DNA of 64,000 nucleotides from the NCBI GenBank assembly GCA_017477845.1, contig JAFUTR010000010.1, positions 11,282-75,281 on the forward strand, in the 5' to 3' direction. A program made the translations under genes and the position numbers. The notes beneath the pieces were generated by a model that was given only the letters and a program-made list of their open reading frames with translations, was not told where the DNA came from and did not search any database. This DNA is from Bacilli bacterium (lineage in GTDB: Bacteria > Bacillota_I > Bacilli_A > RF39 > UBA660). Below are positions 1-64,000 of the stretch, in pieces (position 1 is the first letter of the stretch; every line of letters starts with the position of its first letter).

Positions 1-400
1 GAACTTGTGTTACTGATACCCAATCAAGTTGTGTATGGTTTCCATATCCATATCCATAATACGCTAGTAGTTTTATTCTGTCATATTGTGCTTCTGTTAA
101 ATTAGTTACTGCTAAATAATCTTCATTTGTTATGTTGTATAATTCACCTTCTACTATATCTACCATTGGTTCTAAACAGTAAACAATCTTTCCTGTACTT
201 CTTTGTACAATCGTTGATGATCTTTTCCATTTTGTATATCCATTTGATTGTTTTTTATTTATATATACTTTTGTTTCTGTATTATCTCCATAAACAAAAT
301 CCCCAACATATTCTTGTGCTTTAACTTTTGTAGTTACAAAAACTACTGACATTATTGTTATTAATAAAAATAAGACTTTACTTAATTTATTTTTTTTCAT
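1..400 (-). CDS. Secreted protein of unknown function (5' part; the gene runs off the window start)
   Basis: ATG at 400 is preceded by GGAGGT, a ribosome-binding site (RBS). The N-terminus (MKKNKLSKVLFLLITIMSVVFVTTKVKAQE) is a signal peptide. The ORF stays open to the window edge and is missing from the ORF track because it is partial. Confidence 0.45.
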   Translation of the reverse strand, partial: MKKNKLSKVLFLLITIMSVVFVTTKVKAQEYVGDFVYGDNTETKVYINKKQSNGYTKWKRSSTIVQRSTGKIVYCLEPMVDIVEGELYNITNEDYLAVTNLTEAQYDRIKLLAYYGYGYGNHTQLDWVSVTQV

Positions 401-458
401 ATTACCTCCATTTTTCAATAAAAAAAGATAACAATTGTTATCTTTACATTTTAATAAT

Positions 459-914
459 CTATCTAATTATTTTTAAATACTCTTCTGCTACATATATAGC
501 AAATTTTTTCAAATTATTAACTTCTATCGTTAAGCTTAGAACTTTTTTATTTGAATCATTATAATCTTTAAATTTAACACTACTTATAACACCATTAGAA
601 TTTATTGGGGTTATTTCTAAATGAGCAATAGAGTTTCTTATACTTCTAAATGCATTATCATCTTGCTCATTAATTATTTCTATTTTTGCTAATAACTTTA
701 GTTCATTAATACAATTAGTTTTATAGTCTTCTATTATCTGTTTACTTTTTTCATCTTTGGTTGTCTCTATTGGTAATGTAATCATTCCAAGTAAACAATT
801 TAATAGTAATGTAACTTCATATTCTGTTTTTAATTTGTCATCTTTAATAATTTTTAATGTCCGTTCAACAAATTCAACTTTGAAATTCTTCATCTCTGAC
901 ATAACATTGAGCAC
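459..914 (-). CDS. HEPN-like protein (Rx4H motif RNSIAH); predicted RNase/toxin fold
   Basis: The translation contains ...AFRSIRNSIAHLEI..., i.e. an R-x4-H motif of the kind seen in HEPN and Abi_2-type proteins. At 151 aa it is small and stands alone inside a plasmid-like module. Confidence 0.35.
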   Translation of the reverse strand: MLNVMSEMKNFKVEFVERTLKIIKDDKLKTEYEVTLLLNCLLGMITLPIETTKDEKSKQIIEDYKTNCINELKLLAKIEIINEQDDNAFRSIRNSIAHLEITPINSNGVISSVKFKDYNDSNKKVLSLTIEVNNLKKFAIYVAEEYLKIIR

Positions 915-944
915 TTCCTTTTAATAAATTATATCATATAGTAA

Positions 945-1637
945 TTAATTTCTTTTTAGCATTTCTCCTAAATATTTTCCTGAATGTGAATAAACTTGAA
1001 TACATGATACATTTTCTGTATAAGATAATTCCTCTGAATCATTCATACAAAGTGCTTCACAATTATTAACACTACCACAGTTGGATACGTTGTAATCAAC
1101 TCTCATCCAAGAATAAAGTGGTTTATTTTCATAATCTTCTTTTGATATTCCTAATTGTTCCCATGGTTCTTTAACAATAGTTTTCTTAGGTTCTTCTTTA
1201 ACTTCATTACCACTTGAATCAACAGTTCCACTTTCTATTTCCTTTTTTTCTTCTACTACATTTTTTACTTCTTTCTTTTCTGAATCATTTTTAGTTGATT
1301 TAGTTTTCGTTTCTGTTTTAGTAGAATTACTATTATTTTTGTTACTTTCACTTATAGGTTCTTTTTTTTGCTTAGGCTGTTCCGGTGTTTTTTCTTCATG
1401 TTCCACAGGTATATCATTTAACTCTATCTTTTGACTAATTATTTCTTCTTGTTTATTTTCTGTTTCTTTTTCTTCTTTTGACTCCCTATTTTCATCGGTC
1501 TTTGAAATTTCTTTGGAAATAGGCGTTGTAACATTTCCTCTTTTTTTGTCATCTTTTTCTATGTTCCTTTCATTATATTTTTTAATTATCGTAAATGCTA
1601 GCAGAATAGATATTAAGATTATAAATACTTTTTTCAT
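945..1637 (-). CDS. Secreted lysine/glutamate-rich protein with a cysteine-containing C-terminal domain
   Basis: The internal start MKKVFIILISILLAF is a signal peptide with AAGGGAAG 8 nt upstream. The middle is a long Lys/Glu-rich low-complexity stretch. The C-terminus carries several Cys (NCGSVNNCEALC). Confidence 0.4.
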   Translation of the reverse strand: MKKVFIILISILLAFTIIKKYNERNIEKDDKKRGNVTTPISKEISKTDENRESKEEKETENKQEEIISQKIELNDIPVEHEEKTPEQPKQKKEPISESNKNNSNSTKTETKTKSTKNDSEKKEVKNVVEEKKEIESGTVDSSGNEVKEEPKKTIVKEPWEQLGISKEDYENKPLYSWMRVDYNVSNCGSVNNCEALCMNDSEELSYTENVSCIQVYSHSGKYLGEMLKRN

Positions 1638-1697
1638 TTTATCTTCCCTTCTTTTCTGCATTATATTAATTGTTGATAAAATTTACAAATGTACAAA

Positions 1698-2663
1698 TTA
1701 TCTTTCGTGTTCTCTATTCTTTAAATGTCTAGAGTAAAACTCGCAAGCTTTCATAACAAAATCTTCAATATTTTCTCTTTTTACATTTTTTGGAATAACT
1801 GTGTATAACTTTTTTTCATCAATTTTAAATTTTTCAACTTGATTTGGTTTTAATTGTAGCATTTGTTTTTCTATTTCATCTTTTGTAAGATTTCCACTTC
1901 TACTCATCTCTTTAAATGTTATTGATTGAGCATGTGATGGAGTAGATTCGTTTTTCTCAATTACATCTAAAAGCCACAATTGCTCATTCTCCTTCAAATA
2001 AGATATTTCAACAGCTGGTGACATAGCCATTTTGGGTTTTATATCAAATTCATTATTATCTACCATTTGTAATAACTCTGGAATTAAAAAAGTTAATCTA
2101 ATATATCGTTGAACTTGTCTTCCACTATCACCTTGCTCATTACCAAGCAAATCGTCGCTTCTTACTACTGCGACAACTTGTCGCACTGATGTGTCAAGTT
2201 GTTTCGCTGGTAACTTACGTTGATTTTTTAATGCATCATATTTCATTTTATATGCAAATGCCTTTTCACTTGGTAAAAGTTTTTCTCTTTGTAAGTTTGA
2301 ATCTACCATAAATATTGTTGCTTCATCATCTGATAGATTTCTAATAATACAAGGTATCGTATTTAATCCCAACAATTCACTTGCTAGTTTTCTTCTATGA
2401 CCTGATAACATTTCATACCTATTATCATCTTTTTTTCTTACGATTACTGGTGATAGCACACCACTTACTTTAATACTTTCTTCAAGTGCTTTTAATTCAT
2501 CATTTTCTTCTACTTTGAATGGATGATCTTTAAAATTATCAATTAGATTTATATTTATTTCTTCTACTTTTTCCTTTTTATCTTCATCTCTTTGTTCTTG
2601 TGTTGTAAAAAAGTCATCTACATTGAATGACATCTTTATTTCTTGTTTTTGACTCTCGTTCAT
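1698..2663 (-). CDS. parB: ParB/Spo0J-family partition protein
   Basis: LSGHRRKLASELLGLNTIPCIIRNLSDDEATIFMVDSNLQRE matches the ParB N-terminal and HTH region. An internal start (MNESQ) has a strong GGAGG RBS. The gene overlaps the 3' end of parA. Confidence 0.75.
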   Translation of the reverse strand: MNESQKQEIKMSFNVDDFFTTQEQRDEDKKEKVEEININLIDNFKDHPFKVEENDELKALEESIKVSGVLSPVIVRKKDDNRYEMLSGHRRKLASELLGLNTIPCIIRNLSDDEATIFMVDSNLQREKLLPSEKAFAYKMKYDALKNQRKLPAKQLDTSVRQVVAVVRSDDLLGNEQGDSGRQVQRYIRLTFLIPELLQMVDNNEFDIKPKMAMSPAVEISYLKENEQLWLLDVIEKNESTPSHAQSITFKEMSRSGNLTKDEIEKQMLQLKPNQVEKFKIDEKKLYTVIPKNVKRENIEDFVMKACEFYSRHLKNREHER

Positions 2664-3444
2664 AATCAAGTACCTCCTTCGCAAGTTCTAGAAAACTTTT
2701 TGCTACTTTTCCATTTTTGTCATATGATAAAATACTTTTCCCCACTCTTGTAGATTCGGCTGCTTTGACAGATCTCGGTATTTTTGTTTTAAACATTTTA
2801 AAAACCTTTCCATATGTTGATTTTAATTCTTCATGTATTTCTTTTGATAGATTTCTCCTATCATCTACAATTGTCATAAGAATTCCTCCAACATTTAAAT
2901 CAGGATTAATTTGTTTTTTTACCTTTAAAACAGTAGTCATTAAGTGATTCATATCTTTTGCTGCAAGAAATTCTGATTGTACAGGAATTATTACTTTATC
3001 TGCACATGCAAGAGCATTTATTGTTAACATTCCAAGTGATGGCATACAATCAATTAAAATATAGTCATAATCTTTCTTTAAATCTTTTATACTATTTCTC
3101 ATTGTAAACTCTCTACTCATAGCATTTACTAAACTCATCTCCATTGAAGCAAGTTCAAGATTTGTTGGAATTATATCTATTCCTTCATCATGATGTAAAA
3201 TTGCTTCTTTTGGATTCACATCAATATCATTCATAGTTCTTCCCATTAATGTATATAATGTTGTTTCAATATTCTCTGCATTATGTATTCCTATGTATGT
3301 TGTTAAATCTCCTTGAGGATCTGCATCTACTAGTAATACTTTTTTACCATTTTGAACAAGTGCTACTCCCAAATTAAAAGTAGTTGTTGTCTTTCCAACT
3401 CCTCCCTTTTGATTTGCTATTGCGATTACTTCACATTTTGCCAT
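2614..3444 (-). CDS. parA: ParA/Soj-family partition ATPase
   Basis: IAIANQKGGVGKTTTTFNLG is the deviant Walker A motif of ParA. The rep-parA-parB gene order is typical of plasmids. Confidence 0.85.
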   Translation of the reverse strand: MAKCEVIAIANQKGGVGKTTTTFNLGVALVQNGKKVLLVDADPQGDLTTYIGIHNAENIETTLYTLMGRTMNDIDVNPKEAILHHDEGIDIIPTNLELASMEMSLVNAMSREFTMRNSIKDLKKDYDYILIDCMPSLGMLTINALACADKVIIPVQSEFLAAKDMNHLMTTVLKVKKQINPDLNVGGILMTIVDDRRNLSKEIHEELKSTYGKVFKMFKTKIPRSVKAAESTRVGKSILSYDKNGKVAKSFLELAKEVLDYERESKTRNKDVIQCR

Positions 3445-3445
3445 A

Positions 3446-4207
3446 TCATCTCTCCTCTCTATTTTTGCTTTTATTCATAATAAAAGAACAATCATCTTCA
3501 AATAATTGTTCTTTATTCATACTATTGAGTTTTTCAAAATTAGATTCTAAAGCACTTTTGAAATATCCATAAACATTTTCTATTTTTTCACCATCTTCAT
3601 CTTTAAAGTCTCTTTCTATAACTCTTGGTACTATATAATGAATTGCTGAAAATAATTCTTTTGCATTATGACCTTTATTTATTTCTTGCTCAAATAAACT
3701 ATCAAATGCAAATAATAAATTATTATCTTCTTCATTTAAATATTTTTCTTTTACCAATTCTTTAGTTAAAATATTATGCTCTATTTTTCCATTTTTGGTT
3801 TTATCTATTTTATCTTTTAATTCTTTAATATTTAATTGGTGCTGATTTTCGGAATTCCGATAATCGGACGTCCGATAATCAGGTGTCGGATAAAATTCAT
3901 TTAAATGCCTTTCATTTAGAGATTTCCTAAAAACCCTATATTTATACCTAAAGTATCCTTTTTCATCTCTATATTGGCTAATTTCAATGAATCCTGCCTC
4001 TTTTAATTCATTGATGGTTGTCCTTAATGCATGCTTCTGTTCTTTACAAATTGCAACAAGCCCTTTAAAGGAATAATCCCATTCTGGTGGTAATGTAAAA
4101 AATACATACATTAATCCTTTTGCTGAAAGCGATAAATTCATATTTCTACCAATTGATGCAGGAACAATTGAATAACCATCTTCTTTCTCTATTTCAAATT
4201 CTTTCAT
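3446..4207 (-). CDS. Replication-initiator-like protein with an N-terminal winged helix, resembling the RepA_N family
   Basis: The N-terminal ~100 aa (…FFTLPPEWDYSFKGLVAICKEQKHALRTTINELKEAGFIEISQ) look like the winged-helix DNA-binding region of Firmicutes plasmid RepA_N initiators. The gene sits directly upstream of parAB. Confidence 0.4.
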   Translation of the reverse strand: MKEFEIEKEDGYSIVPASIGRNMNLSLSAKGLMYVFFTLPPEWDYSFKGLVAICKEQKHALRTTINELKEAGFIEISQYRDEKGYFRYKYRVFRKSLNERHLNEFYPTPDYRTSDYRNSENQHQLNIKELKDKIDKTKNGKIEHNILTKELVKEKYLNEEDNNLLFAFDSLFEQEINKGHNAKELFSAIHYIVPRVIERDFKDEDGEKIENVYGYFKSALESNFEKLNSMNKEQLFEDDCSFIMNKSKNREER

Positions 4208-4223
4208 ACTTCACCAGTAATAA

Positions 4224-4919
4224 TTAATCTAATATGTTATTATTTACTTCGATATTATAGTTATTCTTATGAACTCTCCTATTTCTTTTTTTCATTGCCA
4301 AAATGTATCCAACTTTTCTTTCATGAGAAACATGAAAATTGCAATAATTATTTTTATTGCGTTCACATATATACATTATTTTCCAATCAAGTAAATCGAA
4401 AAACGTTCTCATTTCACCATACGATAAATAACAATTAGGATTGTCATTATTTGTACATTTTAAATCATAATAAATATAGATATATCCACCTTCCTTAACA
4501 TTAGACATAAGTTTTTTTATTTTCTTTTTTAAACTAATATTTTCATTTTTTTTAAGATTTAAAGACTGTTCTATATATAAAAAGTCATACTTTTTTATAT
4601 CTTTTGTTAGATAATAGTTTTTGGTTTCTACCATTACAAATTGCGAAATATTATAGTCCATTATTCTTTTTATTAAACCACTTGTTTCATGATTATTATA
4701 TTTTCCACCATATAATAGAATTTTATCATCTTCATAACAAGTAACATTACATTTATATTTTGCAAAGGGAATTACATTTTTTCCATCATTTGCATCAACA
4801 ATCAAAACCTGTGAATTAGTTATTTTTTCTTTTTTTAGAAGATTAATATAATCATAAACTTGTTGATTAGGTTCGCCAAAAACACTTACTTTTTTATTAA
4901 TTCTATTTATTTTTCTCAT
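4224..4919 (-). CDS. Hypothetical protein (possible Rossmann-fold enzyme)
   Basis: The ORF is intact at 231 aa. VLIVDANDG is a weak β-strand plus Gly-rich segment. No family can be assigned. Confidence 0.3.
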   Translation of the reverse strand: MRKINRINKKVSVFGEPNQQVYDYINLLKKEKITNSQVLIVDANDGKNVIPFAKYKCNVTCYEDDKILLYGGKYNNHETSGLIKRIMDYNISQFVMVETKNYYLTKDIKKYDFLYIEQSLNLKKNENISLKKKIKKLMSNVKEGGYIYIYYDLKCTNNDNPNCYLSYGEMRTFFDLLDWKIMYICERNKNNYCNFHVSHERKVGYILAMKKRNRRVHKNNYNIEVNNNILD

Positions 4920-5106
4920 TATTTAATACTTTGATATCCCTTCTATAGTCATCAAAGGTTATACATAATCCCCCAACAGTGTTACGTTATAAAATAATTG
5001 TCAAATTTTGCTGTCAGAGACTTTTTTGTATGATTTTTTATATTTTTTTATTATTAGCCTTTTTTTTGAAATAATAAATTCCTTTATTTTTCAAGGTTTT
5101 TAGAAC

Positions 5107-5423
5107 TTATGCTATAACCCCCAAAAAAGTTGCATACCCTGTTACTGGGATTAAACCTATTACAACAGATAAATTTAATACTGCTTGAATAATAATTTGA
5201 AATACTAATCCAAAAGCTAAATACTTTGAAAATTTATCTTGACTATTAATAGCAATCTTAAATCCTAGATATAAAAATGCAAAGAATAGAGAGACTACTA
5301 TCAATACTCCTAAAATTCCAAATTCTTCACTTATAATAGAAAAAATAAAATCAGTTTGTGGCTCTGGAAGATAAAATTGCTTTTGTCTAGATTTTAAAAA
5401 TCCCATACCTAATAATCCACCTG
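5107..5423 (-). pseudogene. ftsW: FtsW/SpoVE (SEDS) gene fragment encoding the conserved motif-rich central portion (broken at both ends)
   Basis: The translation ...SGGLLGMGFLKSRQKQFYLPEPQTDFIFSIISEEFGILG...GLIPVTG carries SEDS hallmark motifs (G-GLG-S-QK--YLPE--TDFIF). The frame is open upstream to the CAGGTGG junction at 5417-5423. It ends early after VTG (YATFLGVIA*) and so lacks the expected PLPFISYGGSS tail. Confidence 0.8.
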
Positions 5424-5444
5424 AATTATGTTTTTTTGCGATTA

Positions 5445-6923
5445 TTAAATCATTTTAAAATTAAAATAAATATCTAATGTTTTATCCTGATGTATTTCTA
5501 TTCTTTTTATTAGTTTATTAATAAATTGATTATTATTTATATTAATTAAACTATTAACAACTTCTTCTTTAATGTCTATTGGTTTATATGAATAATTAGA
5601 TATTTCTTTTTTTAATAAATCTATTTCATTATTAATTTTAATAAAAAGCCTATTAAACATTTCTTCATCAATTTTATTATTTAATTTGTCTAAATACAAA
5701 TTATCTAAATTGTTTTTATTATTCTCTATTTTTATATTTAATTCTTTAGTATTATTATTTTTATTATTTATTCTAATTTTTTTATATAACAGATTTATAT
5801 CTATTTTATCTAATTCCTTCTTTAATTGTGATAGAACATTTTTTTCAACATTCAAATAATTATTAGAGTGAGATGAACACAGTTTAAGTTTTGAATATTT
5901 TTTATAAGTGTTACACATTAAATACTTTTTATTTTTATTTTTTTGGATTATTAATTTCTTTTTACATTCTCCACAATATAAAACGCCATCAAGTATAGTT
6001 TTATTTTTTTTATTTGATTTAGTATTACCATTTAGTTTTAATAATCTATTAACTTCTTCAAAGTCTTTTTCATCGATTATTTTCTCATGTGTATTTTTAA
6101 TTATAATCCAATCATCTTTTTTATTTAATTTTAATTTTCTTATTTTATAGTTGATTTTATTTCTTCTATTTTGAACTAGATTACCTGTATATAATTCGTT
6201 TTTCAAAATAGTCTTTATAGTTGTTCTATTCCAACATCCTAAAGTATTTTTTTTTATGTTTCTAAATAGTGCTGGTGTTTTTATTTTTTCTTCATTTAGT
6301 ACATTAATAATTTTATTTATTGAATATGTTGATAAAGCCATGTCAAAAATCCTTTTTACAATAGTTGCCTCTTCTTTATTTATTATTAAATGATTTTTAT
6401 CTTTAGGATCAGTCATATATCCAAATGGTGTACACCCACCTACCCATTTTCCATTTAACTGTTTTGTTCTCAAAGCTGCTTTAATTTTTTTTGAGTTTTC
6501 TCTTGAATAAAAGTCATTAATTATTGTTTTAAATGGTATAAATTCGTTATTTGAATTATCAAGTAATGTATCTATATTATCAAGAATAGATATAAATCTT
6601 ACATTGTTTTCTGGAAACCACTTTTCAATGTATTTACCTGTTTCTATATAATCTCTCCCAAGACGAGATAGATCTTTTACTATTACCATATTTATTTTAT
6701 TATTTTTTATATCTTCAATCATTTTGTTAAATCCAGGTCTATTGAAATTAGTTCCAGTATATCCATCATCTATATAAATATCATATACATTATAATTATT
6801 ATCTTTTGAATATTTTACTAATAATTCTTTTTGATTAGAAACACTTTCGCTATCAGTATTATTTTTTATTTCATCTTCTTTTGAAAGTCTAATATACAGT
6901 CCACATTTATAGTTATTATTCAT
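5445..6923 (-). CDS. Large serine recombinase (resolvase/invertase N-domain, recombinase domain and C-terminal zinc ribbon)
   Basis: The N-terminus GLYIRLSKED…VIVKDLSRLGRD is the resolvase catalytic domain with the nucleophile Ser in RLS. Cys pairs (CGECKKKL…C) form a zinc ribbon. At 492 aa it fits the family size. Confidence 0.85.
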   Translation of the reverse strand: MNNNYKCGLYIRLSKEDEIKNNTDSESVSNQKELLVKYSKDNNYNVYDIYIDDGYTGTNFNRPGFNKMIEDIKNNKINMVIVKDLSRLGRDYIETGKYIEKWFPENNVRFISILDNIDTLLDNSNNEFIPFKTIINDFYSRENSKKIKAALRTKQLNGKWVGGCTPFGYMTDPKDKNHLIINKEEATIVKRIFDMALSTYSINKIINVLNEEKIKTPALFRNIKKNTLGCWNRTTIKTILKNELYTGNLVQNRRNKINYKIRKLKLNKKDDWIIIKNTHEKIIDEKDFEEVNRLLKLNGNTKSNKKNKTILDGVLYCGECKKKLIIQKNKNKKYLMCNTYKKYSKLKLCSSHSNNYLNVEKNVLSQLKKELDKIDINLLYKKIRINNKNNNTKELNIKIENNKNNLDNLYLDKLNNKIDEEMFNRLFIKINNEIDLLKKEISNYSYKPIDIKEEVVNSLININNNQFINKLIKRIEIHQDKTLDIYFNFKMI

Positions 6924-7094
6924 TGTATTTTTCCTCTATATTATGTTCAATTATATTTTTTAGTAAATGATAAATATCATTTTTTTCATCATAAAAGAGT
7001 CTAATTTTTTCATTCATAAAAAATCCTCCTAATAGATTTTATTAAGAGGAATAAAAAATATACAAAAAAGCGTAACTTTAAGTTACACTTTTTC

Positions 7095-7895
7095 CTACCA
7101 TGATCCTGACCAATTAACTTGAGCAACGCTAATTGCATCATATTGACTTGATATACTACCTGTATGTACAATTCCTGCTGTACCAATTACTTCATGCATT
7201 AACGCGTTTAGTAACCCATTCGATGATGTTGTTGCGTGTGCATAATCCCCACATGCAATTTGATTTATGATAGTTGATGATGCATCTGTTTTTTCGACAT
7301 CAAAATAAAATGTTTGCTCTAAGGCAGTAACATTTGTTGATGTTGGTAGCCTAAATGTTGCACTTGCACCATTTGAAAATATTTGTGGAACATGTGTTGT
7401 AGAAGTATGTTGAGTTCCGCTTTGGGTATACTTTTGAGTAAAATATAAAGTATTATTTTTAGGCTTCACAGATGCATAAAATCCAATACCAATAATGTCA
7501 TATTGTCTTGTAGCTGGGATAACTTTCCAAAACAAAATATTTCTATAGCGATAATAACTTCCATTTGCAAGAAGGTATGTTGTCATTTCTTTATATGTTG
7601 TTTCAACAGTTGTGCTTGCATTGATGGAATAATTATTAATAGCGTTTGGGTCAACTGCATCATATACTATTTTGGGAATTTCGTATGTAATTGTACTTAA
7701 TACTTCAGGATCACCATTTGTACTTTGAGTACTTGTTCCGCTATTGCTATAAACAGTTACAGTTTTATAATATTTTGTTGTTTCTCCCACTACTTCAAAA
7801 CCATCTTCATCAATGTCACCTACTTGTGCAAAAACAAAATTTGGTGTCAAAAAAAATGCAATGGCTAAACATAAAAAGTATTTTAAATTTTTCAT
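7095..7895 (-). CDS. Secreted Thr/Ser-rich protein (element cargo)
   Basis: The internal start MKNLKYFLCLAIAFFLTPNFVFAQ is a signal peptide with a GGAGGA RBS. Many NxT/S sites and T/S runs follow. Confidence 0.45.
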   Translation of the reverse strand: MKNLKYFLCLAIAFFLTPNFVFAQVGDIDEDGFEVVGETTKYYKTVTVYSNSGTSTQSTNGDPEVLSTITYEIPKIVYDAVDPNAINNYSINASTTVETTYKEMTTYLLANGSYYRYRNILFWKVIPATRQYDIIGIGFYASVKPKNNTLYFTQKYTQSGTQHTSTTHVPQIFSNGASATFRLPTSTNVTALEQTFYFDVEKTDASSTIINQIACGDYAHATTSSNGLLNALMHEVIGTAGIVHTGSISSQYDAISVAQVNWSGSW

Positions 7896-7970
7896 TTTTC
7901 CTCCTTTCATTTGTAATATTACATTTTTTGATTTGTAAAGTAGTAACAAAAATGAGATTTTTTAAATTCT

Positions 7971-8672
7971 TTAAAAATTAACAATTACATATTCTTTTTT
8001 CTCATCCTTATCATATGAAAAAACTATTTTAATTTTATTTTTATTTTTTATACTCTTATTATTTACTATAAATCCAAAATTATCAAAACTTTTTGAAATT
8101 AAAGTTGGACTGTCAAATCGTTTTTCATAAATAAATACTTCTTTATCATCATAATATACTGTAGCTATTAAGGTATTTATCATTTTTTCGCTTTTTCCAC
8201 CTAATTTGTTTTCTTTATAATATATTTTATTTATTATGAGACTTGAATTTAAGTCACTATTAACAAGCATTCCCTCTACAAGCATATCTTTTCCATTATA
8301 TTGCAATTCAGTTACTTCCCAATCATCTTTTCTTAATAAAACTATTATTAAACCTATAAGCATTATTCCAATTAAATATTTTATTATTTTCCTTTTGATT
8401 CTTTTCTTTCTTTGTTCTGGAGTTTCCTTTTTCTCTTTCTCTTCTATTTTTTCACCACATAGAATTTCATCAATTTTTACACCTAATGCATCGGCAAGTG
8501 GTTTTAAAACTGTAATATCTGGCGCTAAGTCTCCTTGCTCCCATTTTGAAATTGATTTATCGTTCACTTCTATTATTTCTGCTAACTTCTTTTGAGTTAA
8601 ACCCTTGTTCTTTCTTAACTCAGAAATATGTTTTCCCATTTTAACTAAATCGCACTTATAATTATTTTCCAT
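7971..8672 (-). CDS. XRE-family HTH transcription regulator with a transmembrane segment and extracytoplasmic domain (RsgI-like or anti-sigma-like architecture)
   Basis: LRKNKGLTQKKLAEIIEVNDKSISKWEQG is an XRE-type HTH. A basic stretch and the transmembrane helix IIKYLIGIMLIGLIIVLL follow. Start MENNYK has AGGTGG 9 nt upstream. Confidence 0.55.
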   Translation of the reverse strand: MENNYKCDLVKMGKHISELRKNKGLTQKKLAEIIEVNDKSISKWEQGDLAPDITVLKPLADALGVKIDEILCGEKIEEKEKKETPEQRKKRIKRKIIKYLIGIMLIGLIIVLLRKDDWEVTELQYNGKDMLVEGMLVNSDLNSSLIINKIYYKENKLGGKSEKMINTLIATVYYDDKEVFIYEKRFDSPTLISKSFDNFGFIVNNKSIKNKNKIKIVFSYDKDEKKEYVIVNF

Positions 8673-8750
8673 ACTACTACCACCTACAAAATAATACTTA
8701 AAATATACTACTAAAAAGAAAGAATACATTTGTTGTTAACTTCTTGAAAA

Positions 8751-8785
8751 CAGCAAAAAAGATGTTGAAAAGATATTTCAACACC
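8751..8785 (-). terminator. Rho-independent terminator
   Basis: A GTTGAAA/TTTCAAC stem is followed by TTTTTTG on the minus strand, downstream of the 54-aa ORF. Confidence 0.5.
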
Positions 8786-8950
8786 TTATCTATTTGGATT
8801 AAAACTAATGATATGATAGTCTTCAAATTTATACCTATCCGGTATTTCTTGAAATTCTTTATCTTTTTGCTTAGTTAACATCTTAACTGTAGCATAAAAA
8901 GATTTTGATTCATTTTCATTATCATAATCATCATATCGATAAAATCCCAT
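8786..8950 (-). CDS. Small acidic 54-aa protein (candidate recombination directionality factor/excisionase or regulator) at the element edge
   Basis: It has a near-perfect RBS (GGAAGGAGGAATAAAT then ATG). It translates to MGFYRYDDYDNENESKSFYATVKMLTKQKDKEFQEIPDRYKFEDYHIISFNPNR. A rho-independent terminator follows at 8751-8785. It is below the ORF-track length cutoff. Confidence 0.45.
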   Translation of the reverse strand: MGFYRYDDYDNENESKSFYATVKMLTKQKDKEFQEIPDRYKFEDYHIISFNPNR

Positions 8951-9083
8951 ATTTATTCCTCCTTCCTAGCTTTTTAGAGCATAATTAAAAAGTAGCAAAA
9001 TATATCAAAAATGCCACTCTCTTAAAATGAGAATCATATCTCTTTTTTTGAGAATTATTGTAATTGGTACCTAAAAACATAAA

Positions 9084-9868
9084 CCACCTGGCCCAATAGC
9101 GTATAACGACTGAATTATTTGAAAACCTGTACCTAATGGATCACTCCAAGGATTTAAAAAAGAAGTTATTCTGTCCATTCTATAAGGTGCAATAATAATT
9201 AAAATAGTTATACCTATTACGCCTAGTAATCCTAATCCTAAAAAGAACTTTATATTAACTCCTGCTATAAATAAAAGTGCTAATACACTTACAACTATAA
9301 TCATACCTGTTCCAAAATCTGGTTCTAACATTATTAAACCAAATGTTAGAAAAAGTACAGCAAGTATAGGAATAACTCCTTTTTTTAAATTCTTAATAAA
9401 CTTATTAGAGTTTGATAAATATTTACTTGTTAAAATAATAATACTAATTTTAGTAAATTCACTTGGTTGAATACCGAATGGTCCAATTGAAAACCAACTT
9501 CTACTTCCGTTTCTTACACTTCCAATACCTGGTATTAAAACAATGATTAAAAGAATAATGCATACAAAAAATATTTTAGAACTATTCTTATAATAAAAAC
9601 TTATTTTTATTTTATTTAACAAAAATATTAAAAAAAGCCCTATTAAAAAAAATAATAATTGATGCTTCACATATTTAAATGGATCGTTGAACTTATAATT
9701 TGCCCATATACTAGATGATGAGTATATCATTATAATTCCAAATATAATTAGAATTAATGATACAAATAATAAATATTTACCTAGATTTTTATTCATCATA
9801 TCACCTAATATATTGTATAAAAATATGATAAAAAAAAGAACACAAAGTTCTTTATAACCATACTCCAA
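9084..9868 (-). pseudogene. ftsW: FtsW/SpoVE (SEDS) N-terminal fragment of about 260 aa, cut off at the element junction
   Basis: Motifs [60 protein letters not shown] follow the FtsW/RodA consensus. The frame runs into the element and stops 3 codons later (…GGL CF*). It overlaps mraY by 17 nt in dcw-cluster order. Confidence 0.85.
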
Positions 9869-10838
9869 AATATATTCCAGCCATTGTTAGAATTAATCCT
9901 ATTACCCAAAATAATTTAACAATATCTGTTTCACACCATCCTAATTTTTCAAAATGGTGATGAATTGGTGTCATTAAGAATAACTTCTTATGGAATAAAA
10001 ACATCCATAAAACTTGTAATATTACACTTAGTGTTTCTACCACAAACACACTCGCTACAACTAATAACGTTATTTCTCTATGGGTTAATATTGCAACTGC
10101 TGCCATAACAGCACCTAGCGCAAGCGAACCAGTATCTCCCATAAATATCTTAGCAGGATGAGTATTAAATATTAAAAATCCCATCAAGGCCCCAACTAAA
10201 ATGAATGTGAATATTCCTATTTCTTCAAATCCTACTTCAATTGAAATAAGCCCAAAAGCAATAAAGGCAATAGCAGATAGCCCACCAGCTAATCCATCAA
10301 GTCCATCTGTTAAGTTAACAGCATTTGAAGCTCCTATTAAAATAAACAATAAGAATACTCCATAGAACCAACCCATTTCAATATTAATACCTAATGTTGT
10401 AGAAACAAGAGAAGTTTGCCCTCCTTTTTCCATATACAAATAGAAAAAGACAAGTGATATTATAAGCTGTAAAAATAATTTTTGAAAAGTTGTTAGGCCT
10501 TCATTATTTTTCTTTTTAATACTTAAGAAATCATCTAAAAATCCTATAATCGAATATCCTATAAAGACAAATAAAATAATTTTAAGATTTGCAGTAAGTT
10601 CTAATTTATTTGCTAGAATAAGTAAAACTGTTGCAATAACAGTTGGAATAACAAATATAAGTCCTCCCATAGTAGGAGTTCCTTCTTTTTTCTTATGTGT
10701 TTCACCAACATAGATACTTATTCTTTGACCAACTTTTTTTCTTTTTAAAATTGGGATTAAAAATAGCCCCAAAACAATTGCTGATAGGAATCCTATCATA
10801 ATAGCGAAAACAGATTTAGTTAACAATAATATTCCCAT
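9852..10838 (-). CDS. mraY: Phospho-N-acetylmuramoyl-pentapeptide transferase
   Basis: This is a polytopic membrane protein of 328 aa. Motifs NAVNLTDGLDGLA and MGDTGSLALG are MraY signatures. Confidence 0.9.
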   Translation of the reverse strand: MGILLLTKSVFAIMIGFLSAIVLGLFLIPILKRKKVGQRISIYVGETHKKKEGTPTMGGLIFVIPTVIATVLLILANKLELTANLKIILFVFIGYSIIGFLDDFLSIKKKNNEGLTTFQKLFLQLIISLVFFYLYMEKGGQTSLVSTTLGINIEMGWFYGVFLLFILIGASNAVNLTDGLDGLAGGLSAIAFIAFGLISIEVGFEEIGIFTFILVGALMGFLIFNTHPAKIFMGDTGSLALGAVMAAVAILTHREITLLVVASVFVVETLSVILQVLWMFLFHKKLFLMTPIHHHFEKLGWCETDIVKLFWVIGLILTMAGIYFGVWL

Positions 10839-11030
10839 ATATTTTCACCTCAAGCTTTTTAAAGTTTATCATAAATATTAAAATATGTCATTAAATTATT
10901 AATATTTTGTCATGATTATACAATGAAATTTAACAATATATCTAATAAATGATAATACTTACACTTAATTATTATTACAAAAAACAATCTAACTATATAC
11001 AATTTTAAAAAAAGTGTCAAGAATTACTGC

Positions 11031-12938
11031 TTATTCTCCTAATAAAATTCTTATTTTACTATTTATATCTACCTTTTCACCAGGTAATGGAGATTGTTCT
11101 ATTATTTTTGAACCTGTTCCTGAATAATCAAGTTCGCAAGGATATACTTTTCCTTTAGCTTCTTTTATTGTTAATCCGGTTAAATCAGGTACTTCAATAT
11201 ATTGTATATCATTCCATTCTTTTTCTTTTACAATGCCGCCATCTTGTTTTTCTATATGTAAAGCATCAATTATATCTAGAAGTATTTTTCTTGCTACTGG
11301 TGCTGTTGTATAACTTGACAAAAGTGCTGTATTTTTAGGGTTATCAATTGCTACATATAATACTGCTTTAGGATCATTTGCAGGTATTATTGACATAAAA
11401 CTCATAATATAATTGTTTACTAGATATTTTCCGTTTTCTACTTTTTGAGCAGTTCCAGTTTTTCCACCTACTCTATATCCTTCAATATATGCATATTTTC
11501 CTCCACCTCGTGCTACTACACTTTCAAGCGCATATTTCATTATATCACTTGTTTCTTTACTTATTGTTTTTCTTACTAATTGTTTATCAAAAGATTTAAT
11601 AACACTGTTGGTTTCTGGTTCTTGAATACTTTTTACAATATATGGTTTGTATAATGATCCTCCATTTACTACTGCACTAACTGCTGTTACTTGCTGTATG
11701 GGAGTTACACTTACTCCTTGCCCAAATGCAGTAGTGGCAAGTTCCAAATCATTTACTTTATTAAGTGGGAAAATAATTCCTTCGCTTTCTCCATTTAAAT
11801 CAATTCCTGTTTTATTTCCAAAGCCAAATAAATCAAGGTAGGAAAATAATCTTTCTTTACCTAGTAAAAAACCTAACCTAACAAATCCTGGATTGCAGGA
11901 GTTTTCTAATACCTGTAAAAATGTTTGATGTCCATGTCCACCTGATTTCCAACAACCTATTCTTGTTCCACTAACTTTTACACTTCCAGAGTCATCAAAT
12001 GTATCTTTAAATAAATCTACTACTTTTTCTTCAACAGCTGATGCTGTTGTTATTATTTTAAAAGTACTACCTGGTTCGTATGAAGCCCATATTGGAAGAT
12101 TTCTATTTATTGTAGTAATATCTGCTTCTTTATAGTTATTAGGGTCATAAGTAGGTCTTGAACTCATACCAAGTATTTCTCCAGTAGATGGGTCCATTGC
12201 AACTGCAAGTGCCATATCTGGATTAAACATTGCTACTACATTATCAAGTTCTCTTTCTATAGATGTTTGAATATTGTAATCTATTGTAAGAGTTATATTC
12301 ATTCCTTGCTGTGGTGCTACATAAATATCTGATAGTTTAAGACTATTTCCTTTAGCATCACTAAAGTATTTTATTGCGCCATCTGCTCCTGTTAAATATG
12401 AGTTATACTCTAATTCTAATCCAGATAATCCTTGATTATCTATACCAACATATCCAAGTACATGAGAGAGCATTTCTTTATTAGGATAGTATCTTTTAGA
12501 TTCTTTTACTAAATATACTCCATCATATTTAAGATTATCTATTTTATCTGCTATATCATATGATAGTTGTCTTCCTTCTGGATGAACTCTTTCTATTGAT
12601 GTTTCTTTAAATACATGTTTATCCATTTCTTCTTTTGATACATTTAGTATTTTTGATAGGTTTAACGATACTTCTTCTTTATTTTTTATTTGTGAAGGGA
12701 TTAATACTAGACTAGTTGTCGTAATATTATCTGCAAGTATTATTCCATTTCTGTCAAGTATTAATCCTCTATCAGCAGCAAGTGGAAGGTTTCTACTCCA
12801 TAAGTCATTAGCCTTATCATTTAGCATTCTATAGTTAAATAGCTGTATATAAAGTACTCTTGCTATTATTAAAACTAAGAAAAATAAAAGTACTAAAAAA
12901 AGAATTCTAATTCTTTCATCTATTTTTTCACTGAACAT
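11031..12938 (-). CDS. Class B penicillin-binding protein (PBP2B/FtsI/SpoVD-type) with a C-terminal PASTA domain
   Basis: The active-site motif STFK lies in PGSTFKIITTASAV, SxN in SCN, and KTG in GGKTGTA. There is an N-terminal transmembrane helix and a C-terminal PASTA-like domain (IEVPDLTGLTIKEAKGKV). It sits upstream of mraY. Confidence 0.85.
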   Translation of the reverse strand: MFSEKIDERIRILFLVLLFFLVLIIARVLYIQLFNYRMLNDKANDLWSRNLPLAADRGLILDRNGIILADNITTTSLVLIPSQIKNKEEVSLNLSKILNVSKEEMDKHVFKETSIERVHPEGRQLSYDIADKIDNLKYDGVYLVKESKRYYPNKEMLSHVLGYVGIDNQGLSGLELEYNSYLTGADGAIKYFSDAKGNSLKLSDIYVAPQQGMNITLTIDYNIQTSIERELDNVVAMFNPDMALAVAMDPSTGEILGMSSRPTYDPNNYKEADITTINRNLPIWASYEPGSTFKIITTASAVEEKVVDLFKDTFDDSGSVKVSGTRIGCWKSGGHGHQTFLQVLENSCNPGFVRLGFLLGKERLFSYLDLFGFGNKTGIDLNGESEGIIFPLNKVNDLELATTAFGQGVSVTPIQQVTAVSAVVNGGSLYKPYIVKSIQEPETNSVIKSFDKQLVRKTISKETSDIMKYALESVVARGGGKYAYIEGYRVGGKTGTAQKVENGKYLVNNYIMSFMSIIPANDPKAVLYVAIDNPKNTALLSSYTTAPVARKILLDIIDALHIEKQDGGIVKEKEWNDIQYIEVPDLTGLTIKEAKGKVYPCELDYSGTGSKIIEQSPLPGEKVDINSKIRILLGE

Positions 12939-13035
12939 TTTATCACCAATAAATTATATGTTTTAATTTTTTTATAATATCATTTATTTTATTTCATAAT
13001 TTATAGTATAATAAAGAAAATAGGAGGTGAATTTT

Positions 13036-13668
13036 GTGAGAAAGTACATTGCTGAATTTGTCGGTACTGCTATGTTAACTTTAATTGCTTGTGGTGTTGC
13101 AGTTGTAACAAATAATTTAGTTGCTATTTCTTTAGCATTTGGTCTTGTTATTGTAGCTATGGCATATTCAATTGGAAATGTATCTGGTTGTCATATTAAT
13201 CCAGCTGTATCTTTAGGTTTATTTGTTGCAGGTAAGATGAAATTTGATGAATTATGGAAATACGTAGTAAGCCAAGTTCTAGGAGCAATATGTGGATCAG
13301 TTTTACTTGGAGTTATTTTAGAAAGCTTTGATGCTTTAGGAGCTAATTCTTTCCCAGATGGTAAGATATTAATGGCTCTTTTAGTAGAAGTTATTCTAAC
13401 ATTTGTATTTGTTACTGTTATTCTAGGTGTAACAGATAAGAAAGAAAACTCAAGTGTTTCTGGTATAGTAATTGGTCTTACACTTACTTTAGTTCATTTA
13501 TTTGGATGTAATTTTACTGGTACAAGTGTAAACCCTGCTAGAAGTTTAGCGCCAGCTATTTTCCAAGGAGGAGACGCATTATCTCAAGTATGGCTATTTA
13601 TTGTAGCACCTCTTGTAGGAGCATGTCTTGCAGGATATTTCTATAAGTATGTTTTAAAAACAAAGTAA
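13036..13668 (+). CDS. MIP-family channel (aquaporin/glycerol facilitator-like)
   Basis: Both NPA boxes are present (HINPAV and VNPARS), and AEFVGT is the N-terminal motif. The likely start is the GTG at 13036, 8 nt after AGGAGG. The track ORF begins at 13027. Confidence 0.8.
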   Translation: MRKYIAEFVGTAMLTLIACGVAVVTNNLVAISLAFGLVIVAMAYSIGNVSGCHINPAVSLGLFVAGKMKFDELWKYVVSQVLGAICGSVLLGVILESFDALGANSFPDGKILMALLVEVILTFVFVTVILGVTDKKENSSVSGIVIGLTLTLVHLFGCNFTGTSVNPARSLAPAIFQGGDALSQVWLFIVAPLVGACLAGYFYKYVLKTK

Positions 13669-13671
13669 AAG

Positions 13672-13704
13672 AAAAAAGGCACTTATTAAAGTGTCTTTTA
13701 TTTT
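13672..13704. terminator. Bidirectional rho-independent terminator between convergent genes
   Basis: An AGGCACTT/AAGTGTCT hairpin is flanked by A-runs and T-runs. Confidence 0.5.
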
Positions 13705-13708
13705 GTAA

Positions 13709-14263
13709 TTAATAATTCTTTTTTAAATATTCTGCTAATTTCTCGTAAGCATTTGTATTAAAACAATTTATTTGTTCTTCTTCTGTCATCTCTGAAAATG
13801 TTCTAGTATCATTTTCTGGAATGAATATCTTATCAAAATCGTATCCTCTTCCTTCATGGACTTCTTCTGCTATTTTTCCTTTAGTTATTGATGTAAATGA
13901 TATAGGAGGAGAATTCGGTTCTGCAAAACTTAAAACTTCTTCCCAATGACAATTTCTATTTTTTTCTCCTTTTAGAAGTTTTATATAACCTTCACTTTTA
14001 ATTGTATCTTCAGCAAATTTTGAAAGTGCACCTGGAAAACCATTTAAAGCATCAATAAATAGACCTGAATCATTTTTTAATACTCTTTCATTTAATATAT
14101 TTGCTGCATAACTTGATGAAAAGTCTGCAACTTTTTTACAATCAAGTGATTGTATTTCAGGAGGATCCATATCATTTTGAATTACTTCTATTCCATATTT
14201 TGAAAATATTTTCTTGGCAAGTTTAATTTTTAATTCATTACCTGTAACATAGTATAACTTCAT
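13709..14263 (-). CDS. Non-canonical purine NTP pyrophosphatase (Ham1/RdgB/ITPase family)
   Basis: GLFIDALNGFPGALS follows the Ham1 consensus (…VdaLgG.PG…). It is 184 aa. Confidence 0.7.
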   Translation of the reverse strand: MKLYYVTGNELKIKLAKKIFSKYGIEVIQNDMDPPEIQSLDCKKVADFSSSYAANILNERVLKNDSGLFIDALNGFPGALSKFAEDTIKSEGYIKLLKGEKNRNCHWEEVLSFAEPNSPPISFTSITKGKIAEEVHEGRGYDFDKIFIPENDTRTFSEMTEEEQINCFNTNAYEKLAEYLKKNY

Positions 14264-14272
14264 AATATCACC

Positions 14273-15484
14273 TTATATAACTTGGAAAATATAAAACTTT
14301 AAATATCTTGTTTCTTCTACTCCAACTAAAACAGGATGATCATAACTAGCTTCTCTATATTCCACTTCTTTTAGTCTTAATCCAAGTGCAATACTAGCTT
14401 TTTTTATTTGCTCAAAGAAAAGAGTGTTGCTAGCAAAATGCGAACAAGATGCAGTTGCAAAATATCCTCCTCTTTTTAAAGATTTTAAAGCTAAATAATT
14501 AATTTCATAATATCCTTTTAAAGCATTTTTAATTGTTTTTCTTGATTTAGTAAATGCTGGTGGATCTAATATTATAAAATCAAATTCTTTATTTTTCTTT
14601 TCTGATAATTCTTTTAAATAATCAAATACATCTTTGCACTCTGTTTCTATATTCATATTATTTAGTTTAAAATTCTCTTTAGAGTCCATAATCGCTTTTT
14701 CTGAAATATCAAGTGCTACTACTTTTTTAGCACCTCCTAAATAGGCATTCATAGCAAAAGATCCTGTATGGGTACAGCAATCTAATACTGTTCTATTTTT
14801 AGCAATTTTTCTTATTGCTTTTCTATTATATTTTTGATCTAGAAAGAATCCTGTCTTTTGGCCATTTTCAAAGTCTACAATATATTTTATATCATTTTCA
14901 ACAATTGTTGTTTTGGTTTCACTTGGTTTTTTTTCTCCTAAATCAAACCATCCTTTGTATTCATTAAGTCCTTCTTTTTCTCTTATATCGACATCATTTC
15001 TAATGTAAATTCCCTTTATATCAAAGTTCTTTTTCATCTCTTCATATAAAAGTTTTAGTATCATATCTTTTCTTTTTTCTATTCCAAGAGATAATATTTG
15101 TACTACTAGAATATCATTAAATTTATCAACAGTAAGACCTGGAAGTTCATCTGCTTCTCCAAAGATAACTCTAAAGGCATTTAAATTATCTTCCATAACA
15201 GTAAGTCTATAATCAATCGCATATCTTATTCTTCTTCTAAAGAAAACAGAATCAAATGTGTCATTAGCATTTCTTGAAATAAGTCTAATAGTTATTTTAG
15301 ATTTACTATTATAGAATCCACTACCTAAGTATTTATCTTTATCATTAGTAACATCAACTATTTCTCCATCTTCTATTTCTTCTTTGCTTGTTATTTCATC
15401 TTTATAGATCCAAGGATGTCCAAGAAGAATACTTTTCTCTTGCTTTTTAGTTATTAATACTTTTTTATAATTACGCGTTTTCAT
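14273..15484 (-). CDS. rlmI: 23S rRNA m5C methyltransferase RlmI-like (PUA domain plus class I SAM methyltransferase)
   Basis: The architecture and motifs (VLDCCTHTGSFAMNA, ILDPPAF) match RlmI/YccW. The probable start MKTRNY has a GGGAGA RBS. Confidence 0.6.
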   Translation of the reverse strand: MKTRNYKKVLITKKQEKSILLGHPWIYKDEITSKEEIEDGEIVDVTNDKDKYLGSGFYNSKSKITIRLISRNANDTFDSVFFRRRIRYAIDYRLTVMEDNLNAFRVIFGEADELPGLTVDKFNDILVVQILSLGIEKRKDMILKLLYEEMKKNFDIKGIYIRNDVDIREKEGLNEYKGWFDLGEKKPSETKTTIVENDIKYIVDFENGQKTGFFLDQKYNRKAIRKIAKNRTVLDCCTHTGSFAMNAYLGGAKKVVALDISEKAIMDSKENFKLNNMNIETECKDVFDYLKELSEKKNKEFDFIILDPPAFTKSRKTIKNALKGYYEINYLALKSLKRGGYFATASCSHFASNTLFFEQIKKASIALGLRLKEVEYREASYDHPVLVGVEETRYLKFYIFQVI

Positions 15485-17021
15485 GTTTTCTCCCAATCAT
15501 TTTTACTATTCTTCTGTAAAAAGATTTTATTAGTTTTTTAAAATAAATATATTCTTTTGTTTTTCTAAATAATAATACTACTACAGTATTTGGTATTAAA
15601 AGACATAATAATACTTTAATTATAAATGATAATACTCTTCCAAATGTCACTAGAGAACACAAGTAATATGTTAAAAGGCAACAAGATAAAGTTACTACTA
15701 AATATTTTATATATAATTTATAGAATTCTCTTAATTTTAATTTAAATCCATATTTATAAAGTACTAATGGTTCTATCCATAAGTTAGTTGAAACTGAGCT
15801 TACAAAAGTTCCTAGAAATACTCCAAATGTTTGGAAGTAATGAGCTAGTATTATAGATGCTACTAAGTTAATAGTTGCTTCTACTATAGATTTCCATCTA
15901 TCTTTATAGAATAGTCCACTAGCTTCTCTAAATGTTATTACAGTCTTTCTCATTCCTAATACATAGAAATTTATTACTATCATACATACTATATCAAAAG
16001 AGAATAAAAAGTCTTTTCCAAGCCATAGTTCTATAAATGGATTAAATAAACATAATAAAGATACTATTATGAAACAAAATAGCCAAAAATTCATGAAATA
16101 AATATTTTTAAATACTTCATATTGTTTCTTTTCATTATCTACTACAAACATATTACCAATACTTGCAGTAACTGAATTAAATACATGAGCTGCTACTGTG
16201 TTTAGGGCATTTATTATGAAATAATAATTTGAATAAAGTCCTACTGAATCAAGGGAAACTAAAGATGATAATAAAATATTATCTGTAGAATGAACCAATA
16301 CTCCTCCTACTTTATGCATCATCATAGCTTTAGTATTTTTTAATATACTTTTTTTAAATTCTTCATCAAGTGGAACTTTTTGATTTTCTTTTAAGAATGG
16401 ATACATCTTCTCTGCTTTTCTTGAAACCATAAAGTTATCAGATAAAGTTGCTATTATCATTATAATTACATATCCTATAAAATTCTTAAAGAATATTAAG
16501 TATACTATTTCAATTGCTGTAAATATTACATGAGCAAGATATCTATAAAATGTTGCAATATATCTTTTTTGATCTGCAATTATTAAGTTTCTTTTGTATG
16601 AAAAGAAGTATGATACTGCTGTATTAACTACAAATAAAATATATATTAATTCGATATATGGGATATCAGGCATATTCTTTATTATTAAATGAAGAAATGG
16701 TGTTAGTGATATTCCTATTAAAAGTATTAATATTCCTATTACGTTATACACTTTTTTATAAAGCTGCATAAGCATAGCACATTTTTTAGTATCATTTTCT
16801 GCAAGAGGCTTATATAGACTAAAGTTAATAGCTTCTCCTACTCCTAATTCAGCAAGAGATAAAAGTGTTAAGATATTAGTAAATAATCCATTTAATCCAA
16901 GATATTCTCTTCCTAATGTATTAATAAAGAAGATTCTTGCAATAAAACTTACAACGAATCCTAATCCTTGACCTATTATTGCAGTTACTAAATTTCTAAT
17001 ACTATTGTTTGTTCTAGACAT
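15471..17021 (-). CDS. MOP-superfamily polysaccharide/lipid-II flippase (Wzx/MurJ-like)
   Basis: It is 516 aa with about 14 predicted transmembrane helices. Composition is typical of polysaccharide biosynthesis proteins. Confidence 0.6.
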   Translation of the reverse strand: MSRTNNSIRNLVTAIIGQGLGFVVSFIARIFFINTLGREYLGLNGLFTNILTLLSLAELGVGEAINFSLYKPLAENDTKKCAMLMQLYKKVYNVIGILILLIGISLTPFLHLIIKNMPDIPYIELIYILFVVNTAVSYFFSYKRNLIIADQKRYIATFYRYLAHVIFTAIEIVYLIFFKNFIGYVIIMIIATLSDNFMVSRKAEKMYPFLKENQKVPLDEEFKKSILKNTKAMMMHKVGGVLVHSTDNILLSSLVSLDSVGLYSNYYFIINALNTVAAHVFNSVTASIGNMFVVDNEKKQYEVFKNIYFMNFWLFCFIIVSLLCLFNPFIELWLGKDFLFSFDIVCMIVINFYVLGMRKTVITFREASGLFYKDRWKSIVEATINLVASIILAHYFQTFGVFLGTFVSSVSTNLWIEPLVLYKYGFKLKLREFYKLYIKYLVVTLSCCLLTYYLCSLVTFGRVLSFIIKVLLCLLIPNTVVVLLFRKTKEYIYFKKLIKSFYRRIVKMIGRKHENA

Positions 17022-17130
17022 TAGATCATCTCCAAATTTATATAAATGATTATATCATAAATAGATATATTAATCATTTATTTTTTATAACCTAATGTCA
17101 ACTAGAACATATAATAATGTAGGTGATATT

Positions 17131-17349
17131 ATGTTTAATGGAGCAAAACATAATTTCTTTTGTAGGTGTAGAGCATGTCGTTATAAAAGGAAAAAAAGTA
17201 TACTTTGCTTATTTCTAATTCTACTTTTATTTGTTATTATTCTCTATCAAGCATTTATTCTAATGTTTGTAACAACAAAAATAAATGCTATTATTCTTTT
17301 TGTTGAACTTTTAGCATTTATTTTTCTTTCTTTTCATATACTCTTTTAA
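17131..17349 (+). CDS. Possible small membrane protein (72 aa) with an N-terminal CRCRAC motif
   Basis: The ATG at 17131 follows AGGTGA by 5 nt. The product is MFNGAKHNFFCRCRACRYKRKK followed by two hydrophobic helices. It overlaps the 3' end of the neighbouring minus-strand gene by 39 nt, so it may be spurious. Confidence 0.2.
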   Translation: MFNGAKHNFFCRCRACRYKRKKSILCLFLILLLFVIILYQAFILMFVTTKINAIILFVELLAFIFLSFHILF

Positions 17350-18168
17350 AAATTCATTAATCTTTTGTAAATATTTTATTTTTTCATAAAGTAGTGCTGT
17401 ATTTAATAGTTCATCACTTGTAAAGTCTATTTTTTCTATTTCTAAAAGACTAGAAAATAAAAAGTATAATTCTTCTTCTAATAATTGATATTTACTATTA
17501 TATATAATAAATAAATCTATCATATCCATATTTTTATAATTGTTTTTAAAAAGAGATAATAGGTCATAAATAGGATAATCTATTAATAAATTATCCCAAT
17601 TTATAAGATATGGATATTTATTTATTATTAAATTAGATAGTTTTAGATTATTATGATTGTATACTACTCTTTTAGTTTTTTTATTTTTTATTAAATCATA
17701 CCATTTATCTAAAAACATTTTACTTGTATCACATGACTTTAAAATAAGTGATATATTTCTTTCTAGTAAATAGATACTTGGTGGTAAAAAAAGAAGTTCA
17801 TCATTTTCTTCTAGTATTCTATCATAATAGTTTTTTATATCTATTATTGAATCAGTTTTTTCTTCATATATTTTTTTTATTTCATCTAGACTTATATTTT
17901 TATAATGAGTAGTTTTCGTATGAAGTATAGTTAAAAGATAAACTAACTCATTAAGTTTATCTTCATCCTCTATTTTAATATTTGGTATATAATTTCTTAT
18001 TTCAAATCCATTTACTATTCTTGTAGGAATTATGTTATTAAAGTCTTTTGATTTTAAATAGTTAAGCGTGTTTGTAATATTTTTGTTTTTATTCTTTTTT
18101 ATACAATACTTTTTATCATTTTCTTCTATTATTGTTAAGTTATCTATTTTAGTAATTTTATTCTTCAT
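17311..18168 (-). CDS. Kinase-fold protein (APH/CotS-like) with a degenerate catalytic motif
   Basis: It has the size and layout of CotS or aminoglycoside-phosphotransferase-like proteins. YNHNNLKLSNLIIN sits where HGDxxxxN would be, so it may be a pseudo-kinase. Confidence 0.35.
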   Translation of the reverse strand: MKNKITKIDNLTIIEENDKKYCIKKNKNKNITNTLNYLKSKDFNNIIPTRIVNGFEIRNYIPNIKIEDEDKLNELVYLLTILHTKTTHYKNISLDEIKKIYEEKTDSIIDIKNYYDRILEENDELLFLPPSIYLLERNISLILKSCDTSKMFLDKWYDLIKNKKTKRVVYNHNNLKLSNLIINKYPYLINWDNLLIDYPIYDLLSLFKNNYKNMDMIDLFIIYNSKYQLLEEELYFLFSSLLEIEKIDFTSDELLNTALLYEKIKYLQKINEFLKEYMKRKKNKC

Positions 18169-18886
18169 TGTTGCTTGGTATTATAACTTTAGATCCTATT
18201 TTTAATTCTTGTAAGTTATTATATTCTTCTAGATCTTCTTTTTTAGTTTTATATTTTTCAATAATTGTGTTTATAGTATCATTTTCTCGCATTATGTAAA
18301 CATGATATGCTTTATAAGTTTCATTTGTATTATCAAGATTAGAAAATAATGAGTTAGATGTTTTATCAAGTTCTATTTCTTCTTGTTCTTCGTTTTTTTC
18401 TTCTTGTTCTTCGCCTTTTTCTTCTTTAACTTCTTTTTGTTCTTCTTTAACTTCTTTTTGTTCTTCCACTTTAGCATCAGGTATTTCAAGTTTCTCATCT
18501 TCTGTTTTATCTAAAAATAAGTCATCGATACTTATTATTTCATCATCATTTTCTATTTTTTTAAGTTCTAGTTTATCAAGTAATAAATCAACATTTATTT
18601 TTAATTTATTATCATTTAATACTTCATAGGTAAAATCATCTATATCTATTATTAAATTAGTTAAATCATATTTGTCATCTAATTCTATATCAACAGGTAT
18701 TTTATATGAAAAAGGATTATCTATTTGACTAGCTTCCGTTTGTTTATAAGTTCCACTTACTATTACATCTCCTTTTATATTTTTATCTTCTGTTAATCCT
18801 AAAGTATGTTCTAAAGAGATTGATGTTATTTTTTCAAGCATTGTATTAAAGTCTATTTCTTTTTTAAAAGATACTATTTCTTTCAT
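18158..18886 (-). CDS. LysM-domain protein with an acidic KE-repeat linker
   Basis: The C-terminus YHVYIMRENDTINTIIEKYKTKKEDLEEYNNLQELKIGSKVIIP is a LysM domain. The middle carries EEQKEVKEEQKEVKEE repeats. Confidence 0.6.
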   Translation of the reverse strand: MKEIVSFKKEIDFNTMLEKITSISLEHTLGLTEDKNIKGDVIVSGTYKQTEASQIDNPFSYKIPVDIELDDKYDLTNLIIDIDDFTYEVLNDNKLKINVDLLLDKLELKKIENDDEIISIDDLFLDKTEDEKLEIPDAKVEEQKEVKEEQKEVKEEKGEEQEEKNEEQEEIELDKTSNSLFSNLDNTNETYKAYHVYIMRENDTINTIIEKYKTKKEDLEEYNNLQELKIGSKVIIPSNNEE

Positions 18887-18943
18887 TTCATCATTCCTTC
18901 CTATTAGAATATATGTAGTTTTTAATTTTATATGTAAAAAACT

Positions 18944-19618
18944 TTACTTTAATAGTAAAGTTTCTTCTAATAGTTTTATTTCTTTTTTAAGTTTTTCTTT
19001 TTCTTTGTTACCATCAGGTATTTTTTTTATTATTTCACTTTTTTTATCAAATAAATATTTGTAATAGTTATATGATAAATTTAAGTCATTTTTTAATATT
19101 GGCCCAATATATAGTTCTTTGTTTGTATATTTTTTAAATCCTTTAGTAAACTCTATTATTACGTAGTACTTTCCTTCTTCAAATACTACTTTTTCATCTT
19201 TTATTAAATATCCTAATTCTATTATATCTCTTCTTACTTTATAGTTATTAGTGTTTGATGATATTATTAGTCTATTTACATTTTTTAAGTATGATTTATC
19301 TCTTTTTAGTATTTTGGTAATAGTTTCTTCTCCCATACCTGATATTACTACTGTATCTATATCATTTTCTATTCCTAATAGTCCATCTTTCTCTTTTAAT
19401 ACGATTTTATTTAAAAAAGAATATTTTTCAATATTCTTTTTTGCACTTTCTAGAGGTAATTTATTGATATCTGATGCAATTATTTTAATATTATTATTGT
19501 TTTGTAATAAATATATATCAAGTAATGCATGGTCACATCCGACATCTATTACTCCATTTGTTTTTTCTTTTAGTACTAGATTTGCTATTGTTGTTAATCT
19601 ATTACTTATTTTAATCAA
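18944..19618 (-). CDS. trmK: tRNA (adenine22-N1)-methyltransferase TrmK
   Basis: [12 protein letters not shown]…[15 protein letters not shown] matches TrmK/YqfN. It lies directly downstream of rpoD as in Bacillus. Confidence 0.7.
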
Positions 19619-20699
19619 TTAAGAAGTCCTTTAGTTTTCTTGAGCGAGATGGATGTCTTAGTTTTCTTAAGGCTTTAGCTTCTATTTGTCTTATTCTTTC
19701 ACGAGTAACACCAAATATTTGTCCTACTTCTTCAAGAGTTCTACATTGTCCATCATCAAGACCAAATCTTAATCTTAATACTTTTTCTTCTCTATCTGTA
19801 AGTGTTAATAAAACGCTTGCAAGTTCTTCTTTTAACATTTCAACAGTTGCATATTCTTCAGGTGACATTGTTCTTTCATCTTTGATGAAATCTCCTAAGT
19901 GAGAGTCATCTTCCTCTCCTATTGGTGTTTCAAGTGATACGGGATCTTGTGATATTTTATATACTTCTCTTACTTTATCTATTGTTACACCAAGTTTTTT
20001 AGCAAGTTCTTCTTCTGTTGGTTCTCTATTTAATTCTTGGGTTAATTGTCTTTGTACACGAGCAAGTTTATTGATTGTTTCAACCATATGAACTGGGACA
20101 CGAATTGTTCTTGCTTGATCTGCAATAGCACGAGTTATAGCTTGTCTTATCCACCATGTGGCATAAGTTGAGAATTTATATCCTTTTGATGGATCAAATT
20201 TATCTACTGCTTTCATTAATCCAATGTTTCCTTCTTGAATTAAGTCAAGGAAAAGCATTCCTCGTCCTACATATCTTTTTGCTATACTTACTACAAGTCT
20301 TAGGTTAGATTCTGCAAGCATCTTCTTCGCATACTCGTCCCCTTGCTCAGCAAGTTTTGCATATTCGAATTCTTCATCTGTTGTAAGAAGATTAATTCTT
20401 CCTATTTCTTTTAAGTACATTCTAACTGGGTCATTTATTTTGATGTCTTTAGACATTGTTAAGTCTTCAACAATTAATCCTGCTGGATCTTCTTCATCTG
20501 TAGAGTTATCAGCAGTTTCACTTATAATTTCAATATTGTTTTCTACAAGTGTGTTATATAAGTCATCTAGTGTATCACTATCTACATCTAATCCTTTTAA
20601 TTCTTCAACTAGTTGTTCATATGTTACATATCCTAGTTTTTTTCCTGCTTCGATTAGTGATTTTTTTCTTTCTTCGATAGTTTTTATTTCTCCAATCAT
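19611..20699 (-). CDS. rpoD: Primary sigma factor sigma-70 (SigA/RpoD)
   Basis: Region 2 ([37 protein letters not shown]) and region 4 ([20 protein letters not shown]) are both present. It follows dnaG. Confidence 0.95.
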
Positions 20700-22432
20700 T
20701 TTTCAATCTCCCCAATTCTTAATTTTCTAATACGTTCCAAAATTTCAACCTTAGTATCTTCATCTTTTTCTTTTCTCATTACTTCTTCTAACCTTTTGAT
20801 TTCTTGTTTTATGTTATAGTCTTCTATAACAGAAACATATTCCATTATGGTTACATCACTTATATTTTCATCTAAATTGAGATTTTGTACAACGTTATAG
20901 ATATTTAACAATTCTTTCTTATCATTTAAATAAGAATAAAAGTCTGCAATATTTATTTTTCCATACTCATTGTAATAGTAGCTAATCTCTGCTGCAAGTG
21001 CTCTTAAGTCCGAATCGATAAAGTATAAGTTTTTACTATCATAAACTTTTATTGCTTTTGGATTTATAAGCATATAGTAAATGAATTCTTCACTAGCTCT
21101 TTTATATTTATCTTTCTTGGCATCTTTTCTTCCTATTACATTATTATCTACACTTTTTCTCTTTTCATTATCGAGACTTTTGTACTCATTTAATTTTTTT
21201 TCTAGTGTATTATAACTCAAATTAGTTTCATTTGCAAGTTTTTTAAGTATTATTTCGCATCTTATTTCATCATTTATTTCTGATACTTCTTTAATTACTT
21301 GATTAACGTATCTCGATAATTCTATATCACTTTCAAAGTTTACATCTTTTTTTAGGTTATCTATTTTGAAATCACTAAAGTTTGAAGCGTTTTCAACAAG
21401 TGACTTAAATTTCTTTTCTCCATATTTTAAGATAAATGAGTCTGGATCTTCATCAGAAGTTAAGCACACTACTTTAACGTTTAATCCAGCTTTTTCTAGT
21501 AGTTCTCCATTATGTAAGTCTGCATCTTGTCCTGGTTTATCTCCATCAAGACATAAGTATACGTTTAAGGATAGTTTCTTAAGAAGTGAGATTTGCTCTT
21601 CTGTTAGAGCAGTTCCCATAAGTGCTACGGTGTTTTTAATTCCTATAGTAGATGCTCTTATTACATCCATAAATCCTTCCATTACTAAAACATATTTTTC
21701 ACTTCTTACAAATTCTTTGGAAGCGTTATAGTGATACAAGCAAGTACCTTTTCTAAATATAGGAGTTTCTTTAGTATTCATATATTTACTCATTTTAGAG
21801 TTATCATATATTCTTCCTGAGAATCCTACTATTCTTCCATTTCTATCATCAAGTGGAAATATTATTCTATTTATAAATGTATCTATATCGTTATTGGCAA
21901 GACCTAAGTCATTAAGCGTATTTATATCATATTTTTTTTCTTTTAGATATGTTACTAGTTTATCTTTATCGTCAAGTGATAGACCTATTCCAAATTCCTT
22001 TATAGTGTCATTATTTATTTCACGATTATTTAAGTATTCTTTAGCTTTTAGTCCTTTATCAGTATTTATCATTAATTGATAATATTTACTAGCTAAGTCA
22101 TATATTTCATAGTATTTATTGTATTTATTATTATATGATGATGATCCTTCAACAGCTATTCCTACTCGACTTCCAAGTTTTTTTAAGGCATCTTTAAATG
22201 ATATGTTTTCTATTTGTTCAACAAAGTTAAAAACATTTCCACTGTTGTGACAGCTCCAGCAAGTATAAGTTTGTCTTTTTTCATCAACACTCATTGAAGG
22301 ATTTTTGTCATTATGAAAGGGACATATTCCCCAGTAATATTGTCCCTTCTTAGTAAGAGGAACATATTCACTAACAATATCGACAATGTTTAATTTACTT
22401 CTAATGTCGTTGATAGTATTTTGGTTATTCAT
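20696..22432 (-). CDS. dnaG: DNA primase
   Basis: A zinc-binding CHC2 motif ([13 protein letters not shown]…CWSC) and a TOPRIM domain (EGFMDVI, DGDKPGQ) are present. The start MNNQNT has an AGGAGG RBS. Confidence 0.9.
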
Positions 22433-22777
22433 ATTTCCTCCTATCACAAAGATATTATACTTCATATTATTTTTTTTTCAATAATATTTATTTTTTAAAA
22501 AGAAAAACTTGTCTTTATTGACAAGTTTTGAATTTTATTATTTATTATCTTATAAGCATTTTCCTTTCACTTTATATTTTTTTGAACGAATATAATTATT
22601 TATTTATTACTTTTCGTAATAACCAATTTATTTATATAAATTTTAAATAGCTTTTTGCTATGACATTTTAAATATTCAATTGTCTATTTCTATATTATAT
22701 TCATCACTTCCTTTTGATATATTAAGTGTACAACTAAATTATGTAAGAATTTTGGGATAATTGTCAAAAGTTTGTGA

Positions 22778-22810
22778 ATATTTTAAAAAGCACTAAAAAC
22801 TAGTGCTTCT
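22778..22810 (-). terminator. Rho-independent terminator downstream of polC
   Basis: An AGCACTAG/CTAGTGCT hairpin is followed by TTTTAAAA on the minus strand. Confidence 0.5.
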
Positions 22811-22816
22811 TTTCCT

Positions 22817-25800
22817 TTAAAATAAAGACAATTGATCTGATTCGTCAAGTCCATCTAATATTTTCATTTTTCTTAATTTTTCTATTAGCGTTTGAGATAT
22901 TTTTGCTCTTTTTTGTAAATCTTCAATACTTGTAAATGGGCGTTTTTCTCTTTCTTCTACTATTGCCTTTGCAACTGTATCACCAAGACCATCTATTGCT
23001 GCAAAAGGTGGATAAATATTTTTATCATCTTTTACACCCCAAGTTGTTGCTTCACTTAGATTTAAATCGATTGGAACAAAATTTATTCCTCTTGCAGTTG
23101 CTTCAAGGGATACTTTTAAACTTTCAAGTTGTCCTGTTTCTTTATTAGTAGCGTCATACCCTTTGGTTTGTATCTCAATTATTTTTTCTCTTATATCGTT
23201 ATATCCACGCATCATTGTTTCAACATCAACATCAGTTGCTTTTGAAGTTAGCCATGAAGCATAGAAGTATACTGGCATATGAACTTTGTACCATGCGATT
23301 CTAAATGCACTTGTAACATAAGCACAGGCATGAGCTTTAGGAAACATGTATTTAATTTTTTCACATGAATCGATAAACCAAGATTCTATTCCTGCTTTAG
23401 TCATAGTTTCTTTATGAGTTTTCCATGTTTCTATATCTTTACTTGCTTTTCCTTTACGAACAAACTCCATTATTTTGAATGCTTTTATTGGAGGAAGCCC
23501 ATGATAAATTAAATATACCATGATATCATCACGACATCCGATAACTTCTTTAAATGGTACAACTTTATTTTTTATTAATTCTTGAGCATTACCAAGCCAA
23601 ACATCAGTTCCATGTGATAATCCTGATATTTTTACTAGTTCGGCAAATGTTTTTGGTTTAGTCTCTTCTACCATTGAAATAGTAAAAGGTGTTCCAAACT
23701 CTGGTATTCCAAGTGTTCCAGTTTCATTTAATATTTGTTCTGTTGTAACACCAAGAGCATTAGTATTTGAAAAAATACTCATAGTTTCTTTATCGTCCAT
23801 TGGAACTTTTAGTATATCTGTTTTAGTTAAGTCTTGAATCATTCTAAGCTGAGTTGGATCACTATGTCCTAGAATATCAAGTTTTAAAAGACACTGGTCA
23901 ATTGCATGGTATGAGAAGTGAGTTGTTCTCCATGCACTAGTTGGATCATCTGCTGGGAATTGGAATGGAGTAAAATCTGATACATCCATATAATCAGGGA
24001 CTACTACTATTCCTCCAGGATGTTGTCCAGTTGTTCTTTTTACTCCAACACATCCAAGTGAAATACGTTCAATCTCAGCACTTCTGATAGTCGAATACTC
24101 TTTTACTTTTCTTACCATTTCATCATATTTCATATCTATTTCTTTTGGTACATCGCGTCTTATATTTTCTTGTAATAATAAGAATTTCTTAGCAATTTTA
24201 TTTACTTTTTCTTTCTTTTCTACAGATAATAACTCTTCATAAGATTTATCAAGACTCTTAGCTATTTCTGTAATTATATCCATTATTTTATCTTCATAGT
24301 AACCAAGAACAAAACCATATGCAGTTTTATCTGCTACTGTTCCAATTGTTCCTGCTCTATAAACATTATCAACTCCAAATAACACTTTAGTGTACTCATG
24401 AGCTGAAGCTTGGTTTAAGTCGCTGAAGTTTAAATCGATATCTGGAACTTTATCTGCATTGAATCCTAAGAATGTTGCAAACGGAATATCTTGTCCATCT
24501 TTTAACATAGGTATATTACAGTTTGGACATAATTTATTAGGTAAATCAAATCCTGATGAATAAGTAGCTCCCAAAGGACTATGGTTATCATCTTCAAAGA
24601 TACTTTTTTTACATTTAGTACATCTATAATGTGGTGGTAGTGGGTTTACTTCAGATATACCCATCATACTTGCTACAAAACTTGATCCAACAGATCCACG
24701 AGATCCTACTAAATATCCATCATCATTGGAGTGTTTTACAAGTCTTTGAGCAATCAAGTATATTGGGTCAAATCCTCCTCCAATGATACCACCAAGTTCT
24801 TTTTTTAGTTTTTTCTTAAGTGATTCATCAGTTAGTTCTCCATCTTCTTCTTTCCAGTTTTCTTTTAAGAATTTTGATAATTCTTCTTTAACTTTATCAA
24901 ATCCACTTGCTACTGTTTCATGAACTCTTTTAAATACTTCTTTATTAAAATCTTCTTCACTAATATTTTCATTTTCTTTTTTTATAATAGCACTATAAGA
25001 GTTATAGACGATATCTCCATATAGCTCTTTTGCTATACGTTCTTCTATATTATATGGAAGTGGATCCCCATACCAATCACGTGCTTTATTAAATACTAGA
25101 TCTGTAACTACTTGAGGACAGTCTAGGTATCCTCCATCATCACTTTTTACACGTGGAGAGAAAGGAATACCTCCAGTATCTGGTATTACTTCAATTTCTT
25201 CAATCATATCAGCAACTTTATTAGTATTAGTTACTACTATTTCATATGCTAAGTCTTTATCTAAGAAGTTAAAATCTTCAAGCATTTCTTTAGTAGTTCT
25301 AAAGTGCTGTGATGGAATTGATGTTATTTCTTTTTTAGCAAGAGGATGTCTTCCTCCACCAGGTACTTTTTGATTTATTATTATCTCACGATAGATTTTA
25401 TCTTCTTTTTTGAAGTGGTGAACATCTCCTGTTGCTACTATTATTTTTCCTGCTTCTTTAGTAGCACTTATCACTTTTTTTATGTGTTCTTTAAGTTCAT
25501 CTTCGTCTTTAAAGTCACTTGTTTGAATTAAGTGATTATATACTTCAGGAGGTTGTACTTCTACATAATCATAAAAGTTAATTATGTTTGTTAACTCTTC
25601 TCCTTCTTTACTTCTTGCTTCTATAAATACTTCTGAGTTATAACATCCACTTCCTATTAGTATACCTTCTCTTAATTCTTCAAGTTTACTTCTTAGTATT
25701 CTTGGTGTTTTATATAAGTATACAGTGTTAGCAAGAGATATTATTTTAAATAAGTTCTTTATTCCTTTTTTATTTACTGCTAGGGCATTAAAATGGAAAG

Positions 25801-27766
25801 ATCTTCCAAATTTATGTATTTCATCTTTTGATATTAGTCTATCAAGGTCACTTATTTTTTTGAAGTTTTGATTTAGTAGTTTTTGAACCATTTTATGGAA
25901 TACTTTGGCAGTTCCCTCAGCATCGTAGTCGGCACGGTGATGACCTTCTTCATCAAAGTCAACGTTGTATCTTGAAACAAGTGCTGATAAGGAGTGCCTT
26001 GCAAAACCTTGGTCTAGGGTTCTTGATAATTCAAGAGTATCGATAACTGTGTTTTTAAACTCCCCTAGATTATATTTTTTCATTGACATTTCTATAAATG
26101 ATATATCGAATTTGGCATTATGTGCGACCATTGGAGCATCTCCTGCCCAGTCTAGGAATTTCTTTGTTACAGTCTCTTCGTCATCTTTTCCTTTTACCAT
26201 TTCATCAGTAATATTAGTAAGTTCTGTAATTTTATCTGGAATATGTCTTTTTGGATCTATTAATTCATCAAAGGTATCAGTTATTTCTCCATTTTTTATT
26301 TTTACTGCACCTATTTCAATCATTTGATCTACTCCTGCTGCATTAAATCCAGTTGTTTCTGTATCGAATACAACATATTCTGTATCAGATAGTTCTAAGT
26401 TGCTTGGTCTTACGACAATATTAACTGTATCGTCAACAAGCGTTAATTCTGTTCCATATAAAACTTTAAATTTCTTTGGATTTTCAAGTTCTTTTAATAC
26501 AGTTTCTAACTCATCTTCAATTAATTTCTTTTGATTTTCATTTTCTTCTTCTTTTAGTTTGATTTCTAATTCTTCTTTTTTAGATTTTAATCCTTTTATT
26601 AGTCCTTTGTTATAATTTGTTACAAGTTCAAAAGCTATTGGGAAAGCTTGGCAACCTGAGTGATCTGTTATTGCTACTGCAGAATAGCCCATATCTATAG
26701 TATTAGATACCATCTCACATGTATGTTTATCAAGATCTAGTTTACTTACTCCATCCATTTGACTCATCATCGTATGAGTATGAAGTTCAACACGTTTAAC
26801 TGGACTATCATCTATTAGTTTTTCATCTTTTTTATCTGATTCATATATATCAAAAACAGTTAATACTAATTCATTATTGGAGTATTCATCATATTTTGTA
26901 TTTCCTCTTAATTTTAACCAAGTTCCACTCTTCGTCTTTTTAATTAAAGACTCATAGATATTATCATCACGAACAAATATTTTACAGATTATGCTATCTG
27001 TGTTATCTGTTACTTTTAATGTTAGTATTTTAAATGCTTTACTTTGAGGGACAAATTCTTCTGTGGCGAACACTTTAGCTTCTATTAATATATCAGTATT
27101 TTCTCCAACTATAGAATTAATCTTTGTTACTGCTTCATCTTCTTTAATTAAATTCCCAAAGATAGTTTTTTCATCTATTTCTTTCTTTCTTCTTCTTGGA
27201 AATGCTGATACTTGTTTAGGAGCTTCATACTGAATAAAAGGTTTACTCATTATTTCAATTGTTTCATTGTTTATATTTTCATCAATTGCTATTTTTATAT
27301 TTTCATCTATTTCAATTTTATATTCGAAATTTGATCCATATCTCTTAATTATTTTTTTAAGTTTATTAAAGTCCTCTTCTAAATCTTTTTTTTCTCTTTC
27401 ATTAACTACTTCTACATTAATAGAGTCTCCTATTATTTCTAATTTTTCTTCTAATGCTTTAATATTAGGAAGATTTTCATAATTATCTTTTATTATTTTT
27501 TCAAAATTTATTTTGAAGTTAGGGCTTAATCCTTTCTCGTTATCGATTGTTAAATGAATTTCTGCTCCATCAAAATATTCTTCAAACTTATTAACTAGTT
27601 CATCATATAACATATATGGAATATCTTTTTCATTATATATTTCAATAGTTACTATATTATTTAAGTCATCTATTTTAGTCTTATTTATTTTGGCATTAAA
27701 AAAAAGGTTGAAATATGTTTCATTTAGGTTGATTTTTTTAAGTATTTTATGCATCTTTTCGTCCAT
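22817..27766 (-). CDS. polC: DNA polymerase III PolC-type (with PHP domain and DnaQ-like 3'-5' exonuclease)
   Basis: It is 1649 aa. The exonuclease motif is VVFDTETTGF. PHP and polymerase core motifs are present throughout. Confidence 0.95.
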   Translation of the reverse strand: MDEKMHKILKKINLNETYFNLFFNAKINKTKIDDLNNIVTIEIYNEKDIPYMLYDELVNKFEEYFDGAEIHLTIDNEKGLSPNFKINFEKIIKDNYENLPNIKALEEKLEIIGDSINVEVVNEREKKDLEEDFNKLKKIIKRYGSNFEYKIEIDENIKIAIDENINNETIEIMSKPFIQYEAPKQVSAFPRRRKKEIDEKTIFGNLIKEDEAVTKINSIVGENTDILIEAKVFATEEFVPQSKAFKILTLKVTDNTDSIICKIFVRDDNIYESLIKKTKSGTWLKLRGNTKYDEYSNNELVLTVFDIYESDKKDEKLIDDSPVKRVELHTHTMMSQMDGVSKLDLDKHTCEMVSNTIDMGYSAVAITDHSGCQAFPIAFELVTNYNKGLIKGLKSKKEELEIKLKEEENENQKKLIEDELETVLKELENPKKFKVLYGTELTLVDDTVNIVVRPSNLELSDTEYVVFDTETTGFNAAGVDQMIEIGAVKIKNGEITDTFDELIDPKRHIPDKITELTNITDEMVKGKDDEETVTKKFLDWAGDAPMVAHNAKFDISFIEMSMKKYNLGEFKNTVIDTLELSRTLDQGFARHSLSALVSRYNVDFDEEGHHRADYDAEGTAKVFHKMVQKLLNQNFKKISDLDRLISKDEIHKFGRSFHFNALAVNKKGIKNLFKIISLANTVYLYKTPRILRSKLEELREGILIGSGCYNSEVFIEARSKEGEELTNIINFYDYVEVQPPEVYNHLIQTSDFKDEDELKEHIKKVISATKEAGKIIVATGDVHHFKKEDKIYREIIINQKVPGGGRHPLAKKEITSIPSQHFRTTKEMLEDFNFLDKDLAYEIVVTNTNKVADMIEEIEVIPDTGGIPFSPRVKSDDGGYLDCPQVVTDLVFNKARDWYGDPLPYNIEERIAKELYGDIVYNSYSAIIKKENENISEEDFNKEVFKRVHETVASGFDKVKEELSKFLKENWKEEDGELTDESLKKKLKKELGGIIGGGFDPIYLIAQRLVKHSNDDGYLVGSRGSVGSSFVASMMGISEVNPLPPHYRCTKCKKSIFEDDNHSPLGATYSSGFDLPNKLCPNCNIPMLKDGQDIPFATFLGFNADKVPDIDLNFSDLNQASAHEYTKVLFGVDNVYRAGTIGTVADKTAYGFVLGYYEDKIMDIITEIAKSLDKSYEELLSVEKKEKVNKIAKKFLLLQENIRRDVPKEIDMKYDEMVRKVKEYSTIRSAEIERISLGCVGVKRTTGQHPGGIVVVPDYMDVSDFTPFQFPADDPTSAWRTTHFSYHAIDQCLLKLDILGHSDPTQLRMIQDLTKTDILKVPMDDKETMSIFSNTNALGVTTEQILNETGTLGIPEFGTPFTISMVEETKPKTFAELVKISGLSHGTDVWLGNAQELIKNKVVPFKEVIGCRDDIMVYLIYHGLPPIKAFKIMEFVRKGKASKDIETWKTHKETMTKAGIESWFIDSCEKIKYMFPKAHACAYVTSAFRIAWYKVHMPVYFYASWLTSKATDVDVETMMRGYNDIREKIIEIQTKGYDATNKETGQLESLKVSLEATARGINFVPIDLNLSEATTWGVKDDKNIYPPFAAIDGLGDTVAKAIVEEREKRPFTSIEDLQKRAKISQTLIEKLRKMKILDGLDESDQLSLF

Positions 27767-27780
27767 ATTTTAACCTCTTT

Positions 27781-28617
27781 CTAAATTTTGTCTAGTTCAT
27801 TAAGCCTTATTATATATTTTTGATTAGTGCAGCAAAAATCTATAAACCCTTTAAAATCTACTTTTCTAAGACCTTTTTCTATTGGATATTTATCTATATC
27901 AAATGGCATTCTATCTCTCATCATAAAGCTTACTAACTCTTCTCTATCTGCTCCTTGATACATTAGCCAATAAGGATATAATTGTCTTTTTAATAGTTTT
28001 AATCTTTTTATTCCTTCCTCGTATTTAGAGTATCCTGATACTCTAGTGTATATTTCATTGGTAACTAGTAAGTCAGTTATTGCTGTTACTATTTCTTTGT
28101 TTTGTTCTTGATAATCGTTAAGTTCATATTTTACTGCTGTAAAAAGAATTCTCATTATCGCTTTTAATCCATCTTCAGTATCTTCTTTTTTACCCCATAC
28201 GATATTCTTTTTTGGATTCTTTTTTAAGTACTCAACATTATCAAAATATGGATGTATTACAAGTATTTGATAAGTGTTTTCTACTTTAAATCTTAATAGT
28301 TCTTTTAGTGAACTTTGTATTACTTTTTGATTGGAATCCCATATTTTCATTAAGAATCTTCTATATTTATCTGTTTGCTTTTTTACAAGTTTATACTCTT
28401 CACTATCGAAAACAAAGTTATAAATTGTATCATCATCTGGGATAAAATCATTTGTATATTTAAGTATTTCTACGTTTTCTTTTTCAAGTTTCATATACTC
28501 TTTCGAATAGTTTTTCCAAAGACGTTCTTTAAGAGTTTGAATGTCTTCAGAAATAGATGGGCGAAATAATAAATTCCATGCTAGCAGATAATCGTTTACG
28601 ACAAATTGTATATTCAT
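27781..28617 (-). CDS. Hypothetical protein of 278 aa between polC and dnaE
   Basis: It is an intact ORF with no recognisable motif. Confidence 0.4.
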   Translation of the reverse strand: MNIQFVVNDYLLAWNLLFRPSISEDIQTLKERLWKNYSKEYMKLEKENVEILKYTNDFIPDDDTIYNFVFDSEEYKLVKKQTDKYRRFLMKIWDSNQKVIQSSLKELLRFKVENTYQILVIHPYFDNVEYLKKNPKKNIVWGKKEDTEDGLKAIMRILFTAVKYELNDYQEQNKEIVTAITDLLVTNEIYTRVSGYSKYEEGIKRLKLLKRQLYPYWLMYQGADREELVSFMMRDRMPFDIDKYPIEKGLRKVDFKGFIDFCCTNQKYIIRLNELDKI

Positions 28618-28662
28618 TTTCTCACCACCATATATATTAAATATAACACATATTTTATTAAA

Positions 28663-31584
28663 TTACGCAATTATTTTAGATTTTTCGATTATTATTTGAA
28701 AATCTTTTCTTTTTTCAACTTTTCCCTGCACTAAAAGGATATTTCCTTTTTTAAGTTCTTTTAAATTTTGATATTCTTTAGAAAATGCTATATACTCACA
28801 AGTTTTTATTTCATCACTTCCAGTAATAAAGGCCATTTCTTGTCCTGTTTTATCTTTATGTACTTTTATATTTTCAACAAGTACAATTGTATCTATTATC
28901 TTTCCTTGATAGGCTTTAATATCATTTAAGTTAATTACTTTATATTTATCTTTATATCTAGTAGTTGGATGATAACTTAAGTAGAATCCAAATAATTCTT
29001 TTTCTTTTGCCATTAGATAAGCTTGATCATATTCTTCTTTTATTTCAATAGTTGGATGCTCTATTAAATCTTGATTTAGTCCTTTAGCAATAAAGGCAAA
29101 TGTTAATAAGTTATCAAGATTAGTTATCAAAGTATTCTTGTTATAACCGAAACAGTCAAAACAAGAAGCATAAATAAGTGATTCTATTACCTTTTTATTT
29201 ATTCCTATTTCTTGAAGTTTAGTTAAGCATTCAAAGATATTTTTGAAGCCATCTCCTCTTTTTTCAACTATTAACAAGGCTGTATTTATTCCTATATTTT
29301 TTATATTTGAAAGTGGAAATAATATTCCATCATTTACTATTTCAAATACTTCTTTACTTTTATTGATATCAGGAAGATAAAACATTACTCCCTTGCTTCT
29401 TGCTTCTCTTATTATTGATGAAGTTTTTGAGTCATTTCCAATTATCATTGATAATATATTTAAATAAAAGTATTTAGAATAATGGACTTTTAAGTATGCC
29501 ATTTTATAGGCAATAAGTGAGTATGCTACAGCATGTGACTTGTTAAATCCATAACTTGCAAATGATAAGATATCATCATATATCTTCTTAGCTGTTTTAT
29601 AGTCATATCCATTTTTTAGTGATCCACTAATAAATTTTTCTTCTTGTACTTTTAAAAGTTCTTTTTTCTTTTTTGACATTGCTCGTCTTAAAGTATCAGC
29701 TTCTTGCATGGTAAATGATGCCATAACGTTTGCTATTTGCATTATTTGCTCTTGATAGACTAATACTCCATATGTAGGAGATAATATTTTTTCTAGTTTA
29801 TCATTCAAATAATTAACTTTTGTATTATTATTTTTTCTTTCAATATATGTCCTTGTATCTGGACCTGGTCTTACTAAAGCATCTGATGCTACTATGTCAC
29901 TAAAGTCTGTTACTTTTAGATTTGATAAGAGATTCTTCATTGTATCACTTTCAAACTGGAAGATTCCATTAGTATCAATATCATAGAATAATTTCAAGGT
30001 TTCTTTATCATCAAGTGGTATATCTAAAAAGTTTATTTCTTTGTTTTCATATTTCTTTATACTTTCTAAAATTTCCATGATAGTAGTAAGATTCCTATTA
30101 CCTAAAAAATCCATTTTTAAAAGTCCTAGTTCTTCAAGATAGCCCATTTCAAAGCCACTAATATATACTCCATCTTGTTTTATAAGTGGTATTATTTCAT
30201 CAAGATCTATTTCAGATATTATTATTCCTGATGCATGAACAGTTGTATTTTTAGGGAATCCTTCAAAATATGTTGAAATATCAAATAATTTTTTTAATCT
30301 TTCATCATTATCTATTATTCTTTTAAATTCTTCATTATTATTATAAATATCATTTAATTTGGAATTTAATTCAACAAATCTTTTTAATCTATCTGTTTTA
30401 TTTTGTTCTATTTTTAAAATTCTTGCTACATCATCAAGCACTGCTTTAGCTTTCAAAGTTCCAATAGCTATTATTCCCGCTACTTTCTTTTCTCCATATT
30501 TTTCTCTTGTATAATTAATTACTTCATCTCGATATGAATCTGGAAAATCTATATCGATATCGGGCATTGTTACTCTTCCTGGATTTAAGAATCTTTCAAA
30601 CAATAAGTCATACTTGATAGGATCAACGTCTATTATTCCAAGTGAGTATGCAACCAAGCTACCACCAGCGCTTCCTCTTCCAGGTCCTACTAATATTTTG
30701 TTTTTCTTGGCGTATTTGACATAGTCATAAACGATTAAAAAGTAATCAGAGAATCCCATTTTCTTAATTACATCAAGTTCATATAATAGTCTTTTTTTAT
30801 AATTATCTGAAACACTATTTTTAAGTCTAAGAGTTAATCCTTGAATACTTAAATTAGTTAAATATTCATCGCTTGATATATCAAATTTATTCTTGAAATG
30901 TGGTATCATATTCTTTCTTTTTGGAAACTCTAAGTCACACATTTCACTTATTTTATTAGTTTCTAAAAGAGTTTTTTTACTAACTAAGTTAAGTATATCT
31001 TCATAATCTAATATGTAGTTAAAATTATCTTGAAATTCTACATTATCAAAGACATTTTTCTTCTCCTTCATCATTATTGCATATTTATAATAATTGCTTT
31101 CCTTTTTAGTTAGGTATAATACTTCATTTATAAATACTAAATTATTTGTAATATTTTTAGCACTTTCTTCTTCAGTTTTCTTTGATACTCCAATATAAGT
31201 ATCAATAAATATATTCTTAAAAATATTATATAGATCAATACTTTTATAAGGAATTATACATACTATATCACTTCTATATTTTTCTAATAAATCTATAGTT
31301 AGTTCATCAATATTTGTATATATTTTAAGAATATTTTGATATCCTTTATAGTTTTTAGCATATAAAAGTACATTTTTTAATTCATATTTTATTGAAAGTC
31401 CTATAATTGGCTTAATGTTATTTTCATTAGCTAACTTATAAAAGTACATGGCACTTATTAAATTTTCATCAGTAAGTGCTACACTAGTTATGTTTTTACT
31501 CTTACATAATTTAATTAGTTCATCTATCTTAACAAGACTAGATAAAAATGTATAGTTACTTTTTATATAAAGTGGTGTGTACAT
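28663..31584 (-). CDS. dnaE: DNA polymerase III alpha subunit DnaE-type
   Basis: It is 973 aa. The N-terminal PHP domain is LTDENLISAMYFYK. The polymerase core includes GPGRGSAGGSLVAYSLGIIDVDP. Confidence 0.9.
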   Translation of the reverse strand: MYTPLYIKSNYTFLSSLVKIDELIKLCKSKNITSVALTDENLISAMYFYKLANENNIKPIIGLSIKYELKNVLLYAKNYKGYQNILKIYTNIDELTIDLLEKYRSDIVCIIPYKSIDLYNIFKNIFIDTYIGVSKKTEEESAKNITNNLVFINEVLYLTKKESNYYKYAIMMKEKKNVFDNVEFQDNFNYILDYEDILNLVSKKTLLETNKISEMCDLEFPKRKNMIPHFKNKFDISSDEYLTNLSIQGLTLRLKNSVSDNYKKRLLYELDVIKKMGFSDYFLIVYDYVKYAKKNKILVGPGRGSAGGSLVAYSLGIIDVDPIKYDLLFERFLNPGRVTMPDIDIDFPDSYRDEVINYTREKYGEKKVAGIIAIGTLKAKAVLDDVARILKIEQNKTDRLKRFVELNSKLNDIYNNNEEFKRIIDNDERLKKLFDISTYFEGFPKNTTVHASGIIISEIDLDEIIPLIKQDGVYISGFEMGYLEELGLLKMDFLGNRNLTTIMEILESIKKYENKEINFLDIPLDDKETLKLFYDIDTNGIFQFESDTMKNLLSNLKVTDFSDIVASDALVRPGPDTRTYIERKNNNTKVNYLNDKLEKILSPTYGVLVYQEQIMQIANVMASFTMQEADTLRRAMSKKKKELLKVQEEKFISGSLKNGYDYKTAKKIYDDILSFASYGFNKSHAVAYSLIAYKMAYLKVHYSKYFYLNILSMIIGNDSKTSSIIREARSKGVMFYLPDINKSKEVFEIVNDGILFPLSNIKNIGINTALLIVEKRGDGFKNIFECLTKLQEIGINKKVIESLIYASCFDCFGYNKNTLITNLDNLLTFAFIAKGLNQDLIEHPTIEIKEEYDQAYLMAKEKELFGFYLSYHPTTRYKDKYKVINLNDIKAYQGKIIDTIVLVENIKVHKDKTGQEMAFITGSDEIKTCEYIAFSKEYQNLKELKKGNILLVQGKVEKRKDFQIIIEKSKIIA

Positions 31585-31700
31585 ATAATTCCTCCTTTCT
31601 ATATGTATTATAACACAAAAGTAGTTGAAAATATTTGACTAAAGGCAAATTTTGTGATAAAGTTATTAAGCAAGTAATTTATTTATGAGGAGGTCTTATA

Positions 31701-31898
31701 ATGGCTATTAATATATCTAGTAGAAAACCTAATAAAAGAAAAAGAATTCGTTCTCATGCATTAAATACAACAAATAGTACTCAAGCTTTAAACTTACAAG
31801 TAGTTAGACTTGTTGATGGTACTAGAGTTAGAATTAGTGCTAAAGAAGCAAGAACTTTAAGAAAAGCTGATAGAGTAAATACTGAAGTAGAAGCTTAA
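31701..31898 (+). CDS. rpmB: 50S ribosomal protein L28
   Basis: It is 65 aa. ...RSHALNTTNSTQALNLQVVRL.DGTRVRISAKEARTL matches the L28 consensus. The RBS is GAGGAGG. Confidence 0.8.
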   Translation: MAINISSRKPNKRKRIRSHALNTTNSTQALNLQVVRLVDGTRVRISAKEARTLRKADRVNTEVEA

Positions 31899-31904
31899 TA
31901 AAAA

Positions 31905-31930
31905 ATATCTCGTCTTAGACGAGTTTTTTT
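31905..31930. terminator. Bidirectional rho-independent terminator (rpmB and divIVA)
   Basis: A CTCGTC-tta-GACGAG hairpin is followed by T7 and has an A-run before it. Confidence 0.55.
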
Positions 31931-31946
31931 GTGTTAAAAAAAAGGA

Positions 31947-32378
31947 CTATTTTAGTTCTAAGTCCTCTATTTCATCAATAACTGTTAATTGTTGTTCTAC
32001 GACAAGTTTTAATTTCTTTTTAAATATTCTCATATTTCTTTCAAGAGTATCGGTTTTAAGTTCAATTTTTTCTGCTCGTAGTAGTGCATCATTTACAATA
32101 CGTGAAGCATTTCTTCTTGCTTCTTCTATTATTACATTTTTTTCATCATATGCTTGTTTCTTTATGTCATTACTTGATTGTTGTGCTCTAAATAGTGCTG
32201 TCTTTAAATCATTTTCTATTCTTTTATAATTTTCTATCTCTTGTTTTAAAAGTTCAACTTCTTTTTGTTGTTTTTTCATTTTTCCAAGCATAGATTCAGT
32301 TTGTGTTATTACATTTTCAATAAATTTATTAACTTCTTGAATGTTATAACCTTTTTCTACTATTGTAAATTTGTCCAT
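31947..32378 (-). CDS. divIVA: DivIVA/GpsB-family coiled-coil division protein
   Basis: The N-terminal DivIVA-type motif is present (FTIVEKGYNIQEVNKFIENV) and the rest is coiled coil. Confidence 0.7.
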   Translation of the reverse strand: MDKFTIVEKGYNIQEVNKFIENVITQTESMLGKMKKQQKEVELLKQEIENYKRIENDLKTALFRAQQSSNDIKKQAYDEKNVIIEEARRNASRIVNDALLRAEKIELKTDTLERNMRIFKKKLKLVVEQQLTVIDEIEDLELK

Positions 32379-32412
32379 AGCTCCACCACCACTCTTTAGT
32401 TCTTGTTTTTAA

Positions 32413-32850
32413 TTACCAATTAAACTCGTCTTCTTCCTCATCAGCATTTTGTTTATTTGCTTTTGCTTGAGTTTTGTTTCCTTCTTTTCCTTTTAATCCT
32501 TCATCTGAGATTTTTCCTTCAACATTAACTGATTTTGGAGTACATAAGAAAATTCCTCCACCTAGTTTTTGTAAATCTCCTTCGATTGCATAAATTGTTC
32601 CACTTAAGAAATCCACTATTCTTTTAGCTTGATCTGGTGTTACTCTTCTTAAATTAACAACAACAGATGAATTTGTTTTTAAGTAATCTGCTATTTGTTG
32701 AGATTCTGAATAAGCACGTGGCTCTAAAAGAATCATAGTATTATCTTTTCTTACTACTTTACTTGCTACTGTCTCATCAGTTAATTCTTCATAACCATTC
32801 TCTTCTTGATTGTTTCCTGTAAATTTTTCAAATAATTTATTAAAAGCCAT
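32413..32850 (-). CDS. sepF: Cell division protein SepF
   Basis: The SepF core is …VVVNLRRVTPDQAKRIVDFLSGTIYAIEGDLQKLGGGIFLCTP. The RBS is GGAGGA. Confidence 0.8.
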   Translation of the reverse strand: MAFNKLFEKFTGNNQEENGYEELTDETVASKVVRKDNTMILLEPRAYSESQQIADYLKTNSSVVVNLRRVTPDQAKRIVDFLSGTIYAIEGDLQKLGGGIFLCTPKSVNVEGKISDEGLKGKEGNKTQAKANKQNADEEEDEFNW

Positions 32851-32908
32851 AATAATCCTCCATAGTCTATATAATCATTCTAACACATATTATTTATTTT
32901 TTAAAGCA

Positions 32909-34702
32909 TTAATTTAATGCATACCAGATTTTTGCAACATCACTGTTGTTACTATATGGTTCTGGTGATGGTTTATCCATCTTAATTGATACTGGGACTT
33001 TAAAAGCACTTCCAAATGCTATCGCACTTCCCGGTTGTAAAGTTTTAAGTATAGCAATTACTTCATCTGTTACGTTTGGAACCATTTCTTTAATATATTG
33101 CAAGTCTTTCGGATGAAGTGTTCTTAATACAATGAAGTTTGAGCATTGTGAAATACTTGTTTCACTAAGTTCACTAGGTCTTTGAGTAATAAGTCCAAGT
33201 ATTACTCCATATTTTCTTCCCTCTTTGGTAATTCTATCAAAGATATTGTATCCAAGTAGTTCTTGATCTATATCTTTTTGAACATATCTGTGTGCTTCCT
33301 CTATTATTATATGAAATGGGAATTTCCCACGATTTTCGCTGTTGGCTGCTACTTCAAATAATAATCTTGAAATAATTTTAGTTATTGATTTAGCAGTTCT
33401 ATCATCTATATAGTTAATATTAAAACCAACTAGTTGAGCTTTACCACCATCATAAGTTGTCATCAAGTCTCTTATATATCCACTTTTCGTAACCATTTGA
33501 CCATAATTGAAGTATTCTTTATATTCTCCATTTGCCAAAGCATGTAGTCTAACTGATAAGATGTTTGCATAGTCAAATACTTTATCACTTTTTAAAATAC
33601 CTTCTGATATTAAAGCAAAGTTTAATGCTTGCTCTAAGTCATCTAGATTGTACATTACATTTCCTTTTGGATTAGGTATTTCAAATCCTTCAATTATAAA
33701 TGTTGAAATAAAGTTTACAACTAGTTCCATTTCTTGCATTTTTCCAGAATTATCTACATAGATACATTGTTTTAATGTTCTAACGTAACCTGGTTGTATT
33801 ATTTGACTTTCTAGACTTAACATATCTGTATGAAATGTGGAAAGAACTGCTGTTATTTGATCTCTTATTTTAATTGAGTCTTTTCCACTTTGTAATATAT
33901 CAAGTACTGCTCTTGCGATAATATCATTTTTGCACTTGATTGCTTCTTCATCAGTTCCTTTTAAAATAGGCACAAGTTTCAAAGCTTTTTCAATTATTGG
34001 TAATTGGCTAGCTTCAGTTGCTCCAAGTAAAAGTGCTATATCATCAACATCTAAAAGCCATAAAGGAATTCTTAAAAGTTCACTATCTTTATCTTTAGTT
34101 TCTATGTTTGTCGTATATGATTTATAATTCAACTGGTTATTAAATTCATGTAAAAATGAGAATGCGTTTTTATATTCTCCATAAGCATCAAAGACAAAGA
34201 CGCTAGCATTAACTGGTAGATACTTTGATGTTGTAAAGATATTTTGAATAATTCTTGCAAATGTACAACTTTTTCCACTACCAGTGTTACCTAAAATGGC
34301 AAAGTGGTTACTAAAGAAATTATTTACTCCAACATTTATACGATATCCATTATAAATAGCAGATTTTCCAAGATACATATGTTCACTATCACTTACTTCT
34401 TGAGGCCCAAGTACTAGTTCTAGTTCTTCTTTGTTTATTATTCTTACTACTGATGCAAAAGATGGTTTAGCATTTATTCCTGGAATAAAGGCATCATCTT
34501 GTAACTCTCCCACTATTCCTACAACAATATCTTGAATAGTAACTTTAAGTATTTCTCCCACTATTCTTTTTGTACCATCATCAAATACAACATGAATATT
34601 CATTAAGTTTCCATATCCTGAAACGTTAAATTCTATTTTAATTGTTACATAGTTACCGTTAATATCAACAATTTTACCCAAGTTCCCTATCATATTCTTC
34701 AC
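32909..34702 (-). CDS. HerA-family (FtsK-HerA superfamily, DUF87-like) ATPase with an N-terminal HAS barrel
   Basis: The N-terminal β-barrel region is followed by Walker A (GNTGSGKS), Walker B (HIIIEEAHRY) and a conserved TQRPS…SQC..FIVLR motif. It ends 58 nt upstream of sepF. Confidence 0.65.
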   Translation of the reverse strand: MKNMIGNLGKIVDINGNYVTIKIEFNVSGYGNLMNIHVVFDDGTKRIVGEILKVTIQDIVVGIVGELQDDAFIPGINAKPSFASVVRIINKEELELVLGPQEVSDSEHMYLGKSAIYNGYRINVGVNNFFSNHFAILGNTGSGKSCTFARIIQNIFTTSKYLPVNASVFVFDAYGEYKNAFSFLHEFNNQLNYKSYTTNIETKDKDSELLRIPLWLLDVDDIALLLGATEASQLPIIEKALKLVPILKGTDEEAIKCKNDIIARAVLDILQSGKDSIKIRDQITAVLSTFHTDMLSLESQIIQPGYVRTLKQCIYVDNSGKMQEMELVVNFISTFIIEGFEIPNPKGNVMYNLDDLEQALNFALISEGILKSDKVFDYANILSVRLHALANGEYKEYFNYGQMVTKSGYIRDLMTTYDGGKAQLVGFNINYIDDRTAKSITKIISRLLFEVAANSENRGKFPFHIIIEEAHRYVQKDIDQELLGYNIFDRITKEGRKYGVILGLITQRPSELSETSISQCSNFIVLRTLHPKDLQYIKEMVPNVTDEVIAILKTLQPGSAIAFGSAFKVPVSIKMDKPSPEPYSNNSDVAKIWYALN

Positions 34703-34790
34703 CTATTTTAAATTATAACATACTTTTAGAAAAAAGGAGAGTATTTTTTTAGTTTATAGTTGATAAAATAAAATTTTATTTGGAATTCAT

Positions 34791-34828
34791 TTTTTTATAA
34801 AAAATAGGAAGAAAAATTTCTTCCTATT
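34791..34828 (-). terminator. Rho-independent terminator after the DUF285 protein gene
   Basis: An ATAGGAAGAAA/TTTCTTCCTAT hairpin is followed by TTTTTTATAAAAAA on the minus strand. Confidence 0.5.
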
Positions 34829-37800
34829 GTAATAAAGATCCTTTAACTACATTAGAGTTACTAGACTTTGTTGCAATTATATTATCTATATTTGTTGTAG
34901 CACTAGAGTAATTAACTGTAATTAATGCACTAGAGTCTGTTGCAGCATTATCAAATGCACCAATATATGTTGTAGGATTACTATATATAGAAAGTGTTGC
35001 TTTTGCTTTTGGAGATTCTCTAAACATATAAGAAATATTTGTAGCATACACCTTTAATGTACCAATGCTATTAAACGTTGTGGCACTTCGTCCTGCATAA
35101 GAAAACATTTGCTCCATATTTGTTACGTTTGATGTATCCCAATTACTTAAATCTCCTATACCCCATGTTGTGGCACTATAGCCTGCAGAATTAAACATAT
35201 ATTGCATATTTGTTACGTTTGATGTGTCCCAATTACTTAAATCTCCTATACCCCATGTTGTGGCATTATAGCCTGCATTTGAAAACATTTTATACATTGT
35301 TGTTACGCTTGATACATCCCAATCACTTAAATCTCCTATACCCCATGTTGTGGCATTATAGCCTGCAGAATCAAACATTTGATACATTGTTGTTACACTT
35401 GATACATCCCAATCACTTAAATCTCCGATGCTCCATGATGTGGCACTATAGCCTGCTCGATTAAACATACTATCCATATTTGTTACATTTGATGTATCCC
35501 AATTACCTAAATCTAGATTAAAAGATGATGCACCTCTACCTGCATAAGAAAACATAGAACTCATATTTGTTACGTTTGATGTATCCCAATTACTTAAATC
35601 TCCTATACCCCATGTTGTGGCACTATAGCCTGCATTTAAAAACATATATTGCAGATTTGTTATGTTTGAGGTGTCCCAACTACTTAAATCCAAATTAAAT
35701 GTTGTGGCATTATAGCCTGCATTTGAAAACATTTTATACATTGTTGTTACACTTGATACATCCCAATCACTTAAATCTCCTATCCCCCATGTTGTGGCAC
35801 TATACCCTGCATAATAAAACATATTATCCATACGTGTTACACTTGATACGTCCCAATTACTTAAGTCGCCTATACTCCATGTTGTGTCACTATAGCCTGC
35901 ATATTGAAACATAGTAGTCATAGTTGTTACATTTGAAGTATTCCAACTGCTTAAGTTTCCAATGTTCCATGTTGTGGCTTTATATCCTGCATAAGAAAAC
36001 ATACCATCCATACGTGTTATACTTGATATATTCCATGAACTTAAATCTAAACTAAATGTTGTGGCATTTCGTCCTGCATTAGAAAACATACTATCCATGC
36101 GTGTTACATTTGATGTATCCCATGAATTAAAATCTAAGCTAAATGTTGTGGCACTATAGCCTGCATTAAAAAACATTCCATACATAGTTGTCACACTTGA
36201 TGTATCCCAACTACTTAATTCTCCAATATTCCATGTTGTGGCACTATATCCTGTATTATTAAACATATATTGCATATCTTTAACTTTCAATGTATTAAAG
36301 CTATTTAATCCTGTTATACTAAATGAAGTTGAATTATAACCAGTATTGTAAAACATATATTTCATATTACCTACTAATGTTGTACTATAATTTGATAAAT
36401 CTATTGTAGTTACATTTTTAAAATTAGAAAACGTGTAACTACTATTTGGATTGGCTAGTACTCCTCCATCTTGTCCTATATATAATTCATATTTTCCGTT
36501 TGAATCATCATCTTTATACCATGCCATTACACTTCCGTTTTGTGAATCAGATACATCCCACGAATCTATTGCATTACTTGGTACTGTTTTATTATTTACT
36601 GTCGTTATAGATTCAAAATTATCTCTTGATATCGCCTTTCCAAAAGTCGAACCTATTCCACCATTATGTTTCATAAGTGTATTTGTAGTTACTGGTAAAT
36701 CTATCACATATGGATTTGTCATAGATCCATTACCAGAGATATACTCTATTCCTTCTATTAATGATATTACTGGTCTTATACCAATATTAGAATAAATAGG
36801 AATGTAATCAATACTATTACTAATTGTTTTAATGTATAGAGAGGAGGAAGATTTATGACTAGGTGATAAAGTAAAGTAAATATTTGTATTTTCTCTTACA
36901 TTATTGTTATTTAACAGGTTCATTTCTGGTACTGATATTAGTCCTACTTTATAAGTAAGTTTTGCACTATTATTGGATGCACTAAATTTATCAGTAGTAT
37001 TAGTACAACTTAAATCACTTGTTGGTGTATATTCTTTAAATATCAAGTTGTTACTATTTGTTGTTGATCCTCCATTTGGATTCCAGTTTTCTCCAACTGT
37101 TGTTACTGTTCTATCATTACAATATATTGTATCATCAATATATGTATTATATCCTGCAAGTAGTTTATCTTGATACCATTCGTCTATTTTTCCTTTTATT
37201 GCTGAATCGTACTTATTAACATCACTTGCATATAAAGCATCATATAATATATTATTTGTATTCGCTAAATCTGTGCTTGCATATTTTCCTTCAGGTATTG
37301 CTACTGAATTTGATGCTGTATTTGTTGTATAATATACATAATTATAATCTTTACAAACTCCACTTAGGTTATAACATGTATAATGACTTTTTGATAAAGA
37401 CTGATATCCACAACTACTTATTTTACTGTTTCCAGTAAAACAATTGGAAGTATTTGTATTAGACCAGTCATACACATATTGTAATGATCCTTCTTCATTA
37501 TTATTTCCTACTAACTTATAGTTGTCATTATATGACTCTATTCCATATCCATATTTATACATAGGCCTATAAGTAAAATTAGTTACTGTTGTTGCTGTTA
37601 CATATCCTATTGCATCTACTTTACTTGTTGTTCTTGTATCACTACATGTATTAGCACCTGTTGTCTCATTATACGTATAGTATCCTTGAAGGCATACAAA
37701 CTTATTATTCATATTAGAATATTTGTTATACCAGTCTTTTCTGTTTACTTCTTCGACATTTCCAGTAAGAGTAAATGTCCCATCTCCATTATCAGTTATT

Positions 37801-38945
37801 CCACTTCCAAATAAATATTTATATGATTTATCATTTATTCCTTTCGAATCAGAAAGAGATGCACTATACATTATTGGATTAGTTCCACTTGTGTCTATCC
37901 CTGATATGTAATACATTCCTGTACTTCCACTTGTTGACGTTGTGCTTCCTATAGTATATTTCCCTACCCAAGATGAAGGATAATTTGCTATTGTATTACC
38001 TATCACTCCATTAACTAAAATATAATTTGATCCTACCATATAACTTTCACTATAGTAGTAATTACCATATGTAGTTAAAGTACTACTATTTAAGGTCGTA
38101 TTTGTAAGCATAGTTATACTTTTACTTTGTGTTTGTGATGAAATCAAGTATTTATTATTATGCATATATCCTACACCACTTATTGCACTATCATTAAATT
38201 TACTTGTTCCTAATCTATCTCTATATGTTGATTGATATACATAAGCGCTTGTGCCGCTAGACTGGCTGTCAACCTTATATAAAATTGTACATGTTCCTGT
38301 TTGGCTGGTACTTTTACATGTATATGGATAGTTAACTGCAATACTTGCTATTTGTGCTTCAGCATTACTACTTGTTACACTTACTTGGGTTGGATTTGTT
38401 AATGTATATGTTGTTGTGCTTCCTGATACACTTGTTGTATATTGATTACTATAATAATAGTTTCCTGATAAACTTGTAGTTGTTTGGTTAACTCCTATAT
38501 GGTTAGGTCTTGTGTCACTACAATCGTATGTGACTACTCCAGCGTTTTCTTCTATCGTTGGTTCTCCGTTATATAGTAGCCTTACTCCTCCTGTGTCTGT
38601 TGTTCTAATCATCTGCCAACACATTCCTGCAAATACTACATTAAATTTGTCTCTTATTTCAGTTCCTGCTGTGTTATCTGCTGCATACCAATAATAAATA
38701 TCTTCTGTTGAAAGTGATGCGTTAATCGAATCTTGATGACTTCCCGTGTATTTTTTTGCATATACTCCTTTATCACCTGCTGTTTTTAAAACATTATATA
38801 AAGTTGGAATACCTGGTATTAAAACATCGCTATTAATGTTTAAAGTAGTAGATAAAGCAGAATAACCAATGCTTATAAAAGGAATAAATATCATAAGTAA
38901 AAGAAGCATCATTTGTTTATATTTTCTTTTTGTGCTTTTATTCAT
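34824..38945 (-). CDS. Giant surface protein (1373 aa) with about 15 tandem 26-aa DUF285-type repeats (Mycoplasma/BspA-like)
   Basis: It has an N-terminal signal peptide or anchor. The C-terminal half repeats the unit ...WxIGDLSxWDTSNVTxMxxMFxxAGYSATT... at DNA and protein level. Confidence 0.75.
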   Translation of the reverse strand: MNKSTKRKYKQMMLLLLMIFIPFISIGYSALSTTLNINSDVLIPGIPTLYNVLKTAGDKGVYAKKYTGSHQDSINASLSTEDIYYWYAADNTAGTEIRDKFNVVFAGMCWQMIRTTDTGGVRLLYNGEPTIEENAGVVTYDCSDTRPNHIGVNQTTTSLSGNYYYSNQYTTSVSGSTTTYTLTNPTQVSVTSSNAEAQIASIAVNYPYTCKSTSQTGTCTILYKVDSQSSGTSAYVYQSTYRDRLGTSKFNDSAISGVGYMHNNKYLISSQTQSKSITMLTNTTLNSSTLTTYGNYYYSESYMVGSNYILVNGVIGNTIANYPSSWVGKYTIGSTTSTSGSTGMYYISGIDTSGTNPIMYSASLSDSKGINDKSYKYLFGSGITDNGDGTFTLTGNVEEVNRKDWYNKYSNMNNKFVCLQGYYTYNETTGANTCSDTRTTSKVDAIGYVTATTVTNFTYRPMYKYGYGIESYNDNYKLVGNNNEEGSLQYVYDWSNTNTSNCFTGNSKISSCGYQSLSKSHYTCYNLSGVCKDYNYVYYTTNTASNSVAIPEGKYASTDLANTNNILYDALYASDVNKYDSAIKGKIDEWYQDKLLAGYNTYIDDTIYCNDRTVTTVGENWNPNGGSTTNSNNLIFKEYTPTSDLSCTNTTDKFSASNNSAKLTYKVGLISVPEMNLLNNNNVRENTNIYFTLSPSHKSSSSLYIKTISNSIDYIPIYSNIGIRPVISLIEGIEYISGNGSMTNPYVIDLPVTTNTLMKHNGGIGSTFGKAISRDNFESITTVNNKTVPSNAIDSWDVSDSQNGSVMAWYKDDDSNGKYELYIGQDGGVLANPNSSYTFSNFKNVTTIDLSNYSTTLVGNMKYMFYNTGYNSTSFSITGLNSFNTLKVKDMQYMFNNTGYSATTWNIGELSSWDTSSVTTMYGMFFNAGYSATTFSLDFNSWDTSNVTRMDSMFSNAGRNATTFSLDLSSWNISSITRMDGMFSYAGYKATTWNIGNLSSWNTSNVTTMTTMFQYAGYSDTTWSIGDLSNWDVSSVTRMDNMFYYAGYSATTWGIGDLSDWDVSSVTTMYKMFSNAGYNATTFNLDLSSWDTSNITNLQYMFLNAGYSATTWGIGDLSNWDTSNVTNMSSMFSYAGRGASSFNLDLGNWDTSNVTNMDSMFNRAGYSATSWSIGDLSDWDVSSVTTMYQMFDSAGYNATTWGIGDLSDWDVSSVTTMYKMFSNAGYNATTWGIGDLSNWDTSNVTNMQYMFNSAGYSATTWGIGDLSNWDTSNVTNMEQMFSYAGRSATTFNSIGTLKVYATNISYMFRESPKAKATLSIYSNPTTYIGAFDNAATDSSALITVNYSSATTNIDNIIATKSSNSNVVKGSLLQ
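34950..36420. repeat. Tandem ~78-bp coding repeats (DUF285 units)
   Basis: The repeated nucleotide strings explain the spurious plus-strand ORFs 35210..35464 and 35699..35914. Confidence 0.7.
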
Positions 38946-39098
38946 ATTTACTCCTTCCTATTATTAGATTATTTTATAATATAATAATACCATTAAATAG
39001 GCATTTTATACAATAAAATATTTGTGAATTTTTATATCGTATAAAATAATATTTTATACTCTTTAAAAGTTAAAAATATTCATAAAAAAAGAGTATTT

Positions 39099-40388
39099 CT
39101 ACTCTTTTGGATACGCGACTACAAATGAATAATTATCTTTTGATTCATTTATTATTTCTTTTCTTACTTTAATTAAATCATCCATTGTGATACTTCTTAT
39201 AATCTCAATACGATTTAATATCATTTCATTTTTCTCAATTAAATCATCAACTATCTTGTCCATTATCTTAAATGGAGAGTCAGAGTCAATTATCTCATTA
39301 GAAATCATTACTCTTTTTCCTCTTTCTAAGTCATCGGGAGTTATTTCACCATTTAAGAATAAGTTTACTATTTCATCTTTTAATTCATCGACTTTTTTAG
39401 TTTCTGCAATAAATTCTGTTAAGAAAATGTTATCAACACTTCCACATGATGTGAAAAATAGTGAATACATATCATTTGCTTGCATTCTTTCTCTAAAATA
39501 TGATGATGATCCAAATAAAGAAAATAATAATATATCTGTTGTGGTTTTAAACTTATAAATATCTTGAGCTTTAGTCTCTTTTAATTCTTTTTTAAAAGTT
39601 AAGATAAACTTAGGTAAGAATAAGTTTTTAATTTTTATTCTTTTTTCTTTTCTATTTACTCTAATTGGCTCTTTTACTCTAAATGTTTTAATTGAACCTA
39701 TTTTTTTTCTATCTTTTAATTTTTTATTATTCTTTATTATATTCATTACGGTATCAATATTGAAGTTTCCTGCAATTGTTATTAACATGTTATCTGGTTG
39801 ATAGAACGTATTGTAGCACTCATATAACACTTCTTTTGTTATTTTACTGACACTTTTAGGAGTTCCTCCAATATCTCTTCTCATAGGATGTTTAACAAAA
39901 ACTGATTTGTTATTATTATCGAATAGTCTATTTTCAGGCTCATCTAAATACATATTTAACTCTTCAATAATAATTCCTTTTTCTTTTTCGACATTTTTAT
40001 CTGTAAAATATGGACTGTTAACATAGTTTATTAAAAATTCGAGATTTTCTTCAATATTTGTTGTTCCTTCAACTATGTAACTTGTTAATTTATATCCAGT
40101 TGATGCATTTGCATCTGTTCCAGTTTTGGAATAAAAAGCGAATGGATCAAGTCCATCTTCTTGTTCAAACATTTTGTGTTCTAAAAAGTGTGCTACTCCA
40201 TAAGGTGCTTTTATTCTTTTTTTAGTAGTACTTGAAATAAATTCATCTATTTCAGATCCATATCTTGTTATATATTGAAGAGCATAATTTGTTCTTTTTT
40301 CAAATGGTAACAATATTACTTTTAGTCCATTATCTAAATCTTCTTCATAAATTTTTATATTTAAATCTTTTAGTTCTCTTGTTATCAC
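39099..40388 (-). CDS. M16-family zinc peptidase (active; HxxEH motif HFLEH)
   Basis: GVAHFLEHKMFEQ is the inverted zincin motif. It is 429 aa. Confidence 0.75.
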   Translation of the reverse strand: MITRELKDLNIKIYEEDLDNGLKVILLPFEKRTNYALQYITRYGSEIDEFISSTTKKRIKAPYGVAHFLEHKMFEQEDGLDPFAFYSKTGTDANASTGYKLTSYIVEGTTNIEENLEFLINYVNSPYFTDKNVEKEKGIIIEELNMYLDEPENRLFDNNNKSVFVKHPMRRDIGGTPKSVSKITKEVLYECYNTFYQPDNMLITIAGNFNIDTVMNIIKNNKKLKDRKKIGSIKTFRVKEPIRVNRKEKRIKIKNLFLPKFILTFKKELKETKAQDIYKFKTTTDILLFSLFGSSSYFRERMQANDMYSLFFTSCGSVDNIFLTEFIAETKKVDELKDEIVNLFLNGEITPDDLERGKRVMISNEIIDSDSPFKIMDKIVDDLIEKNEMILNRIEIIRSITMDDLIKVRKEIINESKDNYSFVVAYPKE

Positions 40389-41647
40389 AATTTATCACCA
40401 CCTAGAAGAAATATTGTATCTATATATACTTTATTTGCTAGCTCTACTATTTGTTTTTTAGTTACTTTTAGTATGTTTTCTTTTCTTTTTTCAATACTTT
40501 CAGTTTTTAACAAATCCATTGCATAGTATGATGCGATTATCTGGTTTTCACTGTCATTTATTGCATCCAGCGCTGATATATAGTACTTTTTAGCTTTTTC
40601 TATTTCTTCTTCCTCAAATAGACCTTTTCTAATATCTTCCATTTCTTTCTTTATTAAAAAAAGCATTTTTGAGTAGTTTTCTTTTGAAAAACCTGAAGAT
40701 ATTATTAATAAGTTATCAAGTTTATTAGCTCCACTTGATATGTAATAACAAAGTGAATATTTTTCTCTTATATTTTTAAAAAATTTAGAGTCTGCTGTTC
40801 CACCAAGTATAAAATTATAAATATTTATTACATAGTTTTTTTCAAATTTATTCATATCTTCAATTCGACAAGCGATAGATAGTTTTGATTGATTTGTATA
40901 ATCATCTTCAATTACTTCTTGAACTACCTCTCTATGTTTTTTAGAGATTAAAGATGGCTCTATTATTACTCTTTTATTTCCTTTAAATTTAAAATTCTTT
41001 TCAACTATTTTTTCTGTTTTTTCAAAATTAATATCTCCAATTATAAATATATCTATGTTATTACATTTTATAAATTCTTTATAATAATCATATAATTTTT
41101 CTCTATCTAATTTTTCTAAGTCTTCTAAATATCCTTTTAAATTATATGAACATGGGGAGTCTTTATCTAGTAACTCATACATTTTCATAAGTGAGTATTT
41201 TCTTGAATCTTCTCTAAATCTTTCAATTTGAGCTTTTTCTTCATTTGTTACAACATTATAACTATCCTTATCGAATTTGTTATCACTTACATTTGGATTA
41301 AAGATGACTTCGCTTAAAAAGGAAAGTGCGTCATCAAGAAGATTACATGATACGTATTTGTCATCTAATATTCTCATGTTAAAATCTACATTTAATAAAT
41401 TTCCAATTCGATATGTATTTGTAAAAAGACGTGCTGAATAAAGATTTTCAAGTGCTCTTGTGTACATTAGTCTTTTAGGATATTTCTTTGATGTGTAAGT
41501 CATAATTGAAGATAAAACATTTGTCTTTGTTATGTCTTCTTTTGTAATCTTTTTTGAAAAAATAACTTCTATGTTTGTTGTTTTGAATCTATCTGTTTGT
41601 ATCATATGTAGATTATAAGTTTCTTTTTTTATTTTGGTGTATTCCAT
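40385..41647 (-). CDS. M16-family peptidase-like protein lacking HxxEH (probable non-catalytic partner)
   Basis: It has the same length and fold-type composition and overlaps the partner gene by 4 nt. No HxxEH motif is present. Confidence 0.55.
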   Translation of the reverse strand: MEYTKIKKETYNLHMIQTDRFKTTNIEVIFSKKITKEDITKTNVLSSIMTYTSKKYPKRLMYTRALENLYSARLFTNTYRIGNLLNVDFNMRILDDKYVSCNLLDDALSFLSEVIFNPNVSDNKFDKDSYNVVTNEEKAQIERFREDSRKYSLMKMYELLDKDSPCSYNLKGYLEDLEKLDREKLYDYYKEFIKCNNIDIFIIGDINFEKTEKIVEKNFKFKGNKRVIIEPSLISKKHREVVQEVIEDDYTNQSKLSIACRIEDMNKFEKNYVINIYNFILGGTADSKFFKNIREKYSLCYYISSGANKLDNLLIISSGFSKENYSKMLFLIKKEMEDIRKGLFEEEEIEKAKKYYISALDAINDSENQIIASYYAMDLLKTESIEKRKENILKVTKKQIVELANKVYIDTIFLLGGDKL

Positions 41648-41685
41648 ACGTCACCTCTTTTTTATTATGTTCTTTTTTAATATTT

Positions 41686-42396
41686 TTATAATTGTATTGC
41701 TGCTTCAAGTGCTATTTTCATCATATTTGTGAAGCTATTTTGACGTTCTGTACTTGTCGTTTTTTCGTGTGTTACTAAGTTATCTGATATTGTTACAATA
41801 GCAGATGCTTTTTTATTAAGAATCTTAGCATTATGGAAAAGTGCAAAAGTTTCCATTTCACATGCTAAACACTTGTATTTATCATATAATTCTCTAAAAT
41901 TATCATTTTCTTTGTAAAAAACATCACTGCTGTGAACAATTCCTTCTTTGATATTAATATTTAATTTTTCAGCAGATTCTTTTATCTTTTTATTTACTAA
42001 TTCGTTTGAATATAAAATATTGTTTTGTTCGTTTCCTTGAGTTTTTGCATAAGTTGATTCAGAGTATGCTCCATTAACTAATAATACATCATATAAATTT
42101 AGATTTTCTGTATATGCTCCTGCTGAACCTATTCTAATTATCGTATCAACATCATAAAATTTAAATAGTTCATATGAATATATTCCCATACTAGGCATTC
42201 CCATGCCTGAAGCGAATATGGTTACATCATGTCCTTTATATTTACCTGTATATCCATACATGTTTCTAACAGTATTGATAAGCTTATAATCATCTAAGAA
42301 GTTTTCTGCAATAAATTTTGCTCTTAGTGGATCTCCAGGCATTAATACTATCTTTTTTATATCTTCTTTCTTTGACTCTATATGTGGTGTTGCCAT
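41686..42396 (-). CDS. deoD: Purine nucleoside phosphorylase, DeoD type
   Basis: VLMPGDPLRAKFIAE…GMGMPSMGIYSYEL match PNP family I motifs. It is 236 aa. Confidence 0.8.
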   Translation of the reverse strand: MATPHIESKKEDIKKIVLMPGDPLRAKFIAENFLDDYKLINTVRNMYGYTGKYKGHDVTIFASGMGMPSMGIYSYELFKFYDVDTIIRIGSAGAYTENLNLYDVLLVNGAYSESTYAKTQGNEQNNILYSNELVNKKIKESAEKLNINIKEGIVHSSDVFYKENDNFRELYDKYKCLACEMETFALFHNAKILNKKASAIVTISDNLVTHEKTTSTERQNSFTNMMKIALEAAIQL

Positions 42397-42449
42397 AATT
42401 ACCTCCTTATTTTATAGCATAAAGGGGCTATTATAATAATAGTCCCTTT

Positions 42450-44765
42450 TTACATCATTTCTTCTTCATTTGGTGATTCCATTTTTACAAGAACTTCTCT
42501 TGGTTTGGATCCATTTTGAGGACCTATTATTCCTCTTTCTTCAAGTAAATCTATTATTCTAGCTGCTCTATTGTAACCTAATTTAAACTTTCTTTGTAAT
42601 AAAGATGCACTAGCTTTACCTGAAGTAATTACATATTCAACAATTTCATCATAAAGTGGATCTTCATATTCTTCTTCTTTAGTTTGAACTAATCCACCTG
42701 CATTTCCTTGTTCTTTTGCTGCTTCAAGGTTTGTAAATCTTTCATCAAATTCTACTTTTTGTTGTTCAACTGCGTAATTAACAAGTGCTTCAAGTTCTTC
42801 ATCTGAAACAAATGCTCCTTGGATTCTTTCTGGAGATGATTCTCCCATTGGTAAGAATAGCATATCTCCTTTTCCTAGTAATTTTTCTGCTCCTATTGTA
42901 TCTAGAATTGTACGTGAATCTATTCCACTTGATACTGCAAAAGATATACGTGATGGAATATTTGCTTTAACTACACCTGTTATTACATCAGTTGATGGTC
43001 TTTGTGTTGCAACGATTAAATGAATTCCAGCAGCACGTGCTTTCTGAGTTATTCTCATTATTGAATCCTCAACTTCTTTTCCTGCTACCATCATCAAATC
43101 TGCAAGTTCATCTACAATAACTACAATGTAAGGCATTTTTTGAATTTTATCTTCATCGTTTCTTACTTGATTTTCTTTTTCTACCCATTCATTGTATCCA
43201 GCTATATTTCTTACATTTTTGGCTTCTAGTTCGTCATATCTTCTTTCCATCTCATCTACCATTTTTTGAAGTGCAACATTTGCTTTCTTAGCATCAGTTA
43301 CAACTGGCATTAATAAGTGTGGAATTCCATTATACATTGATAATTCAACTTTTTTAGGGTCCACTAGAACTAGTTTTACTTCATCTGGTTTTGCTCTCAT
43401 CAATATTGATGCAATTATACAGTTTATACATACTGATTTTCCTGATCCAGTTGAACCTGCAACAAGTAAATGTGGGGTTTTGTCAATCTCAGCAAATTTT
43501 GCCTTACCCATAATGTTTTTACCAAGTGCTACTAAAAGTTTATTATTTACTTTATTTTGAGGTACTTGTTCTAGTATTTCTCTTAATGAAACAGGTGATA
43601 CTGCTTCGTTAGGTATTTCTACTCCAACTGTGCTTTTTCCAGGTATTGGAGCTTCAATTCTAACATCCTTTTTAGCAAGTGCTAGTGAAATTTCTTTATT
43701 AATACTTAAAAGTTTACTAAGTTTTGTACCAGTTTGTAGTTCCATTTCATATTGGGTTACAGCAGGTCCTGAGTTTACTTCAACTACTTTTCCAATTATT
43801 CCAAAGTCTCTTAATGTTTTTTCAAGTATTTGAATATTTCTCTCTATTAAACTTTGATTATTTTGATTTTTCTTTTTATCAATATTCTTTAACAAGTTTA
43901 AAGTTGGTAATTTATAATTTGAGGTTCTAGTTTTTGGTCTTTCTTTTTCTTCTTCTACATACTCATCAGTAAGTAAAGTTTCAATATTTTCTTCTTTAAC
44001 TTCTTTTTCCATTCTTTTTAACTCATCAATGCTTGATATTACTAATTTTGTATCTTCCTGTTCAGTTTCTTTTGGTGAATTATTGTCATTTATGATTACA
44101 ACTGAATCTTTGTTATCTTCCTCTTCATCATTTTCTTCAAGAGTGTTCTCTTCTTTCTTATCTTTTGTTTTAGTAATTAATGATTTTCCTTTTTCTGCTG
44201 CATTATCGAAGAATTCTCTTATTGAAAATCCTGTAAATAAAGCAACACCGGTTAATATTATTAATGCTGATACTATTTTAGTGCCAGTTACTGCAAAAAG
44301 TGTGTTAAATATTACTGCTAGAGTACAACCAATAATTCCTCCTCCAGGAGAAGTAAAGCTGCTTCCATTTTTTATTAGTTCAAAAGCTGAAGTAATATCT
44401 TTCATAGTTGCATCATATATAGAACTTACTCCACCTGTTGTGTTTACTAAATAATTCATATGAGAAAAAACTAATATTCCAATTGATACTAATAGAAGTC
44501 CCACAAATTTTGTTGACCAAAATGATGGGCTTTTACCTTTAAATAACATATATATTCCAACAAATAGAATTGTTGCTATAAAAAGCCAATCAAGAGAACC
44601 AAACAAAAACATTGCAAAACTTCTTGCCATTTTACCAATCCATCCAAGAGGTTTACCAGGTCCATATGCAAGAATAGACAAAATAATTAAAACTAAGCCA
44701 TAAATTTCTGGTCTTACTTCTAATTTAGTTTCTTTAGCTTTTTTTCTACTTTTTCTTTTTGCCAT
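42450..44765 (-). CDS. ftsK: DNA translocase FtsK/SpoIIIE
   Basis: It has N-terminal transmembrane helices, Walker A (GSTGSGKS), Walker B (VIVDELADLM) and a C-terminal winged-helix gamma domain. The start MAKRKS has a GGAG RBS. Confidence 0.9.
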   Translation of the reverse strand: MAKRKSRKKAKETKLEVRPEIYGLVLIILSILAYGPGKPLGWIGKMARSFAMFLFGSLDWLFIATILFVGIYMLFKGKSPSFWSTKFVGLLLVSIGILVFSHMNYLVNTTGGVSSIYDATMKDITSAFELIKNGSSFTSPGGGIIGCTLAVIFNTLFAVTGTKIVSALIILTGVALFTGFSIREFFDNAAEKGKSLITKTKDKKEENTLEENDEEEDNKDSVVIINDNNSPKETEQEDTKLVISSIDELKRMEKEVKEENIETLLTDEYVEEEKERPKTRTSNYKLPTLNLLKNIDKKKNQNNQSLIERNIQILEKTLRDFGIIGKVVEVNSGPAVTQYEMELQTGTKLSKLLSINKEISLALAKKDVRIEAPIPGKSTVGVEIPNEAVSPVSLREILEQVPQNKVNNKLLVALGKNIMGKAKFAEIDKTPHLLVAGSTGSGKSVCINCIIASILMRAKPDEVKLVLVDPKKVELSMYNGIPHLLMPVVTDAKKANVALQKMVDEMERRYDELEAKNVRNIAGYNEWVEKENQVRNDEDKIQKMPYIVVIVDELADLMMVAGKEVEDSIMRITQKARAAGIHLIVATQRPSTDVITGVVKANIPSRISFAVSSGIDSRTILDTIGAEKLLGKGDMLFLPMGESSPERIQGAFVSDEELEALVNYAVEQQKVEFDERFTNLEAAKEQGNAGGLVQTKEEEYEDPLYDEIVEYVITSGKASASLLQRKFKLGYNRAARIIDLLEERGIIGPQNGSKPREVLVKMESPNEEEMM

Positions 44766-44825
44766 TATATACACTCCAGTCTATGTATTAATTATAACAC
44801 ATTTTACTAATATTTCTATCAAAAA

Positions 44826-44852
44826 TAAGAAAAAAAGAAACCATTTGGTTCC
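44826..44852 (-). terminator. Rho-independent terminator after ftsZ
   Basis: A GGAACCA/TGGTTTC hairpin is followed by a T-run on the minus strand. Confidence 0.45.
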
Positions 44853-44854
44853 TT

Positions 44855-45985
44855 TTAGTAATTTGGTCTTAAGAATGGTGGAATATCATATTTACTATCA
44901 TCACCATCATCATCTGCTAATTTCTCTATTTTTTGAGGTTCTTGAACCACTTCTGTTCTTGTTCTTCTAACTGTTTGTTGTGGAATTTCAGCTTGTTTTT
45001 GTTGAATTGGAATTTGTTTATGTTGTGTTTCAGCTTTTTCTTTATTTTTATCAAATCCAGTTGCTATAACAGTTACTATTACTTCGTCAGTTAAGTTTTC
45101 ATTAATAACAGATCCAAAAATTGTATTGATATCTGTATTTGCTGCTGCCCTTACTACTTCTGCTGCTTGTTCAGCTTCAAATAATGTTAAGTTCATTCCT
45201 CCTGTGATATTTATTATTGCATCAGTTGCTCCTGATATTGATGTTTCAAGAAGTGGAGATGATACAGCTTGTTTTGCTGCTTCGATAGCTCTTTCTTCTC
45301 CCATACCAATACCGATACCGATAATTGCATTTCCTGACTTTTCCATTACTGCTTTAACATCAGCAAAATCAAGGTTTACAAGTCCTACTACTGCAATTAA
45401 GTCAGTTATTGATTGAACACCACGACGAAGTACATTATCTACTTCTTTAAATGCTTCAAGCATTGGAGTTGTCTTATCTATTATTTCTCTTAATCTATCA
45501 TTAGGTATCACTATTAATGTATCAACATGTTTTTTTAGTTCTTCAATAGATACTAAGGCATTTTCCATTCTTTTTCTTCCTTCAAATGTAAATGGTTTTG
45601 TTACTATTGCAACTGTTAGGGCACCTAATCCTTGTGCTATTTCAGCAACTATTGGAGCTGCTCCGCTTCCAGTTCCACCCCCCATTCCACAAGTGATGAA
45701 AACCATATCAGCACCTTTTAAAGCATCTTCAATTTCTTTCTTTGCTTCTAAGGCAGCTTCTTTTCCAATTTCTGGTTTTGCTCCTGCACCTAATCCTGTC
45801 TTACCAAGTTGAATTTTAACATCAGCTTTTGATGTATTTAAAACCTGCAAATCTGTATTTGCAGCTATAAATTCTACTCCTTTAACTCCTGTTTCAACCA
45901 TGCTATTTATGGCATTTCCACCACCGCCACCGATTCCGATTACTTTAATCTTAGCAAGTTGGTCCATTTCTAATCCACCAAACAT
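44855..45985 (-). CDS. ftsZ: Cell division GTPase FtsZ
   Basis: The tubulin signature is GGGTGSG. The RBS is AAGGAGGG. It follows ftsA. Confidence 0.95.
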
Positions 45986-47245
45986 TTAATTCCCTCCTTG
46001 ATTGTAAGTAAAATATCCAAAAATTTTACTTACAAATGTATCTTCTTTTAAATCTAACATGCTTTGTTTTCCTTGTTCAATTTCTTTTATTTTAGTTTCA
46101 TTTAATAGAGATATTCTTTTTTCTCTTAATTTCATTTTATCATGGAAATATTTAATAATACCCATCGCACTTGAATACTTATTGCTTCTTATTCCCATTG
46201 TAGTGATATTTAGAGTAGTTGTATTTATTCCTAAAATATTTTCAGCAACATAGCTAAATCCTACTAATTCCGTTATACCACCTGTTACAATTATATAACT
46301 AATTTTTCTATTTGTTAAGTCATTAATTTCTTTTTTGGCAAGTTTTAGTATTTCTATAATTCTTGCTTCAACTAGTTCAGTTATTTCATATTGATTAATA
46401 GATTTCTTTTCTGCTTCTTCATTTTCAAACTCTAATACTTCATTAATATCTGCATATCTTCTACTTGCAAGTGCAAATTTTTCTTTTAGTTCTCTTGATG
46501 TATTAGAATCCGTTTGATATACATATGTAATATCTTTATCAACATATCTACTCCCTAGATTTAATATATTATTTTTTATTAGTATACCTTTATTGAAAAT
46601 AGAAACATCTGTTTTGTCATGTCCAATGTTTATAATTGCACCTATTTCTTCATCTTTTGTTTTATCTTTGCACATGAAATAGTCCCCAATGCAATTAAAT
46701 GTTATATCAACAACTTCTATATTGGCATCACTAAATACTTTTAAATAGTCATATATTTGTTTTTTTGGAGCAGTTGCAAGAAGTGCTTTAACTCCTAAGT
46801 TTTCTACTGTCATTCCAATTGGATTTTTAGTAAATTTTTCTTCTCCAACATTAAACATAATTGGTATTATTGATACTAACTCTTCACTATCTTCAATTTG
46901 TCCTTCACATGAAGCTTGTAAAACTGATACAATATCTTTTCCATTTACTGCCCCATCTGTGAAAAGAGTCCCTGAAACGACTTTTATATTTCTATTATTT
47001 GATGGCACTGTAACGATTGCTTTATCTATTTTTGTACCTAGTATTTTTTCTATTTCTTCAACTGCTAAGTTCAAAGAACTTAATGCCATTTCATGATCTA
47101 CTACAAGGCCTTTTCTTATTCCTACAGATTTAACAGATGTTGATGCTAATACTTGAAATTTTTCTTTTATTAGCTCAGCAACTACAATTTTTATGTTATC
47201 ACTACCTAAATCTATACCAGTATAAATATTTCTCATATCTCGCAC
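45986..47245 (-). CDS. ftsA: Cell division protein FtsA (actin-like ATPase)
   Basis: The N-terminal actin-fold motif is GIDLGSDNIKIVVAE. It is 419 aa and sits upstream of ftsZ. Confidence 0.9.
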   Translation of the reverse strand: MRDMRNIYTGIDLGSDNIKIVVAELIKEKFQVLASTSVKSVGIRKGLVVDHEMALSSLNLAVEEIEKILGTKIDKAIVTVPSNNRNIKVVSGTLFTDGAVNGKDIVSVLQASCEGQIEDSEELVSIIPIMFNVGEEKFTKNPIGMTVENLGVKALLATAPKKQIYDYLKVFSDANIEVVDITFNCIGDYFMCKDKTKDEEIGAIINIGHDKTDVSIFNKGILIKNNILNLGSRYVDKDITYVYQTDSNTSRELKEKFALASRRYADINEVLEFENEEAEKKSINQYEITELVEARIIEILKLAKKEINDLTNRKISYIIVTGGITELVGFSYVAENILGINTTTLNITTMGIRSNKYSSAMGIIKYFHDKMKLREKRISLLNETKIKEIEQGKQSMLDLKEDTFVSKIFGYFTYNQGGN

Positions 47246-47289
47246 CTACTATCTATTTTTTATTATACTAGCATAAATTTAGAAAAACA

Positions 47290-47330
47290 AGAAAATAAGA
47301 AAAAAAAGAAAAAGAGATGTACTCTTTTTT
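47290..47330 (-). terminator. Rho-independent terminator closing the bacteriocin operon
   Basis: An AAAAAGAG-tacat-CTCTTTTT hairpin is followed by CTTTTTTTTC on the minus strand. Confidence 0.55.
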
Positions 47331-47331
47331 C

Positions 47332-47499
47332 TTAACAGACTACTATAGAATATAAACTTCTTAGGAATGTTCCAAGATAAATTCCAATATTAAATATTGA
47401 AACTATCATTATATTAAGTATATAGGCAGCAATTGGCGCTAGAAGTATTCCAATTATAATTTTTTTATAATTAGATAATTGTTTTATGGTATTTCGCAC
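47332..47499 (-). CDS. Small hydrophobic protein (putative bacteriocin immunity protein)
   Basis: The open frame gives VRNIKQLSNYKKIIIGILLAPIAAYILNIMIVSIFNIGIYLGTFLRSLYSIVVC* (2 predicted transmembrane helices). A GTG start at 47499 sits 9 nt after AGGA; an alternative ATG is at 47409. It lies immediately downstream of the two peptide genes. Confidence 0.35.
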   Translation of the reverse strand: MRNTIKQLSNYKKIIIGILLAPIAAYILNIMIVSIFNIGIYLGTFLRSLYSIVVC

Positions 47500-47657
47500 A
47501 AGCGTTTATCCTTTATTCTTCTTATTGATGAACCAAAACTTCTACCAATATCTACAAGTGTTTTGAGTCCTTGTGAGATAGCAGTTATTAATGTTCCAGT
47601 TATTGTATCTCCACCATCAAGATTTTTAAGTTCTTCTTTTGTTATTCTTTCCATCAT
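47484..47657 (-). CDS. Double-glycine-leader bacteriocin precursor, peptide B (57 aa)
   Basis: The product is MMERITKEELKNLDGG followed by DTITGTLITAISQGLKTLVDIGRSFGSSIRRIKDKRLCEIP. The leader follows the LS..EL..I.GG consensus. The mature part carries GxxxG-like motifs and is cationic. The start lies 1 nt after the stop of peptide A, suggesting translational coupling. Confidence 0.65.
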   Translation of the reverse strand: MMERITKEELKNLDGGDTITGTLITAISQGLKTLVDIGRSFGSSIRRIKDKRLCEIP

Positions 47658-47658
47658 A

Positions 47659-47799
47659 TTAATTACACTTTTGTGGTCTTACAAAACCATCAATTGCTCC
47701 AACTACAAATGTTACTCCAGCTACTATACCTAATGCTGCTAAAAAGCTTAATCCTCCACCATTTATTCTTTTTAAATCTTTATTTTCTAGTGTTTCCAT
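47659..47799 (-). CDS. Double-glycine-leader bacteriocin precursor, peptide A (46 aa)
   Basis: The RBS is AAGGGGGAATAAA before ATG. The product is METLENKDLKRINGG followed by GLSFLAALGIVAGVTFVVGAIDGFVRPQKCN. The leader ends in GG and the mature peptide has GxxxG motifs (GIVAG, GAIDG). It is below the ORF-track cutoff. Confidence 0.7.
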   Translation of the reverse strand: METLENKDLKRINGGGLSFLAALGIVAGVTFVVGAIDGFVRPQKCN

Positions 47800-47800
47800 T

Positions 47801-48235
47801 TTATTCCCCCTTAAATGTTTTTATTAAGTATTCAAAAATTGTAAATCTGTTTGTGATTATTCTACCTTCAATATAATTATTATCTATCATAAATTTATCT
47901 GCATTTCCCTTATCATTTTCTATTTTAATTTTTATTATTTTATAAAGACTATTTTCATTAATATAATCACTTATTTCATCTATTTTATAAGTAAATATGT
48001 TCCTTTCTATCATTATTTTATTATTAGCTGTAATTGTATTAATGTCATTTAGACTTGTTATAATTTCAAGTTTATTTTTGCTAATAGTTATGCCAACTTT
48101 ATAATAGTCTATTAATGAGTTATTAAGTAAAACAATCAGTAATATAATCCCTAATAAAATAGTTACTACTTTTATATAAATTTTTGTATTAACTTCTTTG
48201 TTCTTGAAATTTTCTTGAAATTCTTCTATTTTCAT
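47801..48235 (-). CDS. Single-pass membrane protein (short accessory or immunity-like component of the exporter locus)
   Basis: It is 144 aa with one transmembrane helix (IKVVTILLGIILLIVLL) and then a soluble domain. It is much shorter than HlyD/LcnD-type accessory proteins. It overlaps the 3' end of the ABC gene. Confidence 0.4.
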   Translation of the reverse strand: MKIEEFQENFKNKEVNTKIYIKVVTILLGIILLIVLLNNSLIDYYKVGITISKNKLEIITSLNDINTITANNKIMIERNIFTYKIDEISDYINENSLYKIIKIKIENDKGNADKFMIDNNYIEGRIITNRFTIFEYLIKTFKGE

Positions 48236-50294
48236 ACTCTTTCATATTATAGACTTCGTCAAATAGATCATTATTATTAAATCTATGTGAAATCACTATA
48301 ATTGTTTTATCACTAAATCTATTAAATATATTTTTCATTATTTCTCTTTCTTTTTCAATATTTATTTCACTAAATGATTCATCTAATATATAGATGTTGC
48401 TTTCTTTTAAAAATGCTCTTGCTAGTATTATTCTTTGTCTTTGACCACCGCTAATATTTCTCCCATTTTCTTCTAGCATCATATTATAACCATTTTTACT
48501 ATTATTAATAATTTCATCTATTTTCATCATATTACAAATATCTATTATTTTGTTTTTATTTTTAATGGATTTCAAAGTAATATTTTCAAATATTGTACTA
48601 CTAAATATATACTCATTTTGTGAGACATATGTAACTTGCTCTCGTAAAGACCATAGATTAATATCATTAATATCCACATTATCAATAAAAACTTTATTTC
48701 TTTTTATATTTAAATATCCTGATATAATTTTAGCAAGGGTACTTTTCCCACAACCTGATTCGCCATACAATAGTACTTTTTTCCCTTTTTCTATTGTTAA
48801 ATTTAAATTATTAATTATATTTTCATCACTATATTTGTATGATAGATTTTTTATTTCAATATTTCCTTTTATATTTTTTATAGGGTTTATGTCATAATAT
48901 AGTTTTTCTTCTTTTATGTTTAAAAGTTCATTAATTCTTTCAATAGCTATTTTAGATTTTTTATAAGTGATATCGTAATTTATTATATTTTTAAGTGAAT
49001 TTATGTTAAAAAGTATTATGCTATTAAAGCTTATTAGAGTTGAAAGTTTCATCTCATTATTAATTACTAAGCCTCCTCCAATCATTAGAATTATTAATGA
49101 AATTACACTTATTGATACTGTTTCAATCAGTTCTTTGTCTATTATAATATTTGAAAATGAATAACTGCTATTTAAGAATTTATTATAGATAAGAGAAAAA
49201 TTTTCTTTACTTTTTTCTAAAATATTGAGACTTTTTATTGAATCTATTCCGTTAATTAATTCAATAATACTTGAATTTACTATCGCGTTTTTTTCTTTTA
49301 CATCTTTTATTTTATTATATAAATATTTGTTGATGATATAGTTTGACATTACATATATAAATATGATGGTCAGTATAATAATGGTTAGTTTTTTGTTAAG
49401 ACTTAATAATATAACGAATGATGAAAGACATATTACTAAGTCAATACAAATTGTAATAAAGAAATCACATAGAGTGTTTTTAAGTTCATCTAAATCTGTT
49501 ATTCGTGATAAAACTTCTCCAGTAGTTCTATTTTTAAAATAGAGATGAGGAAGTGATAAAATGTGATTTAATGAATCAATAATCAAAGTATAATTCAATT
49601 TGTGGGAAATAAAATTGATAAGTTTGTTTCGGGAAAAGTCAAGTGTGTTTTTCAAAGAATATATAAAGAAAAATAAGAAAATTAAAGTATAGAGGTTATC
49701 ATATGAATTATTTTCTATCGCTCTATCAATAACAAATTGAAAGTTAAGTGAAATTAAAATATTTAGAATTACATATATTCCTGAAAAAACAAATATTGTA
49801 ACTAGTGTTTTTTTATTGTCATAAATAAAACTAGTTACTTTATTTTTTATAACACTTTCTTCTTCCATTACAGGAATTTTAGTGTTAGGGGTAAAAATCA
49901 AATAATTATTTGTTGAAATTAATTTAAATTTATCTATATCAATTTTTAATATGCCTCTTGCAGGATCTGCAATAGTAACATATTTGTTTTGCCTATCAAT
50001 TTTATGAATTACGACAAAATGATTATATTTGTTATCAATTACTACGTGTGCAATGCATGGTAAATATTTATCTTCTATATTGAGAATGTCACCTTTAACC
50101 CCTGTGGAATAAAAACCTAGTTTTTTCCCTGCTTCTACTAAAGAGAGTGCATTAACACCATTCTTAGTTGTATTTGTTATATTTCGTAAGTATTCTTTTG
50201 AAACATAACCGTTGTGACTCTTAATAATAGTAAGAAGTGCGCAAATACCACAATCTTTAGGACCATCTTGCATCACGCATTCAAATCTTTTCAT
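48189..50294 (-). CDS. Peptide-export ABC transporter with an N-terminal C39 (double-glycine) peptidase domain
   Basis: QDGPKDCGICALLTIIKSHNG is the C39 cysteine motif. A six-helix transmembrane domain follows. The nucleotide-binding domain has Walker A GESGCGKST, signature LSGGQRQR and Walker B ILDESFS. Confidence 0.85.
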   Translation of the reverse strand: MKRFECVMQDGPKDCGICALLTIIKSHNGYVSKEYLRNITNTTKNGVNALSLVEAGKKLGFYSTGVKGDILNIEDKYLPCIAHVVIDNKYNHFVVIHKIDRQNKYVTIADPARGILKIDIDKFKLISTNNYLIFTPNTKIPVMEEESVIKNKVTSFIYDNKKTLVTIFVFSGIYVILNILISLNFQFVIDRAIENNSYDNLYTLIFLFFFIYSLKNTLDFSRNKLINFISHKLNYTLIIDSLNHILSLPHLYFKNRTTGEVLSRITDLDELKNTLCDFFITICIDLVICLSSFVILLSLNKKLTIIILTIIFIYVMSNYIINKYLYNKIKDVKEKNAIVNSSIIELINGIDSIKSLNILEKSKENFSLIYNKFLNSSYSFSNIIIDKELIETVSISVISLIILMIGGGLVINNEMKLSTLISFNSIILFNINSLKNIINYDITYKKSKIAIERINELLNIKEEKLYYDINPIKNIKGNIEIKNLSYKYSDENIINNLNLTIEKGKKVLLYGESGCGKSTLAKIISGYLNIKRNKVFIDNVDINDINLWSLREQVTYVSQNEYIFSSTIFENITLKSIKNKNKIIDICNMMKIDEIINNSKNGYNMMLEENGRNISGGQRQRIILARAFLKESNIYILDESFSEINIEKEREIMKNIFNRFSDKTIIVISHRFNNNDLFDEVYNMKEYENRRISRKFQEQRS

Positions 50295-50433
50295 CTCTCA
50301 CCTCCTCACTAAGATTATTATACATTTCTTTCTCTTTCCCTAAAAAAATGGTTAATTTTTTTAATTTTTTTTAAATTATTATCTTAATGACATTTTTTTA
50401 CAAAAAAAATCTAGTTTAAAACTAGATTAAATA

Positions 50434-51747
50434 CTATTTTTTCTCAGTTATATTTCCCTCTTCATCTATTAAAGCATTAATGCTCCAAGAGTTCAAATCT
50501 TTTATAAGTCTTTCTTTTTCATCGTCTTTGATAAAATCTGTAAACATATTTTCTTGAAGTGCTGGAAGCATTTTATAATTCATTGTTCCATCATTATTCA
50601 AAACTATTTGAAATATTGCAGTATACTCTTTTTGACTATTAAAAATAAAATCTCCTAAATTATATATTATTGGTTTTTCTTTATAGAATTCTATTCCTTG
50701 TAATACATGAGCATGATGTCCAATTATAACGTCTGCTCCTGCATCAACATATTTTTTTGCACTTTCGACTTGTTCTTTTTCAAGCTCATGGGATCCTTCT
50801 TTTCCAAAATGCATTATTACTATTACGTAGTCACTATTATCTCTAATACTTTTTATCTGATTAACCATATTAGTTGTATCATAGCATCTAAATACTCCAG
50901 GGCTATCAATAGTGGCATCTTTCGTCATAATATATTTTTCTGCTCTTGTTCCATTTAAAAAAGCTATTTTATATCCGTTTATTATAAAATAATATGCTTC
51001 TTTAGCTTCATCTAAGTTATGTCCTGCTCCAATATGAGGTATTTTATATTCATCGAAAGCATCAAGCATATCCAAAAACGCATCCATTCCAAAGTCATAT
51101 ACATGATTATTAGCAAGTGTAACAAGGTCTATTCCCATCTCAGAATAAATTGAAAGTCTTTCTTTCTTAGCTCTAAAAGTATATTGTTTTCCATTTAAAG
51201 GTGTACCTCTACTACTTACAGTAAACTCTGAATTTGCAACCATCAAGTCACTATCATTCATTGTTTTTACAACTTCTTCTGATAATATTCCATATACTTT
51301 TTTTCCTCTTTCATCATACTTTGGCATAATAAACCAGTTATCAGCAAGAGAAATATCTCCAACAAAACTTAAAGTACTTGGACTATTTGACTCCATAACA
51401 GTAACATTATCCATGGAATCATATTTTTTATTATATAAATCGTTTAGCACTAAAAAAGAGTTTCCTGTAGCTTCATGCCATATTTTTTTATCATACTCAT
51501 TTGTTTCTAATTTATTATTAATACTTTCTAATGCATTCTCATAATTATCATCTATCCATTTTAAAAAGTTTTTATCGATATTTTGATTATTAATTTTTTC
51601 ATATACAAGAGTTACATAATCTATCTCTTCTTTAATAACTTCTTTTTTATTCTCTTTATTAATATGTGGTATTATTATTGCAATTCCTATTAATAAAATG
51701 ATAATTATTATTAATTTTATCCAATTTTTCCATTTCAACTTTTTCAT
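50434..51747 (-). CDS. CapA/PgsA-family metallophosphoesterase-like membrane-anchored protein
   Basis: The C-terminal calcineurin-like motifs are GDISLADN, IMHFGKEG, GADVIIGHHAHVLQG and the N-terminus has a transmembrane anchor. The probable start MKKLKW has an AAGAGG RBS. Confidence 0.6.
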   Translation of the reverse strand: MKKLKWKNWIKLIIIIILLIGIAIIIPHINKENKKEVIKEEIDYVTLVYEKINNQNIDKNFLKWIDDNYENALESINNKLETNEYDKKIWHEATGNSFLVLNDLYNKKYDSMDNVTVMESNSPSTLSFVGDISLADNWFIMPKYDERGKKVYGILSEEVVKTMNDSDLMVANSEFTVSSRGTPLNGKQYTFRAKKERLSIYSEMGIDLVTLANNHVYDFGMDAFLDMLDAFDEYKIPHIGAGHNLDEAKEAYYFIINGYKIAFLNGTRAEKYIMTKDATIDSPGVFRCYDTTNMVNQIKSIRDNSDYVIVIMHFGKEGSHELEKEQVESAKKYVDAGADVIIGHHAHVLQGIEFYKEKPIIYNLGDFIFNSQKEYTAIFQIVLNNDGTMNYKMLPALQENMFTDFIKDDEKERLIKDLNSWSINALIDEEGNITEKK

Positions 51748-52064
51748 TTTTAACCTCTTATATAATAAATTGTATATTAAGTTTATAAAAATAGCAAAGC
51801 AAATGTCTTTATTTTTATTCATTATTTTAAATATTAATAAATTAATAAATAAGCAAACTGTAATAGTTCGTTTAATGTATTGGTATTTTTTGTTTATTAT
51901 TTACTTTATTTTCAATGTATTCCAGGTTATTAAATGATTATTATTTTTTAGTAATTTCATTTTTTTCTATCTTGTTCTAATATTATTTTTAACATTGTTA
52001 TCACCTGTATACAAAATACTGCAAAAACACATAGTAATCAAGTGTATACATACTGAACAATTTA

Positions 52065-52088
52065 AAAAAGAACTATAAAAGTTTGACT
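52065..52088. repeat. Direct repeat copy A (AAAAAAGAACTATAAAAGTTTGAC)
   Basis: It matches 53212..53238 (AAAAAACGAACTATAAAAGTTCGAA). The 14-bp core GAACTATAAAAGTT is identical. Confidence 0.5.
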
Positions 52089-52277
52089 AATTTACATATC
52101 GAGTGATTGATTAAGTTATTTACAACTTTTTATCGCTCAAATTGAAAATCTATCAAAATATCAATTTCTAATATTTTTTTAATATAATATGTTATTATAA
52201 TTAAGTATTATTTTATTTATGGATTTGGATTAACTTAATAGATAAAAATGTGTATAATTAAGCTATGCGAGGTGAAT

Positions 52278-52949
52278 ATCATGAAACGATTAAATATATT
52301 TGTAGATGAAACTGGTGAATTTGGATTTGGTAGTGGTGCTTCAGAGTTGTATGGTGTTTCATTTACTTTTCATGAACAAAATGATGATATTATGACTGAA
52401 CTAAATAAGCTAAACAATCGATTAGAAAGAATTGGATATACGGATATGATTCATATGGCTGACTTAATCATGAAACGCGGAGATTATTCTAGATTTCCTA
52501 TAGATAAAAGAAAAAGTATATTTAATTCAATATATCAATTTTCTAGAAAAATACCTGTAAAATATAAAACTATCATTATAGATAAAAAATATACTGATAA
52601 TGGGAGAATATTAAAACAAAGGTTATCTATAGAAATCAATAATATGGTTAAAGAATATGAAAAATATTTTAGTAATTTTGATAGTATAGTAATGTATTAT
52701 GATAATGGTCAAGAAGTTTTAGGTACTATTTTTGATGCCATATTTTCAAGATATGTCGGCTTTGAACATAGAATTGATTTTGATCATAAAGAAAAAAGAT
52801 TATTTCAAGTTTCGGATATGCTTACTTATATTGATAAATATGATTATAAATATAAAAATAAAATGTCATTTACTAAAAGTGAAAAATATTTCTTTAGTTT
52901 ATATGAAATTAGAAGAATATTAAAAGAACTTAATAAAAAGCGATTCTAA
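52278..52949 (+). CDS. DUF3800-family protein
   Basis: The start MKRLNIFVDETGEFGFGSG has the N-terminal hVDEtG motif typical of DUF3800. The RBS is GAGGTGA. It is a lone plus-strand gene with its own terminator. Confidence 0.55.
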   Translation: MMKRLNIFVDETGEFGFGSGASELYGVSFTFHEQNDDIMTELNKLNNRLERIGYTDMIHMADLIMKRGDYSRFPIDKRKSIFNSIYQFSRKIPVKYKTIIIDKKYTDNGRILKQRLSIEINNMVKEYEKYFSNFDSIVMYYDNGQEVLGTIFDAIFSRYVGFEHRIDFDHKEKRLFQVSDMLTYIDKYDYKYKNKMSFTKSEKYFFSLYEIRRILKELNKKRF

Positions 52950-52954
52950 ACATA

Positions 52955-52985
52955 AAAAAAGCAACCTTTATGGTTGCTTTTTTTA
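52955..52985 (+). terminator. Rho-independent terminator of the DUF3800 gene
   Basis: A GCAACC-tttat-GGTTGC hairpin is followed by T7. Confidence 0.7.
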
Positions 52986-53211
52986 GCGGCGCTTGGCGCC
53001 AACACGGGTTTGATCCGATGAATAAATTCAACAGACCAAGATGTAGATATAACAATATCTACAATATTATTATATCTATTCTACAAGTAAATTATACCAA
53101 ACATATTTTTAAATGTAAATATATAAGATAAAAACTCCTTGTTTGTAGTTAGTTATTTTACACTAAATATATTAAAAATGTCAATATATTAAAATATAAA
53201 ATGTTTTTAAT

Positions 53212-53238
53212 AAAAAAACGAACTATAAAAGTTCGAAT
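53212..53238. repeat. Direct repeat copy B; it also forms the terminator hairpin downstream of tRNA-Cys
   Basis: It contains a CGAACT-ataaa-AGTTCG hairpin with a T-run on the minus strand. It is the partner of 52065..52088. Confidence 0.5.
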
Positions 53239-53248
53239 ATTTTTCATA

Positions 53249-53322
53249 TGGAGGGCCTAGTCGGATTTGAACCAACGATCGGGGAGTTGCAGTCCCATGC
53301 CTTACCACTTGGCTATAGACCC
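53249..53322 (-). tRNA. tRNA-Cys (anticodon GCA) with encoded CCA
   Basis: The minus-strand sequence is GGGTCTATAGCCAAGTGGTAAGGCATGGGACTGCAACTCCCCGATCGTTGGTTCAAATCCGACTAGGCCCTCCA. The acceptor stem is GGGTCTA/TAGGCCC. The T arm is GTTGG-TTCAAAT-CCGAC. The anticodon loop is CTGCAAC. The discriminator U73 is characteristic of tRNA-Cys. Confidence 0.85.
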
Positions 53323-53391
53323 GTCAATATGTATTAATTTTATAACATATTTCATGTTATGTCAATAAATTATATGATAAAAGGAAGAAGA

Positions 53392-55047
53392 TTATTCACT
53401 CTCTTCTTCCTCATTTTCTATAGTTTCAGTATTATCTTTGATGATGTATGTATATGATTTATCTCTTATTACAAAATCTAAATAAATCTTATCAGCTTTT
53501 AATAATCTATCTGTTACTTCAAGATATGAAAAATTGTACATTTGAAAAGGTGTTTTGTCTACTAATGATAATTTATATTCATATTCTTTTCCATTAACTT
53601 CATATCTTATTTTTCCATATTTAGAAATAAACTCTACATTGTTATAATTGCTTCCTAATGTATCAGTATCAAACATAATATCATAATTAACTCTCATAAG
53701 TGTTAAATCTACTGTAGAGTTTCTTGATGCATTTATAACATCTGTATTTTTCTTACAAGCACCAGTATTACAACTAATAATATTGTAATAGAAACTATCA
53801 CCGAATCTTACATCATTTATTTTTATTTGAGAATTTCCAAATAAGCTTCCTTCAAATGATAAATACTCTCCAAGTGATTTTGTGTCCATGTTTTCAACTT
53901 TATTATTGAATGTTTTTGGAGCTATTTTAATAGTTCTATAATTATAATTTGTTTCATTTTTATCACGTGTTATATTATATAAATATCTAAACTCAAAATT
54001 GTTATTATCATAATACTCCAAAGGTACTTCAAAAATAAATACAAAATCTCTAGTTTCATTTTCATATATAATTTGACTATAATAGTTAGTTCCAAACTCT
54101 TTTAATTTATTATTTAATTCAGTTGTAGGTGCTACACTTTCATAATCATTATATTTAAGTCTAATTTTTGAAGTATCTATTGAATAACTACTATTTATTT
54201 TATTAATATATCTTACTTTAGTTATAATATAAAAATTTTTAGTATTTATTTTTTCGCCATTTGATAATGTATTTGTTTTGTAACTATCTAATATTTTGAA
54301 TTTATAACTTGAAAAATCAATTGTGTCACCTATTTTATATATTCTCTGCCTAGATAAAAAGGCTTTTCCTGCTAATAATACTATAATTATAGCAATTACA
54401 GATATAAATGAATTTATTAGAAAGGCATTTTCTTTGTAAAAGTATTTTAATTTTATTGCTCCTTTTTTAGTTTGAGCTTTTATGGCATCCTTATCAATAT
54501 CTACTTGGACTTCATATTCTTCATTATCTTCAGTGTTTATTCCTAAATCTAAAAGGTCCCTTTTGAAATCGAATTTTTTTACGTCAAAACCTATAGCACG
54601 TAGAAAGCATGATATTATAATTGGAATCTGCACTATAGCAAGTACCCAATATACATCTCTTATTATATTTATAATCCTTAAGTCCTGCACATTGTATTCT
54701 AGCCCACTTATAAAACTTGCAGCTAAGAAATATGATATTAGTACTAATACATATACTACTGTTATATATAGATAAAAGAAAAATGGTTTCTTTTTATATC
54801 GTAGCAAATAAATAATTATACCTGCAAGGAATAAAATTACTATAGCTAAAAAAGTCATTAATCCATTTACGTAATCACCTGATAAATCTCTAGCTATATT
54901 TTGATTTTTTAAATAAGAACTAAAGAAATTAATTATATTCCATGATTTAGTAAATAAATAAATTGCTGAACCTAGCAATAAAGCATGTATTATTTTAAAA
55001 TGCTTTACTAAAAATGCATATGGTTTTTTTAGTATCATCACAATCAC
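53392..55047 (-). CDS. Polytopic membrane protein (about 5 N-terminal transmembrane helices) with a large extracytoplasmic C-terminal domain
   Basis: Hydrophobic helices lie in the first ~230 aa, then a 300-aa Asn/Tyr-rich domain containing a CNTGAC pair. No family can be assigned. Confidence 0.4.
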   Translation of the reverse strand: MIVMILKKPYAFLVKHFKIIHALLLGSAIYLFTKSWNIINFFSSYLKNQNIARDLSGDYVNGLMTFLAIVILFLAGIIIYLLRYKKKPFFFYLYITVVYVLVLISYFLAASFISGLEYNVQDLRIINIIRDVYWVLAIVQIPIIISCFLRAIGFDVKKFDFKRDLLDLGINTEDNEEYEVQVDIDKDAIKAQTKKGAIKLKYFYKENAFLINSFISVIAIIIVLLAGKAFLSRQRIYKIGDTIDFSSYKFKILDSYKTNTLSNGEKINTKNFYIITKVRYINKINSSYSIDTSKIRLKYNDYESVAPTTELNNKLKEFGTNYYSQIIYENETRDFVFIFEVPLEYYDNNNFEFRYLYNITRDKNETNYNYRTIKIAPKTFNNKVENMDTKSLGEYLSFEGSLFGNSQIKINDVRFGDSFYYNIISCNTGACKKNTDVINASRNSTVDLTLMRVNYDIMFDTDTLGSNYNNVEFISKYGKIRYEVNGKEYEYKLSLVDKTPFQMYNFSYLEVTDRLLKADKIYLDFVIRDKSYTYIIKDNTETIENEEEESE

Positions 55048-55122
55048 CCTATGATATAAGTATACATTATTTTTGCTTTTATATAAAGATTAAATAAAAA
55101 AAATAGAAAAGATTTTTCTTTT

Positions 55123-56352
55123 CTATTTAAAATATATGTCAAATACATTTTTATAGTTATAATTAAATTCATTGCTCTTAATTATTGGTAGATTTCCATA
55201 TTCATTAAATCTATATATAGTGTCATTTTTCATGTAATATATATTTTTATTTGCAAGTTTTATATCTTTTACATTGTCTTCACTGAATAAATAGATATAT
55301 AATTCTTTAGCTTCTTTATATATTTTGTAAAAATCATTTCCTTTTTTGCAAATTGCATATCTATTTTTGTTTGAGTAAATACTATCGCAATCAAATGATT
55401 CATAACTACTTTCATCAAAAGTAAAAATTATATTTTCTTTATTTAAATCATAGACAGAAATAGCCTCTTCTTTTCCATCTACAATATTTATTCCTTCTTG
55501 ATTTTCATTTCCTACTATTCTTACTATTTCTTTTTCTGGATCAATTTGATATTGTGTAAGATTACTTTTATCAAATATATAAAGAGAGTTATTATATACA
55601 CCATTTATGTATGATTGTTTCGATAATGAAAAATCTAAATCTATATTTCCCATTGATCTAGTTGCAACATTATATTTATAAAATGAAGAAATTGTTGCAC
55701 TTGTAGTATATTTAGGTATTATGTAATAATCATTTACTTTTGCTCCTAAACTATTTTCATATATATCTGAAATAGAGAAAGTAAATGAATCTGTTGAATC
55801 ATTTTTATTAAATAATACTCTTTTATAGTCATAAGTCATTATTACTTCATTTTCTTCAATATAATCTTTATTAATAACTATTTTTGATTCTTTTCGTTGT
55901 TCGCTTTTTTCTTTATATTTATTCTTAACTAAACCAGGAATAGTTTTTAGGTATTCTTCTAGTTTAGAATTATTTTTAATTGAATAATATGTAATAGTTC
56001 TATCTTTTGTTTTACATAAAGGAAGGGATGCTCCTTTTCTATAAACTAAAGCAATGCATGAAATATCATCATCCTTATATGTTAATACATCTTTAACAAT
56101 TTCTTTTTGTTTATTAAATGTATTATCAATATCAAAAATGAATGAATCTTCATTATTTTCTACCTTAATAATGTAGTAATCATCATTACTACTTTTTATG
56201 TAATGTTCTTCTATATTATATTTTTCATCTTTTTCAATTACGTAAGATATGTTATGACTATCTTTTATTAATGTTACTAGAAATTGATAACCCAATGCCA
56301 AAACCATTAAAATAATTGAAAATGAAATTGCTTTTTTTATCATTTGCATCAC
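55123..56352 (-). CDS. Membrane-anchored extracytoplasmic protein of unknown function
   Basis: An N-terminal anchor (ISFSIILMVLALGYQFLV) is followed by a 380-aa soluble domain. The gene is contiguous with holA. Confidence 0.4.
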   Translation of the reverse strand: MMQMIKKAISFSIILMVLALGYQFLVTLIKDSHNISYVIEKDEKYNIEEHYIKSSNDDYYIIKVENNEDSFIFDIDNTFNKQKEIVKDVLTYKDDDISCIALVYRKGASLPLCKTKDRTITYYSIKNNSKLEEYLKTIPGLVKNKYKEKSEQRKESKIVINKDYIEENEVIMTYDYKRVLFNKNDSTDSFTFSISDIYENSLGAKVNDYYIIPKYTTSATISSFYKYNVATRSMGNIDLDFSLSKQSYINGVYNNSLYIFDKSNLTQYQIDPEKEIVRIVGNENQEGINIVDGKEEAISVYDLNKENIIFTFDESSYESFDCDSIYSNKNRYAICKKGNDFYKIYKEAKELYIYLFSEDNVKDIKLANKNIYYMKNDTIYRFNEYGNLPIIKSNEFNYNYKNVFDIYFK

Positions 56353-56357
56353 ACTTT

Positions 56358-57284
56358 CTATAGACTAAGTAAAAACATTTCAAATAAAGCATTACTTCGT
56401 CCATTACCACTTTTTGTTTTATAGTCAATATCTGCAAGAGTATCTAATAAATGTAATAATTTTTTGCTGCTATAATTATTGCAATTATTAAGTGCTATTG
56501 AAACTGCATATGGTTTAATCCCAAGAATTGTTGATATTTCTTGTTGAGTCTTTTTATTCTCATTTAAGATTTTTACACAGTAGAGATTTCTTATTCCACC
56601 AGCTACACTTGCAATTATATTTACCGAATCTTTTTCCTTTCTTGATAATCTTTTATATAATTCAAAAGATTTATCTTTATTTTTTGTAACTATAGCATTT
56701 ACTAAATCAAATATATCTTCATCATAATCTTTCATTACTATTTCATTTATGTCTTCTATTTTTATAGTTTTATCTTTTTCACTATATTTATAACTAATTA
56801 TTTTTTTTAACTCATTTAATATTTTTTCATTGTTATATAAACAGTACTCAGCAAAATACTTCACTGTTTTGTTATCCATAGTGCAATATTCTAAATTATT
56901 TTTTATTAAAACTTCAGAAGATATTTTTGAATCTATTACTTCAACATTATTTTTTATTATTTCTTTTATTTCTTTTTTATCGCTCAAGGAATCATTTATC
57001 ATTATAAGATAATTATCACTCGAATTATTTAAGTATTCTTTTAATTTTGATAATGATTTATCAACATCACTAGATAAAAATGTACAATTATTAAATATTA
57101 TAAGCTTACAATTCGAAAGAAAATTGTAAGTATTTAAATCCTCTAGAACAATATCAATTGTTGAGTTTGGATAATCATATTTAATAATTTCTAAATCTTT
57201 AATTTTTATATCATTTATTATATTTTTAATTTTTGTATCTATTGCAATCTTATCAGATGAAATAATAATATAATTATTTTTCAT
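56358..57284 (-). CDS. holA: DNA polymerase III delta subunit
   Basis: The C-terminus …QQEISTILGIKPYAVSIALNNCNNYSSKKLLHLLDTLADIDYKTKSGNGRSNALFEMFLLSL aligns with the B. subtilis HolA C-terminal domain (…KQIASNLKVHPFRVKLAMDQ…LAVMDYEMKTGKKDKQLLLELFLLQL). It is 308 aa. Confidence 0.7.
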   Translation of the reverse strand: MKNNYIIISSDKIAIDTKIKNIINDIKIKDLEIIKYDYPNSTIDIVLEDLNTYNFLSNCKLIIFNNCTFLSSDVDKSLSKLKEYLNNSSDNYLIMINDSLSDKKEIKEIIKNNVEVIDSKISSEVLIKNNLEYCTMDNKTVKYFAEYCLYNNEKILNELKKIISYKYSEKDKTIKIEDINEIVMKDYDEDIFDLVNAIVTKNKDKSFELYKRLSRKEKDSVNIIASVAGGIRNLYCVKILNENKKTQQEISTILGIKPYAVSIALNNCNNYSSKKLLHLLDTLADIDYKTKSGNGRSNALFEMFLLSL

Positions 57285-57711
57285 TTTTCTTTTGATATTC
57301 CTTTTTTAAATACATCATATTTTCACTAATATTAGTTTCAATATCTGTAAGTGCTTTTTTATCAATATTTGAAAAAATAAGTTCTTCTTTTATAGTATCA
57401 ATTATTACTTTTCCCCAAATAGCTCCACCTCTTATGTTTAAGTCATTATACATATAAGGCATAACAGAATCAAGAGCATAACCAAATATTACTCTTTTTC
57501 TTCCTATTAAAATTCTTTTATTTGTTATTGCAACAATACAAGTTGTGAAAATATCATAGAATCTATTATTTTTTTGTCCTACAAATACATATTTGACAAC
57601 TTCATTTGGATTTAAATGCTTTTCAATTATTTGTGAATTTGCTTTTAGTCTCCAACAAACTGTTTTAGGATATTCTTTTTTAAATTTTTTAGCTGCTTCG
57701 TATACTTTCAC
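57274..57711 (-). CDS. Small protein with a possible bacterial PH-like fold
   Basis: It is 145 aa. The composition and β-rich pattern (VKYVFVGQKNNRFYDIF…AITNKRILIG) are reminiscent of YokE/bPH proteins. This assignment is weak. Confidence 0.3.
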   Translation of the reverse strand: MKVYEAAKKFKKEYPKTVCWRLKANSQIIEKHLNPNEVVKYVFVGQKNNRFYDIFTTCIVAITNKRILIGRKRVIFGYALDSVMPYMYNDLNIRGGAIWGKVIIDTIKEELIFSNIDKKALTDIETNISENMMYLKKEYQKKNEK

Positions 57712-57726
57712 ATTATCACCCTCTAA

Positions 57727-58353
57727 TTAGAATACATTACTTATTAAATCATCAATAAAATTAATCAATTTATTAAATATATCACCTAGAAAATTAAAAA
57801 TCATTTGGAAAAAACCAACTTTTTCTTCTTTTTCATCTTGCTCTTCTTTCTCTTCTTGTGATTCTTCTTTTTCTTCTTTCCAAATACCTAGTTTTTTTTC
57901 TTTAGCACTATTTTGAGCTTCTTTTAATTCATCAATATGCAAATAATCATCATTAATATACATTATTTTTGCATATCCCAAAGATAATAAATCTTTTTGT
58001 AATAGTGTATCATCTACATATACCCATGCTTGAATTCGTCCAAATTTATCTTCTTTTTCACTGTTAGGATCATATTCTATTTTAATTTTTTTAGCATTTT
58101 TTAAGGCATTGCAAACATAGTCACTAACTAAGCTTTCATTTATTTCATCTGTTTCATCATCTTTAATTGTTTCTTCTACTTCTATTCCAAGGAATTTTAC
58201 TTTAATTTCTCCAAGATTTAACATAAATCTGGCACTATTACCATCTACACAGTTACTTAATGTAACGGTATCACTTGTTACTTCATTTGCTGCGAAAACT
58301 TTAAATGGTAAAATAATGGTTAGAAGAATTAATAATAACGTTATTTTCTTCAT
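57727..58353 (-). CDS. Secreted thermonuclease (staphylococcal nuclease/SNase-like)
   Basis: It has a signal peptide. TLSNCVDGNSARF…IKVKFLGIEVEE…FGRIQAWVYVDDTLLQKDLLSLGYAKI matches the SNase fold (VxDGDT…RLxGIDxPE…GRxLAxV.). The tail is acidic and KE-rich. Confidence 0.6.
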   Translation of the reverse strand: MKKITLLLILLTIILPFKVFAANEVTSDTVTLSNCVDGNSARFMLNLGEIKVKFLGIEVEETIKDDETDEINESLVSDYVCNALKNAKKIKIEYDPNSEKEDKFGRIQAWVYVDDTLLQKDLLSLGYAKIMYINDDYLHIDELKEAQNSAKEKKLGIWKEEKEESQEEKEEQDEKEEKVGFFQMIFNFLGDIFNKLINFIDDLISNVF

Positions 58354-58367
58354 TATTTACCTCACTA

Positions 58368-60974
58368 CTAGTCATCAAAGAAGTCATCAAAAAAATTATC
58401 ATCTTTTGCTGCATCATCTAATTTAATAGTTGCTGTTTTTTTAAAGTCACTAATGTATGACTCTTGATCGTTTTTTAAATCATTTAGTTTGTTTTCAATA
58501 TCTTGAATCATTTCTTTTTCTTCTAAATCAGTATTTGTTTCAACTACTTGTTTTTCTTTTTTACTATTATTTAATACAGCATTAACAGTATCTTGTAATT
58601 CTTTATTTATTTCACTATTAATTCTCTTATTATTTCTTGCAAGTTCATCTTTCTTTATGATTTCATCAGTTATTCTATCATTAACAATTCTTTCAAGCTC
58701 TTCACTATCAATTGAAATAGAAGGTTTAATATCAGGTTCTTTTATTTCTTTTGCTTCTTCTTTTTTGTTATCTATTTCTTCTATTTTAGCAATAGGAACT
58801 TCTTCTTTCATTCCTTTAAGTTTTTCATTTACTTTCTTTTCTATTTCTTCGCTTGAAATTGTGAAATCATCATCTAAAAGTTCAACATTTTCATTTTTAC
58901 TGTAATTAACTATTGATTTTTTTTCTGCTTCTTCAATATTATTTTTTTCTTCATTATGATAATTATTAATTGTAATATTATTTATTACGTTTTCTTTTTC
59001 TTTTTGCTCTACTTTATTAGATGAAATTGATTCTAGTTGTCTTTTTCTTTTCTCTTCTTGTTCTTTTTTCATCTTTTCTTCTTGTTCTTCTTTTTCTATT
59101 TCAGCTAATTTTTCATCTATTTTTCTTACCAAATCATTTACTGATAATTCATTCTTTGGCGACATCATTGGAAAAGGCATTCTTCCTCCAGAATTAGAAC
59201 TTGTTTCTATTTCATCTTTTGGATTTATTCCCATTCCTTTCATCATTTCATTTATTTTTTGATTCTTTTTTTCCTTAACAAATTCTCTTATATCAAAAAT
59301 TTCAACTTTTCTTTTTTCTCTTGTTGGATAGTCAACTTTAGGAGATATACAATTTCCCCAATCTATTTTAAAATCAGGTACAAATGAAGTTTTGAATGGA
59401 CTTTTTCTCATTCTTAAGACAATGTGATCAAACTGTTTCATTCTTTGTAAGTCACTTACTGTAACAAGTGGAGTTGAAGCTGTTTTATCATCTTTTTTAG
59501 ATTTCTTTTCTCCACAAAGTTTGCTTATTTCTTCAAGTGCTGCTAACTCTGTTGATATTAGGTAAATAATGTTTCCACAGTTACCTTTTATCGTTTCAGC
59601 ATCATCTTTTCCATATACTTTGTTTAATTGAGCAAAATTTTGAATAATCATTGTAAATCTAATTTGTCTTGAACGTGCTGCAGTTATCATTGTTGTAACG
59701 TCTTTCAATGGTGGCATGTTAGCAAACTCATCAAGCAAGAAATTTGTTCTACAAGGAAGTTTTCCTCCATGTTCTTGTGCCACATCGATTAATGTTTCAT
59801 ATATTTGCTTAATTAAAATTGTTGCAAGTGAGTGATATGTTTTCTTTTCATCTTGAATGATTATAAATACCGCTGTTTTTTGTGTTCCTATTGAATCAAG
59901 TTTGAAATCACTATAACTTAACATTTCTGATAAATTTTCACGTGATGCAAACAATTTAACTTTTTGTTTGAATACTGAAATTATTCCACCTTTTGTTTCA
60001 TTAGGTGCCATTACAGTTCCACTTGCATTAACATAAGCAGCGCCAGCTGGATCTTTCATATTGAAATATTCTTTTATGTATGTTGACCCACCAAATTTAT
60101 CTTCCCCAACTGTTGCAGTCATATTGATACTATTAATGTTTATTTTATCTTCTGTTGTATCTTCAAACATCGCAAGTGCTATACCTGAAAAGTAATCAGC
60201 TGCAGTTTTCTCCCAGAATGGGTCACTATTAGCGTTTGTTTCATCATACAAAATATTTAAAGCTAGGTCATCAAGAAGTTCTATTGCTTTGTCCTGATTT
60301 CCTTCTTTATAAAGTCTATAAGGAAGTTCTAGAGGATTCCATGTGTTTCCATTTTGTGGATTACGGAAATTTAAAAGAATTATGTTATAACCATTTTCTT
60401 TTAATAATCCTCCTGCTTTTTCATATATTTCACCTTTTGGGTCTGTTACTACTACTGACTCACCTTTTTTGGCAAGTACTTTGATTGTAGGTAAAATTGT
60501 ATCTTGAGTTTTACCTGAACCCGTAGCACCAATAACTAGTGTGTGATATTCTCCATCATCAACCCAAAGTTCGTGTCCGTTGCTTATTAGTGGAACTCCT
60601 GCATAATCTGATTTTGGATCACTTGCTAAAACTCTTTTAACATTCTTATCTGTTTTAATATCTTTAACTTTAGCCCAATCACTATATCCTCCACCACTAG
60701 AACTACTAATTTTTAATCCAACTCCTTCTTGGAATTCAAAGAAGTAGGAATTAACACTTAGAATTAATCCAACTAAGGCAACTATATAAAATACCAAAGT
60801 GTGTCCAATATATTCAGGTGAAAATGCTTCAATTGGATTTAATCCATAAAACATCCCTTCACTTGCAAGACTAGGTATATTTAAAACTCCAAGTGCTACT
60901 ACATATAGCAAAAACAAGGCAAAAATTATAAAAATAACTATGTCTCTTGGAGTTGCAACAAATTTAAATTTCAT
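58368..60974 (-). CDS. VirD4/TraG-type type IV coupling-protein-like ATPase (FtsK-HerA superfamily) with a long charged C-terminal extension
   Basis: It has two N-terminal transmembrane helices. HTLVIGATGSGKTQDTILPTIKVLAKKGESVVVTDPKGEIY is the Walker A region with the T4CP-like DPKGE. NFLLDEFANMPPL is the Walker B region; LLDEF is the T4CP pattern, against the DELADL of FtsK. The C-terminal ~300 aa are K/E-rich. Confidence 0.6.
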   Translation of the reverse strand: MKFKFVATPRDIVIFIIFALFLLYVVALGVLNIPSLASEGMFYGLNPIEAFSPEYIGHTLVFYIVALVGLILSVNSYFFEFQEGVGLKISSSSGGGYSDWAKVKDIKTDKNVKRVLASDPKSDYAGVPLISNGHELWVDDGEYHTLVIGATGSGKTQDTILPTIKVLAKKGESVVVTDPKGEIYEKAGGLLKENGYNIILLNFRNPQNGNTWNPLELPYRLYKEGNQDKAIELLDDLALNILYDETNANSDPFWEKTAADYFSGIALAMFEDTTEDKININSINMTATVGEDKFGGSTYIKEYFNMKDPAGAAYVNASGTVMAPNETKGGIISVFKQKVKLFASRENLSEMLSYSDFKLDSIGTQKTAVFIIIQDEKKTYHSLATILIKQIYETLIDVAQEHGGKLPCRTNFLLDEFANMPPLKDVTTMITAARSRQIRFTMIIQNFAQLNKVYGKDDAETIKGNCGNIIYLISTELAALEEISKLCGEKKSKKDDKTASTPLVTVSDLQRMKQFDHIVLRMRKSPFKTSFVPDFKIDWGNCISPKVDYPTREKRKVEIFDIREFVKEKKNQKINEMMKGMGINPKDEIETSSNSGGRMPFPMMSPKNELSVNDLVRKIDEKLAEIEKEEQEEKMKKEQEEKRKRQLESISSNKVEQKEKENVINNITINNYHNEEKNNIEEAEKKSIVNYSKNENVELLDDDFTISSEEIEKKVNEKLKGMKEEVPIAKIEEIDNKKEEAKEIKEPDIKPSISIDSEELERIVNDRITDEIIKKDELARNNKRINSEINKELQDTVNAVLNNSKKEKQVVETNTDLEEKEMIQDIENKLNDLKNDQESYISDFKKTATIKLDDAAKDDNFFDDFFDD

Positions 60975-61045
60975 ATTAAAGTCACATCCTTAAATTCATT
61001 TTAAATCATATCATAAAAGTACTTATTTTTCAATATTTATAAGGC

Positions 61046-63286
61046 TTAGTCGTATTCTTCTTGTAAATATTTATCATCACCTATGTATAAAGAATTTATT
61101 TTGCATTTTTCTTGGTCTACAGCATTTTCTAATACTCTTACATTAGCCTTTGGATAGAATAGTCTAATAATTGCATCTTGCTCATAATCAAATAATCCAA
61201 AGTATCCTATTCCATATTGGCTTGCTCCTCTTCCATGCCCACCTGATGGTGTATATGAAAATCCATATTCTGTTTCACCAGTATCAGAATCGACACTTTC
61301 AAATTCAAATTCCCAACAAACTTCTTTTGTAGCTTGACTAGGAGTTCCACCAGGCCAGTTAGGAACTCTATCAATTGAAGGAGAATACCTTATACTAGTT
61401 CCTCCATATAATAAATCATGTGGTCTTGATTTTTGATTCTGAAAACATGGACAATCTAAATATTTACTATCAGCACTAATAAAAGATTTACCAGTTCTTT
61501 TTGCATATTCATCAACATTGATTGGAAGATTTTGTTGTTCATCAGGTAAATAATAAAATCCGTTTTCTACTGTATTTTTAATTGGACAGAAAGCATCATA
61601 TTCTGTTTTATATACATCAGCTTCTCTATAGTCTGATACTACCAAACCTTTTGTTTCTTCAACGGCTTTAGCAATTTCAGGATATTTTTCTTTAGAATAT
61701 CCCGCATTGTAGTTTTGATTATCTGAGCTATTTTCAATAGTACCACTTCCATCAGTACCCACTATAGAAATGGCATAACTTCTTGCAAGGATAGCAAAAG
61801 CTTTTAGTGACTCTTCACTTCCACTATGATATTCTGCTAATAAAACTCCACCAATATATTGATCTTCAAATGGAATTGATTCAACGCTTCCATCTTTGTT
61901 TTCAATAGTTATATTTTCAATAGAACTTTCTATTATTTTATTATTTCCACAACTTTTCTTAATAGTTTCATAATAATCATATATTTCATTTGCTATTTCG
62001 ATTATTTTACTCAAATTTATTCTATAATTTTCTTCTGGATCTTCACTTTTTTCTTCACTTAAATAATCTTTAAGGTATTCATGTAAGAATCCACTTTGAT
62101 TAACTAAATTCCAAAAATATACTCCACCAGTATTAGGATCTTTTTCATAAACAAATTCATTATTTTCATAATTTGTATGATAGTATTCTCCTCTTTCAGT
62201 TGATAAAACTCTAACAACTGGTACTTTATATTTTCCACTAGGTGCTTCAGTACATTTAGCATTTAACTCTGCATCGGCAGCACTTCTAAATCCTTTAAAC
62301 CAGTTTACTGGATTAAACCATCCATACCAAGGAAATTCATTTATCTCAAGATCATTTTTAGCATATTGTTCAATTGTTTCATCCTCACCGCAATTTAAGT
62401 CTTTAGCATATTCTGAATCAAGTGGAACGTATGTTAACATTTGCATTTTTGCAAGAAGTTCTGCTTGATCTCCCCACGAGTCTAAAAATTCTGTCCAAGT
62501 AAGAGATTGATCTTTAAACATATAACATTCATCTTCTCCGCATGTTCCATCATCCACAGGTGTTATTAAATTATTTTCAATAGGTGCAATTAAAGTAGCA
62601 AGTATTAAGAATTTATCTACTTCAAGGCTATATTTGTCACTTACTTCTTTTGTTATTTTTTCAACTTTTTCATAAAGGCCAGGATAGGTTTTAAAGATAT
62701 TTATTTCTTTTTCATCATAGCCATAATACTCTGATTCAACTGTTCCACCATTAACATTACTAAATATCTGACTATCAGCGTTTTTAAATATGGTTGAAAT
62801 AATTATAATTAAAAACAAGATTGGTCCAAATAATCCTAGTAAAGCTAGAATAAGCATTTTTATTCTTCTTTCTTTGTCCATTTCAACTTTAACATTTCTA
62901 ATGCCTTCAATAGAATTATCTGCTTTTGAATACGCATCAAGATATTTTTGCCCTTTCGGTGTATTTAAAATAGCATCAGTAGCTGCTCCTGCAATAGGAT
63001 TAACTGCCCCTGCTGCTTGAGAAATTGCTTTTTTAGCTTGCTCTTTTTTTTGCTTTTCTTTAGCTCTTTGCATTTTTATAGCAAGACTCTTAGCTAATTC
63101 ATTATTTTCTTCACCATATTGGTTTTTATTTCTATAATCATTTGCTAAATAGCCATTAGTTTTTTTTACTAAAGAGTTAGTAGGAGGTGTATAAACTGGC
63201 TGATTATGTTTAATAGTATTGTTTTGATTATTAAAATTAGTTTTATTAGAAGTTTCATTTCTATGATTTTTAGCAAGATAAGCCAT
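61046..63286 (-). CDS. Membrane protein with a C-terminal SpoIID/LytB-like domain
   Basis: One transmembrane helix is MLILALLGLFGPILFLIIIISTIF. The C-terminal region …EESLKAFAILARSYAIS…GLVVSDY…GHGRGASQYGIGYFG…AIIRLFYP follows the SpoIID/LytB consensus (…ALKAQAVAARTYA…GHGVGMSQ.GA…IL.HYY). Confidence 0.5.
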   Translation of the reverse strand: MAYLAKNHRNETSNKTNFNNQNNTIKHNQPVYTPPTNSLVKKTNGYLANDYRNKNQYGEENNELAKSLAIKMQRAKEKQKKEQAKKAISQAAGAVNPIAGAATDAILNTPKGQKYLDAYSKADNSIEGIRNVKVEMDKERRIKMLILALLGLFGPILFLIIIISTIFKNADSQIFSNVNGGTVESEYYGYDEKEINIFKTYPGLYEKVEKITKEVSDKYSLEVDKFLILATLIAPIENNLITPVDDGTCGEDECYMFKDQSLTWTEFLDSWGDQAELLAKMQMLTYVPLDSEYAKDLNCGEDETIEQYAKNDLEINEFPWYGWFNPVNWFKGFRSAADAELNAKCTEAPSGKYKVPVVRVLSTERGEYYHTNYENNEFVYEKDPNTGGVYFWNLVNQSGFLHEYLKDYLSEEKSEDPEENYRINLSKIIEIANEIYDYYETIKKSCGNNKIIESSIENITIENKDGSVESIPFEDQYIGGVLLAEYHSGSEESLKAFAILARSYAISIVGTDGSGTIENSSDNQNYNAGYSKEKYPEIAKAVEETKGLVVSDYREADVYKTEYDAFCPIKNTVENGFYYLPDEQQNLPINVDEYAKRTGKSFISADSKYLDCPCFQNQKSRPHDLLYGGTSIRYSPSIDRVPNWPGGTPSQATKEVCWEFEFESVDSDTGETEYGFSYTPSGGHGRGASQYGIGYFGLFDYEQDAIIRLFYPKANVRVLENAVDQEKCKINSLYIGDDKYLQEEYD

Positions 63287-63342
63287 TTTATCACCACCTT
63301 TTCATATAAAATAATTATATCACTTTAATCTAATATTTCCTA

Positions 63343-63379
63343 CAAATAAAAGAAAAAAGTTAATGCTATTAACATTAAC
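63343..63379 (-). terminator. Rho-independent terminator
   Basis: A GTTAATG/CATTAAC hairpin is followed by TTTTTTCT on the minus strand. Confidence 0.45.
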
Positions 63380-63990
63380 TATAAAATTGCTGGTACCAAG
63401 TTTGGTGCATTATTTATTATTTGATAAGATAGATAAATCAATACTTCACTGGCTGAAAGAGTTTTTAAAAAACCTAAGAAATCATTTTCAAACATTTCTC
63501 GTGATTCTTCAATACTTTCAATCGTTTCTTTATTTGCTTCTACTAGTGACTTTAATTCTTCAGGCGAGAAACTTCTTAATTTATCGATTATATCTTGATT
63601 AAACATACCATTTTTTCCTGTTAACCATCTAATTGAAAGATCCCCACTTTCTAATAACTTTTTAGCAGAGTCCGTTGTATATCCCATTTCATTAACAACA
63701 TAGTTTAAAGCATCTTCATAACTGTTGAATACATCTACTCCCATATTTGAAATATTAGGAATGCATGACTTTAATGCTTCATAAATAGAGTTCATATCAA
63801 TTGTGTTTTTAGTATTTCTAATACTTTCCATATAATTTCTAAATAGAGGGGTATCAATTATTTCTCTTATTCTTTCAGGAAGATTATTTCCAAAGCTACT
63901 TGGATCTATTCCATTTTCTAAATTTAAAGCTCTTCCAACTTCTAAAGCTCTTGGAAGATGCGCTGGATACTTTTCTTTCAAATTTTCCAT
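63379..63990 (-). CDS. Hypothetical protein
   Basis: It is an intact 203-aa ORF starting 10 nt from the window end. No motif was recognised. Confidence 0.35.
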   Translation of the reverse strand: MENLKEKYPAHLPRALEVGRALNLENGIDPSSFGNNLPERIREIIDTPLFRNYMESIRNTKNTIDMNSIYEALKSCIPNISNMGVDVFNSYEDALNYVVNEMGYTTDSAKKLLESGDLSIRWLTGKNGMFNQDIIDKLRSFSPEELKSLVEANKETIESIEESREMFENDFLGFLKTLSASEVLIYLSYQIINNAPNLVPAIL

Positions 63991-64000
63991 TATTTGTTCT

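Follow-up and report, generated by a model that had tools for sequence, protein, structure and literature searches.

A probable integrative conjugative element in ftsW of a Bacilli bacterium, at a site used by different mobile elements

The 64,000-nucleotide stretch of DNA from a Bacilli bacterium analysed here (the window) contains a copy of ftsW, a SEDS gene of cell wall synthesis and division, that is interrupted twice, and the window DNA below the second break, at positions 5138-5139, is foreign to ftsW. Positions 1-5137 are very probably the left-hand end, 5.1 kb next to attL, of an integrative conjugative element (ICE) that is inserted in ftsW and has a total length of at least 16 kb, probably over 35 kb. 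The ftsW site is a true insertion hotspot, at which related uncultured gut bacteria carry different mobile elements. A preliminary description of this DNA had proposed that a plasmid or integrative-element module abuts ftsW; its mobile character stands, as a probable integrative conjugative element and not as a plasmid.

The break in ftsW

The minus-strand ORF that encodes the middle part of FtsW matches positions 236-326 of the 356-position Pfam profile FTSW_RODA_SPOVE (PF01098, E=2.5e-30), and the N-terminal piece covers positions 5-232 of the same profile. The middle ORF ends with ...GLIPVTG followed by YATFLGVIA and a stop codon, where intact homologues have GLIPVTGVTLPFLSYGGSS; its final 9 codons and the stop are supplied by the DNA of the ICE. 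With the closest intact homologue (P0001) as a tblastn query, only residues 1-239 and 237-331 were found to be present in the window, the latter with 79% identity to the middle fragment, and the last 31 residues had no match in the 64 kb. Pfam and tblastn thus confirm the earlier claim that the SEDS gene is interrupted for a second time after GLIPVTG; the likely crossover dinucleotide is at 5138-5139.

At this left junction the window reads CCAGTAACA-GG-GTATGCAAC, as compared to CCAGTAACA-GG-AGTTACGC in an intact relative (L006) and CCAGTAACA-GG-GTAAGTCC in another element at the ftsW junction (L004). The junction is not an assembly artefact, because its sequence is identical in three contigs (L002, L003, L236) that come from other sequencing runs and assemblers, and the 11-12 contigs with exact ICE or recombinase proteins exhibit one arrangement wherever the contig reaches far enough. 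Both insertions are present in every sampled genome of the window species, and no uninterrupted ftsW allele of this species was found in the protein database, where intact alleles top out at 79% identity.

The other interruption, between GPGG and LLG, is due to a separate, unrelated 3.7-kb element. Besides a large serine recombinase with the Resolvase, Recombinase and Zn_ribbon_recom domains (Pfam), this element encodes an XRE regulator, a secreted protein and a 54-aa ORF. Its attP was reconstructed as AAAAACATAA-ttcaGGtggt-TTATGTTTTT, the arms flanking N10. The preliminary description had envisaged nested or adjacent insertions: since the 3.7-kb element sits ~95 codons upstream in the same gene, the insertions are in tandem, i.e. 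adjacent and not nested.

Table 1. Features of the ftsW region and of the inserted DNA in the window
Feature	Position	Strand	Remark
N-terminal ftsW fragment	9071..9868	-	Directly downstream of a SpoVD-type PBP (11031-12938) and mraY (9852-10838)
Separate 3.7-kb element splitting ftsW	5422..9086	-	Large serine recombinase at 5445-6923
Middle ftsW fragment ORF, 99 aa	5107..5406	-	Native ftsW DNA ~5138-5421
Putative crossover dinucleotide GG, left junction (attL)	5138..5139	-	ftsW DNA above, ICE DNA below
attP-derived P' arm, predicted recombinase-binding half-site	5090..5137	-	Holds the T6G5 block, i.e. the C5 run at 5114-5125
Junction-proximal C5 motif ATAACCCCCAAA	5114-5125		Inside the P' arm
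Second C5 motif ATAATCCCCCAA	4965..4976	+	46 bp upstream of the first ICE gene
First ICE gene, 231 aa	4224..4919	-	Related gene holds equal position in another ftsW-site element
Winged-helix replication-initiator-like protein, 253 aa	3446..4207	-	PHROG 428, 4707, 270
ParA-type partition ATPase, 276 aa	2614..3444	-	Pfam AAA_31 (E=1e-56), CbiA
ParB-family protein, 321 aa from ATG at 2663	1698..2663 (ORF span to 2684)	-	Pfam ParB_N (E=2.6e-21)
K/E-rich membrane-anchored or secreted protein, 230 aa	945..1637 (span to 1661)	-	Cys-rich C-terminus
HEPN-domain protein, 147 aa	459..902 (span to 914)	-	Pfam PF18736, HEPN pEK499_p136
Signal peptide and N-terminus of a 910-aa SpaA-domain surface adhesin	1..400	-	Continues past the window; dedicated sortase next

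Genes of the element within and beyond the window

The protein encoded closest to the junction is 34% identical over 175 aa to the first gene product of another ftsW-site element (L110/L111); it has no significant family match (PMT2_N at E=0.007 only in Pfam, nothing in NCBIfam or PHROGs), and its AlphaFold model is unusable (pLDDT 37.8). The 253-aa protein that follows matches PHROG families annotated as 'replication initiation protein' with E-values from 1.4e-12 (best) to 1e-7, and a Pfam scan at E<=0.01 revealed only a weak HTH_36 match (E=0.009) and no RepA_N domain (PF06970). The RepA_N-like initiator of the preliminary description must therefore be given up, as the protein resembles an initiator only through its PHROG matches. 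The remaining proteins proposed there, namely a ParA ATPase, ParB, an HEPN-like protein with an Rx4H motif, a K/E-rich protein with a signal peptide and a partial secreted protein at the window edge, were all recovered. In NCBIfam, the ParA protein matches the ParA_partition and PrgP/RepA-like models, all below their cutoffs, and the ParB protein scores 93 bits against TIGR00180 parB_part (cutoff 58). The HEPN protein matches PF18736 with E=1.2e-21 (77 bits, cutoff 26.6), with RNSIAH as its R-x4-H motif. The K/E-rich protein, annotated as 230 aa also on the source contig, carries an N-terminal hydrophobic anchor and has no family match in Pfam, NCBIfam or PHROGs. The partial secreted protein is the N-terminus of the adhesin, which is found in full on the contig L008 (10503-13235), with SpaA domains and a C-terminus composed of VPDTL, a hydrophobic stretch and a KRRKKK tail, next to the sortase (13210-13833).

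The window corresponds to positions 23764-87763 of a 98,958-bp metagenome scaffold (scaffold_248; 0 mismatches in 10,902 bases compared). Extension upstream of coordinate 1, a check suggested in the preliminary description, revealed that the module runs into conjugation genes: past coordinate 1 the scaffold encodes the SpaA adhesin, the sortase, SSB, a NikA-like protein, a PF03432 relaxase, DUF3801, VirD4 and TrbL_2, with the relaxase and the 604-aa VirD4/TraG-type coupling protein 11-15 kb beyond the window. A chromosomal parAB locus (soj-spo0J, in the context of rsmG/gidB, dnaA and oriC) was also considered and rejected, because the flanking genes are conjugation genes; the neighbours of parAB are the genes of the ICE and the ftsW junction.

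Two contigs from other samples (L019 and L022) share the 5.1-kb stretch that runs from the relaxase through TrbL_2, with 98% DNA identity, and carry on with DUF3846, PrgI and a 776-aa VirB4. PrgI and VirB4 were seen only on these two; the contigs of the window species, on which TrbL_2 is found, all end ~1.3 kb after VirD4, at a variable slot short of the right end of the element. Because every assembly breaks there, neither the right end nor a recombinase nor the ftsW 3' end of this copy was recovered. The left-hand modules of the L019 and L022 elements differ from that of the window element, and such differences on a 98%-identical backbone indicate that the element is mosaic and that its far end might differ as well.

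A recurrent target site and its recombinases

In related "Bacilli bacterium" metagenome-assembled genomes, different elements interrupt the FtsW homologues of at least 10 clusters at one and the same codon. In P0002, P0100, P0068/69/71, P0099, P0053 and P0035/38/64 the homologue is cut directly after PVTG by different sequences, while in P0058 and P0041 the protein diverges two codons later, yet the DNA crossover is at the same GG; junctions at this site were read at the DNA level also for L004 and L111. For the right-hand junctions, metagenomes were scanned for GVTLPFxSYGG without the preceding Thr codon. Among the 120 stretches obtained, 114 belong to normal, uninterrupted SEDS genes in which this codon specifies Val or Ile, one (L187) is a frameshifted gene and one (L229) is an uninterpretable high-GC match at a contig end. 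The other four (L157, L180, L218, L233) are junctions on low-GC contigs, at which non-ftsW DNA adjoins an intact ftsW 3' end (GVTLPFLSYGGSS...). In L157, L180 and L233, the gene for a 526-537-aa recombinase with Resolvase, Recombinase and Zn_ribbon_recom domains runs in the same orientation and stops 70-100 bp short of the junction; the L218 contig starts ~80 bp upstream of the junction and is too short for a recombinase to show. The hotspot suspected in the preliminary description is thus borne out by the interrupted clusters and the four right-hand junctions at one site. The three recombinases share ~52% identity among themselves and 35-39% with that of the 3.7-kb element. The two types of sites in ftsW are each served by a large serine recombinase.

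The intact ftsW site, which serves as attB, is a dyad, GTAAC-AGGA-GTTAC, with GG at its centre. The target CCA-GTAAC-A-GG-A-GTTAC covers the codons P-V-T-G-V-T, whose first and second positions are 99-100% conserved across 73 related genomes, except that the Val codon following Gly shows 74% conservation at its first base. The central GG is the likely crossover dinucleotide. When the P' arm of the window element (GTATGCAACTTTTTTGGGGG) is compared in the same register with the reverse complement of the opposite arm of L180 (GTAAACACATTTTTTGGGGA), 15 of 20 positions agree; with the L218 arm, 12 of 20 do. The hallmarks of large serine recombinases are present, namely a short central crossover, no duplication, and imperfect inverted-repeat arms in both attP and attB.

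Two C5 motifs had been reported near the junction as possible att or junction scars. Both exist, one base lower than originally given (Table 1), and the proximal copy lies within the attP-derived arm that is mirrored in L180. No duplicated ftsW sequence was found at the junctions, and serine recombinases are not known to make target duplications, which rules out the motifs as scars or duplications of the target. The second motif has no counterpart in the other ftsW-site elements. ATAAYCCCCMA, a pattern common to both motifs and derived post hoc from these data, occurs at only 2 places in the 64 kb (0.14 expected; two occurrences in 0 of 100 shuffles), and C5/G5 runs are found at only 5 loci of the window.

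The insertion can be envisaged as follows. A large serine recombinase encoded at the far end would recombine the attP of the element with the dyad in ftsW, with strand exchange at the central GG, so that no target duplication would be left and the last 31 codons of ftsW would be severed. Presumably the window copy, too, encodes such a recombinase and is bounded by an intact right junction, but it could have lost one of them and thus be immobile. Judging from their family membership, the window genes would serve the excised circular form, with the winged-helix initiator-like protein and ParA/ParB acting in its replication and segregation, the HEPN protein having a possible toxin or defence function, and the sortase-dependent adhesin possibly mediating contact between donor and recipient. 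SSB, the NikA-like protein, the PF03432 relaxase, DUF3801, VirD4 and TrbL_2, together with PrgI and VirB4 encoded in the 98%-identical backbones, would transfer the element.

Alternative explanations and comparison with known systems

There is a minor, though real, chance that ftsW was already dispensable (owing to other SEDS proteins, a class A PBP, or loss of peptidoglycan), in which case the site would be a neutral landing pad and the elements maybe fixed remnants. The double-insertion allele appears to be fixed, ~10% of the best 120 FtsW clusters in the clade are interrupted, relatives of the clade show repeated loss of PBPs and peptidoglycan (PMC10868615), and the genome of a close relative is only ~1.3 Mb. 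On the other hand, the three recovered ftsW pieces are 78-79% identical to intact orthologues and contain no frameshift or internal stop, the neighbouring mraY and PBP genes are intact, and there is no second SEDS gene within the 64-kb window; besides, the conjugation genes are intact ORFs, 98% identical to the copies in other samples, which suggests recent mobility. The integrity of the recovered ftsW pieces also means that precise excision should rejoin them in frame. It is conceivable, but unlikely, that the gene is a SpoVE-type SEDS gene needed at one stage, e.g. spore cortex synthesis in the terminal mother cell, and that both elements excise precisely then; such a role would supplement the ICE interpretation and not replace it. 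Both ftsW sites use large serine recombinases, the enzyme class of skin, SPbeta and gin (PMC5595907), both insertions occur in every sampled genome with no intact allele above 79% identity in the protein database, the adjoining PBP passes the NCBIfam SpoVD equivalog TIGR02214 spoVD_pbp (703 bits, cutoff 688), and spoVE is the best-scoring model for the SEDS protein. However, the intact homologue P0001 falls under the spoVE cutoff (435.6 vs 448.8 bits) and over that of ftsW (404 vs 337.5). Spore-formers have been predicted among the related uncultured orders RF39, RFN20 and ML615J-28 (PMC10868615), while the host may belong elsewhere; within the window only the SpoVD-type PBP passes a sporulation-gene cutoff, the other matches being a weak YsxE (62 vs 263 bits) and a SpoIID domain in a conjugation context, and ftsA-ftsZ are followed by ftsK and deoD, not by spoIIGA-sigE-sigG. 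Moreover, two independent excisions would be needed, and the larger element is no defective prophage but probably a full conjugative element.

That homologous recombination or the assembler fused a free Rep-ParAB plasmid to the chromosome, without a dedicated integrase, is highly improbable. The module indeed holds plasmid-type replication and partition genes, and the contigs all break within the element, but the junction is identical across independent assemblies and runs, the break coincides to the nucleotide with that made by other elements in other species, and the arm at the junction is a mirror image of the L180 arm on the recombinase side. The element has no homology to ftsW through which homologous recombination could have occurred. 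A collection of 72,556 plasmid records contains no near relative, the best matches being ~70% DNA identity over 250 bp for parA and, for the relaxase, no more than 37% identity at the protein level.

ICEs of Firmicutes that integrate via large serine recombinases include Tn5397, with TndX, and the clostridial CTn-type elements. The ftsW ICE resembles them as a chromosomal conjugative element with a relaxase, a VirD4-type coupling protein and probably a VirB4-type T4SS, inserted within a coding sequence with a likely 2-bp crossover and no target duplication; at the right-hand junctions in other organisms, the recombinase gene is likewise located at the extreme end and reads toward the junction. 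It differs in that its target is a single conserved dyad, whereas enzymes of the TndX type are multi-targeting (Durrant et al. 2022, PMC10083194), in that its left end comprises a plasmid-like initiator-ParA-ParB module with an adhesin and sortase, and in having no close sequence relative in the plasmid collection. With conjugative or mobilizable ParA/ParB plasmids of low-GC Gram-positive bacteria it shares the two partition proteins, a winged-helix protein resembling an initiator, a relaxase of the PF03432 family (MobA/VirD2-type) and a surface adhesin accompanied by a sortase; unlike in these plasmids, the module sits in the chromosome, at a junction of the recombinase type, and lacks a RepA_N domain.

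Among the elements that intervene in sporulation genes, skin is found in sigK, SPbeta in spsM and gin in gerE (PMC5595907), and these, as well as yin in yabG, are similar to the ftsW insertions in that a coding gene is split by serine-recombinase elements; in ftsW only the interrupted allele is seen, the PBP encoded next to it is of the SpoVD type and spoVE is the model that gives the SEDS protein its highest score. Unlike in the case of skin-like elements, the sigE/sigG layout is missing after ftsZ, the host is only a possible spore-former, and one gene contains two elements, of which one is probably a full conjugative element. Finally, clusters of site-specific large serine recombinases have been reported to converge on one conserved host gene, such as that for a Mg-chelatase/ComM-like protein or a prolyl isomerase (PMC10083194); neither the main text of that study nor the supplements covered here name ftsW or PF01098 as a target. 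The ftsW elements follow the same pattern, with divergent recombinases (~52% identical) and different cargo at one conserved site in the coding sequence, but differ from those clusters in that a second lineage of recombinases uses another site within the same gene.

Two interruptions in one SEDS gene

The SEDS gene ftsW is cut by two mobile elements in the window (table). The preliminary description had placed a second break after GLIPVTG, and this is borne out both by the way in which the fragments divide the Pfam profile and by a tblastn comparison with P0001, the closest intact homologue (362 aa), of which residues 1-239 and 237-331 matched the window at 78-79% identity and the final 31 residues remained unmatched there. 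In the middle fragment ...GLIPVTG runs on into YATFLGVIA and a stop codon, where intact homologues have GVTLPFLSYGGSS. No second SEDS gene was found within the 64-kb window. Both insertions are present in all 11-12 contigs that carry the exact proteins of the integrative conjugative element (ICE) or the exact recombinase, where the contig is long enough, and a collection of 5.8 billion proteins yielded neither an intact allele of the window species nor an allele without either insertion.

Features of the interrupted ftsW locus and other segments of the window
Feature	Coordinates	Strand	Remarks
SpoVD-type class B PBP	11031-12938	-	NCBIfam SpoVD equivalog
mraY	9852-10838	-	
N-terminal ftsW fragment	9071-9868	-	Pfam profile positions 5-232 of 356
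Large serine recombinase	5445-6923	-	At the end of the 3.7-kb small element
Middle ftsW fragment	5107-5406	-	99 codons; Pfam profile positions 236-326 of 356
Co-oriented gene run (ICE module)	From middle ftsW fragment down to coordinate 1	-	
Second, unrelated conjugative-element segment	58368-63990	-	Runs past the far window end; VirD4-like coupling protein of the CD1115 family (NCBIfam NF045973, 302 bits, cutoff 250); 746-aa protein with SpoIID-type domain
HerA-like helicase and surface protein genes	32909-38945		Helicase with partial matches to anti-phage HerA models, far under cutoffs; 1373-aa PARCEL-repeat surface protein, a type otherwise annotated in mycoplasmas

The small element has both ends inside the window, and its joined attP, AAAAACATAA-ttcaGGtggt-TTATGTTTTT, shares a 7-bp identity (CAGGTGG) with ftsW at GPGG|LLG. 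The two elements thus entered ftsW independently, side by side at different sites; of the earlier alternative of nested or adjacent insertions only adjacency holds, nesting being ruled out by the 284 bp of native ftsW that separate the elements. The middle fragment begins at a native Met (GGLLG-M-GFLKS), 39 bp past the recombinase stop (window 5406-5445), with AGGTGGA 9 nt upstream; the 99-aa FtsW piece could be translated by read-through from the small element. The gene 5' of ftsW varies among relatives: in the window species ftsW comes directly after mraY and the PBP gene (9071-12938), in the 79%-identical relatives L110/L111 it follows a gene for a 395-aa protein with an F420_ligase Pfam match, with mraY about 6 kb from ftsW in L110, and in the 79%-identical relatives L005-L007 genes for a 518-aa and a 157-aa protein lie between that for the 395-aa protein and ftsW.

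The module beside ftsW and its continuation

Solid Pfam matches were obtained for ParA, ParB and the HEPN pEK499_p136 protein, in agreement with the preliminary gene calls. The RepA_N-like call did not stand, as the 253-aa protein has no match to RepA_N and resembles replication initiators only via PHROG families (E=1e-12). The partial secreted protein at the window edge was correctly recognized; it is the beginning of a SpaA-domain surface protein of 910 aa. Exact copies of the ParA, HEPN and 231-aa proteins were found on 11-22 public contigs, the longest of which include ENA XIEF21-1_SAMN15829990 scaffold_248 (98,958 bp) and k141_1882279 (115,244 bp); the window is the reverse complement of scaffold_248 23764-87763, with 0 mismatches over 10,902 bases compared.

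On these contigs the genes continue past coordinate 1 on the same strand, with the adhesin, a sortase, a 146-aa protein, SSB and a NikA-like protein, followed by a 407-aa protein, a PF03432 relaxase, DUF3801 and a 604-aa VirD4-type coupling protein, and then by a 115-aa protein and TrbL_2. It follows that the module forms the maintenance end of a conjugative element and is neither a plasmid nor a chromosomal parAB locus, the latter being ruled out by the wrong gene context. What had been described as plasmid-like is indeed mobile DNA abutting the break, but it leads into conjugation genes. In the plasmid collection no near relative of the module was found: DNA matches are confined to about 250 bp of parA (70%), and no relaxase there exceeds 37% identity. 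The element itself is an ordinary one, an ICE of a known general kind; insertion of conjugative elements into genes by serine recombinases is well known.

All contigs of the window species end about 1.3 kb beyond VirD4, at TrbL_2. Two contigs obtained from other samples, L019 and L022, share the stretch between relaxase and TrbL_2 with 98% DNA identity over 5.1 kb and go on with DUF3846, PrgI, a 776-aa VirB4 and more genes; relatives led to VirB4, a 551-aa protein and Abi genes, though not to the end of the element. L019 and L022 diverge exactly where the window-species assemblies break, the pattern expected in metagenome assemblies at a variable cargo slot. Extension past coordinate 1, as proposed earlier, thus recovered the relaxase and the conjugation genes from the adhesin to TrbL_2, but not the other end of the element or the 3' end of ftsW. 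Exact-protein walking along public contigs did not reach the ICE right end or its predicted recombinase, and this is the main gap. The right-most visible protein (261 aa) had no relatives in a genome-collection scan; a 57-aa FtsW C-terminal query against the same collection kept 80 loci, all matching across the break point, with no interrupted site among them; and searches of viral contigs, both for the FtsW C-terminus and for the 551-aa protein of the ICE, gave no matches.

A recurrent attachment site and its recombinases

The best 120 FtsW homologues, none more than 79% identical to the window protein, include clusters cut at the same place with different continuations: PVTG-stop (P0002, P0100), PVTG-YTLFG... 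(P0068/69/71), PVTG-EVLLCN (P0099), PVTG-YARNWEKIV (P0053) and PVTG-YALLLYSK... (P0035/38/64), while in P0058 and P0041 the proteins diverge two codons later. At the DNA level the intact gene (L006) reads CCAGTAACA-GG-AGTTACGC, and the junctions read CCAGTAACA-GG-GTATGCAAC in the window, CCAGTAACA-GG-GTAAGTCC in L004 and CCAGTTACG-GG-TGTAACATTTCG in L111. The last of these shows that the P0058 type uses the same GG, the L111 arm resembling the target for a few bases further. The empty site, CCAGTAACAGGAGTTAC within ftsW, has AGGA at its centre, flanked by perfect 5-bp inverted repeats; its codon positions 1 and 2 are 99-100% conserved in 73 related genomes, the exception being the first base of the Val codon that follows Gly (74%). 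Arms of at least two types occur at the site, T6G4-5 (window, L180, L218) and CGTGGTA (L004, L111). The suggestion that ftsW is an insertion hotspot was well founded, since several different elements use the same nucleotide position in related uncultured gut and rumen Bacilli.

Right-hand junctions were sought by scanning the metagenome collection for DNA encoding GVTLPFxSYGG without the preceding Thr codon. Among the 120 stretches obtained, 114 belong to ordinary, intact SEDS genes in which that codon is Val or Ile, one (L187) is a frameshifted gene and one (L229) is an uninterpretable high-GC match at a contig end. In L157, L180, L218 and L233 (22-27% GC) non-ftsW DNA abuts GG-AGTNAC..., which is followed by a complete ftsW 3' end. 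Three of these contigs have enough flank, and in each a co-oriented gene for a 526-537-aa protein with Resolvase, Recombinase and Zn_ribbon_recom domains stops 70-100 bp short of the junction. Among themselves these recombinases share about 52% identity, and 35-39% with that of the small element, and in L157 a distant VirD4 homologue lies just upstream. To judge from the sequences, both types of ftsW site are used by large serine recombinases, one group for each, and these two groups are related to each other. The natural attB can be put as CCAGTAACA-GG-AGTTAC, with a putative recombinase family for it, and the circular attP of the ICE is predicted to be ...AAAAAAGTTGCATAC-GG-GTATGCAACTTTTTT....; such an attB and recombinase family may serve as integration tools.

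The recombinase-side arm of L180, CTCCCCAAAAAATGTGTTTAC-GG, mirrors the window arm GG-GTATGCAACTTTTTTGGGGG with 15/20 positions in register (12/20 for the L218 arm), and the C5 run at 5114-5125 is therefore part of a putative recombinase-binding half-site brought from attP. The preliminary description had taken two C5 repeats for att or junction scars; this copy does lie in the attP-derived arm, but it is neither a scar nor a duplication. Serine recombinases make no target-site duplication, and the copies do not flank the element. The second copy of the motif (ATAAYCCCCMA; 4965-4976) lies outside the junction arm, 149 bp inside the element and 46 bp upstream of the first ICE gene; it has no counterpart in related elements, and promoter, terminator and repeat scans of 4850-5480 revealed nothing beyond chance and no role for it. 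Another element of the family, that in L218, has a half-site-like sequence in duplicate: at 1-82 of the oriented contig, 5' of the ftsW 3' junction, two copies of the arm motif TTTACCAAAAAACTTG(C/T)AA lie 31 bp from each other.

The first ICE gene (231 aa, 4224-4919) is 34% identical over 175 aa to a 233-aa gene (L111 4565-5266, L110 11214-11915) that comes first in a different element, one that occupies this ftsW site in another species. Such a junction-proximal gene, conserved across different cargo, could encode an excision (directionality) factor. The 231-aa protein received no family assignment, PDB sequence searches with it and with the 253-aa protein returned nothing significant, and its single-sequence AlphaFold model (pLDDT 37.8) is too poor to use.

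Host lineage, rival readings and known systems

The finding is real and its first reading was essentially right: ftsW is a previously undescribed, recurrent target for an ICE of a known general kind. Our limited literature search, which is not proof of novelty, found no link between ftsW and serine recombinases or integrases and no naming of ftsW as an ICE integration site. For other genes it is on record that large serine recombinases of divergent sequence converge on a single conserved site in coding DNA (Durrant et al. 2022, PMC10083194), and neither ftsW nor PF01098 appears in that paper or its supplements searched.

Relatives bear the names 'MAG: Bacilli bacterium', 'uncultured Tenericutes bacterium' and 'Mycoplasmatota bacterium', and one closed relative genome measures 1.31 Mb. 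FtsW is a peptidoglycan polymerase, usually essential for division, and with its gene, the SEDS gene of the dcw cluster, in three pieces and an intact allele absent the question arises how these cells divide or build a wall. One answer would be that the gene stays split until the two serine-recombinase elements excise precisely and rebuild it at a particular stage, in the manner of skin-type elements, for which such reconstruction has precedent (PMC5595907). The related uncultured orders RF39, RFN20 and ML615J-28, predicted to mix walled spore-formers with wall-less lineages (PMC10868615), would accommodate it. The NCBIfam picture is mixed: the neighbouring PBP exceeds the SpoVD equivalog cutoff (703 vs 688 bits) and the SEDS protein, represented by P0001, has spoVE as its best match (435.6 bits, cutoff 448.8), scoring 404 bits against ftsW (cutoff 337.5). 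However, no sporulation gene in the window other than the SpoVD-type PBP passes its cutoff, and at 42450-47245 the genes directly after ftsA-ftsZ are those for an FtsK/SpoIIIE-type translocase and deoD, without the spoIIGA-sigE-sigG cluster that typical endospore-formers have there. We regard developmental excision as improbable; if true, the synthesis of septal or cortex peptidoglycan would be under a genetic switch formed by the elements.

The more likely proposal would make ftsW a neutral landing pad, a dispensable or decaying gene. In a weaker form of the switch reading, recurrent insertion at this site would be one route by which wall synthesis is lost in these lineages. It is now possible to test whether mobile elements help to relax wall synthesis, or take advantage of its relaxation, in the lineages that stand between walled Bacilli and mycoplasmas. 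The case would differ from skin in sigK in that a peptidoglycan polymerase gene is the target, a conjugative element is one of the two involved, and the host belongs to an uncultured small-genome lineage of Bacilli.

Follow-up and report, generated by a model that had tools for sequence, protein, structure and literature searches.

The minus strand of the window, as we call the whole 64,000-nucleotide stretch of DNA analysed here, carries a five-gene cassette (47332-50294) that, judging from its sequence, is probably an operon for a putative two-peptide, class IIb-like bacteriocin of a new family. Its genes encode, in order, a peptidase-containing ABC exporter, a small membrane protein (p144), two peptide precursors with Gly-Gly leaders (A and B), and a second small membrane protein (orf55). 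Given the pattern of conservation, the peptides may alternatively have a non-weapon role. An earlier note on this DNA gave the coordinates and sequences of the cassette genes as we find them and proposed the class IIb reading; the architecture behind that proposal holds (adjacent Gly-Gly peptides with GxxxG motifs, an intact C39 exporter, and a coupled membrane ORF), but the pattern of evolution is unusual and the case for immunity is weaker. The locus had also been described as unannotated, whereas GenBank already lists both peptides, each under the title "hypothetical protein" (MBR1385523.1 for A and MBR1385522.1 for B, from a MAG named Bacilli bacterium); of A, B, and orf55, orf55 alone is absent.

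Layout and genomic setting of the cassette

The genes of the cassette overlap or abut one another (Table 1), and ftsA-ftsZ lie directly downstream, after an AT-rich terminator. Coding-type substitution patterns were found in all three small ORFs: in comparison with L001, a relative with peptides that are 83-86% identical, the annotated frame has more synonymous changes than any other frame in each case, and the pN/pS values of A, B, and orf55 are 0.53, 0.27, and 0.13, respectively. The changes in orf55 comprise 7 synonymous and 3 non-synonymous ones, and on this comparison the ORF is under purifying selection. Other gene callers skip A in L030 and L031 and B in L048. Gene callers mishandle these loci on account of near-cognate starts, overlapping starts, and an in-frame TGA, translated as Trp by some of the programs, and peptide-mining surveys probably under-count them.

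Table 1. Features of the cassette (window positions)
Feature	Position	Strand	Remarks
Putative sigma-70-type promoter	50317..50344	-	-35 TTTAGG, -10 TATAAT; putative function
Shine-Dalgarno of exporter gene	50298..50307	-	GAGGAGGTGA; invariant in 11 lineages
Peptidase-containing ABC exporter	48189..50294	-	701 aa; C39 peptidase, transmembrane domain, and ATPase (Pfam)
p144	47801..48235	-	144 aa; N-terminal TM helix and beta-barrel; minimal membrane-fusion-protein-like accessory
Shine-Dalgarno of peptide A	47804..47812	-	AAGGGGGAA; formed by the Lys-Gly-Glu codons ending p144
Peptide A precursor	47659..47799	-	46 aa; leader 47755-47799, mature 47662-47754
Peptide B precursor	47484..47657	-	57 aa; leader 47610-47657, mature 47487-47609
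orf55	47332..47499	-	Membrane protein of 55 aa whose translation is coupled to that of B; immunity candidate; pN/pS 0.13
Intrinsic-terminator-like AT-rich hairpin and U-run	47290..47335	-	Cassette end; inverted repeat I3

Upstream of the exporter gene, an alignment of 11 lineages revealed a conserved T-T-G/A-G-G followed, after approximately 17 nt, by [TA]ATAAT, and neither direct repeats nor pheromone-box repeats were found in the promoter region. The clean terminator claimed for the other end of the cassette needs some qualification: a hairpin with a U-run is present (folding energy -8.4 to -10.3 kcal/mol), but it is AT-rich and was not detected by a GC-based terminator scan. Five diverged lineages retain a hairpin and U-run at this position with stems that differ in sequence, indicating that the terminator is conserved by structure rather than sequence. 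The chromosomal site of the cassette varies by clade (ftsA, rpsU, relA, sepF-divIVA, and others) and its flanks are housekeeping genes; division genes adjoin it twice, in the window, where it lies upstream of ftsA-ftsZ, and in L047, where it lies downstream of sepF-divIVA.

The two peptides and the proteins encoded with them

Peptide A combines a 15-residue leader of the Gly-Gly type (METLENKDLKRINGG) with a hydrophobic mature part of 31 residues that has the GxxxG motifs claimed for it, which we place at positions 9 and 19, and a net charge of +1 (range, -2 to +1). Class IIb peptides are mostly cationic, and the near-neutral charge of mature A counts against the class IIb reading. Four residues of the mature peptide, Gly19, Gly23, Pro27, and Cys30, do not vary among 17 lineages. 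The strong ribosome-binding site proposed for A is likewise there, and its Shine-Dalgarno sequence stands at a fixed spacing before the A start codon in all lineages with the KGE terminus of p144. Against TIGR03949, a curated class IIb model of the lactobin A/cerein 7B family, the A peptide of the window is a borderline match (20.0 bits, just below the cut-off of 21.5); all of the A orthologues match (7/7; 16.1-27.6 bits), and only that of L009 passes (27.6 versus 21.5 bits). These matches span the leader and the Gly-rich hydrophobic N-terminal part, whereas the conserved motif of A, G-x-[ILFV]-[DE]-G-x-x-[RN]-P-x-x-C, falls largely outside the matched stretch, and peptide B matches the same model through its leader only. 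Scores against Pfam PF10439 (Bacteriocin_IIc; gathering cut-off 27.1 bits) were below the cut-off for both A (17.9 bits) and its best orthologue (23.5 bits).

Peptide B starts 1 nt after the stop codon of A, and comparison with relatives suggests that translation starts at the second of two successive Met codons; its leader (MMERITKEELKNLDGG), also of the Gly-Gly type, has 16 (or 15) residues. In agreement with the earlier note, the mature part is 41 residues long and cationic (net charge +3), with GxxxG at position 22. Its amphipathic moment is strong (0.76), and AlphaFold places the GxxxG motif inside one long helix spanning precursor residues 18-49. Within the B family, GxxxG is conserved in 100% of 119 representatives, Arg-Arg in 87-89%, and the C-terminal Cys in 97%, while the Gly-Gly cleavage dipeptide is found in 114 of 117; mature B begins with the conserved motif x-S-I-[ST]-G-[ST], rich in Ser and Thr. 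No curated family matched B except through the leader, and there was no match to PF10439. The single Cys reported near the C-terminus of each mature peptide is present and is near-invariant in both. The leaders of A and B are canonical, with Glu/Asp at -8 and a hydrophobic residue at each of positions -4, -7, -12, and -15 in 10 lineages.

The C39-peptidase ABC transporter noted upstream, in the same direction, has three domains that pass the Pfam cut-offs (Peptidase_C39, 4e-30; ABC_membrane, 8e-28; ABC_tran, 3e-29) and its catalytic residues intact: 18 homologues show no variation in Gln9, Cys15, His92, and Asp110 or in the ATPase motifs (Walker A/B, signature motif, and H-loop), and pN/pS is 0.11. 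Its best-matching model is TIGR01193 (peptide cleavage/export ABC transporter), which aligns end to end with 409.3 bits, below the curated cut-off of 523.85. As the three-domain architecture passes Pfam, we regard the exporter as a divergent member of the TIGR01193 type.

The 144-residue single-pass membrane protein described previously has one TM segment, and its predicted structure indicates that p144 is folded like a stripped-down membrane-fusion adaptor. Homologues of 134-153 residues have the same membrane-fusion-protein-like fold, and p144 has no sequence-family match in Pfam or NCBIfam. The likeness to the membrane fusion (periplasmic adaptor) proteins BesA, MacA, EmrA, and AcrA is in fold only: p144 is predicted to have a TM helix and one barrel, and no lipoyl domain, alpha-hairpin, or membrane-proximal domain, which places it outside the HlyD/membrane fusion protein family as delimited by a family match and a barrel/lipoyl/alpha-hairpin build. 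To our knowledge, the hosts, which are labelled Bacilli/Firmicutes, have no outer membrane to bridge.

The small hydrophobic ORF that had been put forward as a putative immunity gene is present and coupled to B, its start codon always consisting of the last nucleotide of the preceding codon and the TG of the B Cys codon. It is conserved in every rumen-clade lineage and in L043, L045, and L047, but it is absent from three of the six distant lineages (L041, L044, and L046), so the immunity assignment is weaker than first assumed. It cannot account for immunity in the lineages from which it is missing. One of the six, L041, also lacks a p144 homologue. No family match was found for orf55 in Pfam or NCBIfam.

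Distribution and inheritance of the family

The whole cassette was found in more than 15 lineages. A and B are not orphans: the family to which peptide B belongs has no name and counts at least 202 clusters (50% identity). Rumen and human-gut bacteria commonly carry members of this family, which extends through uncultured low-GC Firmicutes of the gut and rumen, and one member species, named Clostridium sp. CAG:433, is represented by more than 900 public contigs; among the records examined, which came from herbivore and human guts, there were no cultured representatives of the host bacteria. A and B co-occur, adjacent or overlapping and in fixed order, in 17 of 17 lineages with exporter identities of 31-92%, and none of the lineages examined has A only or B only.

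Among distant lineages, mean pairwise identity is 36% for the ABC exporter, 43% for A, and 39% for B; on these values the peptides equal the exporter in conservation and are not hypervariable. The cassette diverges in step with core genes of the host (FtsZ, FtsA, and FtsK), and the cassette is present on all ten contigs read for the species of the window. Both the cassette and the family appear, from these comparisons, to be vertically inherited. Non-hypervariable peptides, vertical inheritance, presence on all contigs of a species, and housekeeping neighbours are unusual for bacteriocin loci.

Class assignment and alternative explanations

The definition of class IIb includes a Gly-Gly leader of 15-30 residues cleaved after Gly-Gly, a dedicated leader-removing ABC exporter, GxxxG or GxxxG-like motifs in both peptides, an immunity gene in the same operon, a transporter-linked accessory protein, and unmodified peptides (PMC2850506). 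The sequence of the cassette offers adjacent peptide genes, the leaders, the C39 exporter, GxxxG in each peptide, an accessory protein, and no modification enzymes; in the place of the immunity gene is orf55, coupled to B, with the gaps in distribution and the lack of a family match described above. The earlier note reported no histidine kinase or response regulator nearby, and we likewise found none in the 20 ORFs of the window that were of suitable size and were tested. Nor is a kinase or regulator conserved with the cassette across loci, only L043 having an OmpR-type pair nearby.

A close architectural parallel is lactococcin G, for which the peptides, the immunity gene, the transporter, and the accessory protein are encoded in one operon (lagA, lagB, the immunity gene lagC, the ABC transporter gene lagD, and an accessory gene; PMC2850506). 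The likeness extends to adjacent peptide genes, Gly-Gly leaders of 15-16 residues, GxxxG motifs in helical peptides of 30-40 residues, and a small protein in the immunity-gene position of a single operon. There is, however, no sequence relationship (NF038034, 15.9 bits versus a cut-off of 37; NF038035, weaker still), and the cassette differs in having the exporter first and the peptides last, a near-neutral peptide A, a conserved single Cys in both peptides, and a candidate immunity protein of only 55 residues that is absent in some lineages. GxxxG peptide pairs with a C39-ABC exporter and an accessory protein are also known for plantaricin EF/JK and ABP-118/salivaricin P (PMC2850506). The cassette resembles these loci in its complementary GxxxG pair, exporter, and accessory protein. 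Such loci are strain-variable and include a three-component pheromone circuit and an HlyD-family accessory of approximately 450 residues, whereas the cassette has no kinase or regulator (20 ORFs tested), an accessory of 134-153 residues, and a place on 10/10 contigs of its species.

In the class IIb-like reading that we favour, the constitutive-type promoter would give rise to a single transcript and, as the genes overlap or abut and share the placement of Shine-Dalgarno sequences, translation would be coupled. The cytoplasmic C39 domain would cut the A and B precursors after Gly-Gly and the exporter would pump the mature peptides out of the cell, with TM-anchored p144 contributing a small membrane-fusion-protein-like beta-barrel as the presumed accessory. 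Outside the cell, A would form a hydrophobic TM-like helix and B a cationic amphipathic helix, and the two would pair through their invariant GxxxG motifs in the target membrane and render it leaky. The near-invariant C-terminal cysteines may in addition link A and B by a disulfide. The gut and rumen samples from which the hosts derive are anaerobic, and an extracellular A-B disulfide is therefore uncertain. Finally, orf55, which is encoded over the end of B, may protect the producer, and this is the weakest step of the scheme.

Several of the same observations could be accommodated by a different, though unlikely, explanation in which A and B are not weapons but form a heterodimer, either secreted or inserted in the membrane, with the producer or its kin as target; it could be a signal or cell-envelope factor, and orf55 would be its membrane partner or receptor and not an immunity protein. 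The cassette would then be an ancient, vertically inherited exporter of a heterodimer with a conserved role in the physiology of producer or kin (for example in the envelope, in division, or in signalling linked to sporulation) in a broad clade of low-GC Firmicutes, uncultured, from the gut and rumen, a proposal to which we give the same low probability; GxxxG packing, and possibly a C-terminal disulfide, may hold the heterodimer together, and orf55 may be its membrane partner. Peptide conservation equal to that of the exporter, divergence that follows FtsZ, FtsA, and FtsK, and presence on every contig read for the species agree with this, as do a position always among housekeeping genes (twice beside division genes), the dispensability of orf55 in some lineages, and the near-invariance of GxxxG and Cys in at least 119 clusters, implying that their binding partner is conserved. 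Gly-Gly-leader pheromones of the ComC, BlpC, and EntF types share the leader type and exporter class of the cassette, and the peptides gave weak, leader-only matches to the corresponding models. Known pheromones of this kind are short, whereas mature A and B have 31 and 41 residues, one of them is a TM-like hydrophobic helix, and there is no adjacent kinase or regulator; the combination of a short mature peptide with an adjacent cognate histidine kinase and response regulator, which marks three-component circuits of the ComC/BlpC/Pln type, is not found in the cassette. The rarity of regulators near the cassette (the OmpR-type pair of L043 being the single case), the lack of pheromone-box repeats, the different chromosomal positions in different clades, and the possession of a promoter and terminator of its own also argue against a non-weapon function.

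Two independent one-peptide bacteriocins of the class IId type that share an exporter, rather than a complementary pair, seem less probable still. Many Gly-Gly-leader loci, such as those of the blp type, encode several unrelated peptides behind one exporter, and the contrast between hydrophobic, neutral A and amphipathic, cationic B would suit such an arrangement. Set against this are the strict co-occurrence and fixed order of A and B in all 17 lineages over the full span of exporter identities, the lack of any A-only or B-only lineage among those examined, the overlapping or abutting stop and start codons, which favour equimolar synthesis, and the presence in each peptide of a single invariant GxxxG and a single C-terminal Cys that is conserved. 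That A and B are RiPP precursors, with a lanthionine or other thioether from the single Cys to the Ser/Thr-rich N-terminus of B installed by an enzyme encoded elsewhere, is highly improbable: mature B does have the conserved Ser/Thr-rich start and one conserved Cys, and the PGA_cap protein encoded nearby bears a weak resemblance to MslH, an epimerase of lasso peptides (66 bits versus a cut-off of 700), but none of the lineages examined has a modification enzyme within the cassette or adjoining it, and the PGA_cap gene is separated from the cassette by the terminator and adjoins it only in the species of the window (the window and L048), not in L001 or other lineages.

If the class IIb-like reading is correct, the locus would mark a large, unnamed family of class IIb-like peptide pairs comprising at least 202 clusters at 50% identity. 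As few positions are invariant (one GxxxG and one Cys in each peptide, and Arg-Arg in B), the peptides are well-defined targets for synthesis, and p144 offers a natural minimal accessory for the study of peptidase-containing ABC exporters. More broadly, some "bacteriocin-like" Gly-Gly pairs may be long-kept, vertically inherited components of physiology rather than fast-evolving weapons.

The cassette and its expression signals

An operon had been proposed between the exporter gene and ftsA, and this observation was confirmed by five closely spaced genes on the minus strand, running from 50294 down to 47332 and encoding a C39 ABC exporter, a 144-aa protein with a single transmembrane segment and a membrane-fusion-protein-like fold (p144), peptides A and B, and a 55-aa protein, orf55. 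Upstream of the exporter, a sigma-70-like promoter and a perfect Shine-Dalgarno sequence are both conserved, and a search of this region for direct repeats or pheromone boxes found none. The Shine-Dalgarno sequence AAGGGGGAA reported in the earlier note corresponds to the codons Lys-Gly-Glu at the end of p144. The terminator described there as clean was upheld in part: five diverged lineages keep a hairpin and U-run at the same site, with stems that differ in sequence (-8 to -14 kcal/mol), but the stem is AT-rich rather than GC-rich and is missed by a standard terminator scan. An Rfam scan of 44500-54000 returned tRNA-Cys only. Past the hairpin lies a promoter-like element whose core, TAGTATAAT, is kept in all ftsA-linked lineages and which, as read from sequence, would transcriptionally separate the division genes from the cassette. 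A functional link to cell division or ftsA-ftsZ was not supported, given the separate terminator, the conserved ftsA promoter and a cassette position that differs between clades.

Features of the window and of compared loci (L-numbers denote loci or contigs of other genomes; pN/pS is for the window versus a related lineage)
Feature	Position	Strand	pN/pS	Remarks
ABC exporter, 701 aa	48189-50294	minus	0.11	passes Pfam cut-offs for Peptidase_C39, ABC_membrane and ABC_tran
p144, 144 aa	47801-48235	minus	0.37	start overlaps exporter end by 47 nt
Peptide A, 46 aa	47659-47799	minus	0.53	
Peptide B, 57 aa	47484-47657	minus	0.27	starts 1 nt past the A stop
orf55, 55 aa	47332-47499	minus	0.13	GTG start inside the 3' end of B
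orf55 start/B Cys codon overlap	47496-47499			
AT-rich hairpin and U-run	~47290-47335			directly after orf55
ftsA promoter-like element	47250-47290			TTGTTT, ~17 nt, then extended -10 TGCTAGTATAAT
ftsA	45986-47245		0.08	after the hairpin; then ftsZ, ftsK
Variable region	50434-53330			PGA_cap protein, 233-aa ORF without family, tRNA-Cys (53249-53322)
Large serine recombinase	5445-6923			Resolvase, Recombinase, Zn_ribbon_recom
HTH_3 regulator	7971-8729			near the recombinase
Block of very large ORFs	22817-38945			1649, 973 and 1373 aa
HerA-like DUF87 ATPase	32909-34702			within the large-ORF block
Peptide A, near-cognate or TTG start	L010:8483-8632; L011:8483-8632; L030:7509-7650; L032:5921-6064			also in L034, L035, L037
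Divergent upstream genes	L009:5228-5878; L010:5215-5895 and 4704-5165; L011:5259-5897; L028:5165-5845; L030:4247-4996			
OmpR-type response regulator and histidine kinase	L043:1025-2916			
Deletion variant of the L030 lineage	L031:1760-1960			

Across 18 exporters no change is seen in the catalytic residues of the C39 domain (Gln9, Cys15, His92 and Asp110) or in any ATPase motif, so the exporter should be active both in leader cleavage and in transport. The NCBIfam model that fits it best, a peptide cleavage/export transporter family, is matched from end to end at 409 bits against a curated cut-off of 524. In peptide A, a leader of 15 aa precedes a hydrophobic mature part of 31 aa, GLSFLAALGIVAGVTFVVGAIDGFVRPQKCN, with GxxxG at positions 9 and 19. 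In peptide B, the leader is 16 aa and the 41-aa mature part, DTITGTLITAISQGLKTLVDIGRSFGSSIRRIKDKRLCEIP, has a net charge of +3 and a single GxxxG, and its amphipathic moment is high; both peptides carry a single Cys close to the C-terminus, and the leaders, mature lengths, GxxxG motifs, charge and Cys are all as originally described. Gly19, Gly23, Pro27 and Cys30 of A are invariant across 17 lineages. In the AlphaFold prediction, mature B forms a single long helix (precursor residues 18-49, with a core pLDDT of 84-95) that would contain the GxxxG, and the Cys-bearing tail is modelled as disordered. In searches of curated families, the class IIb (two-peptide bacteriocin) model TIGR03949 was matched by all seven A orthologues tested, the window's A falling just below the 21.5-bit cut-off at 20.0 and that of L009 exceeding it at 27.6, but B belongs to no curated family and gave few matches, in the leader region only. 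Profiles of A and B gave chance-level matches only against PDB sequences, including solved class IIb peptides, and a full-text literature search for the peptide motifs returned no relevant paper, although the IIBacFinder gut atlas may include these peptides in bulk.

Reality of the small genes

Peptides A and B had been described as unannotated, which did not hold, as both are GenBank proteins (MBR1385523.1 and MBR1385522.1, each a 'hypothetical protein') from a MAG deposited as 'Bacilli bacterium'; only orf55 is absent from the GenBank protein collection searched. In one related lineage (L001-L008) gene order is identical to that of the window and the peptides are ~83-86% identical. For each small ORF, synonymous changes are more numerous in the annotated frame than in any other, and these substitution counts, though small, agree with the wider conservation of the cassette. 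The orf55 start combines the final base of the previous codon with the TG of B's Cys codon (TGY), and is seen as GTG, TTG or ATG. Wherever the third ORF occurs this overlap is constant, also between lineages with exporters of only about 35% identity. B retains its Cys in the loci without the third ORF as well, so selection on this residue acts on the function of the peptide itself and not solely on the overlapping start codon.

The start codon of A lies at a constant spacing after the Lys-Gly-Glu codons and itself varies between lineages, being ATG in the window, L001, L009, L012, L013, L028 and L036, ATT in L010 and L011, ATA in L030/L031, L032, L034 and L039, ATC in L035 and TTG in L037. At the non-ATG loci A is in frame behind the p144 stop, mostly TGA and in L034 TAG, so that gene callers miss A or fuse it to p144 under code 4. 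Five database entries of 188-190 aa (P0022, P0024, P0026, P0028 and P0030) are such p144-A 'fusions' with TGA read as Trp. Genetic code 4, with TGA read-through yielding a fusion, was considered and rejected. Under table 11 the window is 88% coding, with 119 TGG codons for Trp, and TGA, although infrequent, serves as a genuine stop in 3 of 41 genes; the fusions are mis-calls because these organisms use the standard code. Two further entries are probably read-through products or mis-calls: P0039 (102 aa) joins A-like and B-like precursors, each with its own Gly-Gly leader, and P0069 (103 aa) has a B-like precursor after a long extra N-terminal stretch that itself contains a Gly-Gly.

Distribution and flanks of the cassette

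When species-representative genomes were scanned for the exporter, five full-length relatives emerged (L009-L013, 49-66% identity), and look-ups of p144 homologues together with a metagenome scan added L028, L030-L032 and L034-L040. All have the order exporter, p144, A, B, orf55, and in most the cassette lies directly upstream of ftsA-ftsZ; the exceptions are L009 and L037, where orf55 remains with the cassette. Identity to the window is 88-92% for FtsZ, 73-80% for FtsK, 68-76% for FtsA, 49-66% for the exporter and 35-49% for p144, declining in parallel across proteins with L012 the most distant for each, a pattern that fits vertical descent. All ten contigs with identical FtsZ share one neighbourhood. 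L031, a variant contig of the L030 lineage, has lost the terminator and the C-terminal end of the third small ORF through a deletion that joins this ORF to the ftsA promoter region.

A word-indexed protein search returned only one close relative per peptide. This apparent rarity is false: when 1.84 billion cluster representatives were searched exhaustively by HMMER with peptide B as query, at least 202 clusters matched at E <= 0.001. Among the best 150 of these 202 clusters, 119 have lengths of 45-62 aa. In this set cleavage follows GG in 114 of 117, the mature part is ~40 aa, and 88% are cationic (median charge +4); conservation is 100% for both Gly of the GxxxG, 87-89% for the Arg-Arg that follows and 97% for the C-terminal Cys. 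Of 20 clusters looked up, none has a name that indicates function, the labels being only 'unknown' or 'hypothetical protein'; one of these, CDD28220.1 of Clostridium sp. CAG:433 ('unknown'), was counted on 933 contigs. In each of six distant members viewed in context (L041 and L043-L047), B and an A-like peptide 46-49 aa long accompany a C39 exporter whose identity to that of the window is 31-39% in a multiple alignment. An accessory protein of 134-153 aa is present in all but L041, and the third small ORF is present in L043, L045 and L047 and absent from L041, L044 and L046. These cassettes lie upstream of rpsU-yqeY-yabP-yqfD (L041, L045 and L046), rpsU-yqeY (L043) or relA (L044), or just after sepF-divIVA (L047).

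The flank upstream of the exporter is variable between lineages. Relatives carry different genes in the stretch between the cassette and a conserved 551-aa gene, which suggests an insertion hot spot. None of the other lineages compared, L001 included, has the PGA_cap gene beside the cassette as the window's own species does (the window and L048); on these grounds PGA_cap was rejected as a peptide-modifying enzyme despite a weak resemblance to MslH. Five lineages have a divergent gene just upstream of the exporter for a 212-249-aa single-pass membrane protein with a zinc ribbon and a weak DUF4352 match, accompanied in three of the five by a 153-160-aa protein; the window has neither. These divergent families (fam5 and fam7) are zinc-ribbon/DUF4352-like or without match, and are not regulators. 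Elsewhere in the window, the recombinase and nearby regulator suggest an integrated mobile element at the low-coordinate end, and the 1373-aa protein of the large-ORF block has DUF285 according to the L048 gene table.

A proposed class IIb-like family

At bacteriocin loci the structural peptides are usually far more variable than the export machinery, and the loci are gained and lost between strains. Here, mean pairwise identities of the exporter, mature A and mature B are 36%, 43% and 39% among distant lineages and 61%, 64% and 54% in the rumen clade, respectively; the peptides are therefore no more variable than the transporter, which points to long-term purifying selection on both. This conservation pattern, the housekeeping gene context and the dispensability of orf55 favour the main rival explanation, in which the A/B pair is a conserved signal or envelope factor and not a weapon. 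Against it, the peptides are long and one is TM-like, and there is no conserved cognate kinase or regulator. In the window, where the earlier note had seen none nearby, no histidine kinase or response regulator was found among the 20 ORFs tested. At L043 such a pair lies two genes upstream of the exporter with an SLT-domain gene between, an arrangement seen in no other lineage examined.

The operon most likely encodes a two-peptide bacteriocin, as all the class IIb features readable from sequence, following the Nissen-Meyer review (PMC2850506), are present and bear out the architecture first proposed: two peptide genes side by side in one operon, double-glycine leaders of 15-30 residues, GxxxG in each peptide, a peptidase-ABC exporter dedicated to them together with its accessory protein, and an absence of modification enzymes. 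That A and B act as independent one-peptide bacteriocins is unlikely given their strict co-occurrence and the invariant features matched between them, and, with no enzyme accompanying the cassette, so is a modified peptide (RiPP). In the two-peptide bacteriocin reading, the C39 exporter would cleave the leaders and export the peptides, as its domains and residues predict; hydrophobic A and amphipathic B would then pair through their GxxxG motifs in the target membrane and kill the cell, and a disulfide between the conserved cysteines may link the two chains. For the suggestion that the small hydrophobic ORF confers immunity, its position, its overlap with B and its low pN/pS speak in favour and its absence from three of the distant loci speaks against, so the assignment is less certain than first proposed; orf55 would nonetheless be the best immunity candidate.

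Taken together, the locus is not a new kind of system but a new member, in effect the founding example, of an undescribed class IIb-like family. Its distinguishing traits are an adaptor reduced to a minimum, an invariant cysteine in each of the paired peptides, and vertical evolution at an unusually slow pace. This family is large and has been overlooked in gut bacteria.
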